Assembly: GCF_902459465.1 (NCBI RefSeq)
Contig: NC_047065.1
Span: 16,864,001-16,928,000, forward strand
DNA from: Asterias rubens
Taxonomy: Eukaryota
Direction of reading: 5' to 3'
Length of the DNA: 64,000 nucleotides
Shown here: positions 1 to 64,000 of the stretch, one piece after another
How the letters are laid out: each line of letters starts with the position of its first letter
Numbering within the stretch: position 1 is the stretch's first letter
Notes under the pieces: model-generated
What the model was told of the DNA's origin: nothing
Database searches by the model: none
The model's input: only the letters and a program-made list of their open reading frames with translations
Made by a program: the position numbers and the translations under genes

Positions 1-324
1 AACTCAATCGATCATCCGAGTCATGAGAAGAATAGTGAACATAACCTTTCTGTTTTTACAGTGATTTTGTGCAGGTTATAGGTGGCTTTTTAAATTATTT
101 CAATAGTGTACAATCAAAATCAAGATCTTCAGATAAGATTTTCTAGAAGGTGACAGCAATTCAGATGTAAATATTTCACAAGAGGATTATATTGGTAGTT
201 ATATCATCTTCATAACTAATCACTGTCACTGTCAGATCACAGTGAAAACTGAATATTTTTGTTGGGTCATTACCACTGATGTATCATACCTTTAATAGTA
301 AACATTTATTTTACACCCATACAG

Positions 325-3300
325 GATATCAGGGATTCTATCTGCAAAACTCCAAAGGGACGAGCAACTATTCTTCGAATGGAAGAAAACAGGATGGCTT
401 CTAAAGAAGATAGGAAAGTCATTGTTCCAGTCCTCGTCAGTTCTTTGATGAAACACTTTGGTCCAAAGTGAGTACATAATATTGTTTTGGGGCCAAAAAC
501 AAAATTTGTTGTCCTCATATGAAAAATATCGCAAAGGTCAATCATTCAGTTGGTCAATATTTTTGTCTTTTAATGGCAAATAAACAAATGAAAGAAATCA
601 GTGGTCAAAAGATATTCATTTGAACAAACCTTGATAATTAATTGACAGACCATTGACCTTTACCATTTCCTTGTCTAATAAAGCTTCACAAATCTATCTT
701 GAAAATATTTTCACCATATTTTGAAATATTCTCACCATATTTTGTATAATATTTACCATGGATAGCGCTAACATGTTTCTTCTGGTTTTCAGTCCATCTG
801 CTCACATCAAAAATGAAATGGCTCACCTATTTGTGGAGGAATTCCCTTTCTTAAAAGATCCAAGTGGAGTTACTGGTCATGTGAGTTTGTCTTTCTTCTT
901 CTTCATTTATTGCTTTTGTCTCATATAACATATTTGATTTCAGTTAAACTACAGGCAAGGGCTTGTGATAAAACAATCTGACTTTTTAACCTGCATGATT
1001 TGTATGATTATTATCTTCAAGCAAACTTGAATCCTCGATCCTGGTTGGTCTATCCATAGCAACAACAGTGTGATATCCCATATCGCATGGCTGTATTGCA
1101 CCCCGTGCATCGAATGTTGTGCACTTACTCAGTTGCGTGCATTTTCCTGCTGCACGTACACTATCATACATTCAATGCGGATCTTGAGTGTATGTCAAGT
1201 TTACTAGTTTGCTTGAAGATGGGATAACACTTGTTATCCGCTCGTGGAACACGGAACAATAAAGTGCGTCATGCATCCCATATGCCGCAAGGCCAAAGAT
1301 GGGTCACAGACACACTACGTCATTCCGTTTTCCACTTGTACTCGTGGTATAACTAATAATGTTCATGAGCAGTTTGCAGTAATTTGTTACGTTATTTCTG
1401 AGAAGCAGCAAATGCACACTACTGTAAAAAATGTTTCCTTTGCTGTTTCCTTGATTTAATCCTGCACCTGAGATCTCTGGGGAAAAGTTGGTTGTGTATA
1501 ACAATGTAAATTTTTAGTTTTATTTCATTTAAACAGGAGGCCTGGTACATCAAAGGAGAGAAACACAGACCTGCCAGTGGGTACTTTGAACTCCGTTTGC
1601 GATATGTCCGTTGGCAAATGAATAAGAGTGCATCACCACAAAACAATTGCAAGAAAAGGATTGAACCAGCTCCAGTGAAGAAGCAGCATCGGACTAGTGA
1701 GCAACACCACCCTGTCAAAATGATTTTAGGTAATTAAGTTCAAACTTTTGAAGCTAAGACTCAGCATCGCAATGGTCATAAGCAAAGATTACACAGCACC
1801 GTGCACAGTGGGTAGTAGGCAAGCCTTCAAAGCTGCTGTGGATAACAAAATCTGTGAGAAAGATGGGAAGCCACCAGTGCTGGGTCAGCAAAATTACTAC
1901 ATATTTTTTATAATCAACCTATTCAGTTACACTGTGTTTATTTTGAAATGGTTCTTTTTAGAGGAAGATGAGCAAGAGGCTATAAATTGGCTTCATCATA
2001 ATGATGCACCACAATCCATGGTCTTGGAGAAGATGAAGAAGACAGCACACGCAAGGTATAAGTGGTTAAGACAGCTGCCTAGACCAAGCACAGCTGAAAT
2101 CTTTGAGAAATATCCCAGACTGCTGGACTCTGGTGTGGTAAGTTGAAATTGTTCAAGTTTCTTTAAAAAAAAACATCACTGAAGCCACAAACTAACACTC
2201 AGTTGCATGTGAGTGCCAAGCATGTGCACGTATTTTGCAGAACCGCGTTTTTTTTTTTTTTTTTTCATAAACTAACACCGGCACTGCTTGCGCGCAGTCT
2301 GTACATTTTTATTGTTGCAAAATAGGTTTGTAACACTGATCTTAAATTCACAAATACAAAGGTTTCTATTTAATTATTTGTGTAAGCCAAAGTAAGCTGG
2401 CTTTCCATAAATGCGTTTTGGGTTCGTTTTGTGTCCGTTGCATTTAGGCCTGTGGTATAACTATAGGAAAAACATCCAAGTCTGACATCCACACAAACGA
2501 CCCTGAATCCATGATTACTTATAGTATGTTCCAACCATATCTTGCTCAAAAGTAATGGCTATCATGTTTTCAACACTTACTTATTCTGTTTTCGTTTTAC
2601 AAAAAACTCTGGCCTACTCAGTTTATAGTCCCCAACATAGTGTGGGCCGTCTGACAAATGGTATATATTGATTACCCCCACACTAAAGTACCACAGGTGC
2701 AGTAATGTGGGCGTGCGGAGGATTAGCACTCCTCCTGAGTGCCTCTAGTTTCTTTCTGACTGGCTGTTGGTGTGTACTTTATACAAATCATTGGGGTCAA
2801 TCATATGCTTGTCAAGATAACCTCATTTATTTTAAGCCATTGACTTTATTTGAACTTTAATAACTAATGTTATACATGTAACTTATACATGTAACTTAAT
2901 ATCTATTTAAAATAAATTCAATAATGTTGCTTATACATAACTTTTTTAGGTAGAACAAGATTTCAGCGAAACTGTAAACAAATCAGCCGATAGTCTTTTC
3001 TGCAAGTGGCCTGGATTAGCACCACAGCTTGTCATGTATGTGAAGAATGTCCATCCTCAGTACAAAACCAGCTTAGACATCATAGACATGGGTGGAAGTG
3101 GAGGGGGTGCAAGAGAGCAGCAGGATCAAGATGATGCAGAAGCAACAGAAGAGCATGGAGATGTAAAGCTTTCGCAAAGTAAATATCGATACTGTAATTT
3201 CATTATTAGATGCAGGTGGCCAGCTTTTAGGAAAGAAGTGAAGGAAAGTGAAACAAAAAGTAGTAACAACATCTGTCTGAATTATGTTTGAGACAAGCTC

Positions 3301-4440
3301 ACTTTTGACCTTTAAAGTCGTCTTCTTTTGTGACTTGCACCCTGAAACAGCAAAATTCCTAATACCATCAAATGGTATTCTGCAAATAGAAAAATAATTG
3401 CATCTGATCTACATAAGGCTCACGTCTTCCTCCTCTTTTTAAAATTTCCTTTGCAAATAATTCTAATGTGGAATTTGTTTTCAGTGGAAACTGAAGCACT
3501 TGCTTTCGCTGTTTTACCATTGGTACTCTGTGGACGGGCCAGGGGTAAGAAAGGGAAATGTTCTGTCTTCGAGAGTGTCAAATCATTCATTGATGTCAAG
3601 CCTGTAAGTATGTTTCATTATATCTGAAAATTCCAAAATAGACCTTTTTCTGATACCTCATCTTGAAAATCAAATACATCATACACCTGTAGATCCACAC
3701 TTTCGTCATAAACATCTTCAGTATGAACATGTCATGTGAAGACTTAAGGCCGTTTTCACACGAGAGCTCTAAACGATGGTTGTTTGGTATGAAGTCGCAA
3801 CGATTATGGCATGCCAAATGCCCCCAAATTTGATAAACAGTGTTTAGAGAGGTTGAAGCAATGAATTGACGTTTCGTATTTGATAGAAAACTGAATATGA
3901 ACATACATTGCACCTCAATGTACATGCATGTATTTTAAAATAAAAAATCATTGAAGGTAAATTATGCTGTACAATCTATGTAAATGTGGCTCATGTGCTG
4001 TGTACTATCAGCATTCAATGTTATTCACTCACTGTAAATATTGTAAATAATGACTTAGAACGGCCAGAATATAATTAAACTAAATGGTTCAATATGTTTT
4101 TCACATATTTTTACAGGAAGGGACTGACATGGCATTTTACCTTAAGTCAGTTGATAGAGAGACACATCCCCAACCCTTCCTGCTAGTTATTGGATCGCGC
4201 ATAAATCCACTGCAAATCTTCGTCATCGTTGAAAGACAAGCTCTCCAGTTCAACACCATGACTAAAGCAGTTGACTATTGTTTTAAGCTCATTTATGTGT
4301 TGGACATAGAGTACCAGCCTGCTTGTGGTACAACTTGGGAGTTCCTCCAGACAAACGTCTATGGCATTGCAGGGAAATGTGGAGTTTCAACATCAGTTAG
4401 GGAGTTAAGGACATTCTTGTCGTGTCAGACAGGTAATTAA
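325..4440 (+). CDS. Spliced accessory (non-transposase) gene of a CACTA/EnSpm-like element, SAMD3-like uncharacterised family; 5' end not seen
   Basis: Frame-consistent GT-AG exons at 325-467, 793-880, 1537-1729, 1962-2137, 2950-~3090/3178 (donor ambiguous), 3485-3603 and 4117-4440. Peptides include EMAHLFVEEFPFLKDP, GYFELRLRYVR, IFEKYPRLLD and PQPFLLVIG..QIFVIVE..AVDYCFKLIYVLDIEY..TWEFLQ. These resemble, from memory, transposon-associated SAMD3-like proteins. Confidence 0.65.
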
Positions 4441-5689
4441 TAAGGGAAGAAAAGTGTGCTGAAGAAATTTTAAACTGAGTTGTTTAAACACAGTCAGGTC
4501 TTGTTCGTGTTAATTGTTTGATTGTTTAATACTAATAACAATAATGGTAAACCCTTATAATGCCCCGTATCCGCCATGACAGTCGCTCTCGGAGCAGTTT
4601 ACAATAATTATCCCCTGCTCACTGGGTCATCATATCTTAAACCTTCTCAGCTCCCTGTGGAGTATACAGCCCCGGCCACAGGAATTGTAGTAATGTAAGA
4701 AAATTACATTGCTTAATTGACATGGTGGATAAGGTGGCAGAGGTTGCAATAATGTAACAAAACAAACCTGGATTTATTGAAATGAAGATTCGATTGATTC
4801 CATGTCTTGATGAATTTGTGCATTAAAACCACAGACCTCTCTCTGATGAACTCTAAAAATTACCAATTCCTATGATGTGAAAATACATATGTGTTTATTG
4901 TTGTCTAGCAAAAAACTGTTATTTTAACTAGATTTTTTAATGGACCTGAAGGTTTAATGTTCATGGGGGATAAACATCTAATTATTATCCTTAATGATCA
5001 AGGGGGTTTCTATCGAGATAAACACTTTGCGGCTGGAATAATAAACAACACTGGCGTTTTCGACTTCAAATCTATTTCAGGATAAGATATGTACTTTGAA
5101 TGCTAGATAATGTTGATGTAAATATTTCCATGAATTTGAGTGTTATTGGTTTTATAAAGCTTGCATAGATCTTGTGGAATCACCATTTTACCTTATGCAG
5201 TGTGTTAATTATAGTGCAGGTGTTTGATGACTTGAAGACAAACATTTTGTGATAAATTTCAATCTTGAAAGTTGTTGATTATACAGTTCAATGAATTTCA
5301 TTGTCTTTGTTTGTTTAGCATTTCCATCAATTTCAATATGAAAGAATGCCTGTTTATACACCATTATACATGCAGTGTGATAAGAATGCTGTCTGACGCC
5401 TTGAGTACAAAGTGGTGATGAATTTCAGTGGTGCTGATTTTGTGAAATGTGTTGAAGAAAATTACACTCTCACACATGTGAAGTGACGTACATGAAAACT
5501 GTGCTTTAATTCGTGGCGAAGAAAAGGCTTCTATATTTGGGAATAAATAAATATTTCAATGATGATTCAGTTTAAATTTCTGTGTCACTGACTTCTGTGT
5601 TACATATTTGAGACTTTTCCCTTTTAGATAACGTTTTGTACCACGTTTTTGTGCTTTTTAAAGCACAAAAACTTTGAACCCAGGTTATT

Positions 5690-6320
5690 TGAACAACCCC
5701 AGTTAATTAAACAACCATCTTGAACAACCCCAGTTAATTAAACAACCCCAGTTAATTAAACAACCATCTTGAACAACCCCAGTTATTTTAAACAACCATC
5801 TTGAACAACCCCAGTTATTTTAAACAACCATCTTGAACAACCCCAGTTATTTTAAACAACCATCTTGAACAACCCCAGTTATTTTAAACAACCATCTCGA
5901 ACAACCCCAGTTATTTTAAACAACCATACTGAACCACCCCAGTTATTTTAAACAAGCATACTGAACAACCCCAGTTATTTTAAACAACCATACTGAACAA
6001 CCCCAGTTTTTTTAAACAACCATACTGAACAACCCCAGTTATTTTAAACAACCATCTTGAACAACCATCATGTTTTCAACATATCTTTTTGAACAACCAA
6101 GGTTGTTTAAAACTTGATGTTTAACAATTTGAGCAACCAAATGCATAAACTTTGAACAACATCGGTTGTTTAAAAGTGGTTGTTTAAAAAGATGTTTAAC
6201 ATTTTGAACAAGCAAATGTTTAAACTTTAAACAACCTTGGTTGTTTAACATTTTAAACAAGGTTGTTCATGTGCCCTGGTTAAACAGCGGTTGTTTAATA
6301 TTTTAAACAGGTTGTTTAAA
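5690..6320. repeat. 32-bp tandem repeat (AACAACCATCTTGAACAACCCCAGTTATTTTA) grading into inverted AAACAACC/GGTTGTTT motifs
   Basis: The period is visible directly (unit starts at 5791 and 5823). Likely transposon subterminal repeats. Confidence 0.9.
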
Positions 6321-6335
6321 ATATTTCTAACTGTG

Positions 6336-6368
6336 TATTGTGACTGCCTGTCTGTCTGTCTGTCTGTG

Positions 6369-6405
<37 letters not shown>

Positions 6406-6760
6406 CGATGTATCGTGAATGCATGTCTCGATATATCGTGAATGCATGTCTCGATGTATTGTGACTGCACGTCTCGATGTATCGTGACTGCTTGTATTGA
6501 TGTATCGTTAATGCATGTCTCGATGTATCGTGACTGCATGTCTCGATGTATCGTGACTGTGTCTCGATGATACGTGACTGCATGTCTCGATGTATCGTGA
6601 ATGCATGTCTCGATGTATCGTGACTGCTTGTATTGATGTATCGTAAATGCATGACTCGATGTATCGTGACTGCATGTCTCGATGTATCGTGACTGTGTCT
6701 CGATGACACGTGACTGCATGTCTCGATGTATCGTGACTGCTTGTATTGATGTATCATGAC
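6336..6760. repeat. (CTGT)n microsatellite followed by a 23-bp minisatellite (CATGTCTCGATGTATCGTGACTG) with 21-bp variants
   Basis: Direct tandem periodicity; the ORF track shows the rotating 23-aa translation typical of a 23-nt unit. Confidence 0.95.
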
Positions 6761-7905
6761 AAACACATTGTACGTTATTTTTAGTAGTCAGAGTAACTCT
6801 TCTATTTCCAATATTTGTTGTACTCAATGCAAACTCACTCAGACACTTGTGTGCACTTTAACAATAAATTGTAAATATTATCAACACATAAATATGCTTT
6901 AAGAATTTTTGACATAAGAAGATCAGAAAAAACACAATAATAAAGTTTTGAATTTGGTGAATTTACAAATTGGTAGATGCATAATCATACAACTTGTCAA
7001 AGAATAATAATGTATTTAATCATTAACAAGCTAAAACTATATAGATGTGTTTATGTTGTGTGGTTGGATCTGAGCGATTATTTTCATATATATTGATTAT
7101 ATACTTGATGGCTGTTAATACGGAAGTTAAATCTGTGGACCTTAGACATAACGTATTTGGCATCAGCATGCAATTTGCAACGCGCACATGTGAAATGTCC
7201 ATCCAATCTCATCACATTACCTTCAAACTGAAGTTGAAGCAAAATCGGTGAGCGAAACTCAACCGTTAACGACTCCCCTTAGTAGTATTTTTAATAACAT
7301 TTAGTTTCACTTCGTCACAAAACGTGAAGATTATCTCACCTAAAATTTAAAATTTAAACCAGGAAATGGTATACCGTCAGCTTGTTTTTACATCATATTT
7401 ATTTGCAAATGATTACGTCGTGTCCACATATCAAGAGTTCAGTAAAATTATTAACATCACTGGTTATTATTTTAGCTGACTTATTCATTATCTGGGTATA
7501 AATAAGCTGCATGATGACTCCAATGGAGGTCCGTCGTTGGCGCTTTTATTCACTGTTATTAACAGGAAGGCCGTTTCTTTTGTAGCAATTATTATTTAAT
7601 AATAATAGTCGTAACAATAGAAACGTGACTACCGCGTTCGTAAGACGAATTAGCATTAACTTAGCAACCATTTCTCTATAACACTAAGTGCAAAAAAAAA
7701 AAAAAAATCAAGCGAAACTGATTGCAATTAGGAGGCCCTGCTTCCGTCAGTGTGGGCGCCATTGTTATCGTGGAAGTGAAGCAAAGGAGTTGATAACGGA
7801 AGCCATTTTGGACTCTCTGTACATGTATTGTTTTAACTGATACTTCACAGACCCCACTCCTTTGCTTTTAGACATCGAACAAGCTTATGTGTACTTCATC
7901 AAAAA

Positions 7906-8457
7906 ATGAATATCTTTAAAGTTTCAAGTCTGCTTCTGGTTCTCGGTTGTGGTAGTATTCTGGCAGATATCTGCCAGCAAAAGAACTGCCAGCGTGGAAA
8001 CTGCCCTCCCGATTGGCGCAAAGACGGAGAGTCATGTTACTTCATAACGGAGAAGATGACTTGGAACAACGCAAAGAGTCTTTGTTCCGAGTATGGAGCC
8101 ACGCTTGGTATCCCAAACTCACAATCCGAACATGAGTTTATTTGGGAATTCTTTCTGCAAAATATTCAGGATACCCCAACTCCGGATCTCTGGATTGGAT
8201 TTATCAACACGAAGGGAAATTGGGATGATGCACGTCGTAGTGATGCGAGCGGGTCCTATGAGAACTGGGCGGCAGGACAACCGGATGGCTTTGCTTACTA
8301 CGTTTGCACTGCAATGTGGGCTGAACATGACGGCAAGTGGGATGATCAATATTGCCTTCACGACCTAAACGCAGTCTGTGAGCTCCCCGTACCTGTCACC
8401 AACACCCCGTTATTCTGCCTGTACACCGGTGATGATGGTCGCCTCAATTCTCAGTAA
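7906..8457 (+). CDS. Secreted C-type lectin, single CTLD, QPD motif (galactose-type), single coding exon, 183 aa
   Basis: Signal peptide MNIFKVSSLLLVLGCGSILA; CPPDW..SCY, WNNAKSLC, LWIG, NWAAGQPD, C.AMW, GKWDD..C, AVCE. A 3' acceptor (ttttag) lies about 35 nt upstream of the ATG. Confidence 0.92.
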   Translation: MNIFKVSSLLLVLGCGSILADICQQKNCQRGNCPPDWRKDGESCYFITEKMTWNNAKSLCSEYGATLGIPNSQSEHEFIWEFFLQNIQDTPTPDLWIGFINTKGNWDDARRSDASGSYENWAAGQPDGFAYYVCTAMWAEHDGKWDDQYCLHDLNAVCELPVPVTNTPLFCLYTGDDGRLNSQ

Positions 8458-8699
8458 GTTAAGTGTCTCGAGTCATGCAGGAAGGCTGCTCAAAATCACA
8501 CCCTGACATTGATCATCCATGTCTGCTGGAGGGAATGTGGTGTGCCAGCTCAAACACAACCCGTTATGATGCGGCTACTAAAGGAGACATCAAGGAAGAG
8601 GAGAAATGCCACTTTTTGTCCCACATTTCATTGAACAGAAAAACAGAATGACGCGTCCCTTGACTCCAAGTGACTCTCTGTTGTGTGGATGTTCGAGGA

Positions 8700-9250
8700 T
8701 TGTGAATGCATGTCTCGATGTATTGTGACTACTTGTCTCGATGTATCGTGAAGGCATGTCNNNNNNNNNNNNNNNNNNNNNNNNNNNNNNNNNNNNNNNN
8801 NNNNNNNNNNNNNNNNNNNNNNNNNNNNNNNNNNNNNNNNNNNNNNNNNNNNNNNNNNNNNNNNNNNNNNNNNNNNNNNNNNNNNNNNNNNNNNNNNNNN
8901 NNNNNNNNNNNGCATGTCTCGATATATCGTGAATGCATGTCTCGATGTATTGTGATTGCACGTCTCGATGTATCGTGACTGCTTGTATTGATGTATCGTG
9001 AATGCATGTCTCGATGTATCTTGACTGCATGTCTCGATGTATCGTGACTGTGTCTCGATGATACGTGACTGCATGTCTCGATGTATCGTGAATGCATGTC
9101 TCGATGTATCGTGACTGCATGTCTCGATGTATCGTGACTGTGTCTCGATGATACGTGACTGCATGTCTCGATGTATCGTGACTGCATGTCTCGATGTATC
9201 GTGACTGCATGTCTCGATGTATCGTGACTGCTTGCATTGATGTATCATGA
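8700..9250. repeat. 23-bp minisatellite (same family as 6336-6760) containing an assembly gap at 8761-8911
   Basis: Tandem units flank a 151-N run. Confidence 0.95.
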
Positions 9251-10415
9251 CAAACACATGGTACGTTATTTTTAGTAGTCAGAGTAACTCTTCTATTTCC
9301 AATATTTGTTGTACTCACTGCAAACTCACTCAGACACTTGCGTGCACTTTAACAATAAATTGTAAATATTATCAACACATAAATATGCTTTAAGAATTTT
9401 TGACATAAGAAGATCAGAAAAAAACACAATAATAAAGTTTTGAATTGGGTGAATTATATTACAAATTGGTAGATGCATAATCATACAACTTGTCAAAGAA
9501 TAATAATGTATTTAATCATTAACAAACTAAAACTATATAGATGTGTTTATGTTATTGTGTGATTGGATCTGAGCGATTATTTTCATATATATTGATTATA
9601 ATTATACTTGATGGCTGTTAATACGGAAGTTAAATCTGTGGACCTTAGACATAACGTATTTGGCATCAGCATGCAATTTACAATGCGCACATGTGAAAGG
9701 TCCATCTAATCTCATCACATTACCTTCAAACTGAAGTTGAAGCAAAATCGGTGAGCGAAACCCAACCGTTAACGACTCCCCTTAGTAGTATTTTTAATAA
9801 CATTTAATTTCACTTCGTCACAAAACGTGAAGATTATCTCACCTAAAATTTAAAATTTAAACCATGAAATGGTAGGTCAGCTTGTTTTTACATCATATTT
9901 GCAAATGATTACGTCGTGTCCACATATCAAGAGCTCAGTAAAATTATTAATATCACTGGTTATTATTTTAGCTGACTTATTCATTATCTGGGTATAAATA
10001 AGCTGTATGATGACTCCAATGGAGGTCCGTCGTTGGCGCTTTTATTCACTGTTATTAACAGGAAGGCCGTTTCTTTTGTAGCAATTATTATTTAATAATA
10101 ATAGTCGTAACAATAGAAACGTGACTACCGCGTTCGTAAGACGAATTAGCATTAACTTAGCAACCATTAGCTATAATAACAAATTTCTTTATAACACTAA
10201 GTGCAAAAAAAAAAAACAACAACTCAAGCGAAACTGATTGCAATTAGGAGGCCCTGCTTCCGTCAGTGTGGGCGCCATTGTTATCGTGGAAGTGAAGCAA
10301 AGGAGTTGATAACGGAAGCCATTTTGGACTCTCTGTATTGTTTTAACTGATACTCCACAGACCCCACTCCTTTGCTTTTAGACATCGAACCAGCTTATGT
10401 GTACTTCATCAAAAA

Positions 10416-10575
10416 ATGAATATCTTTAAAGTTTCAAGTCTGCTTCTGGTTCTCGGTTGTGGTAGTATTCTGGCAGATATCTGCCAGCAAAAGAACTGCC
10501 AGCGTGGAAACTGCCCTCCCGATTGGCGCAAAGACGGAGAGTCATGTTACTTCATAACGGAGAAGATGACTTGGA
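10416..10575 (+). pseudogene. 3'-truncated C-type lectin copy; first ~53 codons identical to 7906
   Basis: Identical to the 7906 ORF up to ITEKMTW, then joins TGACTGCTTGTCTTGATGTATCATGAC (the distal end of the minisatellite). The CTLD core is missing. Confidence 0.85.
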
Positions 10576-13500
10576 TGACTGCTTGTCTTGATGTATCATG
10601 ACAAACACCTTGTACATTAACATAAGTAGTCAGCGTAACTCTTCTTTTGTCATTCTTGGTACTCACTGCGAACCTGCTCAGACACTTTTACGCACTATAA
10701 AAATATTTGTAAATACTATCAACGCAATGCTATAAGAATTACAGTAAAATTGTTGACATAACAGCATTGGGGACTACACAATTAAAGGACTCGTTTTTGG
10801 TGAATTATATGTGATGGGATCTAAGCGATTGTCATCCTCATTCAATTGTTTGTTTATTTTTGCTGTCCTTACTTTTAATTGTTTTGTACAGTTGTCGCAA
10901 CGCTTTCCAGACCTGGTTAGGGACTGTTCTGTGATTTTTTACGTTTTGCTTTTCTAAGTCTTTTGCCCTGTTACTTTATATTAGGGGTTTGTGTCATTGT
11001 GCAATTTAATGTTTTCTGCGTTGTATAGTCGAATGATATTTTACTATCTTTTTATTGTATTAACTGTCAAATTGTAAATTTAAGACAGCAATTCAGTTTT
11101 TACTGCCAGTGTCTTTTTTTTTTATATTGTTGAATAAATAAACCATTAATAGTAATAATATATTTATCATAATATATCGTAATCGATTGCAATTATGGCC
11201 CTTTTGAAATCACGGCCTGGGCTGTAGCTAGCTTAGACCCACTGAGTCATTTTAAGAACGCGTGCTTTCGGTAAAACAAAGCACACGCCGTCTGAATGCA
11301 TACAGGAGCCTATTACATAGAGCTGCTTAAGCAACAAAATTGCTTAAGCACGAAAATAGCTCGCTTATTTTACACATGTTACTGGCCAAAATTTCATGCC
11401 ATTTATACATTGCTTGTGACTGGTATTTAGCTGTTGTTTACTTAGCATAACAATTGAGTGGAGTCTTGGCTGGTAATCTGATTTTACTAAGCAAGGATTT
11501 TTTTGCTTAAGCAAAATTTTGTGCTTAAGCAGCTCTATGAAATTGGGCCCTGGTTTCCGTCATTATTTTGCACAGTAATGGAAAAGCGCAATCTTCTTTT
11601 CTATATAATTCTTCTTTTCTATGAAGTTTTGTTTTTCTTTTGACTAAAGGTTAAACGTTCTGCGCATTTCAGAACGATAAGTCAGCACTATCATTCATTC
11701 TTCGGTTGTTGCTGCTGTGAAAATATTAAATTTAGACTTCATGACATTTTACAGGCAACAAATTACGATGGTCAACTAAGTTTGATTCCGAAATCACTTC
11801 TTGTTATGCTTTATGTAATCTTTGAAGACATTTACGTATAGATAAACCTATAGGCCTCTACTCTATAAAAGGGAAAAAAACTTCAGACGCGATATTGAAT
11901 AACGAATACTAACTATAGCATTCGTACGTTTGGTTCCGAAAAATACAGATAGGACCTAGGTGTTATTAATGCAGTGTGATACCAGATTTCTCTTTCTGAT
12001 TAAAACGTGTTGATAATTAATGATTAAATGATTCCCATTTTGTACATCAACTTTAATATTGTATGTATGTAGTGATACAGGTTTCGCATTGAATAAACAA
12101 AATATTTACTTTTAAAACTATGACAAATGATTGTTCTCACGCGTCCTATAGTTACAAAAATTAGTCATTAAACATGTCAATCCAGTCCCCTACATTCCAA
12201 TAATTTCCGTGCAAAAAAACAATACCTCAGCATGATTGGATTGATTAACCATTGTCAACAGTTTAACACCACTAATATGGTAGAATGTGAAACAAAGGTG
12301 CAGAGGCAGGCAATTTAGGACTGTCACAATTTTGAAAGCTTACCTGTTATGAAGGTGTACTCGGCAGCGTTAACATTTAGTGAGATTGGGGAATTTGGTT
12401 TTATTTAATTCTGTTATGAAATTTCACACTAGCAATTTTAAAGGGGTGTTTTATCAAAATAGTTCTTTCAGAAAATTCATATGAACCTGCTTTTTTTTTT
12501 TTTTTTTTGCATGCGGTTGAGGGATTTTTGCGGAGGCACCAACCCCTTTTAAGTTGATTATGTTTTATTTAGTAAATACTTAGAGAAATTAGAGGAATTC
12601 CATACGGTTAAGACGAATAATCGAATCAGTTGTTATCAACCCTGGATGTGTTATTCAAATATGGGTTATGGGAGGCCGCCTTCCGAAAAACGGGAAAAGA
12701 CACGCCACTAACATCTCCTCTGCACTACGAGTTGACTTGTTGGAAGATTTCGGATCATATGATACCCCTGTTTAACTGGTACCAAAGTCAACTCGAGCAA
12801 AGTCATACAAAATAATTATAGGCTGAGATGGAGGAAAAAACGAAGAAAGCAAGTTGAGAATCTATCTATATACATGTACTAATGCAAGTCACGTGTCTGT
12901 TTGTGTTAGAAAAACTCCCAGGTGCCTCTTCAGATCGGGCTGCAGATTTTCTTACGGCATTTTTTAGGTCCGACTCCGGTGATCAAACAAATAGGTTTTT
13001 TTTTTTTTTTTTTTTTTTTTTTCGTATTTCAAATTTTGATTTATTTCACGTCCTTTTTTGAAAGAGGATGAACGAATTCAAGGTATGAAAGCCCAGCTTA
13101 CAATAGATGCACAAAGAACGCTCTATAATCACGTCCGCAAAGAGCATGCGCCTCGAAGTCAGGCCAGGTTTGCTACATGCTAGGTTTGCTGTAGCGTGGT
13201 GTAACGGGTTTGAAGGGGGTAAGTGGAGGGACGCAATACAAATAACTGTGGCAAGCAACCCATCTTACATTAAGACGAATCTGAGTGCTTTTTAAATCGA
13301 TGTTTTTGTCCCGTATACTATTGCCGAAGAAAGGGAATCATTCTAAACACATCAGAGATAGAGCAACAGCACTGTACTGGAGCGGTCCAAAACAGTGGCA
13401 AAAGTAGTTTGACAATAAAAACAACAGTCCAATAAAAAGCCCCAGTCCAACTTCACAAAATGCAGTGTACATGTAATTTATACAATACAGACAGAAAATA

Positions 13501-13845
13501 AGTGTTATCAGTAATGTTGAATCAAACGTTTTCTCTTTACGATAGAGTAATTTTTGTTGAGACGAGTGTTGCGCACTTATCCTTATATCTTTCAAATTCG
13601 CACACGTAACCATCAGGTTTATAGAACAATAGTAATATGATTAGGCTACAACTAAATACTTCTACTAAATTTCAACAGGTCAGATGATCCACTTTTTTCA
13701 ATAAAAACAGCATTGTTAGGTTTGAAAATTACATCATCATCAGAATTTGTTTTTTGCGGACTTCCAAATTCCATACAACCAACACCGCCCCCTCCATTTT
13801 ATTTTTTATTTTTATTATTTTAATTAAATCAAATTCACACTGGAA

Positions 13846-14205
13846 TTAAAGCCATTGGACCCTTTCGGTACAGAAAAAAAAAGTTCACAGATTTACAAAT
13901 AACTTACACGGTTTACAGAAGGTAGTGGTGAAAGACTGCTCTTGAAATAATATTCCATGAAATGCTTTACTTTTTGAGAAAACAGTAAAACAATATCAAT
14001 TCTCGTTAACGAGAATTACGGATTTATTTTAAACACATGTCATGACACGGCGAAACGCGCGGATACAAGGGTGGGTTTTCCCGTTATTTTCTCCCGACCG
14101 ATTAAGCCCAAATTTTCACAGGTTTGTTATTTGATATGGAAGTTGTTATACACGAAGTGTGGGCCTTGGACAATACTGTTTACCGAAAGGGTCCAATGGC
14201 TTTAA
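13846..14205. mobile_element. Kolobok/T2-like MITE family B (TTAA|AGCCATTGGAC...GTCCAATGGCT|TTAA); second copy at 26832-27200
   Basis: Terminal inverted repeats flanked by TTAA; two related copies in the window. Confidence 0.7.
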
Positions 14206-14479
14206 AAGACCACAAGTTTGAAAGGTAAAGTACAGGAGCTCCAGTTAAAACCGGAAGATTCTCGGGCTTGGCCATTAAACCAAGCCTCAAATTACTAATC
14301 CATTAATGTGCTGTTTATAAAAAGACATGTATTTTAGGGCAGAAATTAAGGGGAAAGATCGTCCAAAACGCAATTTCACGACCTTTACTTCGCATGTGGG
14401 CCAAGCTGCTACTTTAAGCCAATCACACGCCCAATTCTAACCCTAACGCGCCAAGTGTACTTTTGTTCATATTTTGTTC

Positions 14480-14680
14480 ATGTTCAAATGCAGTCACTAT
14501 ACATCGAGACATGCAGTCACGATACATCGAGACATGCAGTCACGTATCATCGAGACATGCAGTCACGATACATCGAGACATGCAGTCACGTATCATCGAG
14601 ACACAGTCACGATACATCGAGACATGCAGTCACGATACATCGAGACATGCAGTCACGTATCATCGAGACACGCAGTCACA
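14480..14680. repeat. 23-bp minisatellite, inverted, downstream of the minus-strand lectin
   Basis: GACATGCAGTCACGATACATCGA tandem units. Confidence 0.95.
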
Positions 14681-14940
14681 ATCCTCGAAAATCCACAGAA
14701 TACAGAGAGTAATCAGAGTCAAGGGACTCGTCATGGTGTTTTTCAGTTCAGTGAAATGTGATTTTGCTCGTTGTGAGAAAAAGTGGCATTTCTCGTCTTC
14801 CTTGATGTCTCCTTCAGCAGCCGTATCACGACGTTGTGTTGTTGAGCTGGCACACCACAATCCCTCCACCTTGCTCCAGCAGATTGAAAGAACAACGTCA
14901 GGGTGTGATTTGGCGATCCCTCCTGCATGACTCGAGACAC

Positions 14941-15504
14941 TTACTGAGAACTAAGGCGACCATCATCACCGGTGTACAGGCAGAATAATGGAGTGTTGGT
15001 GACGGGGACAGGGAGCTCACAGACTGCGTAGTTTTCCCTGTAGCAAGGTTGATCATCCCATTTACCGCCACGGTCACCCCACATTGCTGCACAATACAAA
15101 TAGATGGAATCCGGTTGTCCTGCTGCCCAGTTCTTGTAAGACCCGCTTGTATTACTCAGCAGACCATCCCAATGTCCCTTCGCTTTGATTAAACCAATCC
15201 AGAGATTTGGAGTTGTGGTGTCCTCAATCTTTTGCAGAAAGAATTCCCAAATAAACTCCTGTGCCGATTGTGAGTTTGGGATACCAAGCGTTGCTCCATA
15301 CTCGGTACAAAGACTCTTTGCGTTGTTCCAAGTCATCTTCTCCGTTATGATGAAGTAACATGACGCTCCGTCTTTGCGCCAATCAGGAGGGCAGTTTCCA
15401 TGCTGGCAGTTCTTTTGCTGGCAGATACCTGCCAGAATACTACCACAACCGAGAATCAGAAGCAGACTTGAAACTTTAAAGATATTCATTTTTGGATTCA
15501 GCAA
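14941..15504 (-). CDS. Secreted C-type lectin paralogue, QPD motif (ORF 187 aa; the homologous start MNIFK is 5 codons in)
   Basis: Same signal peptide and CTLD motifs as 7906 (CPPDW, WNNAKSLC, LWIG, NWAAGQPD, GKWDDQPC, AVCE). Confidence 0.92.
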   Translation of the reverse strand: MLNPKMNIFKVSSLLLILGCGSILAGICQQKNCQHGNCPPDWRKDGASCYFIITEKMTWNNAKSLCTEYGATLGIPNSQSAQEFIWEFFLQKIEDTTTPNLWIGLIKAKGHWDGLLSNTSGSYKNWAAGQPDSIYLYCAAMWGDRGGKWDDQPCYRENYAVCELPVPVTNTPLFCLYTGDDGRLSSQ

Positions 15505-16441
15505 AAGTGAACTGGCTCGATGTCTGAAGGCAAAGGGGGTAGGGCCGGCCAGTGATGTATCACGGTAGGCAGCTCAGTGAGAATTGTACCGATGGCCCAA
15601 AACGGCTTCCGTTATCAACTCCTCTGGTCACTTCCACGCTAACAATGACGTCCACACTGACGACAGTGCCTCTTTAATTGCAATCAGTTCGCTTGTGTTA
15701 TGATATTATTGTTAATTATATCTTAATTGTACATCCATCAATCAGACATCATTGTGAGGGCATTGTTCCCTTTTGATTGGCGTTTTGATTTGTTACCGCA
15801 AAATCCAGGTTACACATGAGCATCAGCGGTACCTACGTTGACTAGGTATACTATTTCGCTCGCCCGTATGCAAGTAAACTGATTTTTTTTTCTTCACACT
15901 CATGACATAAATAAGCCAAGTCTTAATTATAAGTGACAGTTGCTTCGAGTTTACTTCGAGAAGCGTTTTGAGAGATGCATTCGGCCCTTTGAACCAATTC
16001 GTGATGTTTTATTAACTGCTCGTAGGGTTCAGAGATTCCTGTGTACACTCAGTATTGATCAATATATGATATATAAATAGAAGACAACAACAAAACAAAA
16101 GTCAAGTACCAGTTTCCCCTTTCAATATTTATTTGTACGCATGAGATAGAGTATCAATAGTATTAAAAACATTGTCTCGTAGCGATTCGCTGGTCGCTTT
16201 ATATTACTATTTAAAGCTAAACTACTTTAATCGAACTACAATGGGCGATGGTTCACATCTTAGCATGGGCTTCATCTTAGCATGGGGTCCACAACGTCAC
16301 GGAGGAGCTGCCAGCTAAGATCCTTCTAAGAAATAAATATCATCTTACCAATATACATTCATTTCAAAGGCAACAAATCATACTGTTTAATTAACCCGTA
16401 AGTTTTCATTGTAGCGCCCCCTCCGTGTGTTAAAATCAAGT

Positions 16442-16829
16442 TTAAAGGCAGTGGACACTATTGGTAATTGTCAAAATCCAGTCTTCTCATTTTGTGTATC
16501 TCAACATGTACATAAAATAACAAACTTGTCAAAAATTGAGCTCGATTGGTCGTCGGAGTTGCGAGATAACTATGAATTAAAAAGAACACCCTTTTCACAC
16601 GAAGTGGGACAACAAAGTTGTATTGCTTGATTTCGAGACCTCAAGTTCTAAACTTAAGGTCTCGAAATCAAATTCGTGGAAAATTACTTCTTTCTCGAAA
16701 GCTACATCACTTCAGATGGAGCCGTTTCTCACAAGGTTATATACTATCAACCTCTCCCTATTACTTGTAACCAATTAAGGTTTTATGCTTATAATTATTT
16801 TGAGTAAATACCAATGTCCACTGCCTTTA
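16442..16829. mobile_element. Kolobok/T2-like MITE family A (TTAA|AGGCAGTGGACAC...); other copies at about 18862-19250, 21178-21495, 25947-26310, 43500-43849, 50276-50654 and 62132-62651
   Basis: At least seven dispersed ~350-500 bp copies with inverted termini and TTAA flanks. RR termini plus TTAA are characteristic of Kolobok/T2 MITEs. Confidence 0.75.
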
Positions 16830-17019
16830 TATACATACACATTTGTACATTTTAAATGTGGCCAACATTACGTTTCGGGAATGCAGAACGTTCTTTAGAC
16901 TAATCTTAATATTACACAAGCCATCTTGTTGCATGTCTCAGTCGCCATATGTACCAACAACACACCTAGTTTATTATAGTCTTTTACTGGAAAAATGGGA
17001 GTTTTTGAATGGTTTTCAC

Positions 17020-17266
17020 CAAAGATTATAGAGCGCCGCAAGGCGCAAGATGCGGAACTGAAGCTTTATCTATTGTTGGAATGTGAAATACGCATGGGCG
17101 CCATTTCAGCAAGTGAATGTTTTGTTTCCCATTGATAGGAATGGTCATTGTCTGCACTGATCTACTGTTGTATCAAAAGAGTTACTTGCCGAAATGGCGT
17201 CCAGTGGGATATCACATTTCAGCCCGAGTTCCGCATCTTGCGCCTTGCGGCGCTCTATAATCTTTG
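17020..17266. mobile_element. MITE with perfect 40-bp TIRs and an 8-bp TSD (P- or hAT-type)
   Basis: TIR CAAAGATTATAGAGCGCCGCAAGGCGCAAGATGCGGAACT at both ends; GTTTTCAC duplicated at 17012-17019 and 17267-17274. Confidence 0.85.
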
Positions 17267-18447
17267 GTTTTCACTCACTGGTCATCATGACAGACGGCAT
17301 GCTGGGCCGGTGTCAAATGCAATTGAGTCTGTCATGCAATACTGTCCGCTCCGGACACTTTTGCGTATTTAATCGTGTCCGGGGCTATGCAAAAACCGTC
17401 CGGTGGATGTACATGACTCCATGTATGTGCGCGCGTAAGCGAGCATGCATGCACTAAACACACGTATATGCAGCATGAATATTCAGGTATTTTATGAATA
17501 CCAAACTGCCGAACATTTCCCATGTCATTCATGCCATGCACTTAGCAGCTTGTAGAAAAATGGCCAACGTGTTCCGTCGGCGACCAAGGGCGTTTAATTT
17601 ACTGCAAGGACGATTTTGCACGGGGGCGGACACAAATGCATATGCAAAAGTGTCCGGGCGGACATAATTGCATTATGCAGCGGACAGTCCTCCGAATAGT
17701 ATTGCATAGAGGACATAATTGCATGCGACACGGGCTCCAAGCCGCCCCAAGCCTCTAATCACTATACCATTCCTGCTGACGTGGTATATTTTCTTCCTTT
17801 TATTGCATGACCTATGTACAAGGTCCGTAAAGTTGTGTAGTCGAAAATGTGTTACTACAGTGGCGGATTGTGTTAGTTTATGAAGTAAAAGGAAAACCAC
17901 ATAAAAATTATTTTGAGAGACATTTGTTTGAATCATTATACATGTATTCTATTGTTTTGTAAACAATAATTCATCTCAAAATAAACCCTTTTACAACCCA
18001 AAGCTCCAATCCGAAGGTAATGTCACCACAATTTATGATTCGTCCTCCAGAAAGAATAGGTTCACTTTATGTGTAGTGTTTCACATTATTATATATAATA
18101 TCAAAGTCTCATATAGCGCACGTATCTACCAAACAAGGTACTCAAGGGGCCCGAGTATAAACAAACTTATATGACCCGACTTTGATGTCAAGAGAGGCTC
18201 ACCCCAACGATGGCTTGTTGCTAACTGCACCACAACGGTCAACCTTTACCAGACACTATGTAATAAAGCCCCAGCATTTCTAATACCTTTGCGCTTAATA
18301 TAAGCGCTTTGATACACCCATAGATGCAATATAAAAACTTTTTTTAAGATTATTATATTAATATTTTCACACTAACACATGAATGAGCCATACAACATCT
18401 GGAGACATTTTTGAAATAATAAACTGAAATTAAAAACGAACAATTTA

Positions 18448-21400
18448 TCATCTTCTCTGCATTTTGCGTTCCATTTTCTTTTGTTTCTTATCGTCGACCT
18501 CCGCAGCAGGAGCAAAAAACCACGGAGCAAGAATAGTTGTCCAGAGAAGGTAAAAAGCTCGGCCTGGAATAACCAGCCAGAGGAGCCAAAAGTAGTCTGT
18601 CATGATACTTAGCACTTGGATGACTGCCGTAACGAGTAGAATATCTTTCACATGCCTGTATGTAAATGTATAGTTTAAAAAAAAAAGTTGTCAATCACCT
18701 ACATGTAATCATTGTAAGTGCACCACTTAAAATTATCTCAGCACACTGAACACACTGACAATTAAAAGCTTTTAAAACATTAAACAGTTGAACAATAAAA
18801 AAGTAAAACATTATATTAAAAACACGACTACCATAATTACAACAAAACAAATACCATATAATTAAGGGCAGTGGACACTATTGGTAATTACTCAAAATAA
18901 TTATTAAAAACTAACATAAGACCTTTCTTGATGACAAGTGATGGGGAGGGGTTGATGGTATAACAAATTTTGAGAAACGGCACCCTCTGAAGTTCCATAG
19001 TTTTCAAGAAAGAAGAAATTTTCCACGAATTTGATTTTGAGACCTCAAAATCCATCATCTAAACGCACACAACTTCCTGTGACAACTTCCTATGACAAGG
19101 GTGTTTTTTCATTCATTATTATCTCGCAAGTTCGATAACCGACTGAGCTCTAGTTTTCACAGGTTTGTTACTTTATGCATCTTTATGTTGAGATACACCA
19201 ACTGTGAAGGCTAGATTTTGACAATTACCAATAGTGTCCAGTGTCTTTAAATGATTCTATAGCTGTGGGCTGCATGAGTATTTGATGGAAGATCATCCCA
19301 TACCATGGGAGCAACACCACAAAAAGCATGATTACCATATCATTGGAACAACAATGGAATATTGGAACAACAATCCTTTAAACTCTAAAAAATAGCTTCA
19401 ATATTGTAGAATCAACATTGAGACAAACTAAACACCACAATAAACAGTTAACTTGGGAACGGCTTTAGAACAGAAGTATTTATGTCCTTCAAAACGAGGT
19501 CTCTTTTACATGCATTACACAACACCTGGGACCGATGGCTTTACGTCCCATCCTAAGGATGAGGCAATAGCGGTTAAGGGACTTGCACAAGGACATAAGT
19601 ATCATGACCCAGACTCGAACCCACACTCTGCTGATCAGAACACCGTAACTTAATTGGTGCACTAAAGATCGCTTGGCTATAGACCTTTCTTTTGTTGATA
19701 AACAAACCGCCTTGGTTGGCATGGTCGGCCGAATGTTAGTAAATCACTAAATCGTAAAAACAGATGTTTTAACAAAATTCAACATTTTCTGCAAACTTTC
19801 AGTTAAATAAAATACCTCTCATAATTAGTTGTTTTGTTTTAAACAAAATCAACAAATTTGGTTACATTGTTACCAAAAATAGCGATCTTTTCTTGATTGC
19901 ACTTAAGGCTTTCCATAGTTTTCCAATCTGGGTTGGCAAAAACTCGGGCTGTGACGTTGCAAAAGAAAGGTCTATTACCTACAAATCTAGGTCTGAAGTG
20001 CGTTTTAGCGGCCATAACCAAAACTGTTTCAGTTGAACTTGCCAATGGTTGATCACTGGCCATAGGCTGAAACAGCTATTGGTTACAGCCGTGAAAACAC
20101 ACCCCAGGGGTTGGTTAGGAGAAAGGTAAAGATTGAAACTCACTCAGCCATGCCATTCTCCATGTTTAGGTCTACACCTCCGTCCACTACTGAGCCTGTT
20201 GATGAGTATTTAGCCTTGGCCATGAAGGCCATAAACTGGTAACAGCCGAAGTACACAGAAGATGCAAATATCAACAACAGCTGCGGTAAGGGAAAACAAA
20301 AAAATGTAAACAACAAACAAGACATTATAAGACAGCATTGTTAAAACTTTTCAGGTAGTTTGGAAAGAATCGAGATGTCTAAAACTTTAATCCATTAAAA
20401 CAGCAGCCCAACATTTTTTAGGCCGGCACCCAGATGGCACTATGTGTGTTCTCAACTGCTTTGACCTCTCCTACTGAATACTGTGTCAGATTTTACATGA
20501 CAAAAACACCAACATTCCGAAATGAGAGTTGCAAATTTTGGGACTCTGATCAAATACAAGAAGAAAACATTAAGACGACAATAACTTTGGAGAGCTGAAG
20601 GTAGGAATTTATATTCCTCTTAAAACAGTCTAGATTGTAGGATGGAGGTAAACACGCACCAGGCATGAAGTTCTAAAAAGATTCAGTAGGCCCTACCTAC
20701 TAAAGCTGTGGATGGCTCTTTGTACTACATTTAGCAAAGTAAGCTGTATGGGTCAGAACAAGAGTAGAAAGCCTGGTTTCATGCTCACACACCCCAATAT
20801 AGGAGGAACAAGGTCCGATTCTAAGGAGCAATTCCAAAAATCATTCAACTCTTTGAACGAGAAGTTGAGGGTAATTTTACAGTGGCTTTATGATTATTAT
20901 CACAGAATTACCACAAATAAAACTGTTTGTCAAAATTATACTCACCCAGTGTAGCCACGTAAAGGATTCTAGCCACCATAGAAGACGAACGACGACATAC
21001 GCAGCACTTGCCCCAAACATGATGTTACGGTAATAGATCAGCGTTTGTTTGTTCTCCTCTGCAATCTGTTTCTGACCTTTCGTTGCTACTTTACCCTTAG
21101 GCTGTAACGAGAAAGAAAAAAACAAAAACAAAAAAAATTTAAAAAAAGAGAGAGAAAAAGTTTGTCACTTTACTTGGTTAAAGGCAGTGGACACTATTGG
21201 TAATTACTCAAAATAATTATTGGCATAAAACCTTACAGTTACTTGGAAACGAGTAATGGGGAGAGACTGATGGTATAAAACATTGTGAGAAACAGCTCCC
21301 TCTGAAGTGACCTAGTTTTGGAGAAAGAAGTAATTTTTCACGAATTTGATTTTGAGACCTCAAGTTTAGAACTTGAGGTCTCGAAATCAAGCATCACAAA

Positions 21401-22374
21401 GCAGCCAACTTCGTGTGACAAGGGTGTTTTTTCTTTCATAGCCGTCTCGCAACTCCGACGACCGATCGAGCTCAAATTTTCACAGGTTTGTTATTTTAAT
21501 AGGCAAGTACGCCGAAAGACAACATGGCGAATATTACCATTCGTAAGTTCGGGGTAAAAAAACACCTTTTTTACAGTTAAAAATACTATTTTGTCAACAG
21601 TTTGAAAGTGATTTAGATGCAATGACTCTTTTGCACATATTAAATGGTTGAATTATGTTCAAATGTTCTGTTAAAGTGCATTTAAAAATTGTTGTCATGA
21701 GTTGTCGTGAGGGGTCGTGAGTTGTCGGTATTTAGTGCGACCGGTCCATCCATGTCATGGTCGTAGGTAGCCCCACTTGACTTGTGTGGCCAAGGGCAAG
21801 GCTAGCTGAATCCTTAGGATTCAGCTAGCCTTGGCCACACAAGTGGGGCTAGGTCGTCTCGTAGAGGAGGGTCGTAGAACGTCGGGAGGGTTGTATACTC
21901 ATAGAGTGTCAACAAGACAAGGGTTACAATTATTTACAAAATACAATAAAAAAAAATTAAAAAGTTGTTGAGGCCAGTGCCAGTGGGACATGTGGGACAG
22001 AGCGAGCTAGTGACCCATAGAAGCTCAATCCATAGATGATGCGCTTAGGATAGGAAAGGAAAAGTAAAAAATATAATAATATATAGTCTAGACTTACCAA
22101 CGAGATATCCCTTTTGTAAAAACGAGTTAAAAGGTGGTGGTGCAAACGGAAAGTTATCCGTAGGAAGCACAAACATTTATTTAACATTTCTTCACGAAAC
22201 TGGTGCAGCACTACACCCCACTATGCAGTGCATGCCATATGCATGCACACTGACCTGTCACATATCACAATATATATCATACAAACCGCACGATAAACAA
22301 ACCTTTAATTTCATTATGTATCAGTTATCAGGTACATCATCAATTACATGACAATTCTAGATACTCACCGCCAT
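18448..22374 (-). CDS. TMEM208: Transmembrane protein 208 (SND2 homologue), 4 coding exons
   Basis: Exons 22369-22374 (MA), 20946-21101 (PKGKVATKGQKQIAEENKQTL...), 20144-20280 (...DGGVDLNMENGMAE) and 18448-18655 (HVKDILLVTAVIQVLS...PGRAFYLLW...KKQKKMERKMQRR). All GT-AG and in frame; match human TMEM208 as recalled. Confidence 0.95.
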
Positions 22375-22607
22375 GATATTTGTAGTTCTCTACAAGATAA
22401 AAACTGTGCTGGTACTGCTGGTAGCAGAACTTCGTTCGCGTGTTTGATTTTTTTTTAAGTCGTCTGATACTGAAATTTACGGAGCGCCCTCTACTTTGCT
22501 CGATAATGGAAAAAGCCTGCCGACCCCATCGATCGCAGGAAAGCACTAAATACTAAGAGAATAATATACCCGAGCGAGAATGACCTTATGGCGTCATTTT
22601 GCATATG

Positions 22608-22940
22608 CTTGCATCTTTTAGACATGAAAATATTAACAACCAAGTCCCGGTGGTTAGTCCACTCTTATGTAACAACTCCCCAAACCTGCTGCTACAAATG
22701 TACTTGAATAAAGAGGTCTGAAGCAGTACTTGCATCTTTTAGACATGAAAATATTAACAACCAGGTCCTAGTGGTTAGTCCACTCTTATGTAACAACTCC
22801 CCAAACCTGCTGCTACAATTGTACTTTAATATAGAGGGTCTGAAGCAGTATACTTGCATCTTTTAGACATGAAATCATTAACAACCAGGTCCTGGTGGTT
22901 AGTCCACTCTTATAGTGTAACAACTCCCCAAACCTGCTGC
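22608..22940. repeat. ~120-bp tandem repeat, about 2.7 copies, just upstream of the TMEM208 start
   Basis: CTTGCATCTTTTAGACATGAAA...GGTTAGTCCACTCTTAT...CCCCAAACCTGCTGC recurs at about 22608, 22728 and 22853. Confidence 0.9.
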
Positions 22941-23079
22941 GTTGGGGATCGTCGCGAACCGTGCCGGAATGTTCCGAGAGCACACGAAAAGTTCCGAACC
23001 GCTGTAGAGGTTAGTTTTTAGTGCCTTCCTCGATGGCAAATCACTCAAAACCGATTCATTCTTTCAAATTTATTCATCA

Positions 23080-25260
23080 CAGTGGAAACATTTCACAAAA
23101 TAACTCCATTTATACGCGCAAAGTGTGTGTGCACTGAGAATCCACTCATCGCCAAAAATAACCCGCATTATGCGGGTACACAACACGGTGTGTATGTGTA
23201 CACGTTGTATGGTCACTCAGTGCCTAAAATATCACTCATTACACGGGTACACCACACGAAATGGTGTCCCGGTTAGGGAGACAAAATTGTGCACATCCTA
23301 CGGAAAAGTTATTTCTCTCTTTCTGAGGCTTTGAACCGTATTGGTGTTTTCAATGAATGTTCGCTGTCTGTCCCGTGGGATTTGGTCTGTTTTTACATCT
23401 TTAGTAATCTTTTGACGAAAAGGTAAGACCATAGTAAGTTTAATCAAGATTTAGGCAACTTAAAAGTGTAGAAATAAAAAATTTAAAAAATTCAATAATT
23501 TTCAATAATTGTTTGTTATGATTATTATGTTGGGTGTCAAATTACACGAAATGAGACTTTACTAGACATTCCTCATTCGTTAGAGCGGGTCACATATGTG
23601 GCGACCTTTTTACGGTTAAATCTGTGCACGTCCTATGGTCACTTAACTCCTACAATATCACATATTTAGCGAGTACACTGCCCCCCTGTGCCGCGGAATA
23701 GGGAGACAACAATTGTGCACATCACAATGGAAAAGTTATTTTCTCATCAAACTCACGTTGAACCGTAGAAGTGTGGACCTTGTATGCGTAATAATGACTG
23801 CACGTTGTATGATCACTCAGCGCCCAATAATAACCCGTAAAATACGGGTACACAATGCAGCAGCTAACCGCCGTGTAGGGAGACAAATTTGTGCACATCT
23901 CAATGGAAAAGTTTTCTTATAGAAAATAAGCATTGTACCGTACAAGTGAGGACCTTTTTAACTGGTCAAATGTGTGCACGTCGTATGGTCCGGTCACTCA
24001 GCGCCTTAAATATTGGGTATCTTGCAGGTACATTACGACCAGACGGGTGACTAGAAAACCAAACAAATTATTGTGCAAACTCTCACACTTTGTACCGTAG
24101 AAGTGAGGACCTTTTCTTACGGGATGATGTGTACACGTTGTATGGTCACTCTCTCCGAATAAAATAACCCTATTGTATGGTACGGGTACACAACGCGAAA
24201 GTATCCGGTTAGGGATCCTGACGGAAAAGTTATTTCTCTCGTTCTGTGGCTTTGTACTGTATATTTTGGGACCTTTTCTACGGTTAAATCTGTGCACGTT
24301 GTATGGTCACACAACGCCTAAAATATTTAGTATTTTGCAGGTGCATTATGCCACTATAGGGGACAAAATTGTACGCACCATAATACAGAAAAAATATTTT
24401 CTCCACACACATTTTGTACCGTACAAGTGAGGACCTTTTTCTACGGGGTGATGTGTGCACCACACCACGTTGTTTCATCGCCTAAAATAACCCTCATTAT
24501 AAGGGTACACAATACTGCGACGACGCGCCGCGTAGGGAGACAAATTTGTGCACATCTCAATGGAAAGTGTATATCACAAGAAACAACCGTTGTACCGTAC
24601 AAGTGAGAACATTTTTAACGGGTAAAATGCGTGCACGTTGTATGGTCACTCATCGCCTTACATAATAAATATAGTTATATACTACACAAAAACCCCATTT
24701 TCGAAACACTCACACTTTGTACCGTAGAAATGAGGACCTTTTCGGGGTGATTTGTGCACGTTGTTATGGTCACTCTCTGCAGCTAAAATAACCCCTTTAT
24801 TGTACGGTACGGGTACATCACAAAGTAAGAGACAAAATTGTACACATCCTAGCGGAAATGTTAGTTTCTCATTTGGTGGCTTTGTATTGTGTATTATGGG
24901 ACCTTTTTTTACGGTTAAATCTGTGCACGCTGTGTTGTCACACAATGCCTAAAATATTGAGTATTTTGCCTAAAATATTGAGTATTTTGCAGGTGCATAG
25001 TGCTACTACATAGAGTGACAAAATTGTACACACCATAAAGGAAAAGTTATTTTCTCAACACACACTCTTTGTAGCGTACAAGTTGGACCTTTTCTAAGGG
25101 AAAAATGTGTGCACGTTTGATGGTCACACAACACGTAAAATATTGAGTATTTTGCAGGTACATGATGCGGCTGGTGTAGAGGGGACAGAATTGTGCACAT
25201 CACAATGGCAGAGATATTTTCTAAACTCACACACATTGTAAGTGAATACCATTTTTTGTG
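23080..25260. repeat. Degenerate complex tandem repeat (motifs TGTGCACGTTGTATGGTCAC, TTGTACCGTACAAGTGAGGACCTTTT, GGGAGACAAAATTGTGCACATC)
   Basis: The same motifs recur about ten times in the same order over about 2.2 kb. Confidence 0.75.
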
Positions 25261-25340
25261 AGCACGTAGTAGGGTCACTCACTGCTCATGAAATATCCCT
25301 CATTAAGTGATTATTTATACCTGCTGCAGTCGAACAACGC

Positions 25341-25480
25341 ATGGAGGTTGTTGCTGCACAGCGTAAAGGCGATGGAGGTTGTTGCTGCACAGCGTAAAGG
25401 CGATGGAGGTTGTTGCTGCACAGCGTAAAGGCGATGGAGGTTGTTGCTGCACAGCGTAAAGGCGATGGAGGTTGTTGCTG
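25341..25480. repeat. 31-bp minisatellite, about 4.5 perfect copies
   Basis: ATGGAGGTTGTTGCTGCACAGCGTAAAGGCG starts at 25341, 25372, 25403 and 25434, with a partial copy at 25465. Confidence 0.95.
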
Positions 25481-27918
25481 AAGGCGACCAAATTGCACAC
25501 ATGATCAAGACTAATCTTTTTAATGCAATGGATTATAAGCCGCTGTGGCGCAGTCTGCTACCAATCAGACCAAAAACACCAGGGCGAACCCCTTCTCTTT
25601 GCGATGGGTGCACTGGGTTCTTTAAATTCCGCTTTATTTTTTTTCTTACAAGCCTCAGAATATTTTTGCTAGTATTGTTGTAAATGATGTTTTGAACCTA
25701 TACGTATATGAAACCGGTTTATAAAATAATTTTTAAAAAAGTCTATAGCAAACACAACACCGAAGAAGAAACTGTTACAAAAAGTAAGGTTTTCTTTGTA
25801 CAAAATTACTTTAATTGTTATTGATCTCACTAACCTTGTTAGAAGTTCCTTACAGCTGCAATGCATCAAACAATCTAAATTTAAATTGTTTTAACCCGCA
25901 ATAATATTTGCTTGAATCAATTAATAACCAATCAATTTACTGCTTGTTAAAGGCAGTTGACAGAATTGGTAATTACTCAAAATAATTATTAGCATAAAAC
26001 CTTACTTGGTAACGAGTAATGGAGAGAGGTTGGTAGTATAAAACATTGTGAGAAACAGCTCTCTCTCTCTCTCTGAAGTGGAGTACTTTTCTGGGAAGAA
26101 GTACTTTTCCACGGATTTGATTTTGTGACCTCAGGTTTAGAATTTGAGGTCTCAAAGTGACAAGGGCGTTTTTTTATTCATTATATCGCAACTTCAACCA
26201 CCAATTGGGCCCAAATTGTCACAGGTTTGTTATTTTATGCATATGTTGAGATACACCGAGTGAGAAGACTCGTCTTTGACAATATTACCAACAATGTCCA
26301 GTGTCTTTAAAAAAAGTATTTTAGTGTTGTTTTTCTAACAGAATGATTCAAAGTTCATCAAAGTATTTATTAGAAATGTTGTGCTGAAATAACATTTTAA
26401 AATTTGGAGTTAAAAAACTTCGCTCAAGTTTGAAGTAAAAGAAAATTTGACTATGAAAAATAAAGCAGTTATTAACCCTCACCCTCCAAAATCTTCCCAA
26501 ATACCTTTAAAGCTGCCAGATTGTGTCGGATTGAGGACTATTGACCCAAATCAGAATTGATTATGGCTGGCCCAGGAAAACTAACCTCATCCAAGTCCAA
26601 ACAAGTTGGTGTTTGGTGTAAACAAAGACATTAGGTCAATTGCTCAACTGTGTTCTACAAATAAAATATGCTGGTATTGTGAAGAAAATTTTAAGTCTTG
26701 CTTTGAATGCACCGAGTTACAATCCTTCAAGTAGTTCAAAAATGAGAAACTTGGTTTTACAGTTTGTTAAGGAAAAATTAGATCATGTAAAACAAAGAGA
26801 CTAACACTTTCAAATGCATAAAGTTATCCGATTAAAGCCATTGGACACTTGCGGTAAACAGTATTGTCCAAGGCCCACACTTCGTGTATCACAACTTATA
26901 TATAAAATAACAAAGGTGTGGAAATTTTGGCTCAATCGGTCATCGGAGTCGGGAGAAAATAACGGGAAAACCCACCCTTGTCTACCCACGTTTCATGATA
27001 TGTGTTTAAAATAAATCCGTAATTCTCGCTATCGAGAATTATTATTGTTTTAATGTTTGTTCAAAAAGTAAAGCATTTCATGGAATAATATTTCAAGATA
27101 AGTCTTTCACTATTACCTTCTGTAAACCCTGTGAATTATTTGTAAATCTGTGAACTTTTCATTTTTTGTCTGTACCGAAAGTGTATAATGATGGCTTTAA
27201 GGTGAAATAAAGAGTTAAGGTTCATAGTTATTATCACGTTCCAATTATATCCAATTCCAGACATGTACTTATTGAATCACCAGGATTTGTGAGAAACAAA
27301 TTAAGGAATTTGAGTTCTGATTTTGCTCTATTTTTTTCCCCTAGAAGCAGCAAAATACTTCAGAGTGCATAAAAAGTCAAAGAAAACTTTCCAGAAACAC
27401 AAAACAACCGCCTAAATCCCACAATAATACAATCACATTCCACAAGGAATCCAAACCAAGGAACTATTGAACAATTATTTACAAGTGATGAACAAAAAAA
27501 GAGTTAAGGAAAAACAAAAAAGGGGACCTATGTACAATGAAGTATTTTTAATACAAGGCATGAGGCCAGTTGCTGGCCACTTTAAAAAAAGCTATACATG
27601 ATTCAGGAATTGAATCTCTCCTCGTGAACAACCATTTGGTTTACAATCACCTTCACATCCACTATCTAACATGGGATATATTTGTTAATGGAAAGCAATA
27701 CAAGTGACCAAAGATTTGCATCTTTAAGTGAACTTTTTTATAAGGTGCAATCGTTGTGGGAGATTTGGAATTTTATCACAGACATTGTGCATAGTTTGAT
27801 CCTTGCCGCGCAAGAGGAGGACAAATTAAGGCAGAAACTGCTGTTCAAAATAACCACTTGGTGAATTTACTGCTGCATGGTTTTAGGACAAGCATGGCAG
27901 ACTGGCCCTACACTTTAG

Positions 27919-28290
27919 AAGGCCGGTTCATACTCGCTGCGTACTCACTGCATATGCAGCGCGCGGACCCGTTTTTGAAAGTCTGCAGTGCGTAAAAGGA
28001 AGCGCAGTGCGTAATCGTATTTCGCAAATGCATATGAACTTTTCAAAATGAAAATAAGGTCGTACACACTAATCCGATGCGTAGTCGAACGAATTGAAAT
28101 ATTTTAACATTTTGTCGGATGTGTAAGCGCAATTTGAGTGAATAATGTTCGTGAATAACATCATTCGTTTCCGCGTGCGGATGCAAACTTAATGCGTATT
28201 TATTTTTTATTTTGATTAAGTATGAACGCTAAATCAAATTTCGAATTGTCTGGTGCATGCACGCAGTCGCAGCGAGTATGAACCAGCCTT
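27919..28290. mobile_element. MITE-like element with ~23-bp TIRs (AAGGCCGGTTCATACTCGCTGCG), Harbinger-like
   Basis: Inverted termini with one mismatch; no clear TSD seen. Confidence 0.55.
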
Positions 28291-28788
28291 GGTGGAACAG
28301 CAGTTCGGGCTGCTGAACTTACTAGATCCATTTGTGAAGAATAATGTTTTTCATTCTACACTTGAATAAAGAGATCTGTAGCATACTTTCTCAAGATCAG
28401 GGTTTGACCTTTACAATTTCAATAGACCACCAATTTGTTCACTCGTCCATATTTTAATTTGGGTTTCAACAAAGAAGAATTGACCGAAGCGGGACTTGAA
28501 CCATTGACCTTCGGATTTGCGTACCAGTGCTCCATCAACTGAGCCATCCAGCCCTTTGTTGGTGGTCTCCCTATTTTATAAAAACTAAAGACCATTTATA
28601 ACGCAGAACTGCCCAGTTTGACCATGTGCTATTGGTGCTCAGTTGTTTAAAAACATTGTATCTGCAAACCAGGGAGAGTGCTGATGGTTCTCTGGAAGAT
28701 GCAACAGCGGTTCTACAGTAATAAGGGGTTTGGGACCAGTCTCAGGTCGGTGCTTGATTTGATTGTCAGCAGAGGAAAGTGGAAATGT

Positions 28789-31700
28789 CTAGAAGGCAAA
28801 TCTGGTCCTGATATCTTCAAGTTTCTTCGATACCTGCAGAAAAGAGAAGGACAAAATACAGTTAATGGTTATAATAACTTCAGAGATTATAAGAATCAAC
28901 ACAAAATGGAACAAGAGAGAACAAGTAAGTTCTAGATGTGTAATAATGAAAACTTGCTATGAACAACATCTAGTGAACTTTTATTTAATAAGATTTTATT
29001 TAGATTAGGAGGGGTAGTTGGGAACTTAATAATCGTAATCCTAATACCTCGCTTGGGTTCCTGTCTAGCTCATCAGCCACGCTTCGCTGCTTACTTGTAT
29101 CCATTGAATTGAACTGCTCACACAGATCACCGTCAATAACATTCTGTTTAAAAACATTAACAAAGACCAGGTTAAAAAGTTTAAATTTCAAAGTTATAAA
29201 CCAGTAGGGCCTATAGAGTATACCGATAATAATAAGAACAACGGTAATAATTAGGTAGTTCATATAATTCACATAAAAACATAAGAGAAGAAAACCGCCA
29301 AATTTCATGGCTCTGCTTACCGTAAGCAAAGAATCAGCGCTTACGAAAGCAGGGAATTGCGGGCTTATGGCAAGTGTATTTCTCAAATTGGCAGTGAATT
29401 GTTGCTTGTAGGCATTCTTTGCTTACACAGCTAAGCATAAATTTGAGCAAAGAATGGTGATTTGTTACCGCATAATTAGACGGTAAGCAGAGCCATGAAA
29501 TTGGGCCAAGGCCTCAATTTTACAAGTAGTCAAGATTTCTCTTAATTGAGTATCAATCTTATTTGCTAAAGCAAAATGTGATGTCACATTACAAATCACT
29601 ATGGCAATACCGGCAATTCATCTTAAGGGATGGGATGGACGGCAGGGTTTTTTGGGGGGTGTGGTTCTGGGGGGAGGGAAGGGTTCTAGGGGCGGAGGTC
29701 AATTATCTGCCGAACAGCGTGAAAGAATTTCTGATAACACTTAAAACAATCTGTGGACTCACCTTGATTGGGAAGAAGTAGGATCTAAACGAGATGTGGT
29801 CCCGTCCGCATAGAGGCGGGTACTCTGAGCGCATGTGCATCTCAAGATGTTGAAAGAAGTCATGGTCCTATACAAAAGGTAACAATGTTTATACACTGGT
29901 GAGGATAATGTTTGTTAAAATTCCATTTAAGCCAAATGATCCAATAAGGTTTCTAGCTGAAGCATTAATATATGAATTTAAAGACCAGTGAAATGGTTCG
30001 GAAATTAGCGAAAGAATACATTTAGAGCTGGAAGAAGCACTCTACAATTAATAAAACAATGAAACATTTTGTCGTTTTGTTTTTCTTTACAAATAAAACA
30101 TCAATATTTATATTCTTCAATCAAATAAAGAATACCATCCAAGTAGGTTTACAAACCAATATTTTATAATAATAATAGTAATAATATTAGGTCCTTATAT
30201 AGCGCTTTATCACACCCCTAGGGGGGTATCAAAGCGCCCAGTATTTTGTCCTGCAAGGTATGTGGAGCTACGTTTTGAAGTATGAGACTTATTCCTTAAT
30301 AGCACCATGTAATGGTTTACAAGGTGCTGTTGCGCAACATGCTGCCAATCAAACCAGGAACACCAGGGCGAACCCCTTCTCTTTTCCGTAAATGCACTGT
30401 GTTGTTTTGCGTGCGTATACACAACACACAGGACCAACTAACGTCACATTTCATAAGAACTCTTTGCAAAAAGAAAAAAAAAAGCGAGCCTAAAGCCTTT
30501 GCGTAAAACCAAGTATCAAGTCTCACCTCATGGGATGTGAATGGCACGAGGATTCCAACTGCCCCAGACAGCGTGGTGTACACCAGTGACTCTGAGCCAC
30601 CGGGGATCAACGTTGCCTTCTGGAGCGATAAGATGGTGTCTCCGATGTGGAAATTGATGATGATTTCAGACTTCTGTGAAGCCCCGCTGAGGAGACCTCG
30701 ATCCCAGAGGGCTTTGACCCCCGTCGGATCTTCATCAACGTCATCGTTGGTGCCTTGTATCAGCCGAATCTATCAAATCAACATTAGAAAGTTAAAGGCA
30801 AAAATTCATAAAGCCTGTGGGCACAATGCTTAGCAAAAACAGCTTACCAGCCAGAATACTATACAGTAGCCATTGCTGCAACTGGTATCCAAATCATTTC
30901 TAGCTTAGCAAAGAAATGAGCCTGGCAGTATTTTCTGCTTAACAGCTTTATGAAGTTGGGACCAGGTAGCTTAGTGTTAAGGTTTAAGGTTACAGTTACC
31001 CGATGGATTAAGACACAATTTTTAGCACGAGGCTCCCTTAACAGAAAAAAAAAACATACAAAGTTAAAACACGATCAGTTTGAACGTGACCATGATATCG
31101 CCTCCGTCATCGTGCCCAAAAGTTGTAGTGCATAGATGATGGTAGTGAATGTAACAGGCCATGAAGGCCACATAGACATGGTCTCTGTTGCCCCTGTTCT
31201 TGGCCCTGGTGCCCCATTTAATATTTCCCAAAGACTTTTTAAAAGATTTTCCAATGGAAGTGCCCTTGCAAAATGAAACAGGCCTTGCACTCTCAAAGAT
31301 GAGATTCCAGGCATGAATTGTTACGTCCAATTGTAATTATTCCTTTTTTACTTACAATTGAAAGATTTCCAAACTTATCGGCAACAGCGACCGTGTCGTA
31401 GTCCATGCAAGCCATGGCTGTGACCCAGCGAGGATGCGTATCATCAGCGAAGATGACCATCTGATTTTCGTGACGTTTATACCGTACAAAGTGAAGACTC
31501 TCCTGAACATCGCTGACTATGATCCGCTGACCCGTGGTCTGGATATTCACTATGAAGTTTGGGATGTGCTACAGAGTGGGAAAGTTTTCAAAATAAATAC
31601 AAAATAAATTATTAAACACTTCTTGCGTTAAAATTCTGCTTTGAAATTCTGCTTCCGTTGTTGGGTGTGTAATGAAATAAATAAATAAATAAAAGCTTTG

Positions 31701-31877
31701 TTGATTTGTGAAACTGGAAAAGTCTATTCTATTAACAACAATTTGTCTCAAAAAATTTACTCAGCTTCATGGCTTTTATCAATTAGCTAAATGGATTTAA
31801 AAGATGAAGAAAAGAAGACAAAACCCAGAAAAAAACCTTAGAGAATAGATTTTGTAAAATGTGCTTTTTAAGTCTTG

Positions 31878-31918
<41 letters not shown>

Positions 31919-34900
31919 GTCAAATATAATTAAGATGAAAAGGTTCACTTAAAGTGAGGATTTGATTATGTTAATATTGAAAACTTACCTTGTTTTCACA
32001 TTTTCTGAGCATCTTTTTCTTTCCCAAGTCGTAGATTCTGAGTAATCTACCAACACCGATTAAGACCCGGCCCTGAAAAGTGCAGATTGCTGAAGGGACA
32101 TCATCCACTGGAGTCTAATAAAAGCACAACAAAAACATAAATAAAACTTGAAGTTTAGGCTAAAAGTATCTTTAACAGAAGAACATTTTCAAGATCACTT
32201 AAAATGCAACAATTAGTAGGTAAAGTTTGCTACACACTTTTGTTTTAGGGACACTGGGTGGTAGCAGACTTGAGGCCTGCCCAAGAATACACGCCAATTT
32301 TACAAATAAGGTAGCAGTTTAATATTTGTATAGTGTTGACGAGACTAAAACCCCCAAAACAATCCCAGTTGGTATTTATTTCACATGAGTTTTAAGGACA
32401 AATCAAAGGTGTGTTCAAATCTTACTTTGTGAAGTAATTCCAGTTTCTTGCCATCCTCTGTGAGCTGGTAGGCATGGATGAAACCCCCAGAGCAGGTCCT
32501 TGGGCTCAGGGTGACGTCTTTGGCCGTACCCACTAAGACAAAAGTGTCGTCTCCTCTACTTGCAAACTTACACAGGCAAAGACTGCAGCAAAACCAGGTA
32601 AAAACAAACAAATTTTACAAGGATCCTACATAAAGCATACATTTTTAGGACAAAAACACTAACATAAAAACGCTTATGACTTCTGATAAAGCAAATCCTG
32701 AAGAGTTTTAAAAAAGTGTGGTGTACCAAAATAAATTCTACTAAAGGTGATGATGAGAATTGAAAATTAAGTTGTAAACAAAACCCAGTAAAACCTACAA
32801 GGTATCAATCAACTCTCAATCAAATCCCCAATAGAAAACTTTGAAAAAGGATAAATATTTAGAGGGAATTAAGGTTTCTACCTGAACGCAGCCTCGTTCT
32901 GTTCCAAAGCCACAGAATCCAGCGTGGTTCCATTCACAGGGTTCAGTACTCTGACCAGCGACGCCCACATGCCCGGGCCTGCCTTGGGGGCGCCAAACAG
33001 ACTCTCTGGAAGGTCCTCTTGAAGGAAGGCTTCGGCCATCTCGGCAGCTAGTTCTCTCTCCTCATCCCCAGCTGCTTCTACCATTTCCTGTCGAGGAAAG
33101 CAGGGCAAGTATCAGTATCTCTTGCCTCTATTTGACCCACACCACCCATAGCAATTAGGAGTGAGCTTGCAGGGTCAGAGATGGAATAAAACTGCTTAGT
33201 GCTTTTGTAAGTGGCTTGATGTTGTAGTCTCAAGGAGTTGAGAAAAATAAATGAAAAGGTTGGATGAACAGGGATGTTGTTGAACATTTTAAAGATATAT
33301 CCCCTCTTGGACAACTAGCATCCAACGCGACAACTTTAGTGGATCATAATTGTTTTTTTAGAGGACAACATAACTTCATTTTGTCATCTTGCAAAAGAAG
33401 AGTGGACCACTGTAAAGGGGATTATAGATCTTGTGGCTTGTAGTTTATCAATAATTTTGAGTTGTACATAATCATTACTCTATCAATATAAACCACACCA
33501 GAAACTGACTGGGTAAATTTTCAAAAGGATTATTACTCTGCCTGTATTAGGTTCATTTCCCAGGTTTGATAAATCAAACTTTTCATTTTCAAAGCTTTTG
33601 GCTTCAATGTGGTTTTAGCAATGAACCAATTTAATAAACCAGTTAATAATTTCAAATTTTCATTTTCAAGTTTTTGGATACAGTGTGATTTTATCAATGA
33701 ACCAATTTAATAAACCAATCAATAATTACAAACTAAGGAGTCTGGTGCCCTACCTCTGCCATCTGTTGTTTGCGCATTGCTTTGGTTGTTTCTGTGTACG
33801 CATTGTGTTCACTCTCAATCACCACTATATTATTACTCTCTGGATGGATGGCAAATCTGCGAGGCGTGTAGGTCAGTGGCGTTGATACCTGGTTGAAGAC
33901 TGCCCCAAGCTTTTCCAGAGCCAAGATTCTATCAATGGGAAACATTAAAAAGGAAAATAATGTGAATATGCAAACATTGCAAGTTTACTTATTTATTCTG
34001 GATTTCACATCCTTGATTTTGGTCATTCATGTTTCAGACCTATCCCTATGATTACATCAAAGCATTCCTTCCAACATCCCCTACCCCAGCCTCAAAACTG
34101 GGGAGTCTGGTTGGCGTAGTTGGCCTCCCAACTCTTGGGCTCCGGTTAGACTCACGCCAGGGGCACTATTTCGATTTGGTTTTCCAGTCCCAACCTAATT
34201 GAATAATACTCTGGGATGTTCTTCCCGCACCTAAAACTTGAACTTTGTTGTGGTACCCGTTGCTAAACTTTAACCCAAACTGCCTTGAGCCACTAGGCTA
34301 TCACGGTGGTCTACTGGTAAGACACCTGCTCACGCAATGCAAAGGCTGTGGGTTCAAATCCCACTCCTCAAAAGTACCCAGCTTACAGAATAAAGTGCTT
34401 AATACATATCGGTGTAAGGGTAAGAACAAATTATGAAACTTCCTCCTTTGTATTCTTTTTATAGGGTTCTTGGCTAGTACAGTGAGTAAGTTCACTTTAA
34501 CACAGGTCCTTGACTTCACAACCACAATTAATATATCAAATGAAATGAGAAACACTGATTGTTTACCTGAGTGTGTTTGTTGAGATGGCCACGATTCCTT
34601 CGGGGCACTGCTCCGAGGCAAACCCAGACGCATACTCCAATGTCTCGTAGGACAGCGGGGTCAGGTGGAAACGCGACTGGTACCAATAACTAAGCCACGA
34701 TCGGCTAGACATGGCAAGAACCTACGGACAGATCACAAATCAAAAACTCAATTCAGTTCAAATATTTTAGTGAGAAATCACTTCTTTTTTAAAACTACAT
34801 TACTTCAGAGGGAGCCGTTTCTCACAATGTTGAATACTATCGACAGCTCTCCATTACTAGTTACCATGCCAACATTCGTTTTGAGTAATAACCAATAGTG

Positions 34901-37900
34901 ACCACTGCCTTAAAGCTACTTACTGATTCAGAGCCCTGCATCTTGATCCTGAACAGCTTGACGGGTCTGGATCCTAGATACCTTGTTCTTGTGTCGGATA
35001 GGTCACCAGTTACAGAGTCGAGCACCATCCTCAACAAAACACCATTCTATACATGACAAAAAAAGGGGGAAATGTTAACATTGGTACAATTGCAAATTTA
35101 TTAATGGTTTTTATGTACCATCTTGCAAGAAAAAAGATATTGAGAAAAAGGCAAAAAGAGTTTATGTCAGCAGTTCCAACTGATTGAAGTCTGCTTTGCA
35201 ACAACTGGCAAGGGCAACTTAGTACAAACTTCATATAATTATAATTATATTTTTGGGGGCTAATCATCCTCACTCGCAGCTAAGAGCTGAATTGCGAAGG
35301 ACGCGGCTATAACGTGTTCGAGAAGCAGGCATGCAAGGGCGCATTCAGCTGCCAGCCACATCAACCCATTATGACCACGGAGCACAGCCAAGATTGGAAG
35401 TGTTTGATGTCTGGAAAACCCTTGTGGCACAGCAGAGAACCAACTCGACTCACATATGGCCCTGGCCGGGAATCAAACCTCGGTCACCTTGGTGAGAGGC
35501 AAGCGCTTTACGCACACGCCACCCAAGCCACCTGAATAAATGGCAGATGCCTTTGGCTCAGCACAACATGTGTTCCAAATATTGACCACCTAGGCCTACG
35601 ATGTCAGGGAACGATTTCGTCCAAAATTTTTGCATAGCAAAACTGCTATGCAATTTTTATTTTTGTATAGCAAACTCAAAATTTTGCATAGCAGTCCATA
35701 AATTTTGCATAGCAAATTAAAATAAATGCTTAAATTGCAGATGTGTATATTTGCGCAACGGGTTAAGGTCTTAGGGCGAAATTTAAGTAAAATGCTGTCA
35801 TACATAGGGCCTAGCTTGTTACTTTAATTGTTTTTGTTGTGAAAAAAAGAAAAAATCTGTGTGCTAACAGTACACGACATCCAGTGTCAACTAGTTAAGG
35901 ACGCAATTACCATGGAATTGTTTTTTTTTTATCCCACAATTTTCAATGTCTAGACTTGGTTTATTATAAAATAAACACACCAAAATCAGCCTCATGGGGT
36001 TAATTCAATGAGAAGGGGGGGGGGTCTTAAAATTGAATTGAAAAATGAAATGCTAAAATACTAGTTCTACCTCAATGCATGTACTTTATGTTTATTGTTT
36101 GGACAATTAACGCAAACAAATCAAAATATTAAATGAAAATCAACGAGGACAAAAGTCGGCAGACACAAGTTTGAAACTTTGAAACTGAAAGGATCTTTGG
36201 ATACAGACAACCAAGAATTTTCATAATAATAAATATGATAATAATATATTAAGAATAATAAATGTGTGCAAAATAAAGAGACAACTTTAAAACCAATTTT
36301 ATAATAAAGGGAACAACATGAACTACATGTATATATATCGTTTTTGCACCGATGATATTCAGTTGGAGATATTTTGATTTGTTTGCGTTAAGTACTGCGA
36401 TTGTCGCTAAAGTATTATTTTGTGCACAGCACATTATTAGCAGGAATCAATAGTGAAGCGATGTATCTTCACACGACTAAAACAAAAAAGAGATCAAAGT
36501 TCTTGCATTTCTCCAGCTCCTTTGTCGAAAAAACAACAGTTTAAATGATTTAATATACCTTGCAGATGTTCTTAACATAAATAAACAACTGTTTTTTCTT
36601 ACTTTCCAAGTAGAAAACATCAGTTTAGTTATAAAATCCCAAGTCACCACCGCTCAGAATAAACAAATCCACATGTGTGTGACTGCATGTCAAAACACCC
36701 ATGTATGTACACATGTAGTCTGGTTCGCCCAATGTCTGAGGGGGATAAAGCCTAGTGGCTCAGAGACACGTGTTCCTATTGGCTGTTGAATTTCCATATA
36801 GCGCGTAACGAATGTTTTCATTGGTCAATTTTGCCCTACTGCCAGAGCACTGGGTAAAAGTATCACGGAAGAAAACGTTAGTCGTCGTCGGCGGTGATTT
36901 CTTATTAATTTAGCATCGTTTTTCTAGCGGGAAAATTGATTTAATATGAATGGTTTTAAATAAAAAAATCAATATTTTTGTATCAAGCGTAAATGTTGCA
37001 AAATATGCATCGCAAATTGGATCGCAAAATTTGCGATGCACTTTTCAAAATTGCATAGCAAATCATCCAAATTGCATCGCAAATTGCGATGCGATACAGG
37101 GGAAATCGTTCACTGGATGTATTCCTCACATAGGACGCGGCCGTTGTGGGCAGGTCCTTTATGTATTAATCCCAGCTGTTTTACTCTAGCAAACTTTTCA
37201 AGTGATGAAAGGATTGTATAAACAGATAGTGGAGCATGACTACTTACGTGAAGTCCAATGTTCAAGAAGAGCCCACCAGCCATTCCCCTTTCTCCCGTCT
37301 CTGTTGCCTCTGTGCCTCCCATCTCAACGATGCAGAGGGATTCCGAGGGAGCTGGTAATGCTTGCATACTCAATGGCTGTAAGCAATCCTGTAACAAGAG
37401 ATTAGGTATACACGGTCAGGCATTGAAGGGGCATAGCAAATATTTTAATCTGGTAAGGGGTACTTCTAGAGAAAAACAATTAGGCCGGTATGTTTTTGGT
37501 GAGGAAAGTAAAGTACATTTGTATTGGAACTTTGCACGTCAGAGCAAAAGCACAGGGCAAAACGGCAAATGCTGTGGGTGCTATTGGTTGTTTTGAAGCC
37601 TGCATGATGACGAGTTACCTGTACTTAAAAATCAGAGCAATTTTCGCCCTATTCATTGGCTTCCAATTCATCAACATATCTGTTTCGAAATTCTTCTTCT
37701 TGTGTACATAGCAGGCACGCAACTGCCCGTTGGAAAAAAAAAAGGAAAATTTTCAAAGGCACAACGCAAGTGCGGAGCGAGGCAGCCGAAACGCCACGAG
37801 ACATGATACCCACAATGGTATCCTAAAAAATATTGAGGTTTATTATGCTCTAAGGTGTATTGTTAGCATGTACTAGTGCTGGGCGAATAGTGAAATTTTG

Positions 37901-40900
37901 TTATTCGGATACCACTGGCCAACTATCCGAAATTAACCGGATATTTGAATAGTTTTTTTGCCGCTAGAGGGCGCTGTTCGTTTGTGAATGAGATCTTATG
38001 GGCGGATTGATATTAGTTTTAGACAGTGTCACTCGGTTCATTCATAAAAATAACCGGATCTAATTTAAAGATGGCGATTTGCTTTTTCTTTTCTTTGTTT
38101 TAACTCTTCATGGAGGTGAGCAAAGTTAAATACTTAATATATGCTGTTTTATGCTGACTTAATAGAAGTTTCTTAAGGATTCAGACAAAACATTCCTATC
38201 AGTTGTCACTCCGACGTCCGCGGATATTCGGATATTAAAAGAATATCTGGTTACTTGGTTGTAATTACAGAACTATCCGGTTTATAAATAGGTATTCGCG
38301 CCCTATGCGGATATCCGGTTAAGAAAAAAAACCGCATTCGCGGTTACAGATAGGAAAACCTATTCGCCATTAACCGGATATTCGAATAATTCGCCCAGGC
38401 CTAGCATGTACTAGGCTTATTTTACATGTTTGTAGTTGTACACTGTATATATATACACAGGCATTTATTATTAGGCTAAAGCTAAAAAAAAAAAATAAAA
38501 AAAAAAAAATGATTTTCACGTAAAAAAAAAAAAATGCGGAATTCCGCGGAAACGCGGAGGTGTTGCATGCCTGATATAGTTGTTCATAATTTAATCCCAG
38601 TTTATCTCCAAAATCTCTTAGTCCTTTGTTCATTTCACAATCATCAGCTACCCGAAGCATTCGCTCTTCTTCCATCCCTCATTTCCAGCTTTCCCCGGGA
38701 CCCCACACCATGACACGCAATGGCGATTGGCTTTTTCAGTCATAGTTCTTAAAAGTTTGAAGCAAGCTATCCCGAGCATTCAAGCGGCACATTCATTGGA
38801 TAATTACACTTAAAGAAACCTTCAGTAGAGTGTCATGGCCGAGTGGTTAAGAGCATCAAATTTAAGTTCTGGTGACTTGGTTCAAATCCCGGTCGTGACA
38901 CTTGAGCAAGATACTTTACTATAATTGCTTCTCTTCACCCAGGGGTATAAATGGGTACCTGCGAGGGTAGAGGTTGATATTGTGTATGAAAAAGCCTTTG
39001 GAGCAATATAAACTGTTTCCACGGTTGTATACTCCCAAGGGAGCTGAGAAACATAAAAACGGATGTTATTGGCCCTACACTGTATGACCAGGGCACTAAT
39101 GTAAAGCGCATTGATATGGTTATTGTNNNNNNNNNNNNNNNNNNNNNNNNNNNNNNNNNNNNNNNNNNNNNNNNNNNNNNNNNNNNNNNNNNNNNNNNNN
39201 NNNNNNNNNNNNNNNNNNNNNNNNNNNNNNNNNNNNNNNNNNNNNNNNNNNNNNNNNNNNNNNNNNNNNNNNNNNNNNNNNNNNNNNNNNNNNNNNNNNN
39301 NNNNNNNNNNNNTGTCAATCTAAATAGTTTGGTTATAGTGCCTAGAGAAACATACAATTTAAGAGCTCTGTAAATGGTCTTTATAATTATTTATGAGCAA
39401 TGTAGCGACGACTGGTCAAATGTTCTACACTGAAGGTTTCTTTCATCATTAGATTGTTGGTTAAAGTTTCCATGATACTTAAAACAAGTCGATGTACGTT
39501 ATTTATTCATGTTCCATCGCGCTGAAAACCAAAAACTAAGAATGAATGTATCAAGTAATAATAGAAACTTACCGATTGGTCAAGTGATATGATTCTGACC
39601 GTGTCGTCAGCGAGACCAACAGCCAAGAATCGTGCTCTCTGTTCCCCTGATGGCACAGTGGCTAAACTCATGCATTTGACATCGGCTGACATCTCCTTCC
39701 GCTCGGTGTACTCATTCAATTGTCCTGTCTGATGATCAATAATAATTCAAAATGGGATTAGGGTTCTATTGGGCCGATACACTTAAATTGCGTGCCAATA
39801 CATGGAAATTACAGTCAGTACAAAAACAAATATATATCAAATAAAAAAAACAGGTGAAAGTGCAGAAACAAACAAAAAACAACAAATTCACGAAAATTAC
39901 CACGGTTTCGAGTCGCCCACCGCTGTTTGCACTTACATATGGTGACCTGCCATGTCACATCACATGTACTACTGATTTCATTCCCCCTTTTTTGCTTTGC
40001 AGAAAAGACAGTTTTGCTGCTTTAATGCAAGTAGTTCTACGAAATTACGTCAAAATCAACAGAAAAACAACTAAATAAGTAAAACTAAGTCTTACTGGGT
40101 CCATCTCAAAGTACACCAGCTCTCCTCCTGTCAGAGCAATCACAACCTGCGGAAAAGAAGAGAGTAACAATAAATAATTTAGACAACCTTTTAAACTTCA
40201 AACTTCTGCTGAGGTTTCTATTGATTTTCAGTGGAATCCATTCAGCAAGGGGAGGATAACAATTGATAATTAGAAAATCTTTTAAGATTCAAACTTCTGT
40301 CGAAACAGTAATTAGGTATAAACACCAATATCCAGAAACAATGGAGACACTGCAGACATAATCGTTAATTCCAAGCCTTTACATGACTGGTGGCCATGAG
40401 CAGAAAGACCCCTTTTATATGAAGTCAAACACACCAAACAGCGCCCTCACTGAGTGGTCAATGTTCCGTTATTTCCTCTTACCTGACGTTGATTGACGGC
40501 ACATTTGACGATGCTTTTCTTGCCGGGTGTTTTCCATTCGTTGACACGTTTATCAGCTCTGATGTGACGAATACCCTCTGGATAAATCTAGGCACAATCA
40601 ACAACAAAAACAGATGTACAATAAATATGGCATTGTGGTCAAATGAAAAGATTTAGACACAGGTAGTAATGTTCAACTATGAGCGCAGAGAGTGAAAGCT
40701 TGCGAATATAACGCCTGCTTACACACACATTTACCTTTGGGTTTTAAAATCCTACTCTGCAATCTGGGGTGTTCTGTATGGTTTTATCTTCATTTTATCA
40801 TAAATTTGCTAGATTTTACACACAAAAATAATAATAATAATAATAATCATTCTTTTTGGTTGAAATTTGGATTTCTGGTTAAAACAAGAGAAAATTGCAT

Positions 40901-43900
40901 CCCTGTTTGAGTGTCATACTTGGCGCTAACTAAATGACTATTATCATCGCTACAAAATCTGCATATTTGGCTACAATGCAAACTTTCAAATCCTACTACC
41001 AAGATGATTTGAGTTGCTTTTAGGAATGCTTAAGGCACAATGAATGGCCATTCTTATTATTATTATAAAAAGTGATAATTACCTGTAGGAGAGAATCGTC
41101 CCCAATCAGCGACGAGGACAGAGTGGGCGTGGTACCCAAGAACCCGGAGTCTGTCACCTCCTCGACCGTCTCTCCGATGGACAAGACCAGCGTAGCGTTG
41201 ACGAAGGACACGATGATGTACGCATCAAACTCATCTATATGGCAACAACAAATAAAAATAAAAACACGAGAAACAAAAGAGAAACAAATTAAGCATTGGT
41301 GAACATCAAACAGTAACACTTGCTGTCATTAACACCCACTGAGTTTTCAAGCCTGGCGATGGACGTTTTGCAAACTCGTATACAACCAGTTTTCAATTTT
41401 ATAACAGCAAGGAAAAGTGCAGATAATTATAATCTGTTTTGTTCCAACGTCGGCACATGACAGATTTGAAATGTCAGATAATGTTATTAACAGCAAACAA
41501 CAAAAAGCAAACAATGAAAAAGATTTGTCGTTGTTTCATGTGGTTTCAGGTGAGATTTCCTTGTGTCCTGGAGGGTTGTATCTTGGGGGAGTCTTATAAA
41601 TTCCATTCCGGCGATGAGTTCAACTATCATCAACAAGATCTTCAAGAAAATCCTTTAGTAGATTAACTAAATAAGATGAGTGGTCCGAGATGGAAATCAA
41701 GACGAGAAGAACACTGAGTAAGCCATTCTTAACAAGATCCATGAAAGGCTGGGTATCATCTCTTCCAAGCTATAAAGACCATCAAAGTCCAAACAGTTCA
41801 GCAGATTTAAAAGAAAAAGACATTTGGTCTTGCAAACATTTATTTTGGTCGGTAAAATTTATGAGCTATCAGAATTGTAGACCAATGGAGCTTTTCTTGA
41901 AAAGTCAAGCCCTGATCATCATAACAATACTTCCTATTGAACGTGTACAGCAGTAATCAAGTCCAGGATTTAGAAGAGAAGATGGTCAACAAATAGCATT
42001 CTTTACACTAGATGTTCTTTTTTTGTGACACGTGAGTCCGTAGAATCCATCCTTCCCTATCTTGTTATCTAGCCACACGGTACATTTTTAGGAATCCTGT
42101 TGCATCAATGTAGTGCGATTGACGGTAACGTTGTTTCACTTGGCTTATTTCGTCACGTCAGTATACAAATGTTGCAACATGCATGTAAACAATAATCTGT
42201 GCACAAAGGTTAAATCCCTGAGCTTACTTGTTCTGTGTGAGGAAGCGAGACATGTTTTGACAAGTTAAAACTTGCGTTCACTGTAAAAGCAATTTTAGAA
42301 CGTTGGCTGCACTGACACTGTTGGTAATCAATTGACTAGCCGGAACTTTCTGTCTTTCTCATTTTAAGCAAACATCATTCCCACAACAATCACAACTTAA
42401 CAGTTTGTTTTAATGCTTCCCTTCACAAGGATCCCCTAGACGAATCAACCTGGTTTAGCTATCCTCTCCATTCAACAACAGATACCAAAACCAAGTCCAA
42501 ATATAGTGACGATGAGGAGATTTAAGAAATTTGAAGAAAGTTACTATGCAGCCACCAAGAGCGTTAGATGACCTGTGACCTAGCTGGGAAGATAAGTCTT
42601 GAGAGGGTTATTAGTCTTCTTTATAATTTTTTAAATAATAAATTATTAAACCTTTTTAAAAATGTAACTTCTGTTAAAACTCATTCCATTACATCATTTA
42701 CTCGATTTATACGAGGCCAGGTCTAAGTAAAAATTACAAAAAATCAGTTAGTGCCCCTGACCTATAACCAAAAGTTGAGCAGGTTAACTTCCTTCTTCCT
42801 AAGCTACAGCCATCTTTAAAAAATTACACAACAAAAACATACCCAAAATAACATGTGCACCAAGAAATTAAAATCGAACGAATAACTTTTCGCTTTCGAT
42901 TATGATAATTGGTCGTGGTTAAATAAATCTGCACTAACTGATTTTTTACATTTTTTTTGTAAGCCTTGGAAAAAAAAAACCAACACCAATGTGCGGACTA
43001 GCCTGAACTTTGAATATTTAAGAAAAATCACTATTCGCTTTCAATGATGACAATTAGTCGCGGTGAAATACATTAAAAACTTCCTTGGCAGTCTAAAACC
43101 ATAACAAAACAGTTGACATTTGATTGTTCGGGCCATCATTTACATCTACAACATTTCAAGAACATATTTTTATTTGCGAGAGTCAGTGCGTACAACAACA
43201 AAAACATCCTGGAAATCCACCTACACTTTATAAAATCAATTTGAAATACTAATCACTGAATAACAATGTCACCAAAAGTTTTTGACAAGAATAACCATGC
43301 AAGCAGACTGTCAGTAAAAACCAAACTTAATTCACAGGTGGAGAATACAAACCCATTTGAGGTTGCCTTTGCCAGTCAAGGACACTTAGAGTTTAACCTG
43401 TAAAAGAAGAGAGAGGCCTGGTGTTGGTTTGGGGACCATACACCGGCTGGTTAAAGTATATTTTGAACAAAGATTTCTCAACTTGGTGACAAGTTTTACT
43501 TAAAGGCAGTGGACACTATTGGTAATTACTCAAGATAATTGTTAGCACAAAACCTTTCTCGCTTACATTGTGAGAAACGGCTTCCGCTGAAGTGACGTAA
43601 TTCTCAAGAAAGAAGTAATTTTCGACAAATTTGATTTTGAGACCTCAGGAGTTTGAGGTCTCGAAATCAAGCATCTGAAAGCACACAACTTCGTGTGACA
43701 AGGGTGTTTTTTCTTTCATTCATATCTCGCAACTTTGGCGACTAATTGAGTTCAAATTTTCAAAGGTTTGTTATTTTATGCATATGTTGAGATACAACAA
43801 GTGAGAAGACTGGTCTTTGACAATTACCAATAGTGTCCAGTGTCTTTAACAAATAACGAAGCAGAGACTGAGTTCTGCTTTGGTTTGGATGACCATTTAG

Positions 43901-46900
43901 TGACTGGCATTCGCTGGCCAACACGAAATGTGTTCCTAAACAATGAAGTTTATCAAAATAAAGTCACGACTTTTAGACAAACTAATAATCGTGTAGTCAA
44001 ACCAAAGTACAGTACAAAATGTGTACAAATTACTTTACAAAGCATTTGACGTGAGGTTTTTGAAAGGGAAACAAATATCTGGCTAAATAAATCTACTTTT
44101 AAGTTAATACATAATCAACGTTTCTTTTTAAAACGAGGCATCTTGACAGTCAACCAAAACCACAGCAACAGGGCACAATCTCTGGATCATTATACCTAAC
44201 GTTTAATACACTACTGGGTACCAGTTGTTGTGTAGTACCAGTTCATCTCAACTGTCAAAAGAATACAATACCCAATTGTTACGCAAATAACAGTTGACAT
44301 GAACTGCATAAACAGTTCAGACAGGTACCACCGATTTTAAGTAACAATATATCCTACATAAATATTACATTAAAAGTCAATACAATCCATAGAATCTTTA
44401 ATTTGAGGTAACAACAAGAAAAACTTATCTCTTGTAAAAATTCCATGAGTGGAAAAACAATTCAGTGCCAAAATTTCAAAATGTCAACCAGCTTTATAAC
44501 TTTGTTGGGTGCCAAAGTTCAAATGCGCGTGAGAATTGCACAATCTATTGTAAAAAAAACAGACAACAACTTTCTTACAGCCAAAACGAAAGAGGCATAA
44601 TTTTATTGCAAAATATTGGTAAATTAAGGCATACCTGGTCAGAAAAAAAGAAGTAAGTGGTTTACCTTCTTAGTTTGTTTTGCAAAAAATCTTGTGCAAA
44701 ACATGTATTACTCGATCCCATACAAATTATCTCCAATACCTTATATTGGATCCTCCCCAAATTAGAACCACAAAACAAACATACACCAAGTCCTCCAATT
44801 TTGGCTTGTGAAATGCTAATAATATTATTGTTTTTTAAAATCCTATTATCAAAATCATTGTCTGTACGCACAACAAAATATTTTAAGCTTGCCCTAAATG
44901 TAAGTATGAGTTGTAGTATACATAGTGTCCATACGTTATCGGGAGGAATGCAAAATTAAACAGGCAGTAACTCAAGGTTAGCCCCAAGGCTTTTTCAGGT
45001 TTTCCAGGGGCTTTTTAGCGTTAACTTTGAGCCCTCGAATTACCGCTGGTTTCCTTCTGCATTTCTCCCACAAATATTTTTTAAATACTGTGTTATTGAA
45101 GACAATGCACAAGTACTGCGTAAAAGAACTAAAAAATATATACAGTAAGTAATCTTCAAACCAAATTTTTAAATGATTACAATAAATAAAATGTGATAAA
45201 ACATAAATAAATAGAGACAAACGGGAGAATATATTGAGAGGATTTCTTACCGTCGCTGAGTTTCTTGACAGTCCAGACAGCGTTGGGATTACCTGGCAGC
45301 TCTGACACAGCCATTTCTGACACCTGGATTTCAAACGTCATCAAGAAATTAGTATCAAACAACAATAAACAAGATTTGATAACAGTTGGGTTTGAAGATG
45401 TTATCATTGCCAGGGTTCTCTCGAGGAGTTTTAAAAACTGGGACGTTATGCACCAAATATTTGTTATGCTTAGCCAAATTGAAACAAGGTCTTTGGAATG
45501 TTGTTCATCTTGGTTTTGAAAGCCCTACTTTGCAATCTGGAGTATTCTTATTGGTTATCTCTGGATTTCAAAACAATCGTCATCAATGAGTCAATATAAA
45601 ACAAAAATGAACAAGAGTTCGCCGAAGGATTTTTTTTATAAACAGTGAACCTAAGGTTTAGGATGTTTGGCCCAAGCCAGTAAAATGAAACAAGGTCTTC
45701 GGACTTTTTTCTACTTGGTGTTTATCTTGGTTTTAAAGTCCTAATGTGCCATCTGGAGCATTCTCCCTTGATTTTTTTTTTAATGCAAGTTCTTTTAGGC
45801 TGCAACGGCTGAAACTTGCAAGAATCAGCACGCAATTCACAGGGCAACTCTCGTACAGTTCCAGTGCAAGTCAAACTTGGATCAGATTATTGAGTGAAGA
45901 AAAGTATTCGGTTATAATCAGCGGCATTCATACGAAGCGCGAATAGGTAATCATCATCTCCATAGTTTGACTGCACTTGAAGTAGGGATGAAACTGGTTA
46001 TCAGCTAAAATCCATAAAGATAACAATGTTGCCACTGGAAATTGGCAAAGCAATAAATTTGCTTTGCAGTATTTTCTGCTTAACAGCTTTATGAAATTGG
46101 GCCCTGGTTGTATGCTTACTTGGATGAGTTCAGTGACCTTTGGTAAGTTAAGGGTTAACTATTCATGACCTCTCACATCTAAACCATAGATTGATTTCAG
46201 TGACCTATACACCTCTCTTAATATTTATGCATGAGGTACGTCACAATGCTAACTCAAAACAAGGCGATGGGCGCAGCCACTGCAAGTGATGGGGAACGTG
46301 CACCCATAGCCTCATTTTGGGTAAGAATTATGACTTCATGCATAAAAACTAAGAGAGGCGTATGGTAAGTAAAGGGGTTAACTATTCATGACCTCTCACC
46401 TCTAGACCATGACGGAGAACTCGAAGGGACGATCGGGGCCCTCTCCCTGAAGCAACGTACAGCTGTGGTGTATCTTCATTGGCTAAATCGGCAATCTGCT
46501 CATCAGGAAGGTCAAGCATAAACAAAAGAAAAAACATGAGCACAAAAATGTAAAACCTGTTTATTATCCCTTAAACAGTTGCAAAGTAAATACCTGATGC
46601 GCAAGAATCTCGTTTTAACAAGATTCCATTAACAAGATTCCAGTGCAAGTCATTCTTGGATCAGATTATTGAGTGAAGAAAAGTATTCGTTATAATCAGC
46701 GACATTCATACGAAGCGCGAATAGGTAATCATCATCTCCAAAGATTGACTGCACTTTAAGTAGGGAACGATGTGGGCACTAACTACGCAGAGAAAAACCT
46801 TTCAATGCAAACCTTCACAATGGCAGGACTTGGATTCAAATACCAGGTTAACTACTCTAGTAGTATGCCTGCGGATTAACTTTGTTCTTTTTTTATGTAG

Positions 46901-49551
46901 GTGAAAAACCTAAATAATAATATTCTTCATCTCGATTCAACTATGACATCTATTAAAAACTTAAAATAAAGCAGTTGAAGTTTCACCATGATTCAGGCAT
47001 GATATTGGAAAAAGTGGGCATATTTTGTTGAGTAGATGGGCTAACTTGACAAATGGTGAAGACTTTTTAAGCCTGATTAATAAAATAAAAAAAATCAGAT
47101 TTATCCAAGGCAAAAACTGTCTGAAAACAGTCTTAAGTAGGAAGAAAATCACAAGTACCGGTACTCTTACCTGGCAGCTCATGATTGGAGATAAGCTTTC
47201 CATCTGATCAATCTCCACCAGGTTCTTGAGGGAGCGAGGAGCAAAGAAGAAAGTGTCTCCTTCCTCCAGGGGCATGGCACTACTGAACTCCGGTTCATCG
47301 TCGTCATCCCCGAGATGGGCAATCTGGTAGAGGTAGCTGCAAGACGACAACAAGAGAAAGGGAGGATAAGATTTCTAGATTGGTAAAGGTTGCTGGTTCG
47401 AATCCAACCCAAGTAAAATGCCTGTGTATTTTGTTTTTCCACAGAACACGAGGAAAGTACTAAGTATACAGTGCTTACACACATTTAAAATAAGGCCTGG
47501 GCCCAATTTCAGTGAGCTGCTAAGCAAAAAAATTTGCTTAGCATGAAATTGTTGCTTTGATAAAAACAGGATTACCAAACGAATTTCCACATGATTTCAG
47601 GATTTATCAAATAATAGCTGAACACCAGTAATAAGCGAAATGCAAGAGATTGAAACTTGGTTGGTAATCCTGTTGTTTTTTTTTCAAGGAAGAAATTTCA
47701 TGCTAAGCAAATTTTCGTGCTTAGCAGCTCTATGAAATTGGGCCCTGGTTAAAAGACGTATTGTGCTTCAGTGCAGTTCAATCTTGGATCAGAACATTAA
47801 GTGAAGAAAGTAATTTGAGTATAATCAATGGCTTTTCATACGAAGCGCGAATGGTGTGTCATCATTTCCAAAGATTCACTGCACTTCATTAGAGGTACCC
47901 ATTGGGTGCCCTTTACCCAGGAGAAAATGCCTTGGTGCCCTTTTCTTTGGTGCCCTTGCCATTTCAAAAACGAAGCATACAGGCCTGCCCTTACCAAATA
48001 ATTTAATACAGGACACTCCTTGGGTTAATTACTAAAATAACGACAATATTTAAACAACTCTGAACTCACTGGTTCCCGAATTCAGCAGCCAAAAACAGGA
48101 AGCCAGTTTTAAGGACGTTCATGCTGGTGGCGATGGGGACCGTGTCAAAGTACTTCATACGGACTTCGGTGACCATGTCCTCGTCTGTCTCAAGGGTTAT
48201 CTTGAAGATGTCTCCCTGCTCCGTCTGAGCCAGGAAGAAGAACATCGACTGTAGAGAAAGAGATTGAAAGGTTTGTGGTAATTCATTGATTATAAGTATA
48301 ATGAAACCTATGAAGATCGTTCACATTTGCATTGAGTACTAATATTTCTTAAACTTTCCAAGAAAGAACAAATTAAAATCGATACCAGTCAATGCAGTTC
48401 AACTCAAGATCAGATAATTATGTGAAGAAAGTTATTTGAGTATAATCAATGGCTTTTCATACGAAGCGCGAATAATTTATCATCATTTCAAAAGTTTGAC
48501 TGCATGTGACTAGATCATCTGATTGACAGAACATCATTTGTTCATGGTCGGATTTGAATTTCCCATAATCTATTCAACTTCCTCGAGCGACAACACCAAA
48601 TTCTGGAACTAATTACGAGTAACCTTGTTGTCTTTCTTTTGTAAAGGCATGGTTTCATTATGGACAACAAAATTTTCACACGAAATTGATTACTCAAAGT
48701 TCTGTGGCAGGGTGGGAACGAAACTTGATTTAAAAATACTGACACGAGACACGATTGGTAATCAGGTTTTTCCCCATGCACAAGCTACTGTATCCGGCCG
48801 ATACGAACCAAGTTTATACAAGCAAATTCATTTGTTTCCATACCTTTGTTTTATGAGTTGCACTGCATACGAAGATCATCCCCCTCTCTGGATCGTCAAG
48901 ATCATTCTGTTACAGAAAGGAAAACAATTAAATAAATACAGAAAACTATTCAAATGGTTTAGAATTGTCATTGGATGATTTACAAGCATGAAGTTTATAG
49001 TATGAAACCCAAATATAATTCAGTTTCCTCCTGAGGAAAATCAGAGCAAATTGATCGAAACGTCAATCTGTGAAATGTCAATGTTACAGCACTGTTTCTG
49101 TTCAAAATAATCACAACTCAGTTTGAGAGTGTTCCTGTCCAATGGTGTTACCATAAACTTTAGTAGAAAATATTTATAAAACCTTGCCCCAATCTCAAAT
49201 TTCTTTCCTTATTGGCATTAAGAAATTTTCTTTTTAAAGACTTTTAGAGAATGTTTGCAGTTCAACCTAGGATCAGATTATTGAGTGAAGAAAAGTATTC
49301 GGTTATAATCAGCGACATTCATACGAAGCGCGAATAGGTAATCATCATCTTCATAGATAGACTGCAGTTGATATTAATGCATTTGAACGATCCCTCTGCT
49401 CAACTAGTCTGCCCCCATCTGAGGGGCATTGCACTTACCCTTCGTCTGGGGATAGGCATTCTGATGTCCGGTTGGTCACCCAGATTCTTGTAGGTAATAT
49501 AATTCTCAGAGCATATCAGCACACCACTAGGACCATCACTGCCTCCAGGTA

Positions 49552-49586
<35 letters not shown>

Positions 49587-52500
49587 TAATAATTTAGGAG
49601 GCTAATTATCATTATTCACAGCTGAGAAGCCGAATTGTGAAGGATGCAGCTACAACTCATTTGAGCTGCAGGCATGCAGGGGCACCTTCGGCAGTCAGCC
49701 ACATTTACCAATATACGACCATGGAGCACAGCCAGAGATCCAAAGCATTTCATTTTTTTTTTTCAAGAGGAAGGAAAACTGGAAGGCCCGATAACCAACA
49801 CACAACTCTACTCACATACATGTATGACCTTTGAACAAAGACAACAGAGGCGAGAGGGAAGCACTTTACGCACAAGCCAGCCATGCCACCCCAATAATTG
49901 AATAGAACATAGAAATTAACAGATGGAGGCTTCAGGTAGAAGGAAGATTTCCAGAAGGAAGATTTCCAACCTGTGTGAGTTTGGATCAGTACTTTAAGAA
50001 TGTTAATCACGATAATCAGCTGAAACACGGATTAAAGTACAATCATCATTTCCAAACTGATGAGAGTTTCTGAACCAATAATTGACGTCAGCCCATCACC
50101 ATGGTAAAAATAAACAGATAACATATTATTAACATTCTTCCAGGTCATTTTCGGCAAATAAAAGCAGTCAATTTAAACAGCGTGTTACTCAGGCATGATA
50201 TTTGACCCTTGATAAAAAGGAGAAACATTTTCTTGAGTACAAGTGCTGACCTACATATACACATGGAATAGGCTTTTAAAGGGAAGGCACACGTTTGGTA
50301 ATTACTCAAAACAAATATTAACTTAAAAACTGACTTGGTAACTAGCATTGGCGAGCTGATGATAGTATAAAAGATTGTGGGAAACGACTCCCTCTGAAGT
50401 AACGTAGTTTTTGAGAAAGAGGTGATTGCTCACTTAAATAATAAAAGACTTCTTGCTAGAAGTCTTTTATTCCCATCTGAAAGCACACAAATTCGTCCAA
50501 CAAGGGTGCTTTTCTTTCATCATTTTCTCCCAACTCCAATGACCAATTGAGTTCAAATTTTCACAGGTTTGTTATTTTATGCTTCTAAATGTTGAGATAC
50601 AATAAGTGAGAACACTGGTCTTTGACAATTACCAATAGTGTACCTTCCCTTTAAAGACTTTTCAGGCTATTTATTCAACAAATTTCCAAGGGCGAAACAA
50701 TTATGAAATCAGAAGAATATCATGCCAGGTGGCGATTTCTAAAAGAGCTAAGAATTATATTAGGTGCTAATCAATCTTTACATGTGATGACACAATACAA
50801 ATCACTATGGCAATTTTTTATTTATTTTTTTATTTATTTTTTATTTATGCAAGTTGCCAGATACACAAGGCCTGAAGGCCACTTCAAGGTGTGGGCTACA
50901 AATTTTTTCAGAGGCCGTTGCCACCTACTCCTAGGGCTGTAACAGGGTTACCCCTTTTACCGTCCATACGGATGTAGGCTTGGGTATCATCAATCCGAAG
51001 CCTGGTGTTTTGTGAAATAGAGCCCTGGTTATTCATGCTGGTCCTCTACTTTGGAATAATCTGCCTCTTAATATCCGTAACATCTTTTCCTAAGTTCAAA
51101 GAGGCCCTCAAAACACACTTTTTCACAGCTGCTTTTTATTAATTTTGGAGTTTCTTCCTTGCGCCATGAGCATCACTTGTGGTGGATACCGGCGCACTAA
51201 AAGTGTTCTTATTATTGTTATTAAATAATGTGAAATTGAAAGCCAAATAATACTGACCAGCAATGAGGAAATTGCCATGTTCCTCGAGTGCTTCACTGTA
51301 CTTCCTGACAACGTGGTTAAGCCCCAGGTCTAGCTCGTAGTATGTCAGCATCTGCTGGGTAGCTGCCGCTGCTTCACCGGTTGGATCCGAATCGCCCTCC
51401 TGAGTTATCAAGTTTTAAGAAAAATGCACAATAGGGTCAGATTGCAGGGAGTAATGCCACCTGGCTAAAAGCAGAAAATTGAGGAGGTCTTCAGTTATTC
51501 CAGTCGTATTAAACCATTTGTCATAAGACAGTCCCCCCAAAAAAATGGCACATAAACTGACACAAAGTGGTTAAAACCCTAACCCCTTGAAGATTATAGC
51601 TGGACACTAGCCCAATACCCAACATAATCCAACAGCATAGGGTAAAGATTTTGGAGAATACATGATAGTAAGGGTAAAGGAAAGTGATGCTTTTTAAAGT
51701 GCAGTTGGTTGGATCAGAAAAAAATAGTGAAGAAAATATCTTGTTAAAATCACAGAACATTCATACGAAGCGCGAATAGTTTTTCATCATTTCCAAAGAT
51801 GTGCTGCACTGGTAAAATTATAATCTCAACCTCTTCCGTCTCACTTCCTCCAACCTCCTCTATAGCCTCCTAGAGTCTTTGATATGTGCTCTATAAATTT
51901 TCCAGGGGCTAGAGTCATTGTTAACAAAACAGTCTGAAACTATAGGACCCAAACTTAGGAGGTTTTAGGAGGCGTACGTTGAAATTATGACATTTCCGCA
52001 TTTTGGTAAACCCTGTGGTTTACGTTCACAGACCTTTTTTAGGAACAGTGTTCTAGGAACTAGAAAAGTAGAATAAAGAGCAATATTTCTTAATACAATG
52101 TGGACAAAATAATGGCTGATTTTCTTCACCAGGCTGACCTAAAAAGTCTGAATTCAGATAAAAGTCTGAAAGTCTGATCCCTGCATCTGCACAGCACACA
52201 AAGCTTTAAATCTCACTCACCTCATAATCGATCTCGAGACAGGCAAACATGGGATTCTCAAAGCCGACGTCCACGCCCACAATGTGATAACAGAAGGTGC
52301 TGGACTTGTGTGCCTCCAGCGGGGACGAGATGGTCAGCCTGGCCTGAGAGTCACGGTTGAGGATGTAGACCAGCTTCTGCTTCTCAATGGCTGCGATCAT
52401 GACGGCGCGACCCTTGGGGTCAACGGCCATGAGCTGACCGGGTACGATGCGGCGGCAACCGCTCTTCCCAAACGTCTCTTGGTGAACCTTCAATATCAAA

Positions 52501-55289
52501 TGAATATTTTGTTATTGTGGGTCGAAATCAGGGCCCAATTTCATGGCTCTGCTAACCGTAAACACAGAATCGGCGCTTACGGAAGCAGGGAATTCTGTGC
52601 TTACGGCAAGCATATGTCATGGGTTAGCGGCGAATTTGGGCTTCTGCACGTGCGTACTTCACGTTACTAGGTATTCTACGCTTACAAGGCTAGCGCAGAA
52701 ATTCGGCGCTTGCATGTAAGTGGGGAATCGCGATCGTAAGCGCAGAATTCGGCGGTAAGCAGAGCTATGAAATTGGGCCCAGGTGGTCTCACAAAAGATG
52801 AAAGTAAAAACATTTATCTGCAAATAGACATTTGCCATAATCATGGAAACTTGACGAACTTATACTTATGAAAACCCTAAGCGGCTTCGCCTTCTCGAGG
52901 CTTTGGCCAAGACTCTCCTGGTTCCTTCAAAATACCGTACTCTGTGGTAACTTATAGCCAAATGTTTGGACTTGGACAAGATTAGGTTCTTAGGTACAAT
53001 ATGTTTGTTTTTCAGAGAGAGTGGGAAGACCAAAGTCAACCAAACATGGTAGTCTTGGTTCAATCTTTCTTTATTCTACAAAATGTACTTTTGATCTCAA
53101 AAGAAATCAATATTTAAAACAAAAGTATTGTTTTGAGTGCAGTTTTTTTGGATCAGAAAAAAATTGTGAAGAAAATATTTTGTAAAAATCACAGAATATT
53201 CATACGAAGCGCGAATAGTTTTTCATCATTTCCAAAGATATGCTGCACTGGTAAAATTATTGAGTACGAAATCAAGAATCTCGACCTCTCCACTTGCTGA
53301 TCACTACTCTAACCATCCGCACCACACAACGCTTGAAATCCTAGTCACCTCATAATCGCTGAAGTGCGCAAATGTGTTTCCTTCCGGCGTTAAACCAATG
53401 TTTGTGGGACAAAAGTGGTCCCCAAAATGTTTGATCAAGCAAAAACTTACACGATTTATATTAAGTAGGATTTGAAACTTTGCATGGTGGAAGTAAGATA
53501 TAGAAAAGTTTGCCGGAGTCTATCGCATTCCATGCGAATGTGGTAAGGTTTATGTCGGGGAAACCGGGCGTAACCTTCCCACTAGACTTAAGGAACACCG
53601 AGCACACGGAAGGAGGGGGGACTTCGATAAATCCGCCATCGTCAAGCATTCCCACATCACTGACCACCAAGTGAACTGGGAAGCAGCAGAAATCATCGCT
53701 CCAATCCAGGCGTGGCACCCTAGACGCATCAGAGAGGCCATAGAGATCCACAAGCATGACACCGTACCCCAAGACATCGGCTTCCACATCAGCGACATCT
53801 GGCTCCCCCTTCTCCCGACCAATGGATCTTCTATATCCACGGTCACCCCCTAGGCCCCAACCATTAGACTGCTTTGGGTCATCTATACCCTCAGTCACCT
53901 AGGCCCCACACCCTCACTATCCCCTGTGCTTGTTCCTACTGACACGGTTCAGTGAGCACACACCACCCTAGGCTCCCTAGGCTCCACCCTAGGCTCCACA
54001 ACAGGTTCACCACGCATCATCGAGTTCACTTCCCGCCTCTATTTCCCGCCTTCATGCATCACCGCTGATCCACCGCCCAGTACTTAAGCAGCATGCAGCA
54101 TCAGAGTCCAGCATTCTCCAGAAGACGATCAGAGCATACTGATCGAAACGTCGAGTTAATCCAACGGTTCTTTTCAGAACCACCCCAACTCATTGAGAGA
54201 TTGTTATTACATGGTGTTACCGCAAACTTTTCTATACGATTTATATTGCAATGTGAAAGTTATTTCTTCTCTGAGATTGCCTGGAACTGGTTGCCAGTAA
54301 CTTGCCTAGTGTGACATGCCTCTCGGAGTCATTCAATACTTACCCTGTCAAAAGTGTTCTTGGCCGGGTTGTACTCCAGGATGCAAATACGCCCCGAATC
54401 GGTACCAACCACGATATAATCTGCCAAAAACAATAACATTAAAGATGTGAAGGATGACAAAAGGTCATTTGAATCACAGGGATTTCGTCCAGCAATTTGG
54501 CATAACAAACAATATAGACTGAACTTATTTTATGCACACATGATATTTTAGTAACAATTGATATCTTTTGTGTAGCATTTCGCTTGGCTATACAAGGGAC
54601 ATTGCTCACTGCATCTTTTGGTACAATTGAACTAGAATCAACTACAATACCCAGGACCAGGAGTGAGAGTCATTGCTGACAAAAAAAAGTTTGAAACTGG
54701 GATACAAATTTTATGAGGTTTATGTGGTTTAGATTTCACTGAGCTTTTAGTTCCAAACAGTGTCCACAGCAATAGAGAGATAGATCAAAGAGCAGGAGTT
54801 TTTGAATTGCTGCCTTTCTTCACCAGACCGACATAAAGTCTGAATTTAAATAAAAATAAATGGCAGGCCTGAAATTGAGAGGACAAGTCCATTTTCATCT
54901 TGCAAAAGTCTATGGGAAACATTTCGAAGGCAGACCAAGGGCCAAGACCAGCAGGGTAACAGAGGCCATAGCCACCGTGGTCTCTGTTTATTTTCAGGCT
55001 TGCAATGCATCAACGTAACTTCAGCAAGTTAAACTAGCCTTTCCAGTCTTCCCAAGGATTTACCTTTGCTCCCTCCAGTAAGCTTGAAGGCCATCAACGA
55101 ACGGATGATCCCAAAGATCTCGTACGTAAGCACGGCATGGAGCTTGCCGGTGTTGGGATCCAGCTTAAGAAGCTCAAGGGCCTTCCCTCGGGCCACAACG
55201 ATCTCCTGCTGCTTCGTCCCGGCGAAGTTGCCATGGATAGCTTGCACGACTCCCGTGGCCCTCTGGAGGGTCAGTGAATACAGAAACAT
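28789..55289 (-). CDS. SF3B3: Splicing factor 3B subunit 3 (SAP130), complete, 26 coding exons, 1216 aa
   Basis: Exons: 55064-55289, 54344-54420, 52221-52487, 51258-51399, 49439-49551, 48844-48906, 48070-48248, 47171-47336, 46400-46495, 45251-45323, 41083-41234, 40483-40587, 40096-40146, 39573-39728, 37248-37388, 34924-35046, 34567-34721, 33754-33928, 32882-33087, 32426-32582, 31989-32114, 31356-31568, 30527-30769, 29763-29867, 29048-29143, 28789-28833. All GT-AG and phase-compatible, 3651 nt in total. [12 protein letters not shown]...[14 protein letters not shown] matches SF3B3. An acceptor AG immediately before the start implies a non-coding exon 1. Confidence 0.98.
35605..37115. mobile_element. 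Non-autonomous DNA transposon with 14-bp TIRs and an apparent 5-bp TSD (hAT5-like)
   Basis: CAGGGAACGATTTC at 35605 versus GAAATCGTTCACTG ending at 37115; GATGT on both flanks; TTGCAT(A/C)GCAA subterminal repeats at both ends. Confidence 0.55.
37874..38403. mobile_element. hAT-type MITE, 530 bp
   Basis: TIRs TAGTGCTGGGCGAAT / ATTCGCCCAGGCCTA; perfect 8-bp TSD GCATGTAC (37866-37873 and 38404-38411); internal ATATCCG/CGGATAT repeats. Confidence 0.88.
38825..39126 (+). mobile_element. tRNA-derived SINE (MetaSINE-like core); related copy at about 63555-63870; other tRNA-head SINE fragments near 28470-28570 (-) and 34300-34370 (+)
   Basis: A-box TGGCCGAGTGG and B-box GGTTC(A/G)AATCC, followed by the GAGCAAGA(T/C)ACTT..CTCT(T/C)CACC(C/T)AGGGGT..ATGGGTACC core. 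The 63.6-kb copy ends in an (ATT)n tail. Confidence 0.7.
39127..39312. other. Assembly gap (N run) in SF3B3 intron 14
   Basis: 186 N bases. Confidence 1.
45878..45961 (-). ncRNA. Box C/D snoRNA paralogue 1 (SF3B3 intron 9)
   Basis: Box C ATGATGA (45957-45951), guide TATTCGCGCTTCGT, D' ATGA, C'-like CTGATTA, TTTCTTCAC, box D CTGA (45885-45882); flanking inverted stem. Confidence 0.85.
46657..46739 (-). ncRNA. Box C/D snoRNA paralogue 2 (SF3B3 intron 8)
   Basis: Box C 46735-46729, box D 46664-46661, same guide and D'; near-identical to paralogue 1. Confidence 0.85.
47499..47747. mobile_element. MITE family C (GGGCCCAATTTCA...TGAAATTGGGCCC), Harbinger-like; relatives at about 11305-11552, 29280-29508 and 52531-52782, with half copies near 30810-30965 and 46030-46105
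   Basis: Inverted termini and recurrent GCTTAAGCA/GCTTAC internal motifs in several dispersed copies. Confidence 0.7.
47785..47869 (-). ncRNA. Box C/D snoRNA paralogue 3 (SF3B3 intron 7)
   Basis: Box C 47865-47859, box D 47792-47789, guide ATTCGCGCTTCGT plus ATGA, TTTCTTCAC, external stem. Confidence 0.85.
48406..48490 (-). ncRNA. Box C/D snoRNA paralogue 4 (SF3B3 intron 6)
   Basis: Box C 48486-48480, box D 48413-48410, same guide. Confidence 0.85.
49269..49352 (-). ncRNA. Box C/D snoRNA paralogue 5 (SF3B3 intron 5)
   Basis: Box C 49348-49342, box D 49276-49273; near-identical to paralogues 1 and 2. Confidence 0.85.
49982..50053 (-). ncRNA. Box C/D snoRNA, SNORD32/SNORD51 (yeast snR39/snR59)-like guide (SF3B3 intron 4)
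   Basis: Box C ATGATGA 50049-50043; guide TCCGTGTTTCAG followed by D' CTGA; C'-like GTGATTA; box D 49989-49986; perfect 8-bp flanking stem AGTTTGGA/TCCAAACT. The guide pairs with 28S UUGAAACACGGA. Confidence 0.8.
51710..51794 (-). ncRNA. Box C/D snoRNA paralogue 6 (SF3B3 intron 3)
   Basis: Box C 51790-51784, box D 51717-51714, same guide and D', TTTCTTCAC. Confidence 0.85.
53149..53233 (-). ncRNA. Box C/D snoRNA paralogue 7 (SF3B3 intron 2)
   Basis: Box C 53229-53223, box D 53156-53153; near-identical to paralogue 6. Confidence 0.85.
53515..54160 (+). mobile_element. 5'-truncated Penelope-like retroelement: GIY-YIG endonuclease C-terminus plus 3' tail
   Basis: In-frame 53515-53853: [28 protein letters not shown]...SAIVKH...HQVNWE...RRIREAIEI. 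The tail holds a hammerhead-like motif at 54116-54155. Confidence 0.88.
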
Positions 55290-56274
55290 TCTGACAGCAG
55301 CGATGGATGAGTGGCTTCAAAACTGATGTGTCACAAGCCTCCAATCTGGGAATGGGAAAAAAATGTTAACATTTAATGAAACACTGGAAAATAAACGCAA
55401 ACTGGAAAACAAATTGCATTTTGCATTTGGAAGGCAGTTTCATGCATTGCCATTGGGACATAGACCAGATTCTGTATAAAAATGTTGTTAAAATATTAAA
55501 TTTGCTAGCACCACAACCATAGAGGGCGCTATTCGTCTGTTAAACACACTGGTTAAAATAAACTTCCACATTTTTAAGTTTAAAACCTGCCCGCCCCCCC
55601 CCCCCCCCCCGAAGAAAAAACGGAAACTGACTTTGCACACAAACTGCAAGGCAGTTTCAGTCACGCATTTGCCATCACTCATCAGGACATTATGATTGAC
55701 GACAGATTCGAATTTATGTATAAAAATTCCGTTAATTAGAATGCAAATCTTGTAACTGCGACAACCATGTACACGCTTAGAAAAACTTAACAATAGAGGG
55801 CGCTTTACATGAACTGAGCCGAGTGCCAGGAATTTGGAAATCAGCATGCCATTTAAAAAAAAAATTATTTTTATAAAAAAAGCCTGCAGCTTTTATTTAA
55901 TTTTTAACTGGAAATAGCCTAGGGATATTTCGATGTCTATGGACCACAGACCCAGTGGGCGAGAAGTCTAAGATAAATACGGTTCAAAGGGACTCGTTCC
56001 CTCAGAAGTAGCTTTTTTACCCATGCCTCACCTTTTTGTTTTGTTTTGTCGTTTCAATGGGGGTTTTGTACACTACAGTACATAGTTTACAGCAATTTTT
56101 TAATTAGCATGGGCGTATCACAGATACAATTTTAAAAGCAAATTTAATCAATTTAAACCTGATAAGTAACTACAGTAAAGCAATTTTATCAACATTACAA
56201 TACGATACTATAATACATATAAAAATAATTGAAAATTGTAGTCAAATTTTTCGGATGTCAGTGGATTTTTGTAC

Positions 56275-56699
56275 CTCAATCGTTCAGCTTTGCGTCCCAA
56301 ACGTCTCCATTGCCGCGTTGAGTAGAGACTGGTAACATAAAATGCGTGTATATTTTCTTACGTATTGTTAGTGCATTCAAAAAAGGAGCCAGACTTAAAG
56401 TCATATACCCAGACTTTTTGTACGATTCATGAAATTACCAACGTATGAAGTACCAGTCTATTTAATATTCACAAATTCGGATATTATTTGTGGTAGGATC
56501 TGTAATTTTGAAACTTGATTTAAAAACAACATTTATACCACCGCAGTAATTGCTTTGGTTTCAATTTGTACCCTTTAACTTAATTTATATCAATGGATCT
56601 GTAAGACTTGCATAAATGCTCATTTTACCCGAATTAAATATCATTTAAAAAGTTTAAGAACAGGTACCGAATTCCGATCCGATAAAAACTGATGTAAAT
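56275..56699. promoter_or_regulatory. Probable bidirectional promoter region between SF3B3 (candidate non-coding exon 1 donor GAG|GTACAA near 56274) and COG4
   Basis: The two genes diverge; only 1.4 kb separates the start codons (55289 and 56700). TSS positions are inferred, not seen. Confidence 0.5.
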
Positions 56700-59600
56700 A
56701 TGGCGTCCGCCACGTCCTCGGTGTTTGACGCAATGGGCGTGGATAATTTGACTGATATGTCGGATATACAAGAAGCATTCGAAAAACTGTGTGTGGAAGA
56801 AGTAAGCCATTTCTTATTGTAACCATTTTGCCTGATAAAGAATACAACTCGAATGTACTTTTTCGAATAATTACAACTGCAAGTTGACGATCGCCACCAC
56901 CCCTGATTCTGCTGACGCTTGCTGGTGTTGACCAACTCGCCCCGCCAGCATGCCAAGCAATGCAATGTTGTCACCAATTTAAAGTCGCCCCACCACATTC
57001 AAACTCCTCGCCCCCTCTCAAATGTCGCCAAGCTCACAAAATTGCATGTTTTTGTGTTAATGTTGGGCTCAAGTCAAACCCATTCATTCCTGCACGATCG
57101 GTAGGTCGCTCAAAACTTTTCCTGCACGATCGGTAGATCGCGCAAAACTTTTCCTGCATAATCGGTTGATCGTGCAAAGCCTTTCCTGCGCAATCGGCTG
57201 ATAACGGGAAAAAATACTCGTAGCGCGATCGGTTTATCGGGCAAAGATGTTCATTGCGTGATCGACCGATTGTTGCGCAATCGACCGATTGTTGCGCGAT
57301 CGACCGATTGCTGCGCGACCAATTGATCTTAATTGATCTTTCAATAGCGCAGCGGGATCGGTTGATCGCGCAGATTGACCGATCACGCCCAACATTAATA
57401 CTCGTATAATACAGGAAAAGTTTCCGTATCCCTCGTATGGCGACACCACTTTTTCATTCGATATGATAGTAGGGATGTCAAAACGGGTCACGTGACACGC
57501 GTAAAAATGGCGAACTTTTTCACGTCCAGTGTCAATGTTTCATCTTCCAAAAATTATTTTAACAAAATGGAGGAGAATAAAAAAAATTTTAACAAAATGA
57601 ATGTATTAAGACCACTTTGATGTAGTACTTGATTGAATTTGACACTTACTATAATTTTAGTTTTTTAGAATAGGGCAATTTAAATCCGTACTTTGCGCTG
57701 AAAACATCGCTTTTCTGCGTCCCGTCGATTTATTAACTTTTTGTTTCCGAGCGTGATGAAGTTTTTCGTTGTGGTTGTAGTCTCACGAAATATGTCCCAA
57801 TATTGTCATACTTCCCCTTAAAATGAAGCTTAGATGTTTATCTTTTCATATTTAACCCGGGTCAGGGCGATAAACATGATCTTGAATTAATAAAACACCG
57901 AACAAATGTAGCGTTTGATTAAACGCAATGAAAGCCTGTCAGCCCGCGATACAGTTGCATACCGTTGGAAAGCCCCATTCGTGATCTAACGAATGACAGC
58001 AGTGTCAAAGTTCAAGAACGAGGCAGTTTCCGATGAAAGCGCAATCAACACGAGGGGTTGCTCAAGTTTTATGCACCTATCCGGTACAGAGGTTGTGTAT
58101 ACAGCTAGTTGTCTGGTTTCCACCTCTTATAAAGAGTAACGCATGCAGCACACGGCAAAGCTGTTTACGGGGTGACGTCATTGGGCCGAAACCAGACTAT
58201 TGTATGCTGCGCAATGGTTTTGCAAAATGGAGACTACAGCGCCGCGTCCCCCGTGAGAAGGCCGGTTTATAGTCGGTCGCGCGATGGTCGCGCGACGGAA
58301 GACTTGCGCGCAATCCTAAGACTGAGGCCTAAAAACCATGTCTTTTTATGATCGCGCGTCAAGATTTCCGACGCCCGACCATCGGGCTTGAGTGTGCATT
58401 GTTGACGTTTCCAAGGTTAAGATCGGACGTGTGGAAAGTGTCGCAAGTATTGTTTACCAAAATTGAAGAATAACAGCGGGAATTTTAAATTGTTTCTAGA
58501 GAAATTTTGGTTGTTTATAGAGTGTATTCATATTATCTTCGAAAAACAAACTTTTGAGTTGATTTTTATACTCTTTCAGTGTCATTAGTGTTCAGTTTTC
58601 AGAATTCAGTTCTCATTTTTTTTTTCAATTTTACTAAACTTTAACTGAAACGTCCAGTAGAGTCAGTGCACAACCTAGCTTCTGTATAAAACAATTATCA
58701 GTCTGTAAGTTGGAGCAAATTAAACACAGTTCAGTTTTTCTTTGATTTTTAATTAACATTTACTTTTATTAATAAATAACTTTAAGTTTAACACATATTT
58801 TCTACAGTACAACAACTGCCCTTATTTTGATGAAAATTCTTGAAACAACAATTACACCTAATTTGCATATTTAAAAAAAATAACAAATTTAATTAATTAA
58901 CAAATTAGTTGGTGGATATTGTTTTTGCATACATATCCTAAAGGTATCTTGCTTTCCTATTCCTGGTCCAAAAATGAAGGTGGTGACATATTTACTTTTT
59001 GAGATATTCCTTTTTGAAAACGTGAGTTTATTATAGAACGGGATTCAAATAACCACCAATTATGCATAATTTGCATATTTAAGAAACAAAACAATAAACA
59101 GCATAATGTTTTTTTTTGTTTTTTTGTTAAATTATCTGAAATGAATCTCACTTTCCTATTCCTGCTCCAAAAATGAAGGTAGTCAGACATTTACTTTTTG
59201 AGATATTCCCTTTTGAAAACACAAGTTTATTCATTGTTTATTTATAAAACCGGGATCAAATTACCCGCAATTAGGCATAATTTGCATATTTAAAAAACAA
59301 ACAATAAATAAGATAATGGATTGTTATTGTTGTTCTTTATTTTATTTTGAGGCACCTGACTTTTCTATTAGTGCTCCAAAAATGAACATTGTCAGACATT
59401 TACTTTTTGAGATATGTTCCTTTGAAAACATGGGTTTGTTCAATGTTTGTTTGTTTGTTTAAAAAGCAGTGAAAAGTCAATATTCACACCTTTCACTAAT
59501 CCCTCGGGACTTTAGGTCTTTCTTTAAAACTTGTTAATTTAAATTCCTAGCAATCAAATTGTTTTATTTCTTCTATTCTCATAAAACTTTTTGCAAGGAA

Positions 59601-62600
59601 GTAATATATTTAGGTTTTGTGCGACTTGAAACCTTAGTTTGTTAATTAGGACCCTGATAACATTGTTATTTGTTTGTTTATTGTTTACGTTAGTTGCTAT
59701 TAGCAACGGCCTTGTTGAACTTGACCTGTAAATTAATCATAACTTTGGAATCCCTTGACCGATTTTCTTCAAACTACCACCTAACAACTCCTATCACTGT
59801 GTTCTTTCATTATAGCCACATTGCAAAGCAAAAAAAAAAACATTATAATTTCAACTGACATCCCTAATGATAGTACTAATTTACCTCAAGTCAATGCGAT
59901 ATCCCTTCTTTCTTTTTTTATGAGTGAAAAGGTGGTGGCGCCATACAGAAAGATATCCTTAACACACAAATAATATTTATAAATATAATTATCTTTCTCA
60001 TTTAATTTAAGTTGTCAATTGAAATTTAATGAAGGCCAGAGGCTAAAGCATTTAGTATAATAATATTATTATTTATATTATTAATCAATCAAAATCAAAC
60101 CTCGTCCTAAGACTCCTAAAAGTAAAACTAGTAAAATAATGTTAAATAACTTAAGTAAACTTTAGGATTGTTATTATTAAGTTGTAGTAACTTAAGTTTA
60201 GCATCCTCGAATGTGTGAAAAAGTTTACTTTATCGCTCTTAAGGAGGGGTGACTTTGTAGGAAGGGGCGACTTTAAATTTAGACTTGCATTCCTTTTTAA
60301 GTTTGCTCTTTGAATAAAGGGGCAGGGCAGTTTTCCTCTGACAAGGGCGCTTCCATCCATAAGGTTTATCGCAATTACCGCCCGAAAGGCACTGTGGGAT
60401 GGAAAAAGGGGCTTACATTTTACAAAGCCCCCTTTTTCATCCCACAGTGCCTTCCGGTAAGTCAGCAAAATCAGTCAGGCTAGGATTGCGATAAACTTTA
60501 TGAGGAAAATTTAATTTGTATTGGATAGTTGCAACGGGCACTACAGGAGTACAGCAAACAAAAGCACCGGGCACCACGGCAATTGCTGTGGTATTTGCGA
60601 TAACGTAACTGTCCTCCCAACGACCGGAGGGTTACCAGACTCTGTTCACACACCGGGGTGAAATGGTCCAATACGTACAATTTTTACCCATAATCATAAT
60701 GACAGACTAGTCAACAGACTTGGTAAAATATTTTGTGATGATGTTTCAATTCAAAACATAACCCTGAAGTTCTTGTTGGTTTACAGCAAGGCATGACTGA
60801 TAACATTGATGGCTTGTTAGACAGGCAGACAAACCTGGAAGCAAAGATGAGCACATTACAGCGGTTGGGGTAAGAATTCAACTAAACTGTACTCTTCCAA
60901 TCATATGTGATTTTTTTCTTTTAGAGGTTTTACTCACTCCAGGTTTTCCCTTAACTTTCCAGTACTAGTAGGACCAGTTAGCACTTGGCTTGTCATTTCA
61001 CTCGTTGGTCAACTTTTTCACTGGTCCGTATTTCAAAATATAGGGATGTTTCTCAACAATGAATTAGCCATTGGGACCACTTTGTGAGAATTCTTACTGG
61101 TCCTTTGGCTTTTTAACTAGCTGGCATTTGGCCAGAAGACCACTGTTATGGGAGAACAGTGCATTCTGAACTGCCATAAGTTCTTGTTTTCAACTTTTTT
61201 ATTTTCTAATTTGAGACTTTAATTTAGTATAAATCTATTGTTATTTTGCAGGCAAAACCTTCAGCTTGTACACAGTGACTCCAAACAGCTCGGCAGTATG
61301 ATCAGTTTCACCTCAGACCTGGCTGAGAATGTGAGCAGTAAAGTCAGGGAGTTGGATGTCGCCAAAGTAAGTCGCATTTATTTTCCTTCCTATATGCTAG
61401 CAGGGCCCAATGGTTTAGAGTAGTGTTAGGAAAACCCAAACTTTCTTTGGAATTTGCTTAATTGGATTTGACTGTCACTAACAAGTTATAATTTTGTTTC
61501 CCCTACAGAATAGAGTACAGATTGCAATTCAGAGAGTGAATGATATTCTTGACCTTAAGGTAAGTTCATTGCTTTAAAGACACTGGACACCTTTGGTAAA
61601 TGTCAATGTCAAAGTCTAAGCTTGGACGATATCGATTTATTTTATTCACGATATATCGCAGACAATATATCGCGATATTCGATATAATCGCGATTAATGA
61701 AATTTGACATCATCAGTCTTCAAACTCCAAGTGAAAGTTGTAGAAGAGACAGTCATAGCATAGGAGAGGTGTTTGACTCCAAACCTATGGGGTGCAAGAT
61801 GTCTCAGCTAGGAAATACATCGCGATATTTAATCGATATATCGCGATATATCGCAATATTTAATCGATATATCGCGATATATCGCGATATATCGATATTT
61901 CGATTAAAACCAAATCCATCCGATATCAAAATCGTTTCCAAATTAATATCGCGATATTCGATAATATTGTGATATCGCCCAAGCTTATCAAAGACCCGTC
62001 TTCTCACTTGGTGTATCTAAAGGCATGGTTTATTTTTCATCATCACATTACAAGATATAAACAGTCCTGATATGTGTAAAGGGCAAGGCAGTTTTTCCTG
62101 AGTCAAAGGGGGCACCTCAACAAGGAAAATGTTAAAGACACTGGACACATTGGTAAATGTCAAAGACTAGCCTTTACAGTTGGTGTATCTCAACATATAC
62201 ATAAAATAACAAACCTGTGAAATAATAGATGTTAAATTTGCATCGGGGATAAAGAATATTAATTTTGGTTTTTACCCATACACCGATGTGTGTTAGCACT
62301 GTATACTCAGTAAAAAAAAAAAAATAAAATAAAAATTAATAAACCTGTGAAAGTTTGAGCTCAATCGGTCATCGAACTTGCGAGATAAGAATGAAAGAAA
62401 AAGCACCCTTATCACACGAAGTTGTGTGCGTTTAGATGGTTGATTTTGAGACCTCAAGTTCTAAACTTGAGGTCTTGAAATCAAGTTCGTGGGAAAATTA
62501 CTTTTTTCTCGAAAAGTATGGCACTTCAGAGGGAGCCGTTTCTCGCAATGTTTTATACCATCAACCTCTCCCCATTACTCGTCACCAAAAAAGGTTTTAT

Positions 62601-63480
62601 GCTAATAATTATTTTGAGTAATTACCAATAGTGTCCACTCACTGCCTTTAAAAATCTAGTGGAACATCTGAAAGGGTCTATGTACTTTTCCTAACAAAAA
62701 CCACACAGTCCACAGATTTACATTAAACTACCACAGTTTGCTATGGTTTTGGTGTAATATCAAAACTGGTTTATGGGGTTTTACATGCTAAAATAATTTT
62801 CGTCTTTTTGAGACGAAAACTATTTTGTGACTTGTTTTACTCATTTCTCAAAAACTACACAACCTCAGTGAGTAATATTCGATGGGAAGCTTTCCTCTAT
62901 TATTATCTTCAAACCCTGTAAGTTTTATATAAATCTGTGGACATTGTGAAAAAGTACCCAAATCCTTTAAGGGGCACTCTGGCAATGATCAAGGGCGTGG
63001 CTCTAAAGGCATCATTGATACCCTTTTGTAATACCTTTGTTTGCAGTGGACATGAAAAAAAATACTAATTAGGGAATAACAGTGTTCGTACCCGGTCTTC
63101 ACTGCCTGGTAATGACCGGGTTGGTCTTCCTACCACCGTTAACACTTGCACACGTGACCGGGTTTTGACCAATCGGAGACTTGAAACCGTCCAAGGTATT
63201 TATTAATAAATAATAATAAGACTTGAATTGCGCACGTATCCACCCTGCTCAGTGTTCAAGGCGCAAAATTGACCAAAGTATAAAACTAGAAATTAGTTAA
63301 GCTCTCCATTTTGAAATCATTTGTTTTTGTAAACTACTTGGCTTTTGAAACAGTTCTGCACGGACGGCGTAAAAACTGCTCTTCAGGCTGAGAACTATGA
63401 GAAGGCAGCGGGGCATATTCACAGGTATCTGAGTCTGGATGAGAAGGTTCTTAAACAAGTCATAGATGATAATAAAGATG
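56700..63480 (+). CDS. COG4: Conserved oligomeric Golgi complex subunit 4, first 5 coding exons; continues beyond the window
   Basis: Exons 56700-56801 (..[19 protein letters not shown]), 60787-60869 (..[21 protein letters not shown]), 61252-61366 ([38 protein letters not shown]), 61509-61559 ([17 protein letters not shown]) and 63354-63480 ([29 protein letters not shown]..). Match human COG4 N-terminus as recalled. Confidence 0.95.
61617..61987. mobile_element. hAT-type MITE nested in a Kolobok-like MITE
   Basis: TIRs TAAGCTTGGACGATATC / GATATCGCCCAAGCTTA; near-perfect 8-bp TSD TCAAAGTC/TCAAAGAC; internal ATATCGCG repeats. Confidence 0.8.
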
Positions 63481-64000
63481 GTAAGTAAACCTGCTTCTCC
63501 ATTTTAGACAGATCTTTGACTTGCCTGGTGCATGTTTCCCTTCATTACCTTAATGGTGTCGTGACCGAGTGGATAAGAGCCCCGAACTCAAGCTCTGATG
63601 CTTCTGTTTAGCAGAGTGTGGGTTCGAATCCTGGTCGTGACACTTGTGTCCCTGAGCAAGACACTTAACTACAATTGCTTCTCTCCACCTAGGGGTGGAT
63701 GGGTACCTGTGAGGACAGAGATGGTTCTTGTGATTGGTTTAGCCGAGTAGCACATATATTGGGCACTGAGATGGTTTAAGGAATGATTTAAGGCCTTAAT
63801 GTCGGAAGTGCTTTGAGACACCCCTCGGGTGTGAAAAGCACTATATAAAATTATTATTATTATTATTAATGATCTGGCATTTTTTTAGAGGAATATCAAT
63901 TCCTACCTTCAGCTCCACTGAGTTTCTGCATTTCTATTTTTTCTTCCTTGTAGCCCTTTGCCTTGTTTTGGGCAAACTTGCAACTAAAAAAATCATAAAA

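What the first reader, a model, noticed from the sequence alone, without database searches (positions are those of the whole stretch)
45878..53233. One box C/D snoRNA in each of eight consecutive SF3B3 introns; seven are paralogues of one guide RNA
Seen: introns 2, 3, 5, 6, 7, 8 and 9 each hold one ~80-nt minus-strand element with box C (ATGATGA), invariant ATTCGCGCTTCGT-ATGA(D'), a C'-like TGATT, TTTCTTCAC and box D (CTGA). Intron 4 holds a different C/D RNA. All are sense to SF3B3, never two per intron, and boxes and guides are conserved while spacers drift. Established: animal intronic snoRNAs follow a one-per-intron rule, and human SF3B3 hosts SNORD111/111B, which guide a different 28S site. 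Inference: a lineage-specific seven-copy amplification of a guide RNA under purifying selection, tying a core U2 snRNP gene to rRNA modification.
Basis: partly seen in the sequence, partly recalled or inferred. Interest (0 to 1): 0.85.

Follow-up and report, generated by a model that had tools for sequence, protein, structure and literature searches.

The report
Sea-star SF3B3 intron snoRNA cluster
Eight consecutive introns of a sea star's SF3B3 splicing-factor gene each carry one small box C/D guide RNA; seven are copies of one echinoderm-wide guide predicted to methylate a ribosomal RNA adenosine not listed as modified in human, chicken, yeast or Arabidopsis. It is a real and well-conserved cluster, but of a familiar kind.

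Summary
The 17-mer ATTCGCGCTTCGTATGA occurs exactly 7 times, all on the minus strand (0.13 expected). Each copy lies in a 75-77-nt box C...box D unit in SF3B3 introns 2, 3, 5, 6, 7, 8 and 9. Intron 4 holds a SNORD126-like unit.

The window comes from an Asterias-like sea star. The eight units differ from their Asterias amurensis orthologues at 5 of 600 mature positions, against 8.6% in the 35-nt flanks and about 5-13% in intron. That indicates purifying selection.

The 5' guide pairs over 13 bp with LSU rRNA ACGAAGCGCGGGU and selects the second A of GAAG. This A lies 13 nt 3' of the U36/snR47 site and 3 nt 5' of plant Gm2237. The conserved UUUCUUCAC pairs with GUGAAGAAA 4 nt upstream, but it sits 8-9 nt from box D, so I read it as accessory base-pairing rather than a second guide.

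The guide family is echinoderm-wide, always in SF3B3 and always sense:
- Asterias: 7 copies
- Patiria: 4, plus one decayed copy
- Acanthaster: 2
- Sea cucumber: 4-5
- S. purpuratus: 1

Only the copy number is lineage-specific. SF3B3 is already a known snoRNA host in vertebrates and, with paralogues, in Drosophila. No Rfam family reaches threshold. Expression and methylation are untested. The scan separately noted paralogous intronic snoRNAs in two other genes of this genome.

The parts
53145..53237 (-). Family-X box C/D snoRNA, intron 2 (box C starts at 53229, box D ends at 53153; guide plus D' at 53200-53216; accessory 9-mer at 53166-53174)
   Evidence: (104.7 bits). The orthologue in Asterias amurensis (L125:7340-7432) differs at 2 of 77 positions.
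51706..51798 (-). Family-X snoRNA, intron 3 (box C 51790, box D end 51714; guide 51761-51777; 9-mer 51727-51735)
   Evidence: (101 bits). Orthologue: 0 of 77 differences.
49979..50057 (-). SNORD126-like box C/D snoRNA, intron 4. The D' guide UCCGUGUUUCAG-CUGA is complementary to LSU UGAAACACGGA, and there is an internal helix GUACUUUAA/UUAAAGUAC.
   Evidence: RF01168: 40.2 bits, gathering score 55, E 8e-6; the guide is identical to the consensus. Target motif found in fetched rDNA. Orthologue: 0 of 64 differences. Fold.
49265..49356 (-). Family-X snoRNA, intron 5 (box C 49348, box D end 49273; guide 49319-49335; 9-mer 49285-49293). Its terminal stem is weaker than in the other copies.
   Evidence: (100.4 bits). 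It was missed by the generic stem filter. Orthologue: 0 of 76 differences in the mature RNA.
48402..48494 (-). Family-X snoRNA, intron 6 (box C 48486, box D end 48410; guide 48457-48473; 9-mer 48422-48430)
   Evidence: flank duplex -28.2 kcal/mol, reached by 0 of 300 shuffles; z -3.8.
47781..47873 (-). Family-X snoRNA, intron 7 (box C 47865, box D end 47789; guide 47836-47852; 9-mer 47801-47809). It shares its 5' spacer signature (CACAC) with the intron-7 copies of Patiria and Acanthaster.
46653..46743 (-). Family-X snoRNA, intron 8 (box C 46735, box D end 46661; guide 46706-46722; 9-mer 46673-46681)
45874..45965 (-). Family-X snoRNA, intron 9 (box C 45957, box D end 45882; guide 45928-45944; 9-mer 45894-45902)
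   Evidence: flank duplex -26.7, reached by 0 of 300 shuffles; 106.5 bits; z -3.3.
45850..53262 (-). External stems: the roughly 32 nt on either side of each of the eight units are complementary to each other (GUGCAG...UUUGGA / UCCAA...CUGCAC in the seven paralogues).
   Evidence: duplex energies of -13 to -28 kcal/mol, reached by 0-5 of 300 shuffles. In the MFE folds these flanks close on the C/D boxes in all seven paralogues.
45204..55289 (-). Host: SF3B3 exons 1-10. ATG at 55289; exon 3 about 52221-52490; exon 4 about 51259-51402; exon 5 about 49439-49555; exon 6 about 48844-48909; exon 7 48070-48248; exon 8 47171-47336; exon 9 about 46397-46498; exon 10 about 45204-45344. The gene continues down to about 29045.
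   Evidence: tblastn. (a spliced RNA contig fixes exons 7 and 8).

Best explanation
These are eight functional intron-encoded box C/D snoRNA genes, one per intron, released from the SF3B3 pre-mRNA.

Seven are paralogues of an echinoderm guide family that always lives in SF3B3. Its single active guide (AUUCGCGCUUCGU, followed by a D' box AUGA) pairs over 13 bp with LSU rRNA 5'-ACGAAGCGCGGGU. By the fifth-nucleotide rule it directs fibrillarin to 2'-O-methylate the second A of GAAG. By my count from the U36 site, that is yeast 25S A2233, Arabidopsis A2234 and human A3716 in the old numbering.

A second conserved element, UUUCUUCAC, lies in the otherwise unused 3' half of the RNA, 8-9 nt from box D. 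It pairs with GUGAAGAAA four nucleotides upstream on the rRNA and acts as accessory ('extra') base-pairing that stabilises the guide duplex. Long complementary flanks (external stems) bring boxes C and D together, because every unit lies 150-670 nt from its 3' splice site.

The eighth RNA is a SNORD126-type guide for the adenosine 3 nt 5' of the U18 site.

Shown here: the anatomy, the complementarity, the orthologue conservation, and the distribution across species. Inferred: processing to a stable RNA, the methylation itself, and the helper role of the 9-mer.
For: Anatomy:
- Boxes, guide and orientation are present in 7 of 7 copies.
- The terminal stem is paired in 94.9% of cells, with compensatory changes at 6 of 6 pairs across 26 distinct SF3B3-hosted units; 0 of 500 shuffles reach this.
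- External stems are significant in all eight units.

Selection:
- Paralogue similarity is confined to the mature RNA plus about 35 nt. The intron-5 copy is 99% identical to the intron-8 and intron-9 copies in the mature RNA, 57-68% in the flanks, and at random level beyond them.
- Orthologues in Asterias amurensis differ at 5 of 600 mature positions, against 49 of 568 in the flanks and 609 of 4767 in intron (Fisher p 1e-26).

Target:
- The motif GTGAAGAAATTCAANNAAGCGCGGGTAAACGG occurs in 120 or more metagenomic rDNA loci, inside Rfam LSU_rRNA_eukarya matches.
- NN is CG in 12 of these loci, which gives full pairing with the guide (11 Watson-Crick pairs and 2 G-U).
- In three such 13-15 kb loci the guide site is unique and the only perfect 9-mer site starts 13 nt upstream (a 4-nt gap). 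Shuffled 13-mers find a site in 5-9% of trials, and shuffled 9-mers find an adjacent site in 0.7%.

D' box: it reads CTGA at the same distance from the guide core in the intron-16 copies of Acanthaster and Patiria, and in the sea cucumber and sea urchin copies.

Precedent:
- Extra base-pairing placed in the second guide region of single-guide snoRNAs is documented (PMC3116282).
- Arabidopsis U36 binds the same two rRNA segments and methylates A2221 and G2237 (PMC8053127).

Copy number: bins of the read depth table that hold a snoRNA plus unique intron have depth 20-150, against 1e4-1e6 for the interspersed repeats nearby, so this is not a high-copy element.
Against: - There is no direct evidence of a stable ~80-nt RNA. 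The RNA-run contigs cover exons and a little intron but none of the seven units, and only two runs of unknown type hold the unit.
- The D' box is the non-canonical AUGA in all seven copies, and C' is degenerate (UGAUUAU or UGAUUUU).
- The predicted site is not among the sites listed for Arabidopsis or chicken in the tables I read, nor, from memory, for yeast or human.
- No Rfam family reaches its gathering score.
- Overall fold z-scores are weak for several units (-0.2 to -1.4), which is usual for C/D RNAs.
- A WC/GU-tolerant 13-mer match to rDNA is not very rare on its own (5-9% of shuffles).
Confidence: 0.72

Rival explanations
1. The RNAs are real methylation guides, but UUUCUUCAC is not a helper. 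It would be a fossil of a U36-type box-D guide that was separated from box D by an 8-9-nt insertion, or a site for something else, with no present role in rRNA binding.
For: The 9-mer ends exactly where a D box would have to begin to methylate the U36 site. Plant U36a carries both guides. The sea cucumber and sea urchin copies work, if they do, without the 9-mer.
Against: The 9-mer is invariant in all 7 window copies, 7 Asterias amurensis copies, 4 Patiria copies and 2 Acanthaster copies, while the sequence on both sides of it drifts. The decayed Patiria copy lost the guide and the 9-mer together. Its distance to box D varies (8, 9 or 10 nt) while its sequence does not.
Confidence: 0.18
2. The snoRNAs act mainly without methylating: for example as rRNA-folding chaperones across this part of LSU domain IV, as guides for another RNA (an snRNA or mRNA), or as structured elements that affect SF3B3 splicing.
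For: The bipartite 13 + 9 bp pairing is longer than methylation needs. The D' box is AUGA. The target is not a listed methylation site in the species tables I read. The host is a spliceosome gene.
Against: The guide abuts a D' box at fixed spacing in four echinoderm classes, and the box is the canonical CUGA in several copies. The best and unique rDNA match places an A at the fifth position. snRNAs could not be tested here.
Confidence: 0.08
3. They are non-functional repeats: a MITE-like element, retro-copied snoRNA pseudogenes, or sequence kept alike only by gene conversion.
For: The introns are full of interspersed repeats. Within-genome identity of 95-99% inside subfamilies could come from conversion. 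One Patiria copy is clearly decayed.
Against: Every hit, across ten SF3B3 loci, is on the sense strand. There is one unit per intron. Read depth is unique-like. Orthologous copies change about ten times more slowly than their flanks, which conversion inside one genome does not explain. The terminal stem shows compensatory changes. The pattern finds nothing in metagenome contigs.
Confidence: 0.02

Closest known systems
U36 / SNORD36 clan (Rfam CL00051), especially plant snoU36a (RF01302)
   Same: Box C/D RNA whose 5' element pairs with LSU ...AAGCGCGG... and whose 3' element pairs with ...GUGAAGAAAUUC... in the same rRNA stretch. It is the best sub-threshold Rfam match (29.8 bits). A SNORD36 match at gathering score lies in the brittle-star SF3B3 gene.
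   Different: The score is below gathering (29.8 against 45). The D' box lies 3 nt further 3', so an A rather than plant G2237 is selected. The 3' element is 8-9 nt from box D, so the U36 site itself cannot be methylated by the usual rule. There is no 18S guide. Vertebrate U36 is hosted in RPL7A, not SF3B3.
SNORD126 (RF01168), for the intron-4 unit
   Same: The 16-nt guide plus D' (UCCGUGUUUCAGCUGA) is identical. Size and box layout match. There is an internal helix between the region 5' of the guide and the region 5' of box D.
   Different: 40.2 bits against a gathering score of 55. It is hosted in SF3B3 in sea stars, sea urchins, a hemichordate and amphioxus. From memory, and unchecked, the human copy lies in another host gene.
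SNORD111/111B in vertebrate SF3B3, and the six C/D plus three H/ACA snoRNAs of Drosophila Sf3b3
   Same: Same host gene. Paralogous C/D guides sit in different introns (chicken introns 3 and 6). Most fly C/D copies cluster together as duplicates (PMC1636440, PMC2653536, PMC12309372).
   Different: The guide and target differ (SNORD111B guides 28S G3923). The match to the SNORD111 model is chance-level (20.5 bits, E 8.7). No Drosophila snoRNA family appeared among the matches at E up to 10.
Extra base-pairing snoRNAs (e.g. yeast snR75, snR47; human U16)
   Same: A conserved element that is not next to a D or D' box, lies in the second guide region of a single-guide snoRNA, and is complementary to rRNA right beside the methylation site (PMC3116282).
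   Different: This is a functional class, not a family. The stimulation of methylation has not been tested for these RNAs.

Membership tests
Box C/D snoRNA (class) | Box C (RUGAUGA) near the 5' end and box D (CUGA) near the 3' end, closed by a short terminal stem | tested here: met
   ATGATGA and CTGA are present in all eight units. The terminal stem is paired in 94.9% of cells, with compensatory changes at 6 of 6 pairs.
Box C/D snoRNA (class) | At least 10 nt antisense to rRNA, ending next to box D or D', with the target at the fifth paired nucleotide | tested here: met
   13 bp to LSU ACGAAGCGCGGGU directly upstream of AUGA/CUGA. The site is unique in three rDNA loci. The sea star's own 28S was not seen.
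Box C/D snoRNA (class) | Internal C' and D' boxes | tested here: met
   D' is AUGA (CUGA in relatives). C' is UGAUUAU or UGAUUUU, which is degenerate. The D'-C' spacer is 7-8 nt.
Box C/D snoRNA (class) | A stable 60-100-nt RNA bound by fibrillarin, NOP56, NOP58 and SNU13 | not testable with these tools
   Only assembled contigs of RNA runs were available, and they do not show the units.
Animal intronic snoRNA | Sense strand of a host intron, one per intron | tested here: met
   All covariance-model hits in ten SF3B3 loci are on the sense strand.
SNORD36 / snoU36a (CL00051) | Reaches the Rfam gathering score | tested here: not met
   snoU36a scores 29.8 and 29.5 bits against a gathering score of 45. 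SNORD36 gives no match in the window.
SNORD36 / snoU36a (CL00051) | A guide next to box D that selects the A of GUGAAG (yeast A2220 / human A3703) | tested here: not met
   The complementary 9-mer is present but lies 8-9 nt from box D, and no D-like box follows it.
SNORD126 (RF01168), intron-4 unit | Reaches the Rfam gathering score | tested here: not met
   40.2 bits against 55, E 8e-6.
SNORD126 (RF01168), intron-4 unit | Guide UCCGUGUUUCAG followed by CUGA | tested here: met
   Identical to the model consensus over 16 nt. The same guide is present in the Acanthaster, Patiria, Glandiceps and sea urchin SF3B3 copies; the amphioxus copy and some sea urchin copies carry a variant (...UUUCAC).
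SNORD111 (RF00611) | Rfam score; guide for 28S G3923 | tested here: not met
   20.5 bits, E 8.7, gathering score 46. The guide sequence is different.

The most novel reading that the evidence does not exclude
The asteroid RNAs may be a remodelled U36-type guide. The ancestral box-D guide would have been uncoupled from box D and kept only as a tether, while a D' box placed 3 nt further 3' than in plant U36a selects a different LSU adenosine in echinoderms. The copies with the weak AUGA D' box were then multiplied intron-to-intron, up to seven in Asterias-like stars, to make up in dosage what they lack in efficiency. In the same host gene, sea urchins instead multiplied the SNORD126-type guide (5 copies in S. 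purpuratus against 1 family-X copy). SF3B3 would then act as a nursery in which guide dosage is tuned by intron copy number.
Probability: 0.2. Interest if true: 0.55.

Novelty: new member of a known kind. Interest (0 to 1): 0.4.

Why it matters
It adds an apparently undescribed box C/D guide family that reaches no Rfam threshold, with a concrete and testable prediction. The prediction is a 2'-O-methyl adenosine in LSU domIV between the U36 and U46 sites, not listed for human, chicken, yeast or Arabidopsis. It also gives a clean natural series across echinoderm classes (1, 2, 4, 5 and 7 copies) for studying how intronic snoRNAs spread between introns of one host. In that series, two guide families in the same gene (family X and SNORD126-like) have expanded in different lineages. 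It does not change how snoRNAs or SF3B3 are understood.

Tried and rejected
- Rfam at gathering threshold finds none of the eight units. At E-value thresholds only sub-threshold C/D families appear.
- The snoRNA pattern has no match in metagenome contigs.
- RNA evidence: the contigs of four runs show exons and repeats but not the snoRNAs. This is uninformative for an ~80-nt non-polyadenylated RNA.
- Exon-sized protein fragments led only to 1-2 kb Logan contigs without snoRNAs.
- The weak model hit at 18398-18462 has no D box and was rejected. The hit at L131:7271 is exon 8 coding sequence.
- A box-D guide was considered and rejected. The 8-14 nt upstream of box D differ between subfamilies. 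Instead they co-vary with the nucleotides just after box C (AAAAA/TTTTT, ATTA/TAAT, ACAAA/TTTGT). The mean own run is 3.1 bp against 1.7 with swapped partners. This is suggestive, not rigorous.
- The Drosophila snoRNA papers (Huang 2005) and the nematode ceN30 paper were not held, so whether fly Sf3b3 guides share this target could not be checked.
- Guide/target co-variation at the NN positions (sea cucumber guide ...CAU against asteroid ...CGU) could not be tested without the echinoderm 28S sequences.
Full report
**Observation.** The region was read on the minus strand. The 17-mer ATTCGCGCTTCGTATGA occurs seven times in the 64-kb window. All copies are on the minus strand and none has a mismatch. 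The expectation is 0.13, and no shuffle reached seven.

Each copy lies in a unit of 75-77 nt that runs from ATGATGA to CTGA. The unit also holds a C'-like TGATT and an invariant TTTCTTCAC. A different C/D unit lies at 49979-50057.

The host is SF3B3 on the minus strand:
- The ATG is at 55289.
- The exons are about 98% identical to Asterias SF3B3 proteins.
- A spliced RNA contig fixes exons 7 and 8.

The units sit one each in introns 2-9. A crude generic C/D scan and a covariance model built from the seven copies find no second unit in these introns and none in the remaining SF3B3 introns of the window.

**Whose genome.** The window's SF3B3 is nearest to Asterias amurensis and A. rubens but identical to neither. 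Its introns are 88-97% identical to the A. amurensis locus. It is therefore an Asterias-like (forcipulatid) sea star.

**Are they real genes?** Four lines of evidence agree.

1. *Anatomy.* Boxes C and D are canonical. The six-base-pair terminal stem is paired in 94.9% of cells across 26 distinct SF3B3-hosted units from nine species. Compensatory changes occur at all six pairs, and no shuffle reaches this. The caveats are that the alignment was fitted to the model and that it mixes three families.
2. *External stems.* The ~32 nt flanking each unit are mutually complementary. Duplex energies are -13 to -28 kcal/mol, reached by 0-5 of 300 shuffles. In MFE folds these flanks close onto the C/D boxes in all seven paralogues. 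Every unit lies about 150-670 nt from its 3' splice site. From general knowledge of mammalian intronic snoRNAs, such stems substitute for the optimal short distance to the branch point. That step is inference.
3. *Paralogue similarity stops at the RNA.* The intron-5 copy is 99% identical to the intron-8 and intron-9 copies in the mature region. Identity falls to 57-68% in the 35-nt flanks and to random level (0.45-0.52 against 0.49) beyond them.
4. *Orthologues.* The eight units differ from their A. amurensis counterparts at 5 of 600 mature positions (0.8%). The 35-nt flanks differ at 8.6%. The surrounding intron differs at about 5% where it aligns cleanly and at 12.8% overall.

Gene conversion within one genome cannot produce the fourth result. 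This is purifying selection on each locus, or at least on the set.

Read depth over bins that hold a snoRNA plus unique intron is 20-150. The interspersed repeats in the same introns reach 1e4-1e6. A high-copy mobile element is therefore excluded.

**Target.** The guide upstream of D' is AUUCGCGCUUCGU. Its complement, together with the complement of UUUCUUCAC, suggested one stretch of LSU rRNA.
- The pattern GTGAAGAAATTCAANNAAGCGCGGGTAAACGG was found in at least 120 metagenomic rDNA loci.
- Three loci that I checked are complete rDNA units, with the motif inside Rfam LSU_rRNA_eukarya matches.
- NN is CG in 12 loci, which gives a 13-bp duplex of 11 Watson-Crick pairs and two G-U pairs.
- In three such 13-15 kb loci the guide has one site, and the 9-mer has one perfect site that starts 13 nt upstream, leaving a 4-nt gap.
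- Shuffled guides find some WC/GU site in 5-9% of trials. Shuffled 9-mers find an adjacent site in 0.7%.

The fifth nucleotide upstream of D' pairs with the second A of GAAG.

To place this A, I used Arabidopsis U36. It methylates A2221 (the A of GUGAAG) and G2237 with its two guides, 16 nt apart, each serving as extra pairing for the other (PMC8053127). The sea-star target is 13 nt 3' of the first site and 3 nt 5' of the second. By my own count that is Arabidopsis A2234, yeast A2233, human A3716 and chicken A3226.

The Arabidopsis table lists A2215, A2221, G2237 and A2257 in this stretch. The chicken table lists A3207, A3213, G3233 and A3249. Neither has the predicted site.

**The 9-mer.** UUUCUUCAC ends exactly where a D box would have to start to methylate the U36 site. 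Instead, 8-9 variable nucleotides follow before CUGA. That variable stretch tends to pair with the nucleotides just after box C.

Van Nues et al. describe conserved elements that are not adjacent to D or D', often lie in the second guide region of single-guide snoRNAs, and are complementary to rRNA beside the target. Such elements raise methylation up to five-fold (PMC3116282). The 9-mer fits that description. I rate this reading at about 55-60% on its own. The main alternative is a functionless relic of a U36-type guide.

**Relatives.** Whole SF3B3 genes with their introns were fetched for ten species. They were searched with the covariance model and with motifs. Introns were mapped by protein coordinates.

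| Species | Family X (guide ...UCGCGCUUC...) | SNORD126-like | Other |
|---|---|---|---|
| Asterias amurensis (sea star) | 7, in the same introns as the window | 1 (intron 4) | |
| Patiria (sea star) | 4 (introns 6, 7, 8, 16), plus one decayed copy that lost both guide and 9-mer | 2 | |
| Acanthaster (sea star) | 2 (intron 7 or 8, and intron 16) | 2 | |
| Apostichopus (sea cucumber) | 4, plus one with a diverged guide; no 9-mer | 0 | two identical C/D units of a further kind |
| S. purpuratus (sea urchin) | 1 (intron 15) | 5 | |
| L. variegatus (sea urchin) | none by motif | 3 | |
| Amphiura (brittle star) | none | 0 | two SNORD36-like units, one at Rfam gathering score |
| Antedon (crinoid) | none | 0 | |
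| Glandiceps (hemichordate) | none | 1 | |
| B. floridae (amphioxus) | none | 1 | |

- All hits are on the sense strand.
- D' reads CUGA in the intron-16 asteroid copies and in the sea cucumber and sea urchin copies, at the same spacing from the guide core. This confirms the box assignment.
- A tree of the short sequences groups the sea cucumber copies together. It places the CUGA intron-16 copies outside a clade of AUGA copies from the 5' introns of sea stars. This is weak but consistent with independent expansions.

The family is therefore old (at least Eleutherozoa) and tied to SF3B3. Only its copy number is lineage-specific.

**What is already known.**
- Human SNORD111B (28S Gm3923) lies in SF3B3 (PMC1636440).
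- Chicken has two copies, in introns 3 and 6 (PMC2653536).
- The SnoBIRD paper treats SF3B3 as a recurrent host. It reports six C/D and three H/ACA snoRNAs in fly Sf3b3, most of the C/D ones being duplicates of each other (PMC12309372).
- Multiple paralogues in introns of one host are ordinary. The chicken table lists many.
- The scan noted two more such sets in this genome, in LARP1 and RIF1 (unchecked).

Against this background, seven copies in consecutive introns of a protein-coding gene is at the high end, but it is not a new kind of thing.

**Rfam.** Nothing reaches gathering score. The seven copies score best against plant snoU36a (29.8 bits, gathering score 45) and nematode ceN30 (29.1, gathering score 65). 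The intron-4 unit scores 40.2 against SNORD126 (gathering score 55), with an identical guide. The sea cucumber copies match nothing significant.

**Limits.** No stable RNA and no methylation were shown. The sea star's own 28S was not seen, and snRNA targets were not tested. Human and yeast site numbers for the predicted A are my own count from the U36 site.

**Verdict.** The cluster is real and under selection. It is a new guide family of a well-known class, in a host gene already known to carry snoRNAs, with an interesting copy-number history. Interest 0.4.

Noticed in passing
window 54161-54205 (+): A histone 3' stem-loop match just at the Rfam gathering score (34.3 against 34). It lies in SF3B3 intron 2, antisense to the host, with no histone reading frame upstream. 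It sits in a stretch of about 770 nt (about 53462-54233) that did not align at the orthologous place of the Asterias amurensis locus, so it is probably part of an inserted repeat.
   Followed up: partly
window 52530-52790, 47530-47750, 46040-46110 (introns 2, 7, 9): A repeated element with GGGCCCAATTTCAT-type inverted ends. The copy in intron 2 forms a hairpin that gives a sub-threshold 'mir-785' match (52544-52613). Read depth over these bins is 1e3-1e6, so it is a high-copy MITE-like repeat.
   Followed up: partly
window 50250-50650 (intron 4): The highest-copy repeat in the stretch. Summed contig depth reaches 5-8 million in DNA-type runs, with many joints and loose ends.
   Followed up: no
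window 7163-7215 and 9666-9718 (-): Two near-identical short sequences (53 nt) with a C-box-like GTGATGA, CTGA and a 4-bp stem, 2.5 kb apart, downstream of SF3B3. They are probably parts of a duplicated segment rather than snoRNAs.
   Followed up: no
L127 (S. purpuratus) 8020, 9543, 10699, 11122, 14772; L134 (L. variegatus) 4190, 4826, 6498: Sea urchins have multiplied the SNORD126-like guide in SF3B3 introns (5 and 3 copies). They keep one or no copy of the family that sea stars multiplied.
   Followed up: partly
L128 (Amphiura) 20185-20255 and 25524-25594: Two SNORD36-like C/D units in brittle-star SF3B3 introns. One reaches the Rfam gathering score (30.8 against 30). Its 5' guide contains UUCUUCA next to CUGA.
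   Followed up: partly
L128 (Amphiura) 27528-28675: Eight head-to-tail 147-nt (143-nt step) matches to the last 49 residues of SF3B3. This is either a tandem duplication of the final coding exon or an assembly artefact.
   Followed up: no
L133 (Patiria) 5206-5291: A decayed family-X copy. The boxes, D' (ATGA), C' and the terminal and external stems are kept, but the rRNA guide and the 9-mer are both replaced.
   Followed up: partly
L130 (Apostichopus) 8042-8112 and 15106-15176: Two identical C/D units of a further, unidentified kind (guide region GAUAUUUCGGGUUUUAU) in two other SF3B3 introns of the sea cucumber.
   Followed up: no
Sea cucumber family-X copies, e.g. L130:2915-2998: In place of the 9-mer these copies carry CUGGAA upstream of box D. 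It is complementary to UUCCAG just 5' of the guide, giving an internal helix like the one in SNORD126-type RNAs.
   Followed up: no

What the first reader, a model, noticed from the sequence alone, without database searches (positions are those of the whole stretch)
45928..45945. The amplified guide predicts a 28S 2'-O-methylation site I do not recognise from human or yeast
Seen: guide UAUUCGCGCUUCGU directly upstream of D' AUGA. Established: the conserved LSU segment GUGAAGAAAUUCAA(U/C)GAAGCGCGGGUAAACGG lies just 5' of helix 69, and methylation occurs opposite the fifth nucleotide upstream of D/D'. The guide can form a 14-bp duplex with A(C/U)GAAGCGCGGGUA including G:U pairs. The predicted target is the second A of GAAGCGCG; by my count that is about A3716 in the numbering where U36C targets A3703 and SNORD87 targets G3723. 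I recall no human or yeast Nm there. Inference: a lineage-restricted rRNA modification near the intersubunit bridge region.
Basis: partly seen in the sequence, partly recalled or inferred. Interest (0 to 1): 0.75.

Follow-up and report, generated by a model that had tools for sequence, protein, structure and literature searches.

The report
Sea-star U36-like snoRNA, new rRNA site
Seven introns of a sea star's SF3B3 gene each carry a copy of a normal-looking box C/D guide RNA that should methylate an adenosine in helix 68 of large-subunit rRNA, a site missing from every methylation map I could check; this is a credible but untested prediction of an ordinary kind.

Summary
UAUUCGCGCUUCGU followed by AUGA lies on the minus strand at 45928-45945. 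It sits inside a complete box C/D snoRNA (C box, D', C', D, closing stem) found in seven SF3B3 introns.

The boxes, the guide and a second 9-nt element (UUUCUUCAC) are invariant across the copies, while the spacers have drifted to 31-62% identity.

On real eukaryotic rDNA from metagenomes, the guide's only full match is A(C/U)GAAGCGCGGGUA. The second element's only perfect match is GUGAAGAAA, 4 nt upstream.

The box D'+5 rule puts the methyl group 13 nt 3' of the universal U36 site. That is human A3737 (older numbering A3716), yeast A2233, fly A2611, Arabidopsis A2234. None of the maps read lists it: human, yeast, Drosophila, three plants, Dictyostelium.

Plant U36 pairs with the same two rRNA segments and methylates G2237, only 3 nt away.

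The second element lies 8-9 nt from box D, so it most likely acts as accessory pairing rather than as a guide.

Three things were not obtained: the species' own 28S, evidence of expression, and evidence of methylation.

The scan's earlier notes on this snoRNA array are on this same window, not on other DNA. Interest is moderate to low.

The parts
45868..45972 (-). Copy 1 of the box C/D snoRNA, with its closing stem; this is the copy the finding points to
   Evidence: The covariance model scores it at 117 bits. The fold gives a long closing stem that brings boxes C and D together, z = -3.9. Sub-threshold Rfam hits are to ceN30 and snoU36a.
45951..45957 (-). Box C, AUGAUGA
   Evidence: Invariant in 7 of 7 copies.
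45932..45945 (-). D' guide UAUUCGCGCUUCGU, complementary to LSU rRNA A(C/U)GAAGCGCGGGUA
   Evidence: Identical in 6 copies; one copy has U to C at the distal end. It has a unique best site on proxy rDNA. Duplex energy is -22.3 kcal/mol for the CG type and -20.5 for the UG type.
45928..45931 (-). Box D', AUGA (non-consensus first letter); GUAUGAA is invariant in all copies
   Evidence: The alternative CUGA at 45918-45921 is present in only 3 of 7 copies and overlaps box C'.
45915..45920 (-). Box C', UGAUUA (UGAUUU in copies 6 and 7)
45894..45902 (-). Conserved element UUUCUUCAC, complementary to LSU GUGAAGAAA (the U36 target segment). It lies 8-9 nt from box D and is read here as accessory pairing.
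   Evidence: Invariant in 7 of 7 copies while the flanking spacers are 54-62% identical. Its only perfect Watson-Crick site on the proxies is 13 nt upstream of the guide site. It forms together with the guide duplex in a cofold.
45882..45885 (-). Box D, CUGA
   Evidence: Invariant in 7 of 7 copies.
46647..46750 (-). Copy 2
   Evidence: 115 bits.
47775..47880 (-). Copy 3 (guide begins with C instead of U)
   Evidence: 116.5 bits.
48396..48501 (-). Copy 4
   Evidence: 115.5 bits.
49259..49363 (-). Copy 5
   Evidence: 114 bits.
51700..51805 (-). Copy 6
   Evidence: 109 bits; snoU36a 29.8 bits.
53139..53244 (-). Copy 7
   Evidence: 111 bits; snoU36a 29.5 bits.
47171..55289 (-). Part of the host gene, SF3B3/RSE1 family. 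Confirmed exons are 47171-47336, 48070-48248, 49439-49547 and 51258-51401. Exon ORFs lie at 52209-52499 and 55032-55289.
   Evidence: A 5368-nt contig of run X1, with no differences, splices these four exons. Pfam Beta-prop_RSE1_1st matches three exon peptides. Relatives are named splicing factor 3B subunit 3.

Best explanation
This is a family of seven intron-encoded box C/D snoRNAs, one per SF3B3 intron, released by splicing and assembled into fibrillarin snoRNPs. The 14-nt guide upstream of box D' pairs with LSU rRNA A(C/U)GAAGCGCGGGUA in helix 68. By the D'+5 rule it directs 2'-O-methylation of the second A of GAAGCG. That A lies 13 nt 3' of the universal U36 site and corresponds to human A3737 (older numbering A3716) and yeast A2233. 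The second invariant element, UUUCUUCAC, pairs with GUGAAGAAA 4 nt upstream on the rRNA. It is too far from box D (8-9 nt) to guide methylation, so it most likely acts as extra base pairing that clamps the substrate, with the C'/D' motif looped out between the two duplexes. The layout matches plant U36, which binds the same two segments, so the family is probably a U36 relative whose two guides have shifted register. Shown here: the anatomy, the selective conservation and the complementarity to eukaryotic LSU rRNA. Inferred: expression, methylation, the accessory role and the U36 ancestry.
For: All boxes are present and invariant; the guide is 98% and the accessory element 100% identical between subgroups, while spacers and flanks are 31-69% identical. 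A long closing stem forms, z = -3.9. The copies sit in introns of a spliced, conserved gene. The guide's only 14 of 14 site on six proxy rDNA contigs is the expected one, and the accessory element's only perfect site lies next to it. Pairing is continuous from position 1 to 10 with G.U pairs only at distal positions 11-12, which meets the criteria found for mapped Arabidopsis sites. Extra pairs in Arabidopsis are 7-15 bp and a median of 30 nt away in the snoRNA, often in the other spacer. Here the extra pair is 9-10 bp, 28-30 nt away and in the other spacer. The two duplexes form together in a cofold at -36 kcal/mol. Plant U36 methylates A2221 and G2237 with its two guides on this same stretch. 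The snoU36a model gives the best clan hit, up to 29.8 bits.
Against: The species' own 28S was not obtained. The two letters opposite guide positions 2-3 vary among eukaryotes (CC 49, CG 14 and TG 3 of 113 loci). A CC-type rRNA would put a mismatch at position 3 and weaken the duplex to -16.3 kcal/mol. D' is AUGA, not CUGA. There is no evidence of a discrete small RNA, because the reads laid were contigs dominated by repeats. There are no methylation data. All Rfam hits are below gathering score. A relative with about 80% exon nucleotide identity has no copy in the two orthologous introns, so conservation beyond this species is not shown.
Confidence: 0.6

Rival explanations
1. The snoRNA binds this rRNA stretch but does not methylate it. 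The non-consensus D' (AUGA) and degenerate C' (UGAUUA/UGAUUU) may not position fibrillarin. In that case the two conserved complementarities act only as a folding chaperone or clamp on helices 67-68 during 60S assembly.
For: Neither conserved element sits next to a consensus CUGA; the D-proximal 8-9 nt vary between copies. The two segments pair together over 24 bp in total. No Nm is known at this position in any map read.
Against: Degenerate D' boxes next to active guides are documented in Arabidopsis. The guide abuts AUGA exactly, with pairing from position 1, and GUAUGAA is invariant in all seven copies. That pattern is what a measured D'+5 register predicts and is more than a mere clamp would need.
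Confidence: 0.15
2. The family methylates a different nucleotide. One option is the plant-type G (+16), if the effective D' register is 3 nt upstream. The other is the universal U36 adenosine (position 0), guided by UUUCUUCAC with the 8-9-nt spacer before box D looped out.
For: Plant U36 methylates both of those positions from the same two rRNA segments. The U36 site is conserved in fly, human, yeast, Arabidopsis and Xenopus, yet no other U36-type snoRNA has been noted in this genome so far.
Against: CGUA, which would be the plant-register D', is a worse box than AUGA. No mechanism is known for skipping 8-9 unpaired nucleotides next to box D, and the spacer varies in length (8 or 9 nt), which would move the site. 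Few of this genome's snoRNAs have been surveyed, so the lack of a second U36 says little.
Confidence: 0.1
3. The copies are recent intragenic duplicates with no function of their own, or the guide serves a target other than rRNA.
For: All seven lie in one gene. A relative lacks copies in two orthologous introns. Expression is not shown.
Against: The three subgroups have diverged strongly in spacers, loops and flanks (31-69% identity), yet every box and both rRNA-complementary elements stay intact. That is the signature of purifying selection on exactly the functional parts. The match to rRNA is unique and extends over two adjacent segments.
Confidence: 0.05

Closest known systems
Plant U36 / U36a (Rfam RF01302 snoU36a, clan CL00051); Arabidopsis 25S Am2221 and Gm2237
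   Same: It is a box C/D snoRNA whose 5' (D') guide pairs with AAGCGCGGGUA and whose 3' element pairs with the GAAGAAA segment of the same rRNA stretch, in the same order, so both can bind at once. It gives the best clan hit for copies 6 and 7, at 29.8 and 29.5 bits.
   Different: Scores are below the gathering score of 45. The sea-star D' is AUGA and lies 3 nt further along the guide, so the predicted target is A(+13), not G(+16). The 3' element lies 8-9 nt from box D, so it cannot place the U36 adenosine at D+5; in plants that pairing starts at position 4. Gm2237 is listed only for plants and Ostreococcus.
Animal and yeast U36: SNORD36A/B/C, yeast snR47, Drosophila snoRNA:CD18
   Same: All are complementary to GUGAAGAAA, the segment holding the universally conserved Am (human Am3724, yeast Am2220, fly Am2598).
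   Different: In those snoRNAs the element abuts box D and guides the methylation. Some of them, human U36A/B and yeast snR47, are also listed as guides for 18S Am668/Am619. Here the element is displaced and the other guide targets LSU. No separate hit to SNORD36 was listed; clan competition keeps only the best member.
SNORD87 (human 28S Gm3744)
   Same: It targets the same helix-68 strand, 7 nt 3' of the predicted site.
   Different: It is a different nucleotide and, as far as I know, a vertebrate family. There was no Rfam hit.
Caenorhabditis ceN30 (Rfam RF01626)
   Same: It is the best single Rfam score for copy 1 (29.1 bits), sharing the boxes, an AUGA D' and short runs in the guide and after C'.
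   Different: The score is far below the gathering score of 65. The ceN30 consensus guide has no conserved site on 113 eukaryotic LSU loci, so a shared target is not supported. I treat the hit as similarity in boxes and composition.
Extra (accessory) snoRNA-rRNA base pairing, described in yeast and catalogued for 45 of 104 Arabidopsis sites
   Same: It is a second duplex of 7-15 bp, usually in the other spacer, about 30 nt away in the snoRNA and next to the primary duplex on the rRNA. Here it is 9-10 bp, 28-30 nt away, with a 4-nt gap on the rRNA.
   Different: Here the accessory element looks like a former guide, the U36 antisense element, kept invariant in seven paralogues. Its effect has not been tested.

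Membership tests
Box C/D snoRNA (class) | Box C RUGAUGA near the 5' end and box D CUGA near the 3' end, brought together by a terminal stem | tested here: met
   AUGAUGA and CUGA are invariant in 7 of 7 copies. The closing stem is seen in the fold, z = -3.9.
Box C/D snoRNA (class) | Internal D' and C' boxes with a short loop between them | tested here: met
   AUGA, then 7-8 nt, then UGAUU(A/U). Both boxes are degenerate but conserved.
Box C/D snoRNA (class) | At least 9 contiguous base pairs with rRNA directly upstream of box D or D' | tested here: inconclusive
   Met on proxy eukaryotic LSU sequences of CG or UG type: 14 of 14 pairs at a unique site. The species' own 28S was not available.
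Box C/D snoRNA (class) | Accumulates as a discrete small RNA bound by fibrillarin, NOP56, NOP58 and SNU13 | not testable with these tools
   Only contigs could be laid, and these cannot show small-RNA ends or levels.
U36 family (Rfam clan CL00051: SNORD36, snoU36a, snR47) | Reaches the gathering score of a clan member's model | tested here: not met
   snoU36a scores 19.1-29.8 bits against a gathering score of 45.
U36 family | An antisense element that places the conserved A of GUGAAG five nucleotides upstream of box D | tested here: not met
   UUUCUUCAC is present but separated from CUGA by 8-9 variable nucleotides in all copies.
U36 family | A second guide to 18S Am668/Am619 (animals, yeast) or to the G of AAGCG in LSU (plants) | tested here: not met
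   The D' guide's best site is the LSU segment, not 18S. Its register gives A(+13), not the plant G(+16).
ceN30 (RF01626) | Gathering score and a shared target | tested here: not met
   29.1 bits against 65. The ceN30 guide has no conserved LSU site.

The most novel reading that the evidence does not exclude
The family descends from U36. The ancestral box-D guide has been uncoupled from box D and kept purely as a non-catalytic clamp. The D' guide now installs a methyl group on a helix-68 adenosine that no mapped organism modifies. This would mean either that the two-segment grip on helices 67-68 predates the split of plants and animals or that it arose twice. It would also raise the question of whether sea stars make the otherwise widely conserved U36 methylation by another guide or have lost it.
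Probability: 0.25. Interest if true: 0.55.

Novelty: new member of a known kind. Interest (0 to 1): 0.35.

Why it matters
If the adenosine is methylated, it adds an echinoderm-lineage site to helix 68. That helix takes part in an intersubunit bridge and in E-site contacts. In under 45 nt it already carries lineage-variable methylations: human and Arabidopsis -6, universal 0, plants +16, vertebrates +20, widely conserved +36. Among the invertebrate maps I found, only the Drosophila map covers this part of 28S; the planarian map found did not resolve it. The seven paralogues also form a clean natural experiment. They show selection holding an rRNA-complementary element that cannot act as a guide, which supports the idea that accessory pairing is a selected feature of snoRNAs. 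Lineage-specific snoRNA targets are common, however: Drosophila alone has eight unique sites. The practical value is therefore as an annotation and a testable prediction, not as a new principle.

Tried and rejected
1. My first metagenome pattern had the wrong spacing (14 N instead of 12) and found nothing. The second scan, with a variable gap, worked.

2. The species' own 28S could not be obtained. The window holds no rRNA, no eukaryotic genome collection is on hand, and read laying accepts only window sequence.

3. I tested ceN30 as a homologue and rejected it. The papers that define ceN30 are not held.

4. Reads gave no expression evidence. The runs are contigs and the stretch is dominated by high-copy repeats. 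Only the host exons were confirmed.

5. I tested conservation in relatives with an exon peptide search, then contigs, then the covariance model. The closest contigs with DNA, at about 80% exon nucleotide identity, span two orthologous introns and hold no copy and no Rfam snoRNA. Three longer contigs came without DNA.

6. I considered the CUGA inside copy 1 (45918-45921) as D'. It is rejected because it is present in only 3 of 7 copies, overlaps C', and would make the guide a non-conserved stretch.

7. Supplementary tables of the Arabidopsis and Drosophila papers gave nothing usable.

8. The planarian map did not resolve this part of 28S.

Full report
**What is there.** The finding's 18 bases (45928-45945) read, on the minus strand, UAUUCGCGCUUCGU followed by AUGA. 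With up to two mismatches the 14-mer occurs seven times in the window, all on the minus strand between 45.9 and 53.2 kb. Shuffles give 0.12 expected.

Each occurrence lies in the same frame, in this order:
- box C, AUGAUGA
- 5 nt
- the guide
- AUGA
- a loop of 7-8 nt
- UGAUU(A/U)
- 11-12 nt
- UUUCUUCAC
- 8-9 nt
- box D, CUGA

Flanking sequences close into a long stem, z = -3.9 against shuffles. A covariance model built from the seven copies finds exactly these seven in the window and nothing else.

**Host gene and organism.** The copies lie in consecutive introns of a minus-strand gene.
- Three exon peptides match the first beta-propeller of the RSE1/DDB1/CPSF1 family.
- Their relatives are named splicing factor 3B subunit 3.
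- A 5.4-kb contig from a public run, with no differences from the window, splices four of the exons.
- Earlier notes of this scan call the genome a sea star. I did not test that.
- An eighth, unrelated C/D snoRNA of the SNORD18/SNORD126 type sits in one more intron.

**Is it under selection?** The seven copies fall into three subgroups. Between subgroups the pattern of identity is as follows:

| Part | Identity between subgroups |
|---|---|
| Boxes C, D', D and the UUUCUUCAC element | 100% |
| Guide | 98% |
| Box C' | 90% |
| Spacers, loop and flanks | 31-69% |

This is the pattern of a working guide RNA, not of decaying duplicates.

**What it pairs with.** The species' own 28S could not be obtained, so I fetched 113 eukaryotic LSU rDNA loci from metagenomes, anchored on the flanks only.
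- The segment reads GUGAAGAAAUUC-AA-XX-AAGCGCGGGU-AAACGG.
- The two letters XX vary: CC in 49 loci, CG in 14, UG in 3, and others. The core is AAGCGCGGGU in most of them.
- On six long proxies the guide's only 14 of 14 site is A(C/U)GAAGCGCGGGUA, with 11-12 Watson-Crick pairs. The two G.U pairs fall at distal positions 11-12.
- The only perfect site for UUUCUUCAC is GUGAAGAAA, 13 nt upstream of the start of the guide site.
- Duplex energies are -22.3 kcal/mol (CG type), -20.5 (UG type) and -16.3 (CC type, which puts a mismatch at position 3).
- The guide's G-C at positions 2-3 therefore predicts a CG- or UG-type 28S in this animal. That is a prediction, not a result.

**Which nucleotide.** AUGA is the only conserved D'-like box. 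GUAUGAA is invariant. The CUGA further on exists in three copies only and overlaps C'. Counting five from AUGA gives the second A of GAAGCG.

I fixed the register with published sites rather than from memory, taking the universal U36 adenosine as position 0.

| Position | Site | Guide |
|---|---|---|
| 0 | Human Am3724, yeast Am2220, fly Am2598, Arabidopsis Am2221 | U36 |
| +16 | Arabidopsis Gm2237 | U36 |
| +20 | Human Gm3744 | SNORD87 |
| +36 | Human Am3760, yeast Am2256, fly Am2634 | U46 type |

Only the second A of GUGAAG as position 0 makes +16 a G, and it also makes +20 a G and +36 an A on the proxy sequence. The predicted site is +13.

**Is it known?** None of the maps read lists it:
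- Human has Am3718, Am3724, Gm3744 and Am3760 in this stretch.
- Yeast, tomato, tobacco and Ostreococcus have nothing at +13.
- Arabidopsis has nothing at +13.
- Drosophila has nothing between Am2598 and Am2634.
- Dictyostelium has nothing before the +36 site.
- No held paper mentions Am3737 or Am3716.
- I did not check trypanosomatids, Euglena, ciliates or other invertebrates, so 'unknown anywhere' is not established.

**Closest relative.** Its two antisense elements bind these same two rRNA segments and methylate A2221 and G2237. [quoted passage not shown] The plant snoU36a model is the best clan hit for several copies, up to 29.8 bits, below the gathering score of 45.

The sea-star RNA differs in two ways:
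- Its D' box lies 3 nt further along the guide, so it reads A(+13) instead of G(+16).
- Its 3' element is 8-9 variable nucleotides away from box D, so it cannot put the U36 adenosine at D+5.

The best single hit for copy 1, Caenorhabditis ceN30 at 29 bits against a gathering score of 65, does not hold up. The ceN30 guide has no conserved site on any of the 113 loci.

**How it most likely works.** Intron-encoded snoRNAs are released by splicing and trimmed back to the snoRNP; this is established knowledge and was not tested here. The D' guide forms 10 uninterrupted pairs from position 1, plus 4 more with two G.U pairs. This meets what was found for mapped Arabidopsis sites: at least 9 contiguous pairs, with G.U tolerated at the ends.

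The UUUCUUCAC element forms 9-10 further pairs with the rRNA 4 nt upstream. On the snoRNA side the two duplexes are separated by 28-30 nt that hold the D'/C' motif. Arabidopsis extra pairs are 7-15 bp and a median of 30 nt away, often in the other spacer. A cofold predicts both duplexes together at -36 kcal/mol.

I therefore read the element as accessory pairing that holds the substrate for the D' site. It was possibly derived from a former U36 guide. That ancestry, and the accessory role, are inferences.

**Conservation outside this genome.** An exon-peptide search followed by contig look-ups gave contigs from relatives with 93-95% peptide identity but only about 80% exon nucleotide identity. 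These contigs span the introns orthologous to those of copies 4 and 5. They hold no copy and no other snoRNA. The amplification through SF3B3 introns is therefore not shared at that distance. Whether those species carry the family elsewhere is unknown. Longer contigs came without DNA.

**Limits.** There is no species 28S, no evidence of a discrete small RNA and no methylation data. D' and C' are non-consensus. The E. coli equivalence (about A1890 in helix 68) is from my own memory.

**Verdict.** This is a new member of a known kind, with a modestly interesting twist, namely a U36-like two-segment grip with a displaced and still conserved second element. Interest is 0.35.

**Operators' rules.** Nothing here looked human. 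The host gene was searched exon by exon, and the joined spliced model was left out.

Noticed in passing
window 49979-50057 (-): An eighth, unrelated box C/D snoRNA lies in another SF3B3 intron. Its guide is AAUCCGUGUUUCAG followed by CUGA. Rfam scores it as SNORD126 at 40.2 bits (gathering score 55) and SNORD18 at 27.7 bits (gathering score 41). It looks like the U18-type guide.
   Followed up: partly
window 54161-54205 (+): A histone 3' UTR stem-loop reaches Rfam's gathering score (34.3 bits). It lies inside the SF3B3 region, and I saw no obvious histone ORF among the ORFs listed upstream.
   Followed up: no
window 52544-52613 (-): A hairpin just upstream of an SF3B3 exon gives a sub-threshold match to the mir-785 precursor model (32.6 bits, gathering score 62).
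   Followed up: no
window 46000-46400, 47400-48000, 50200-51000: These intronic stretches attract very many contigs at 90-95% likeness in all four runs laid, so they are high-copy repeats. They hide any signal from nearby snoRNA copies.
   Followed up: no
L022, L023, L066 (metagenome LSU loci): In three CG-type LSU loci the rRNA sequence is interrupted right after UCUCUUAA in helix 69-71. This looks like an insertion, perhaps an intron, at that conserved place.
   Followed up: no
window 45928-46053 (-) and 47836-47997 (-): The 5' half of the snoRNA reads as an ORF tail ending ...[10 protein letters not shown] and a stop (box C to D'). Gene callers may therefore list spurious small proteins over such snoRNA copies.
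   Followed up: no
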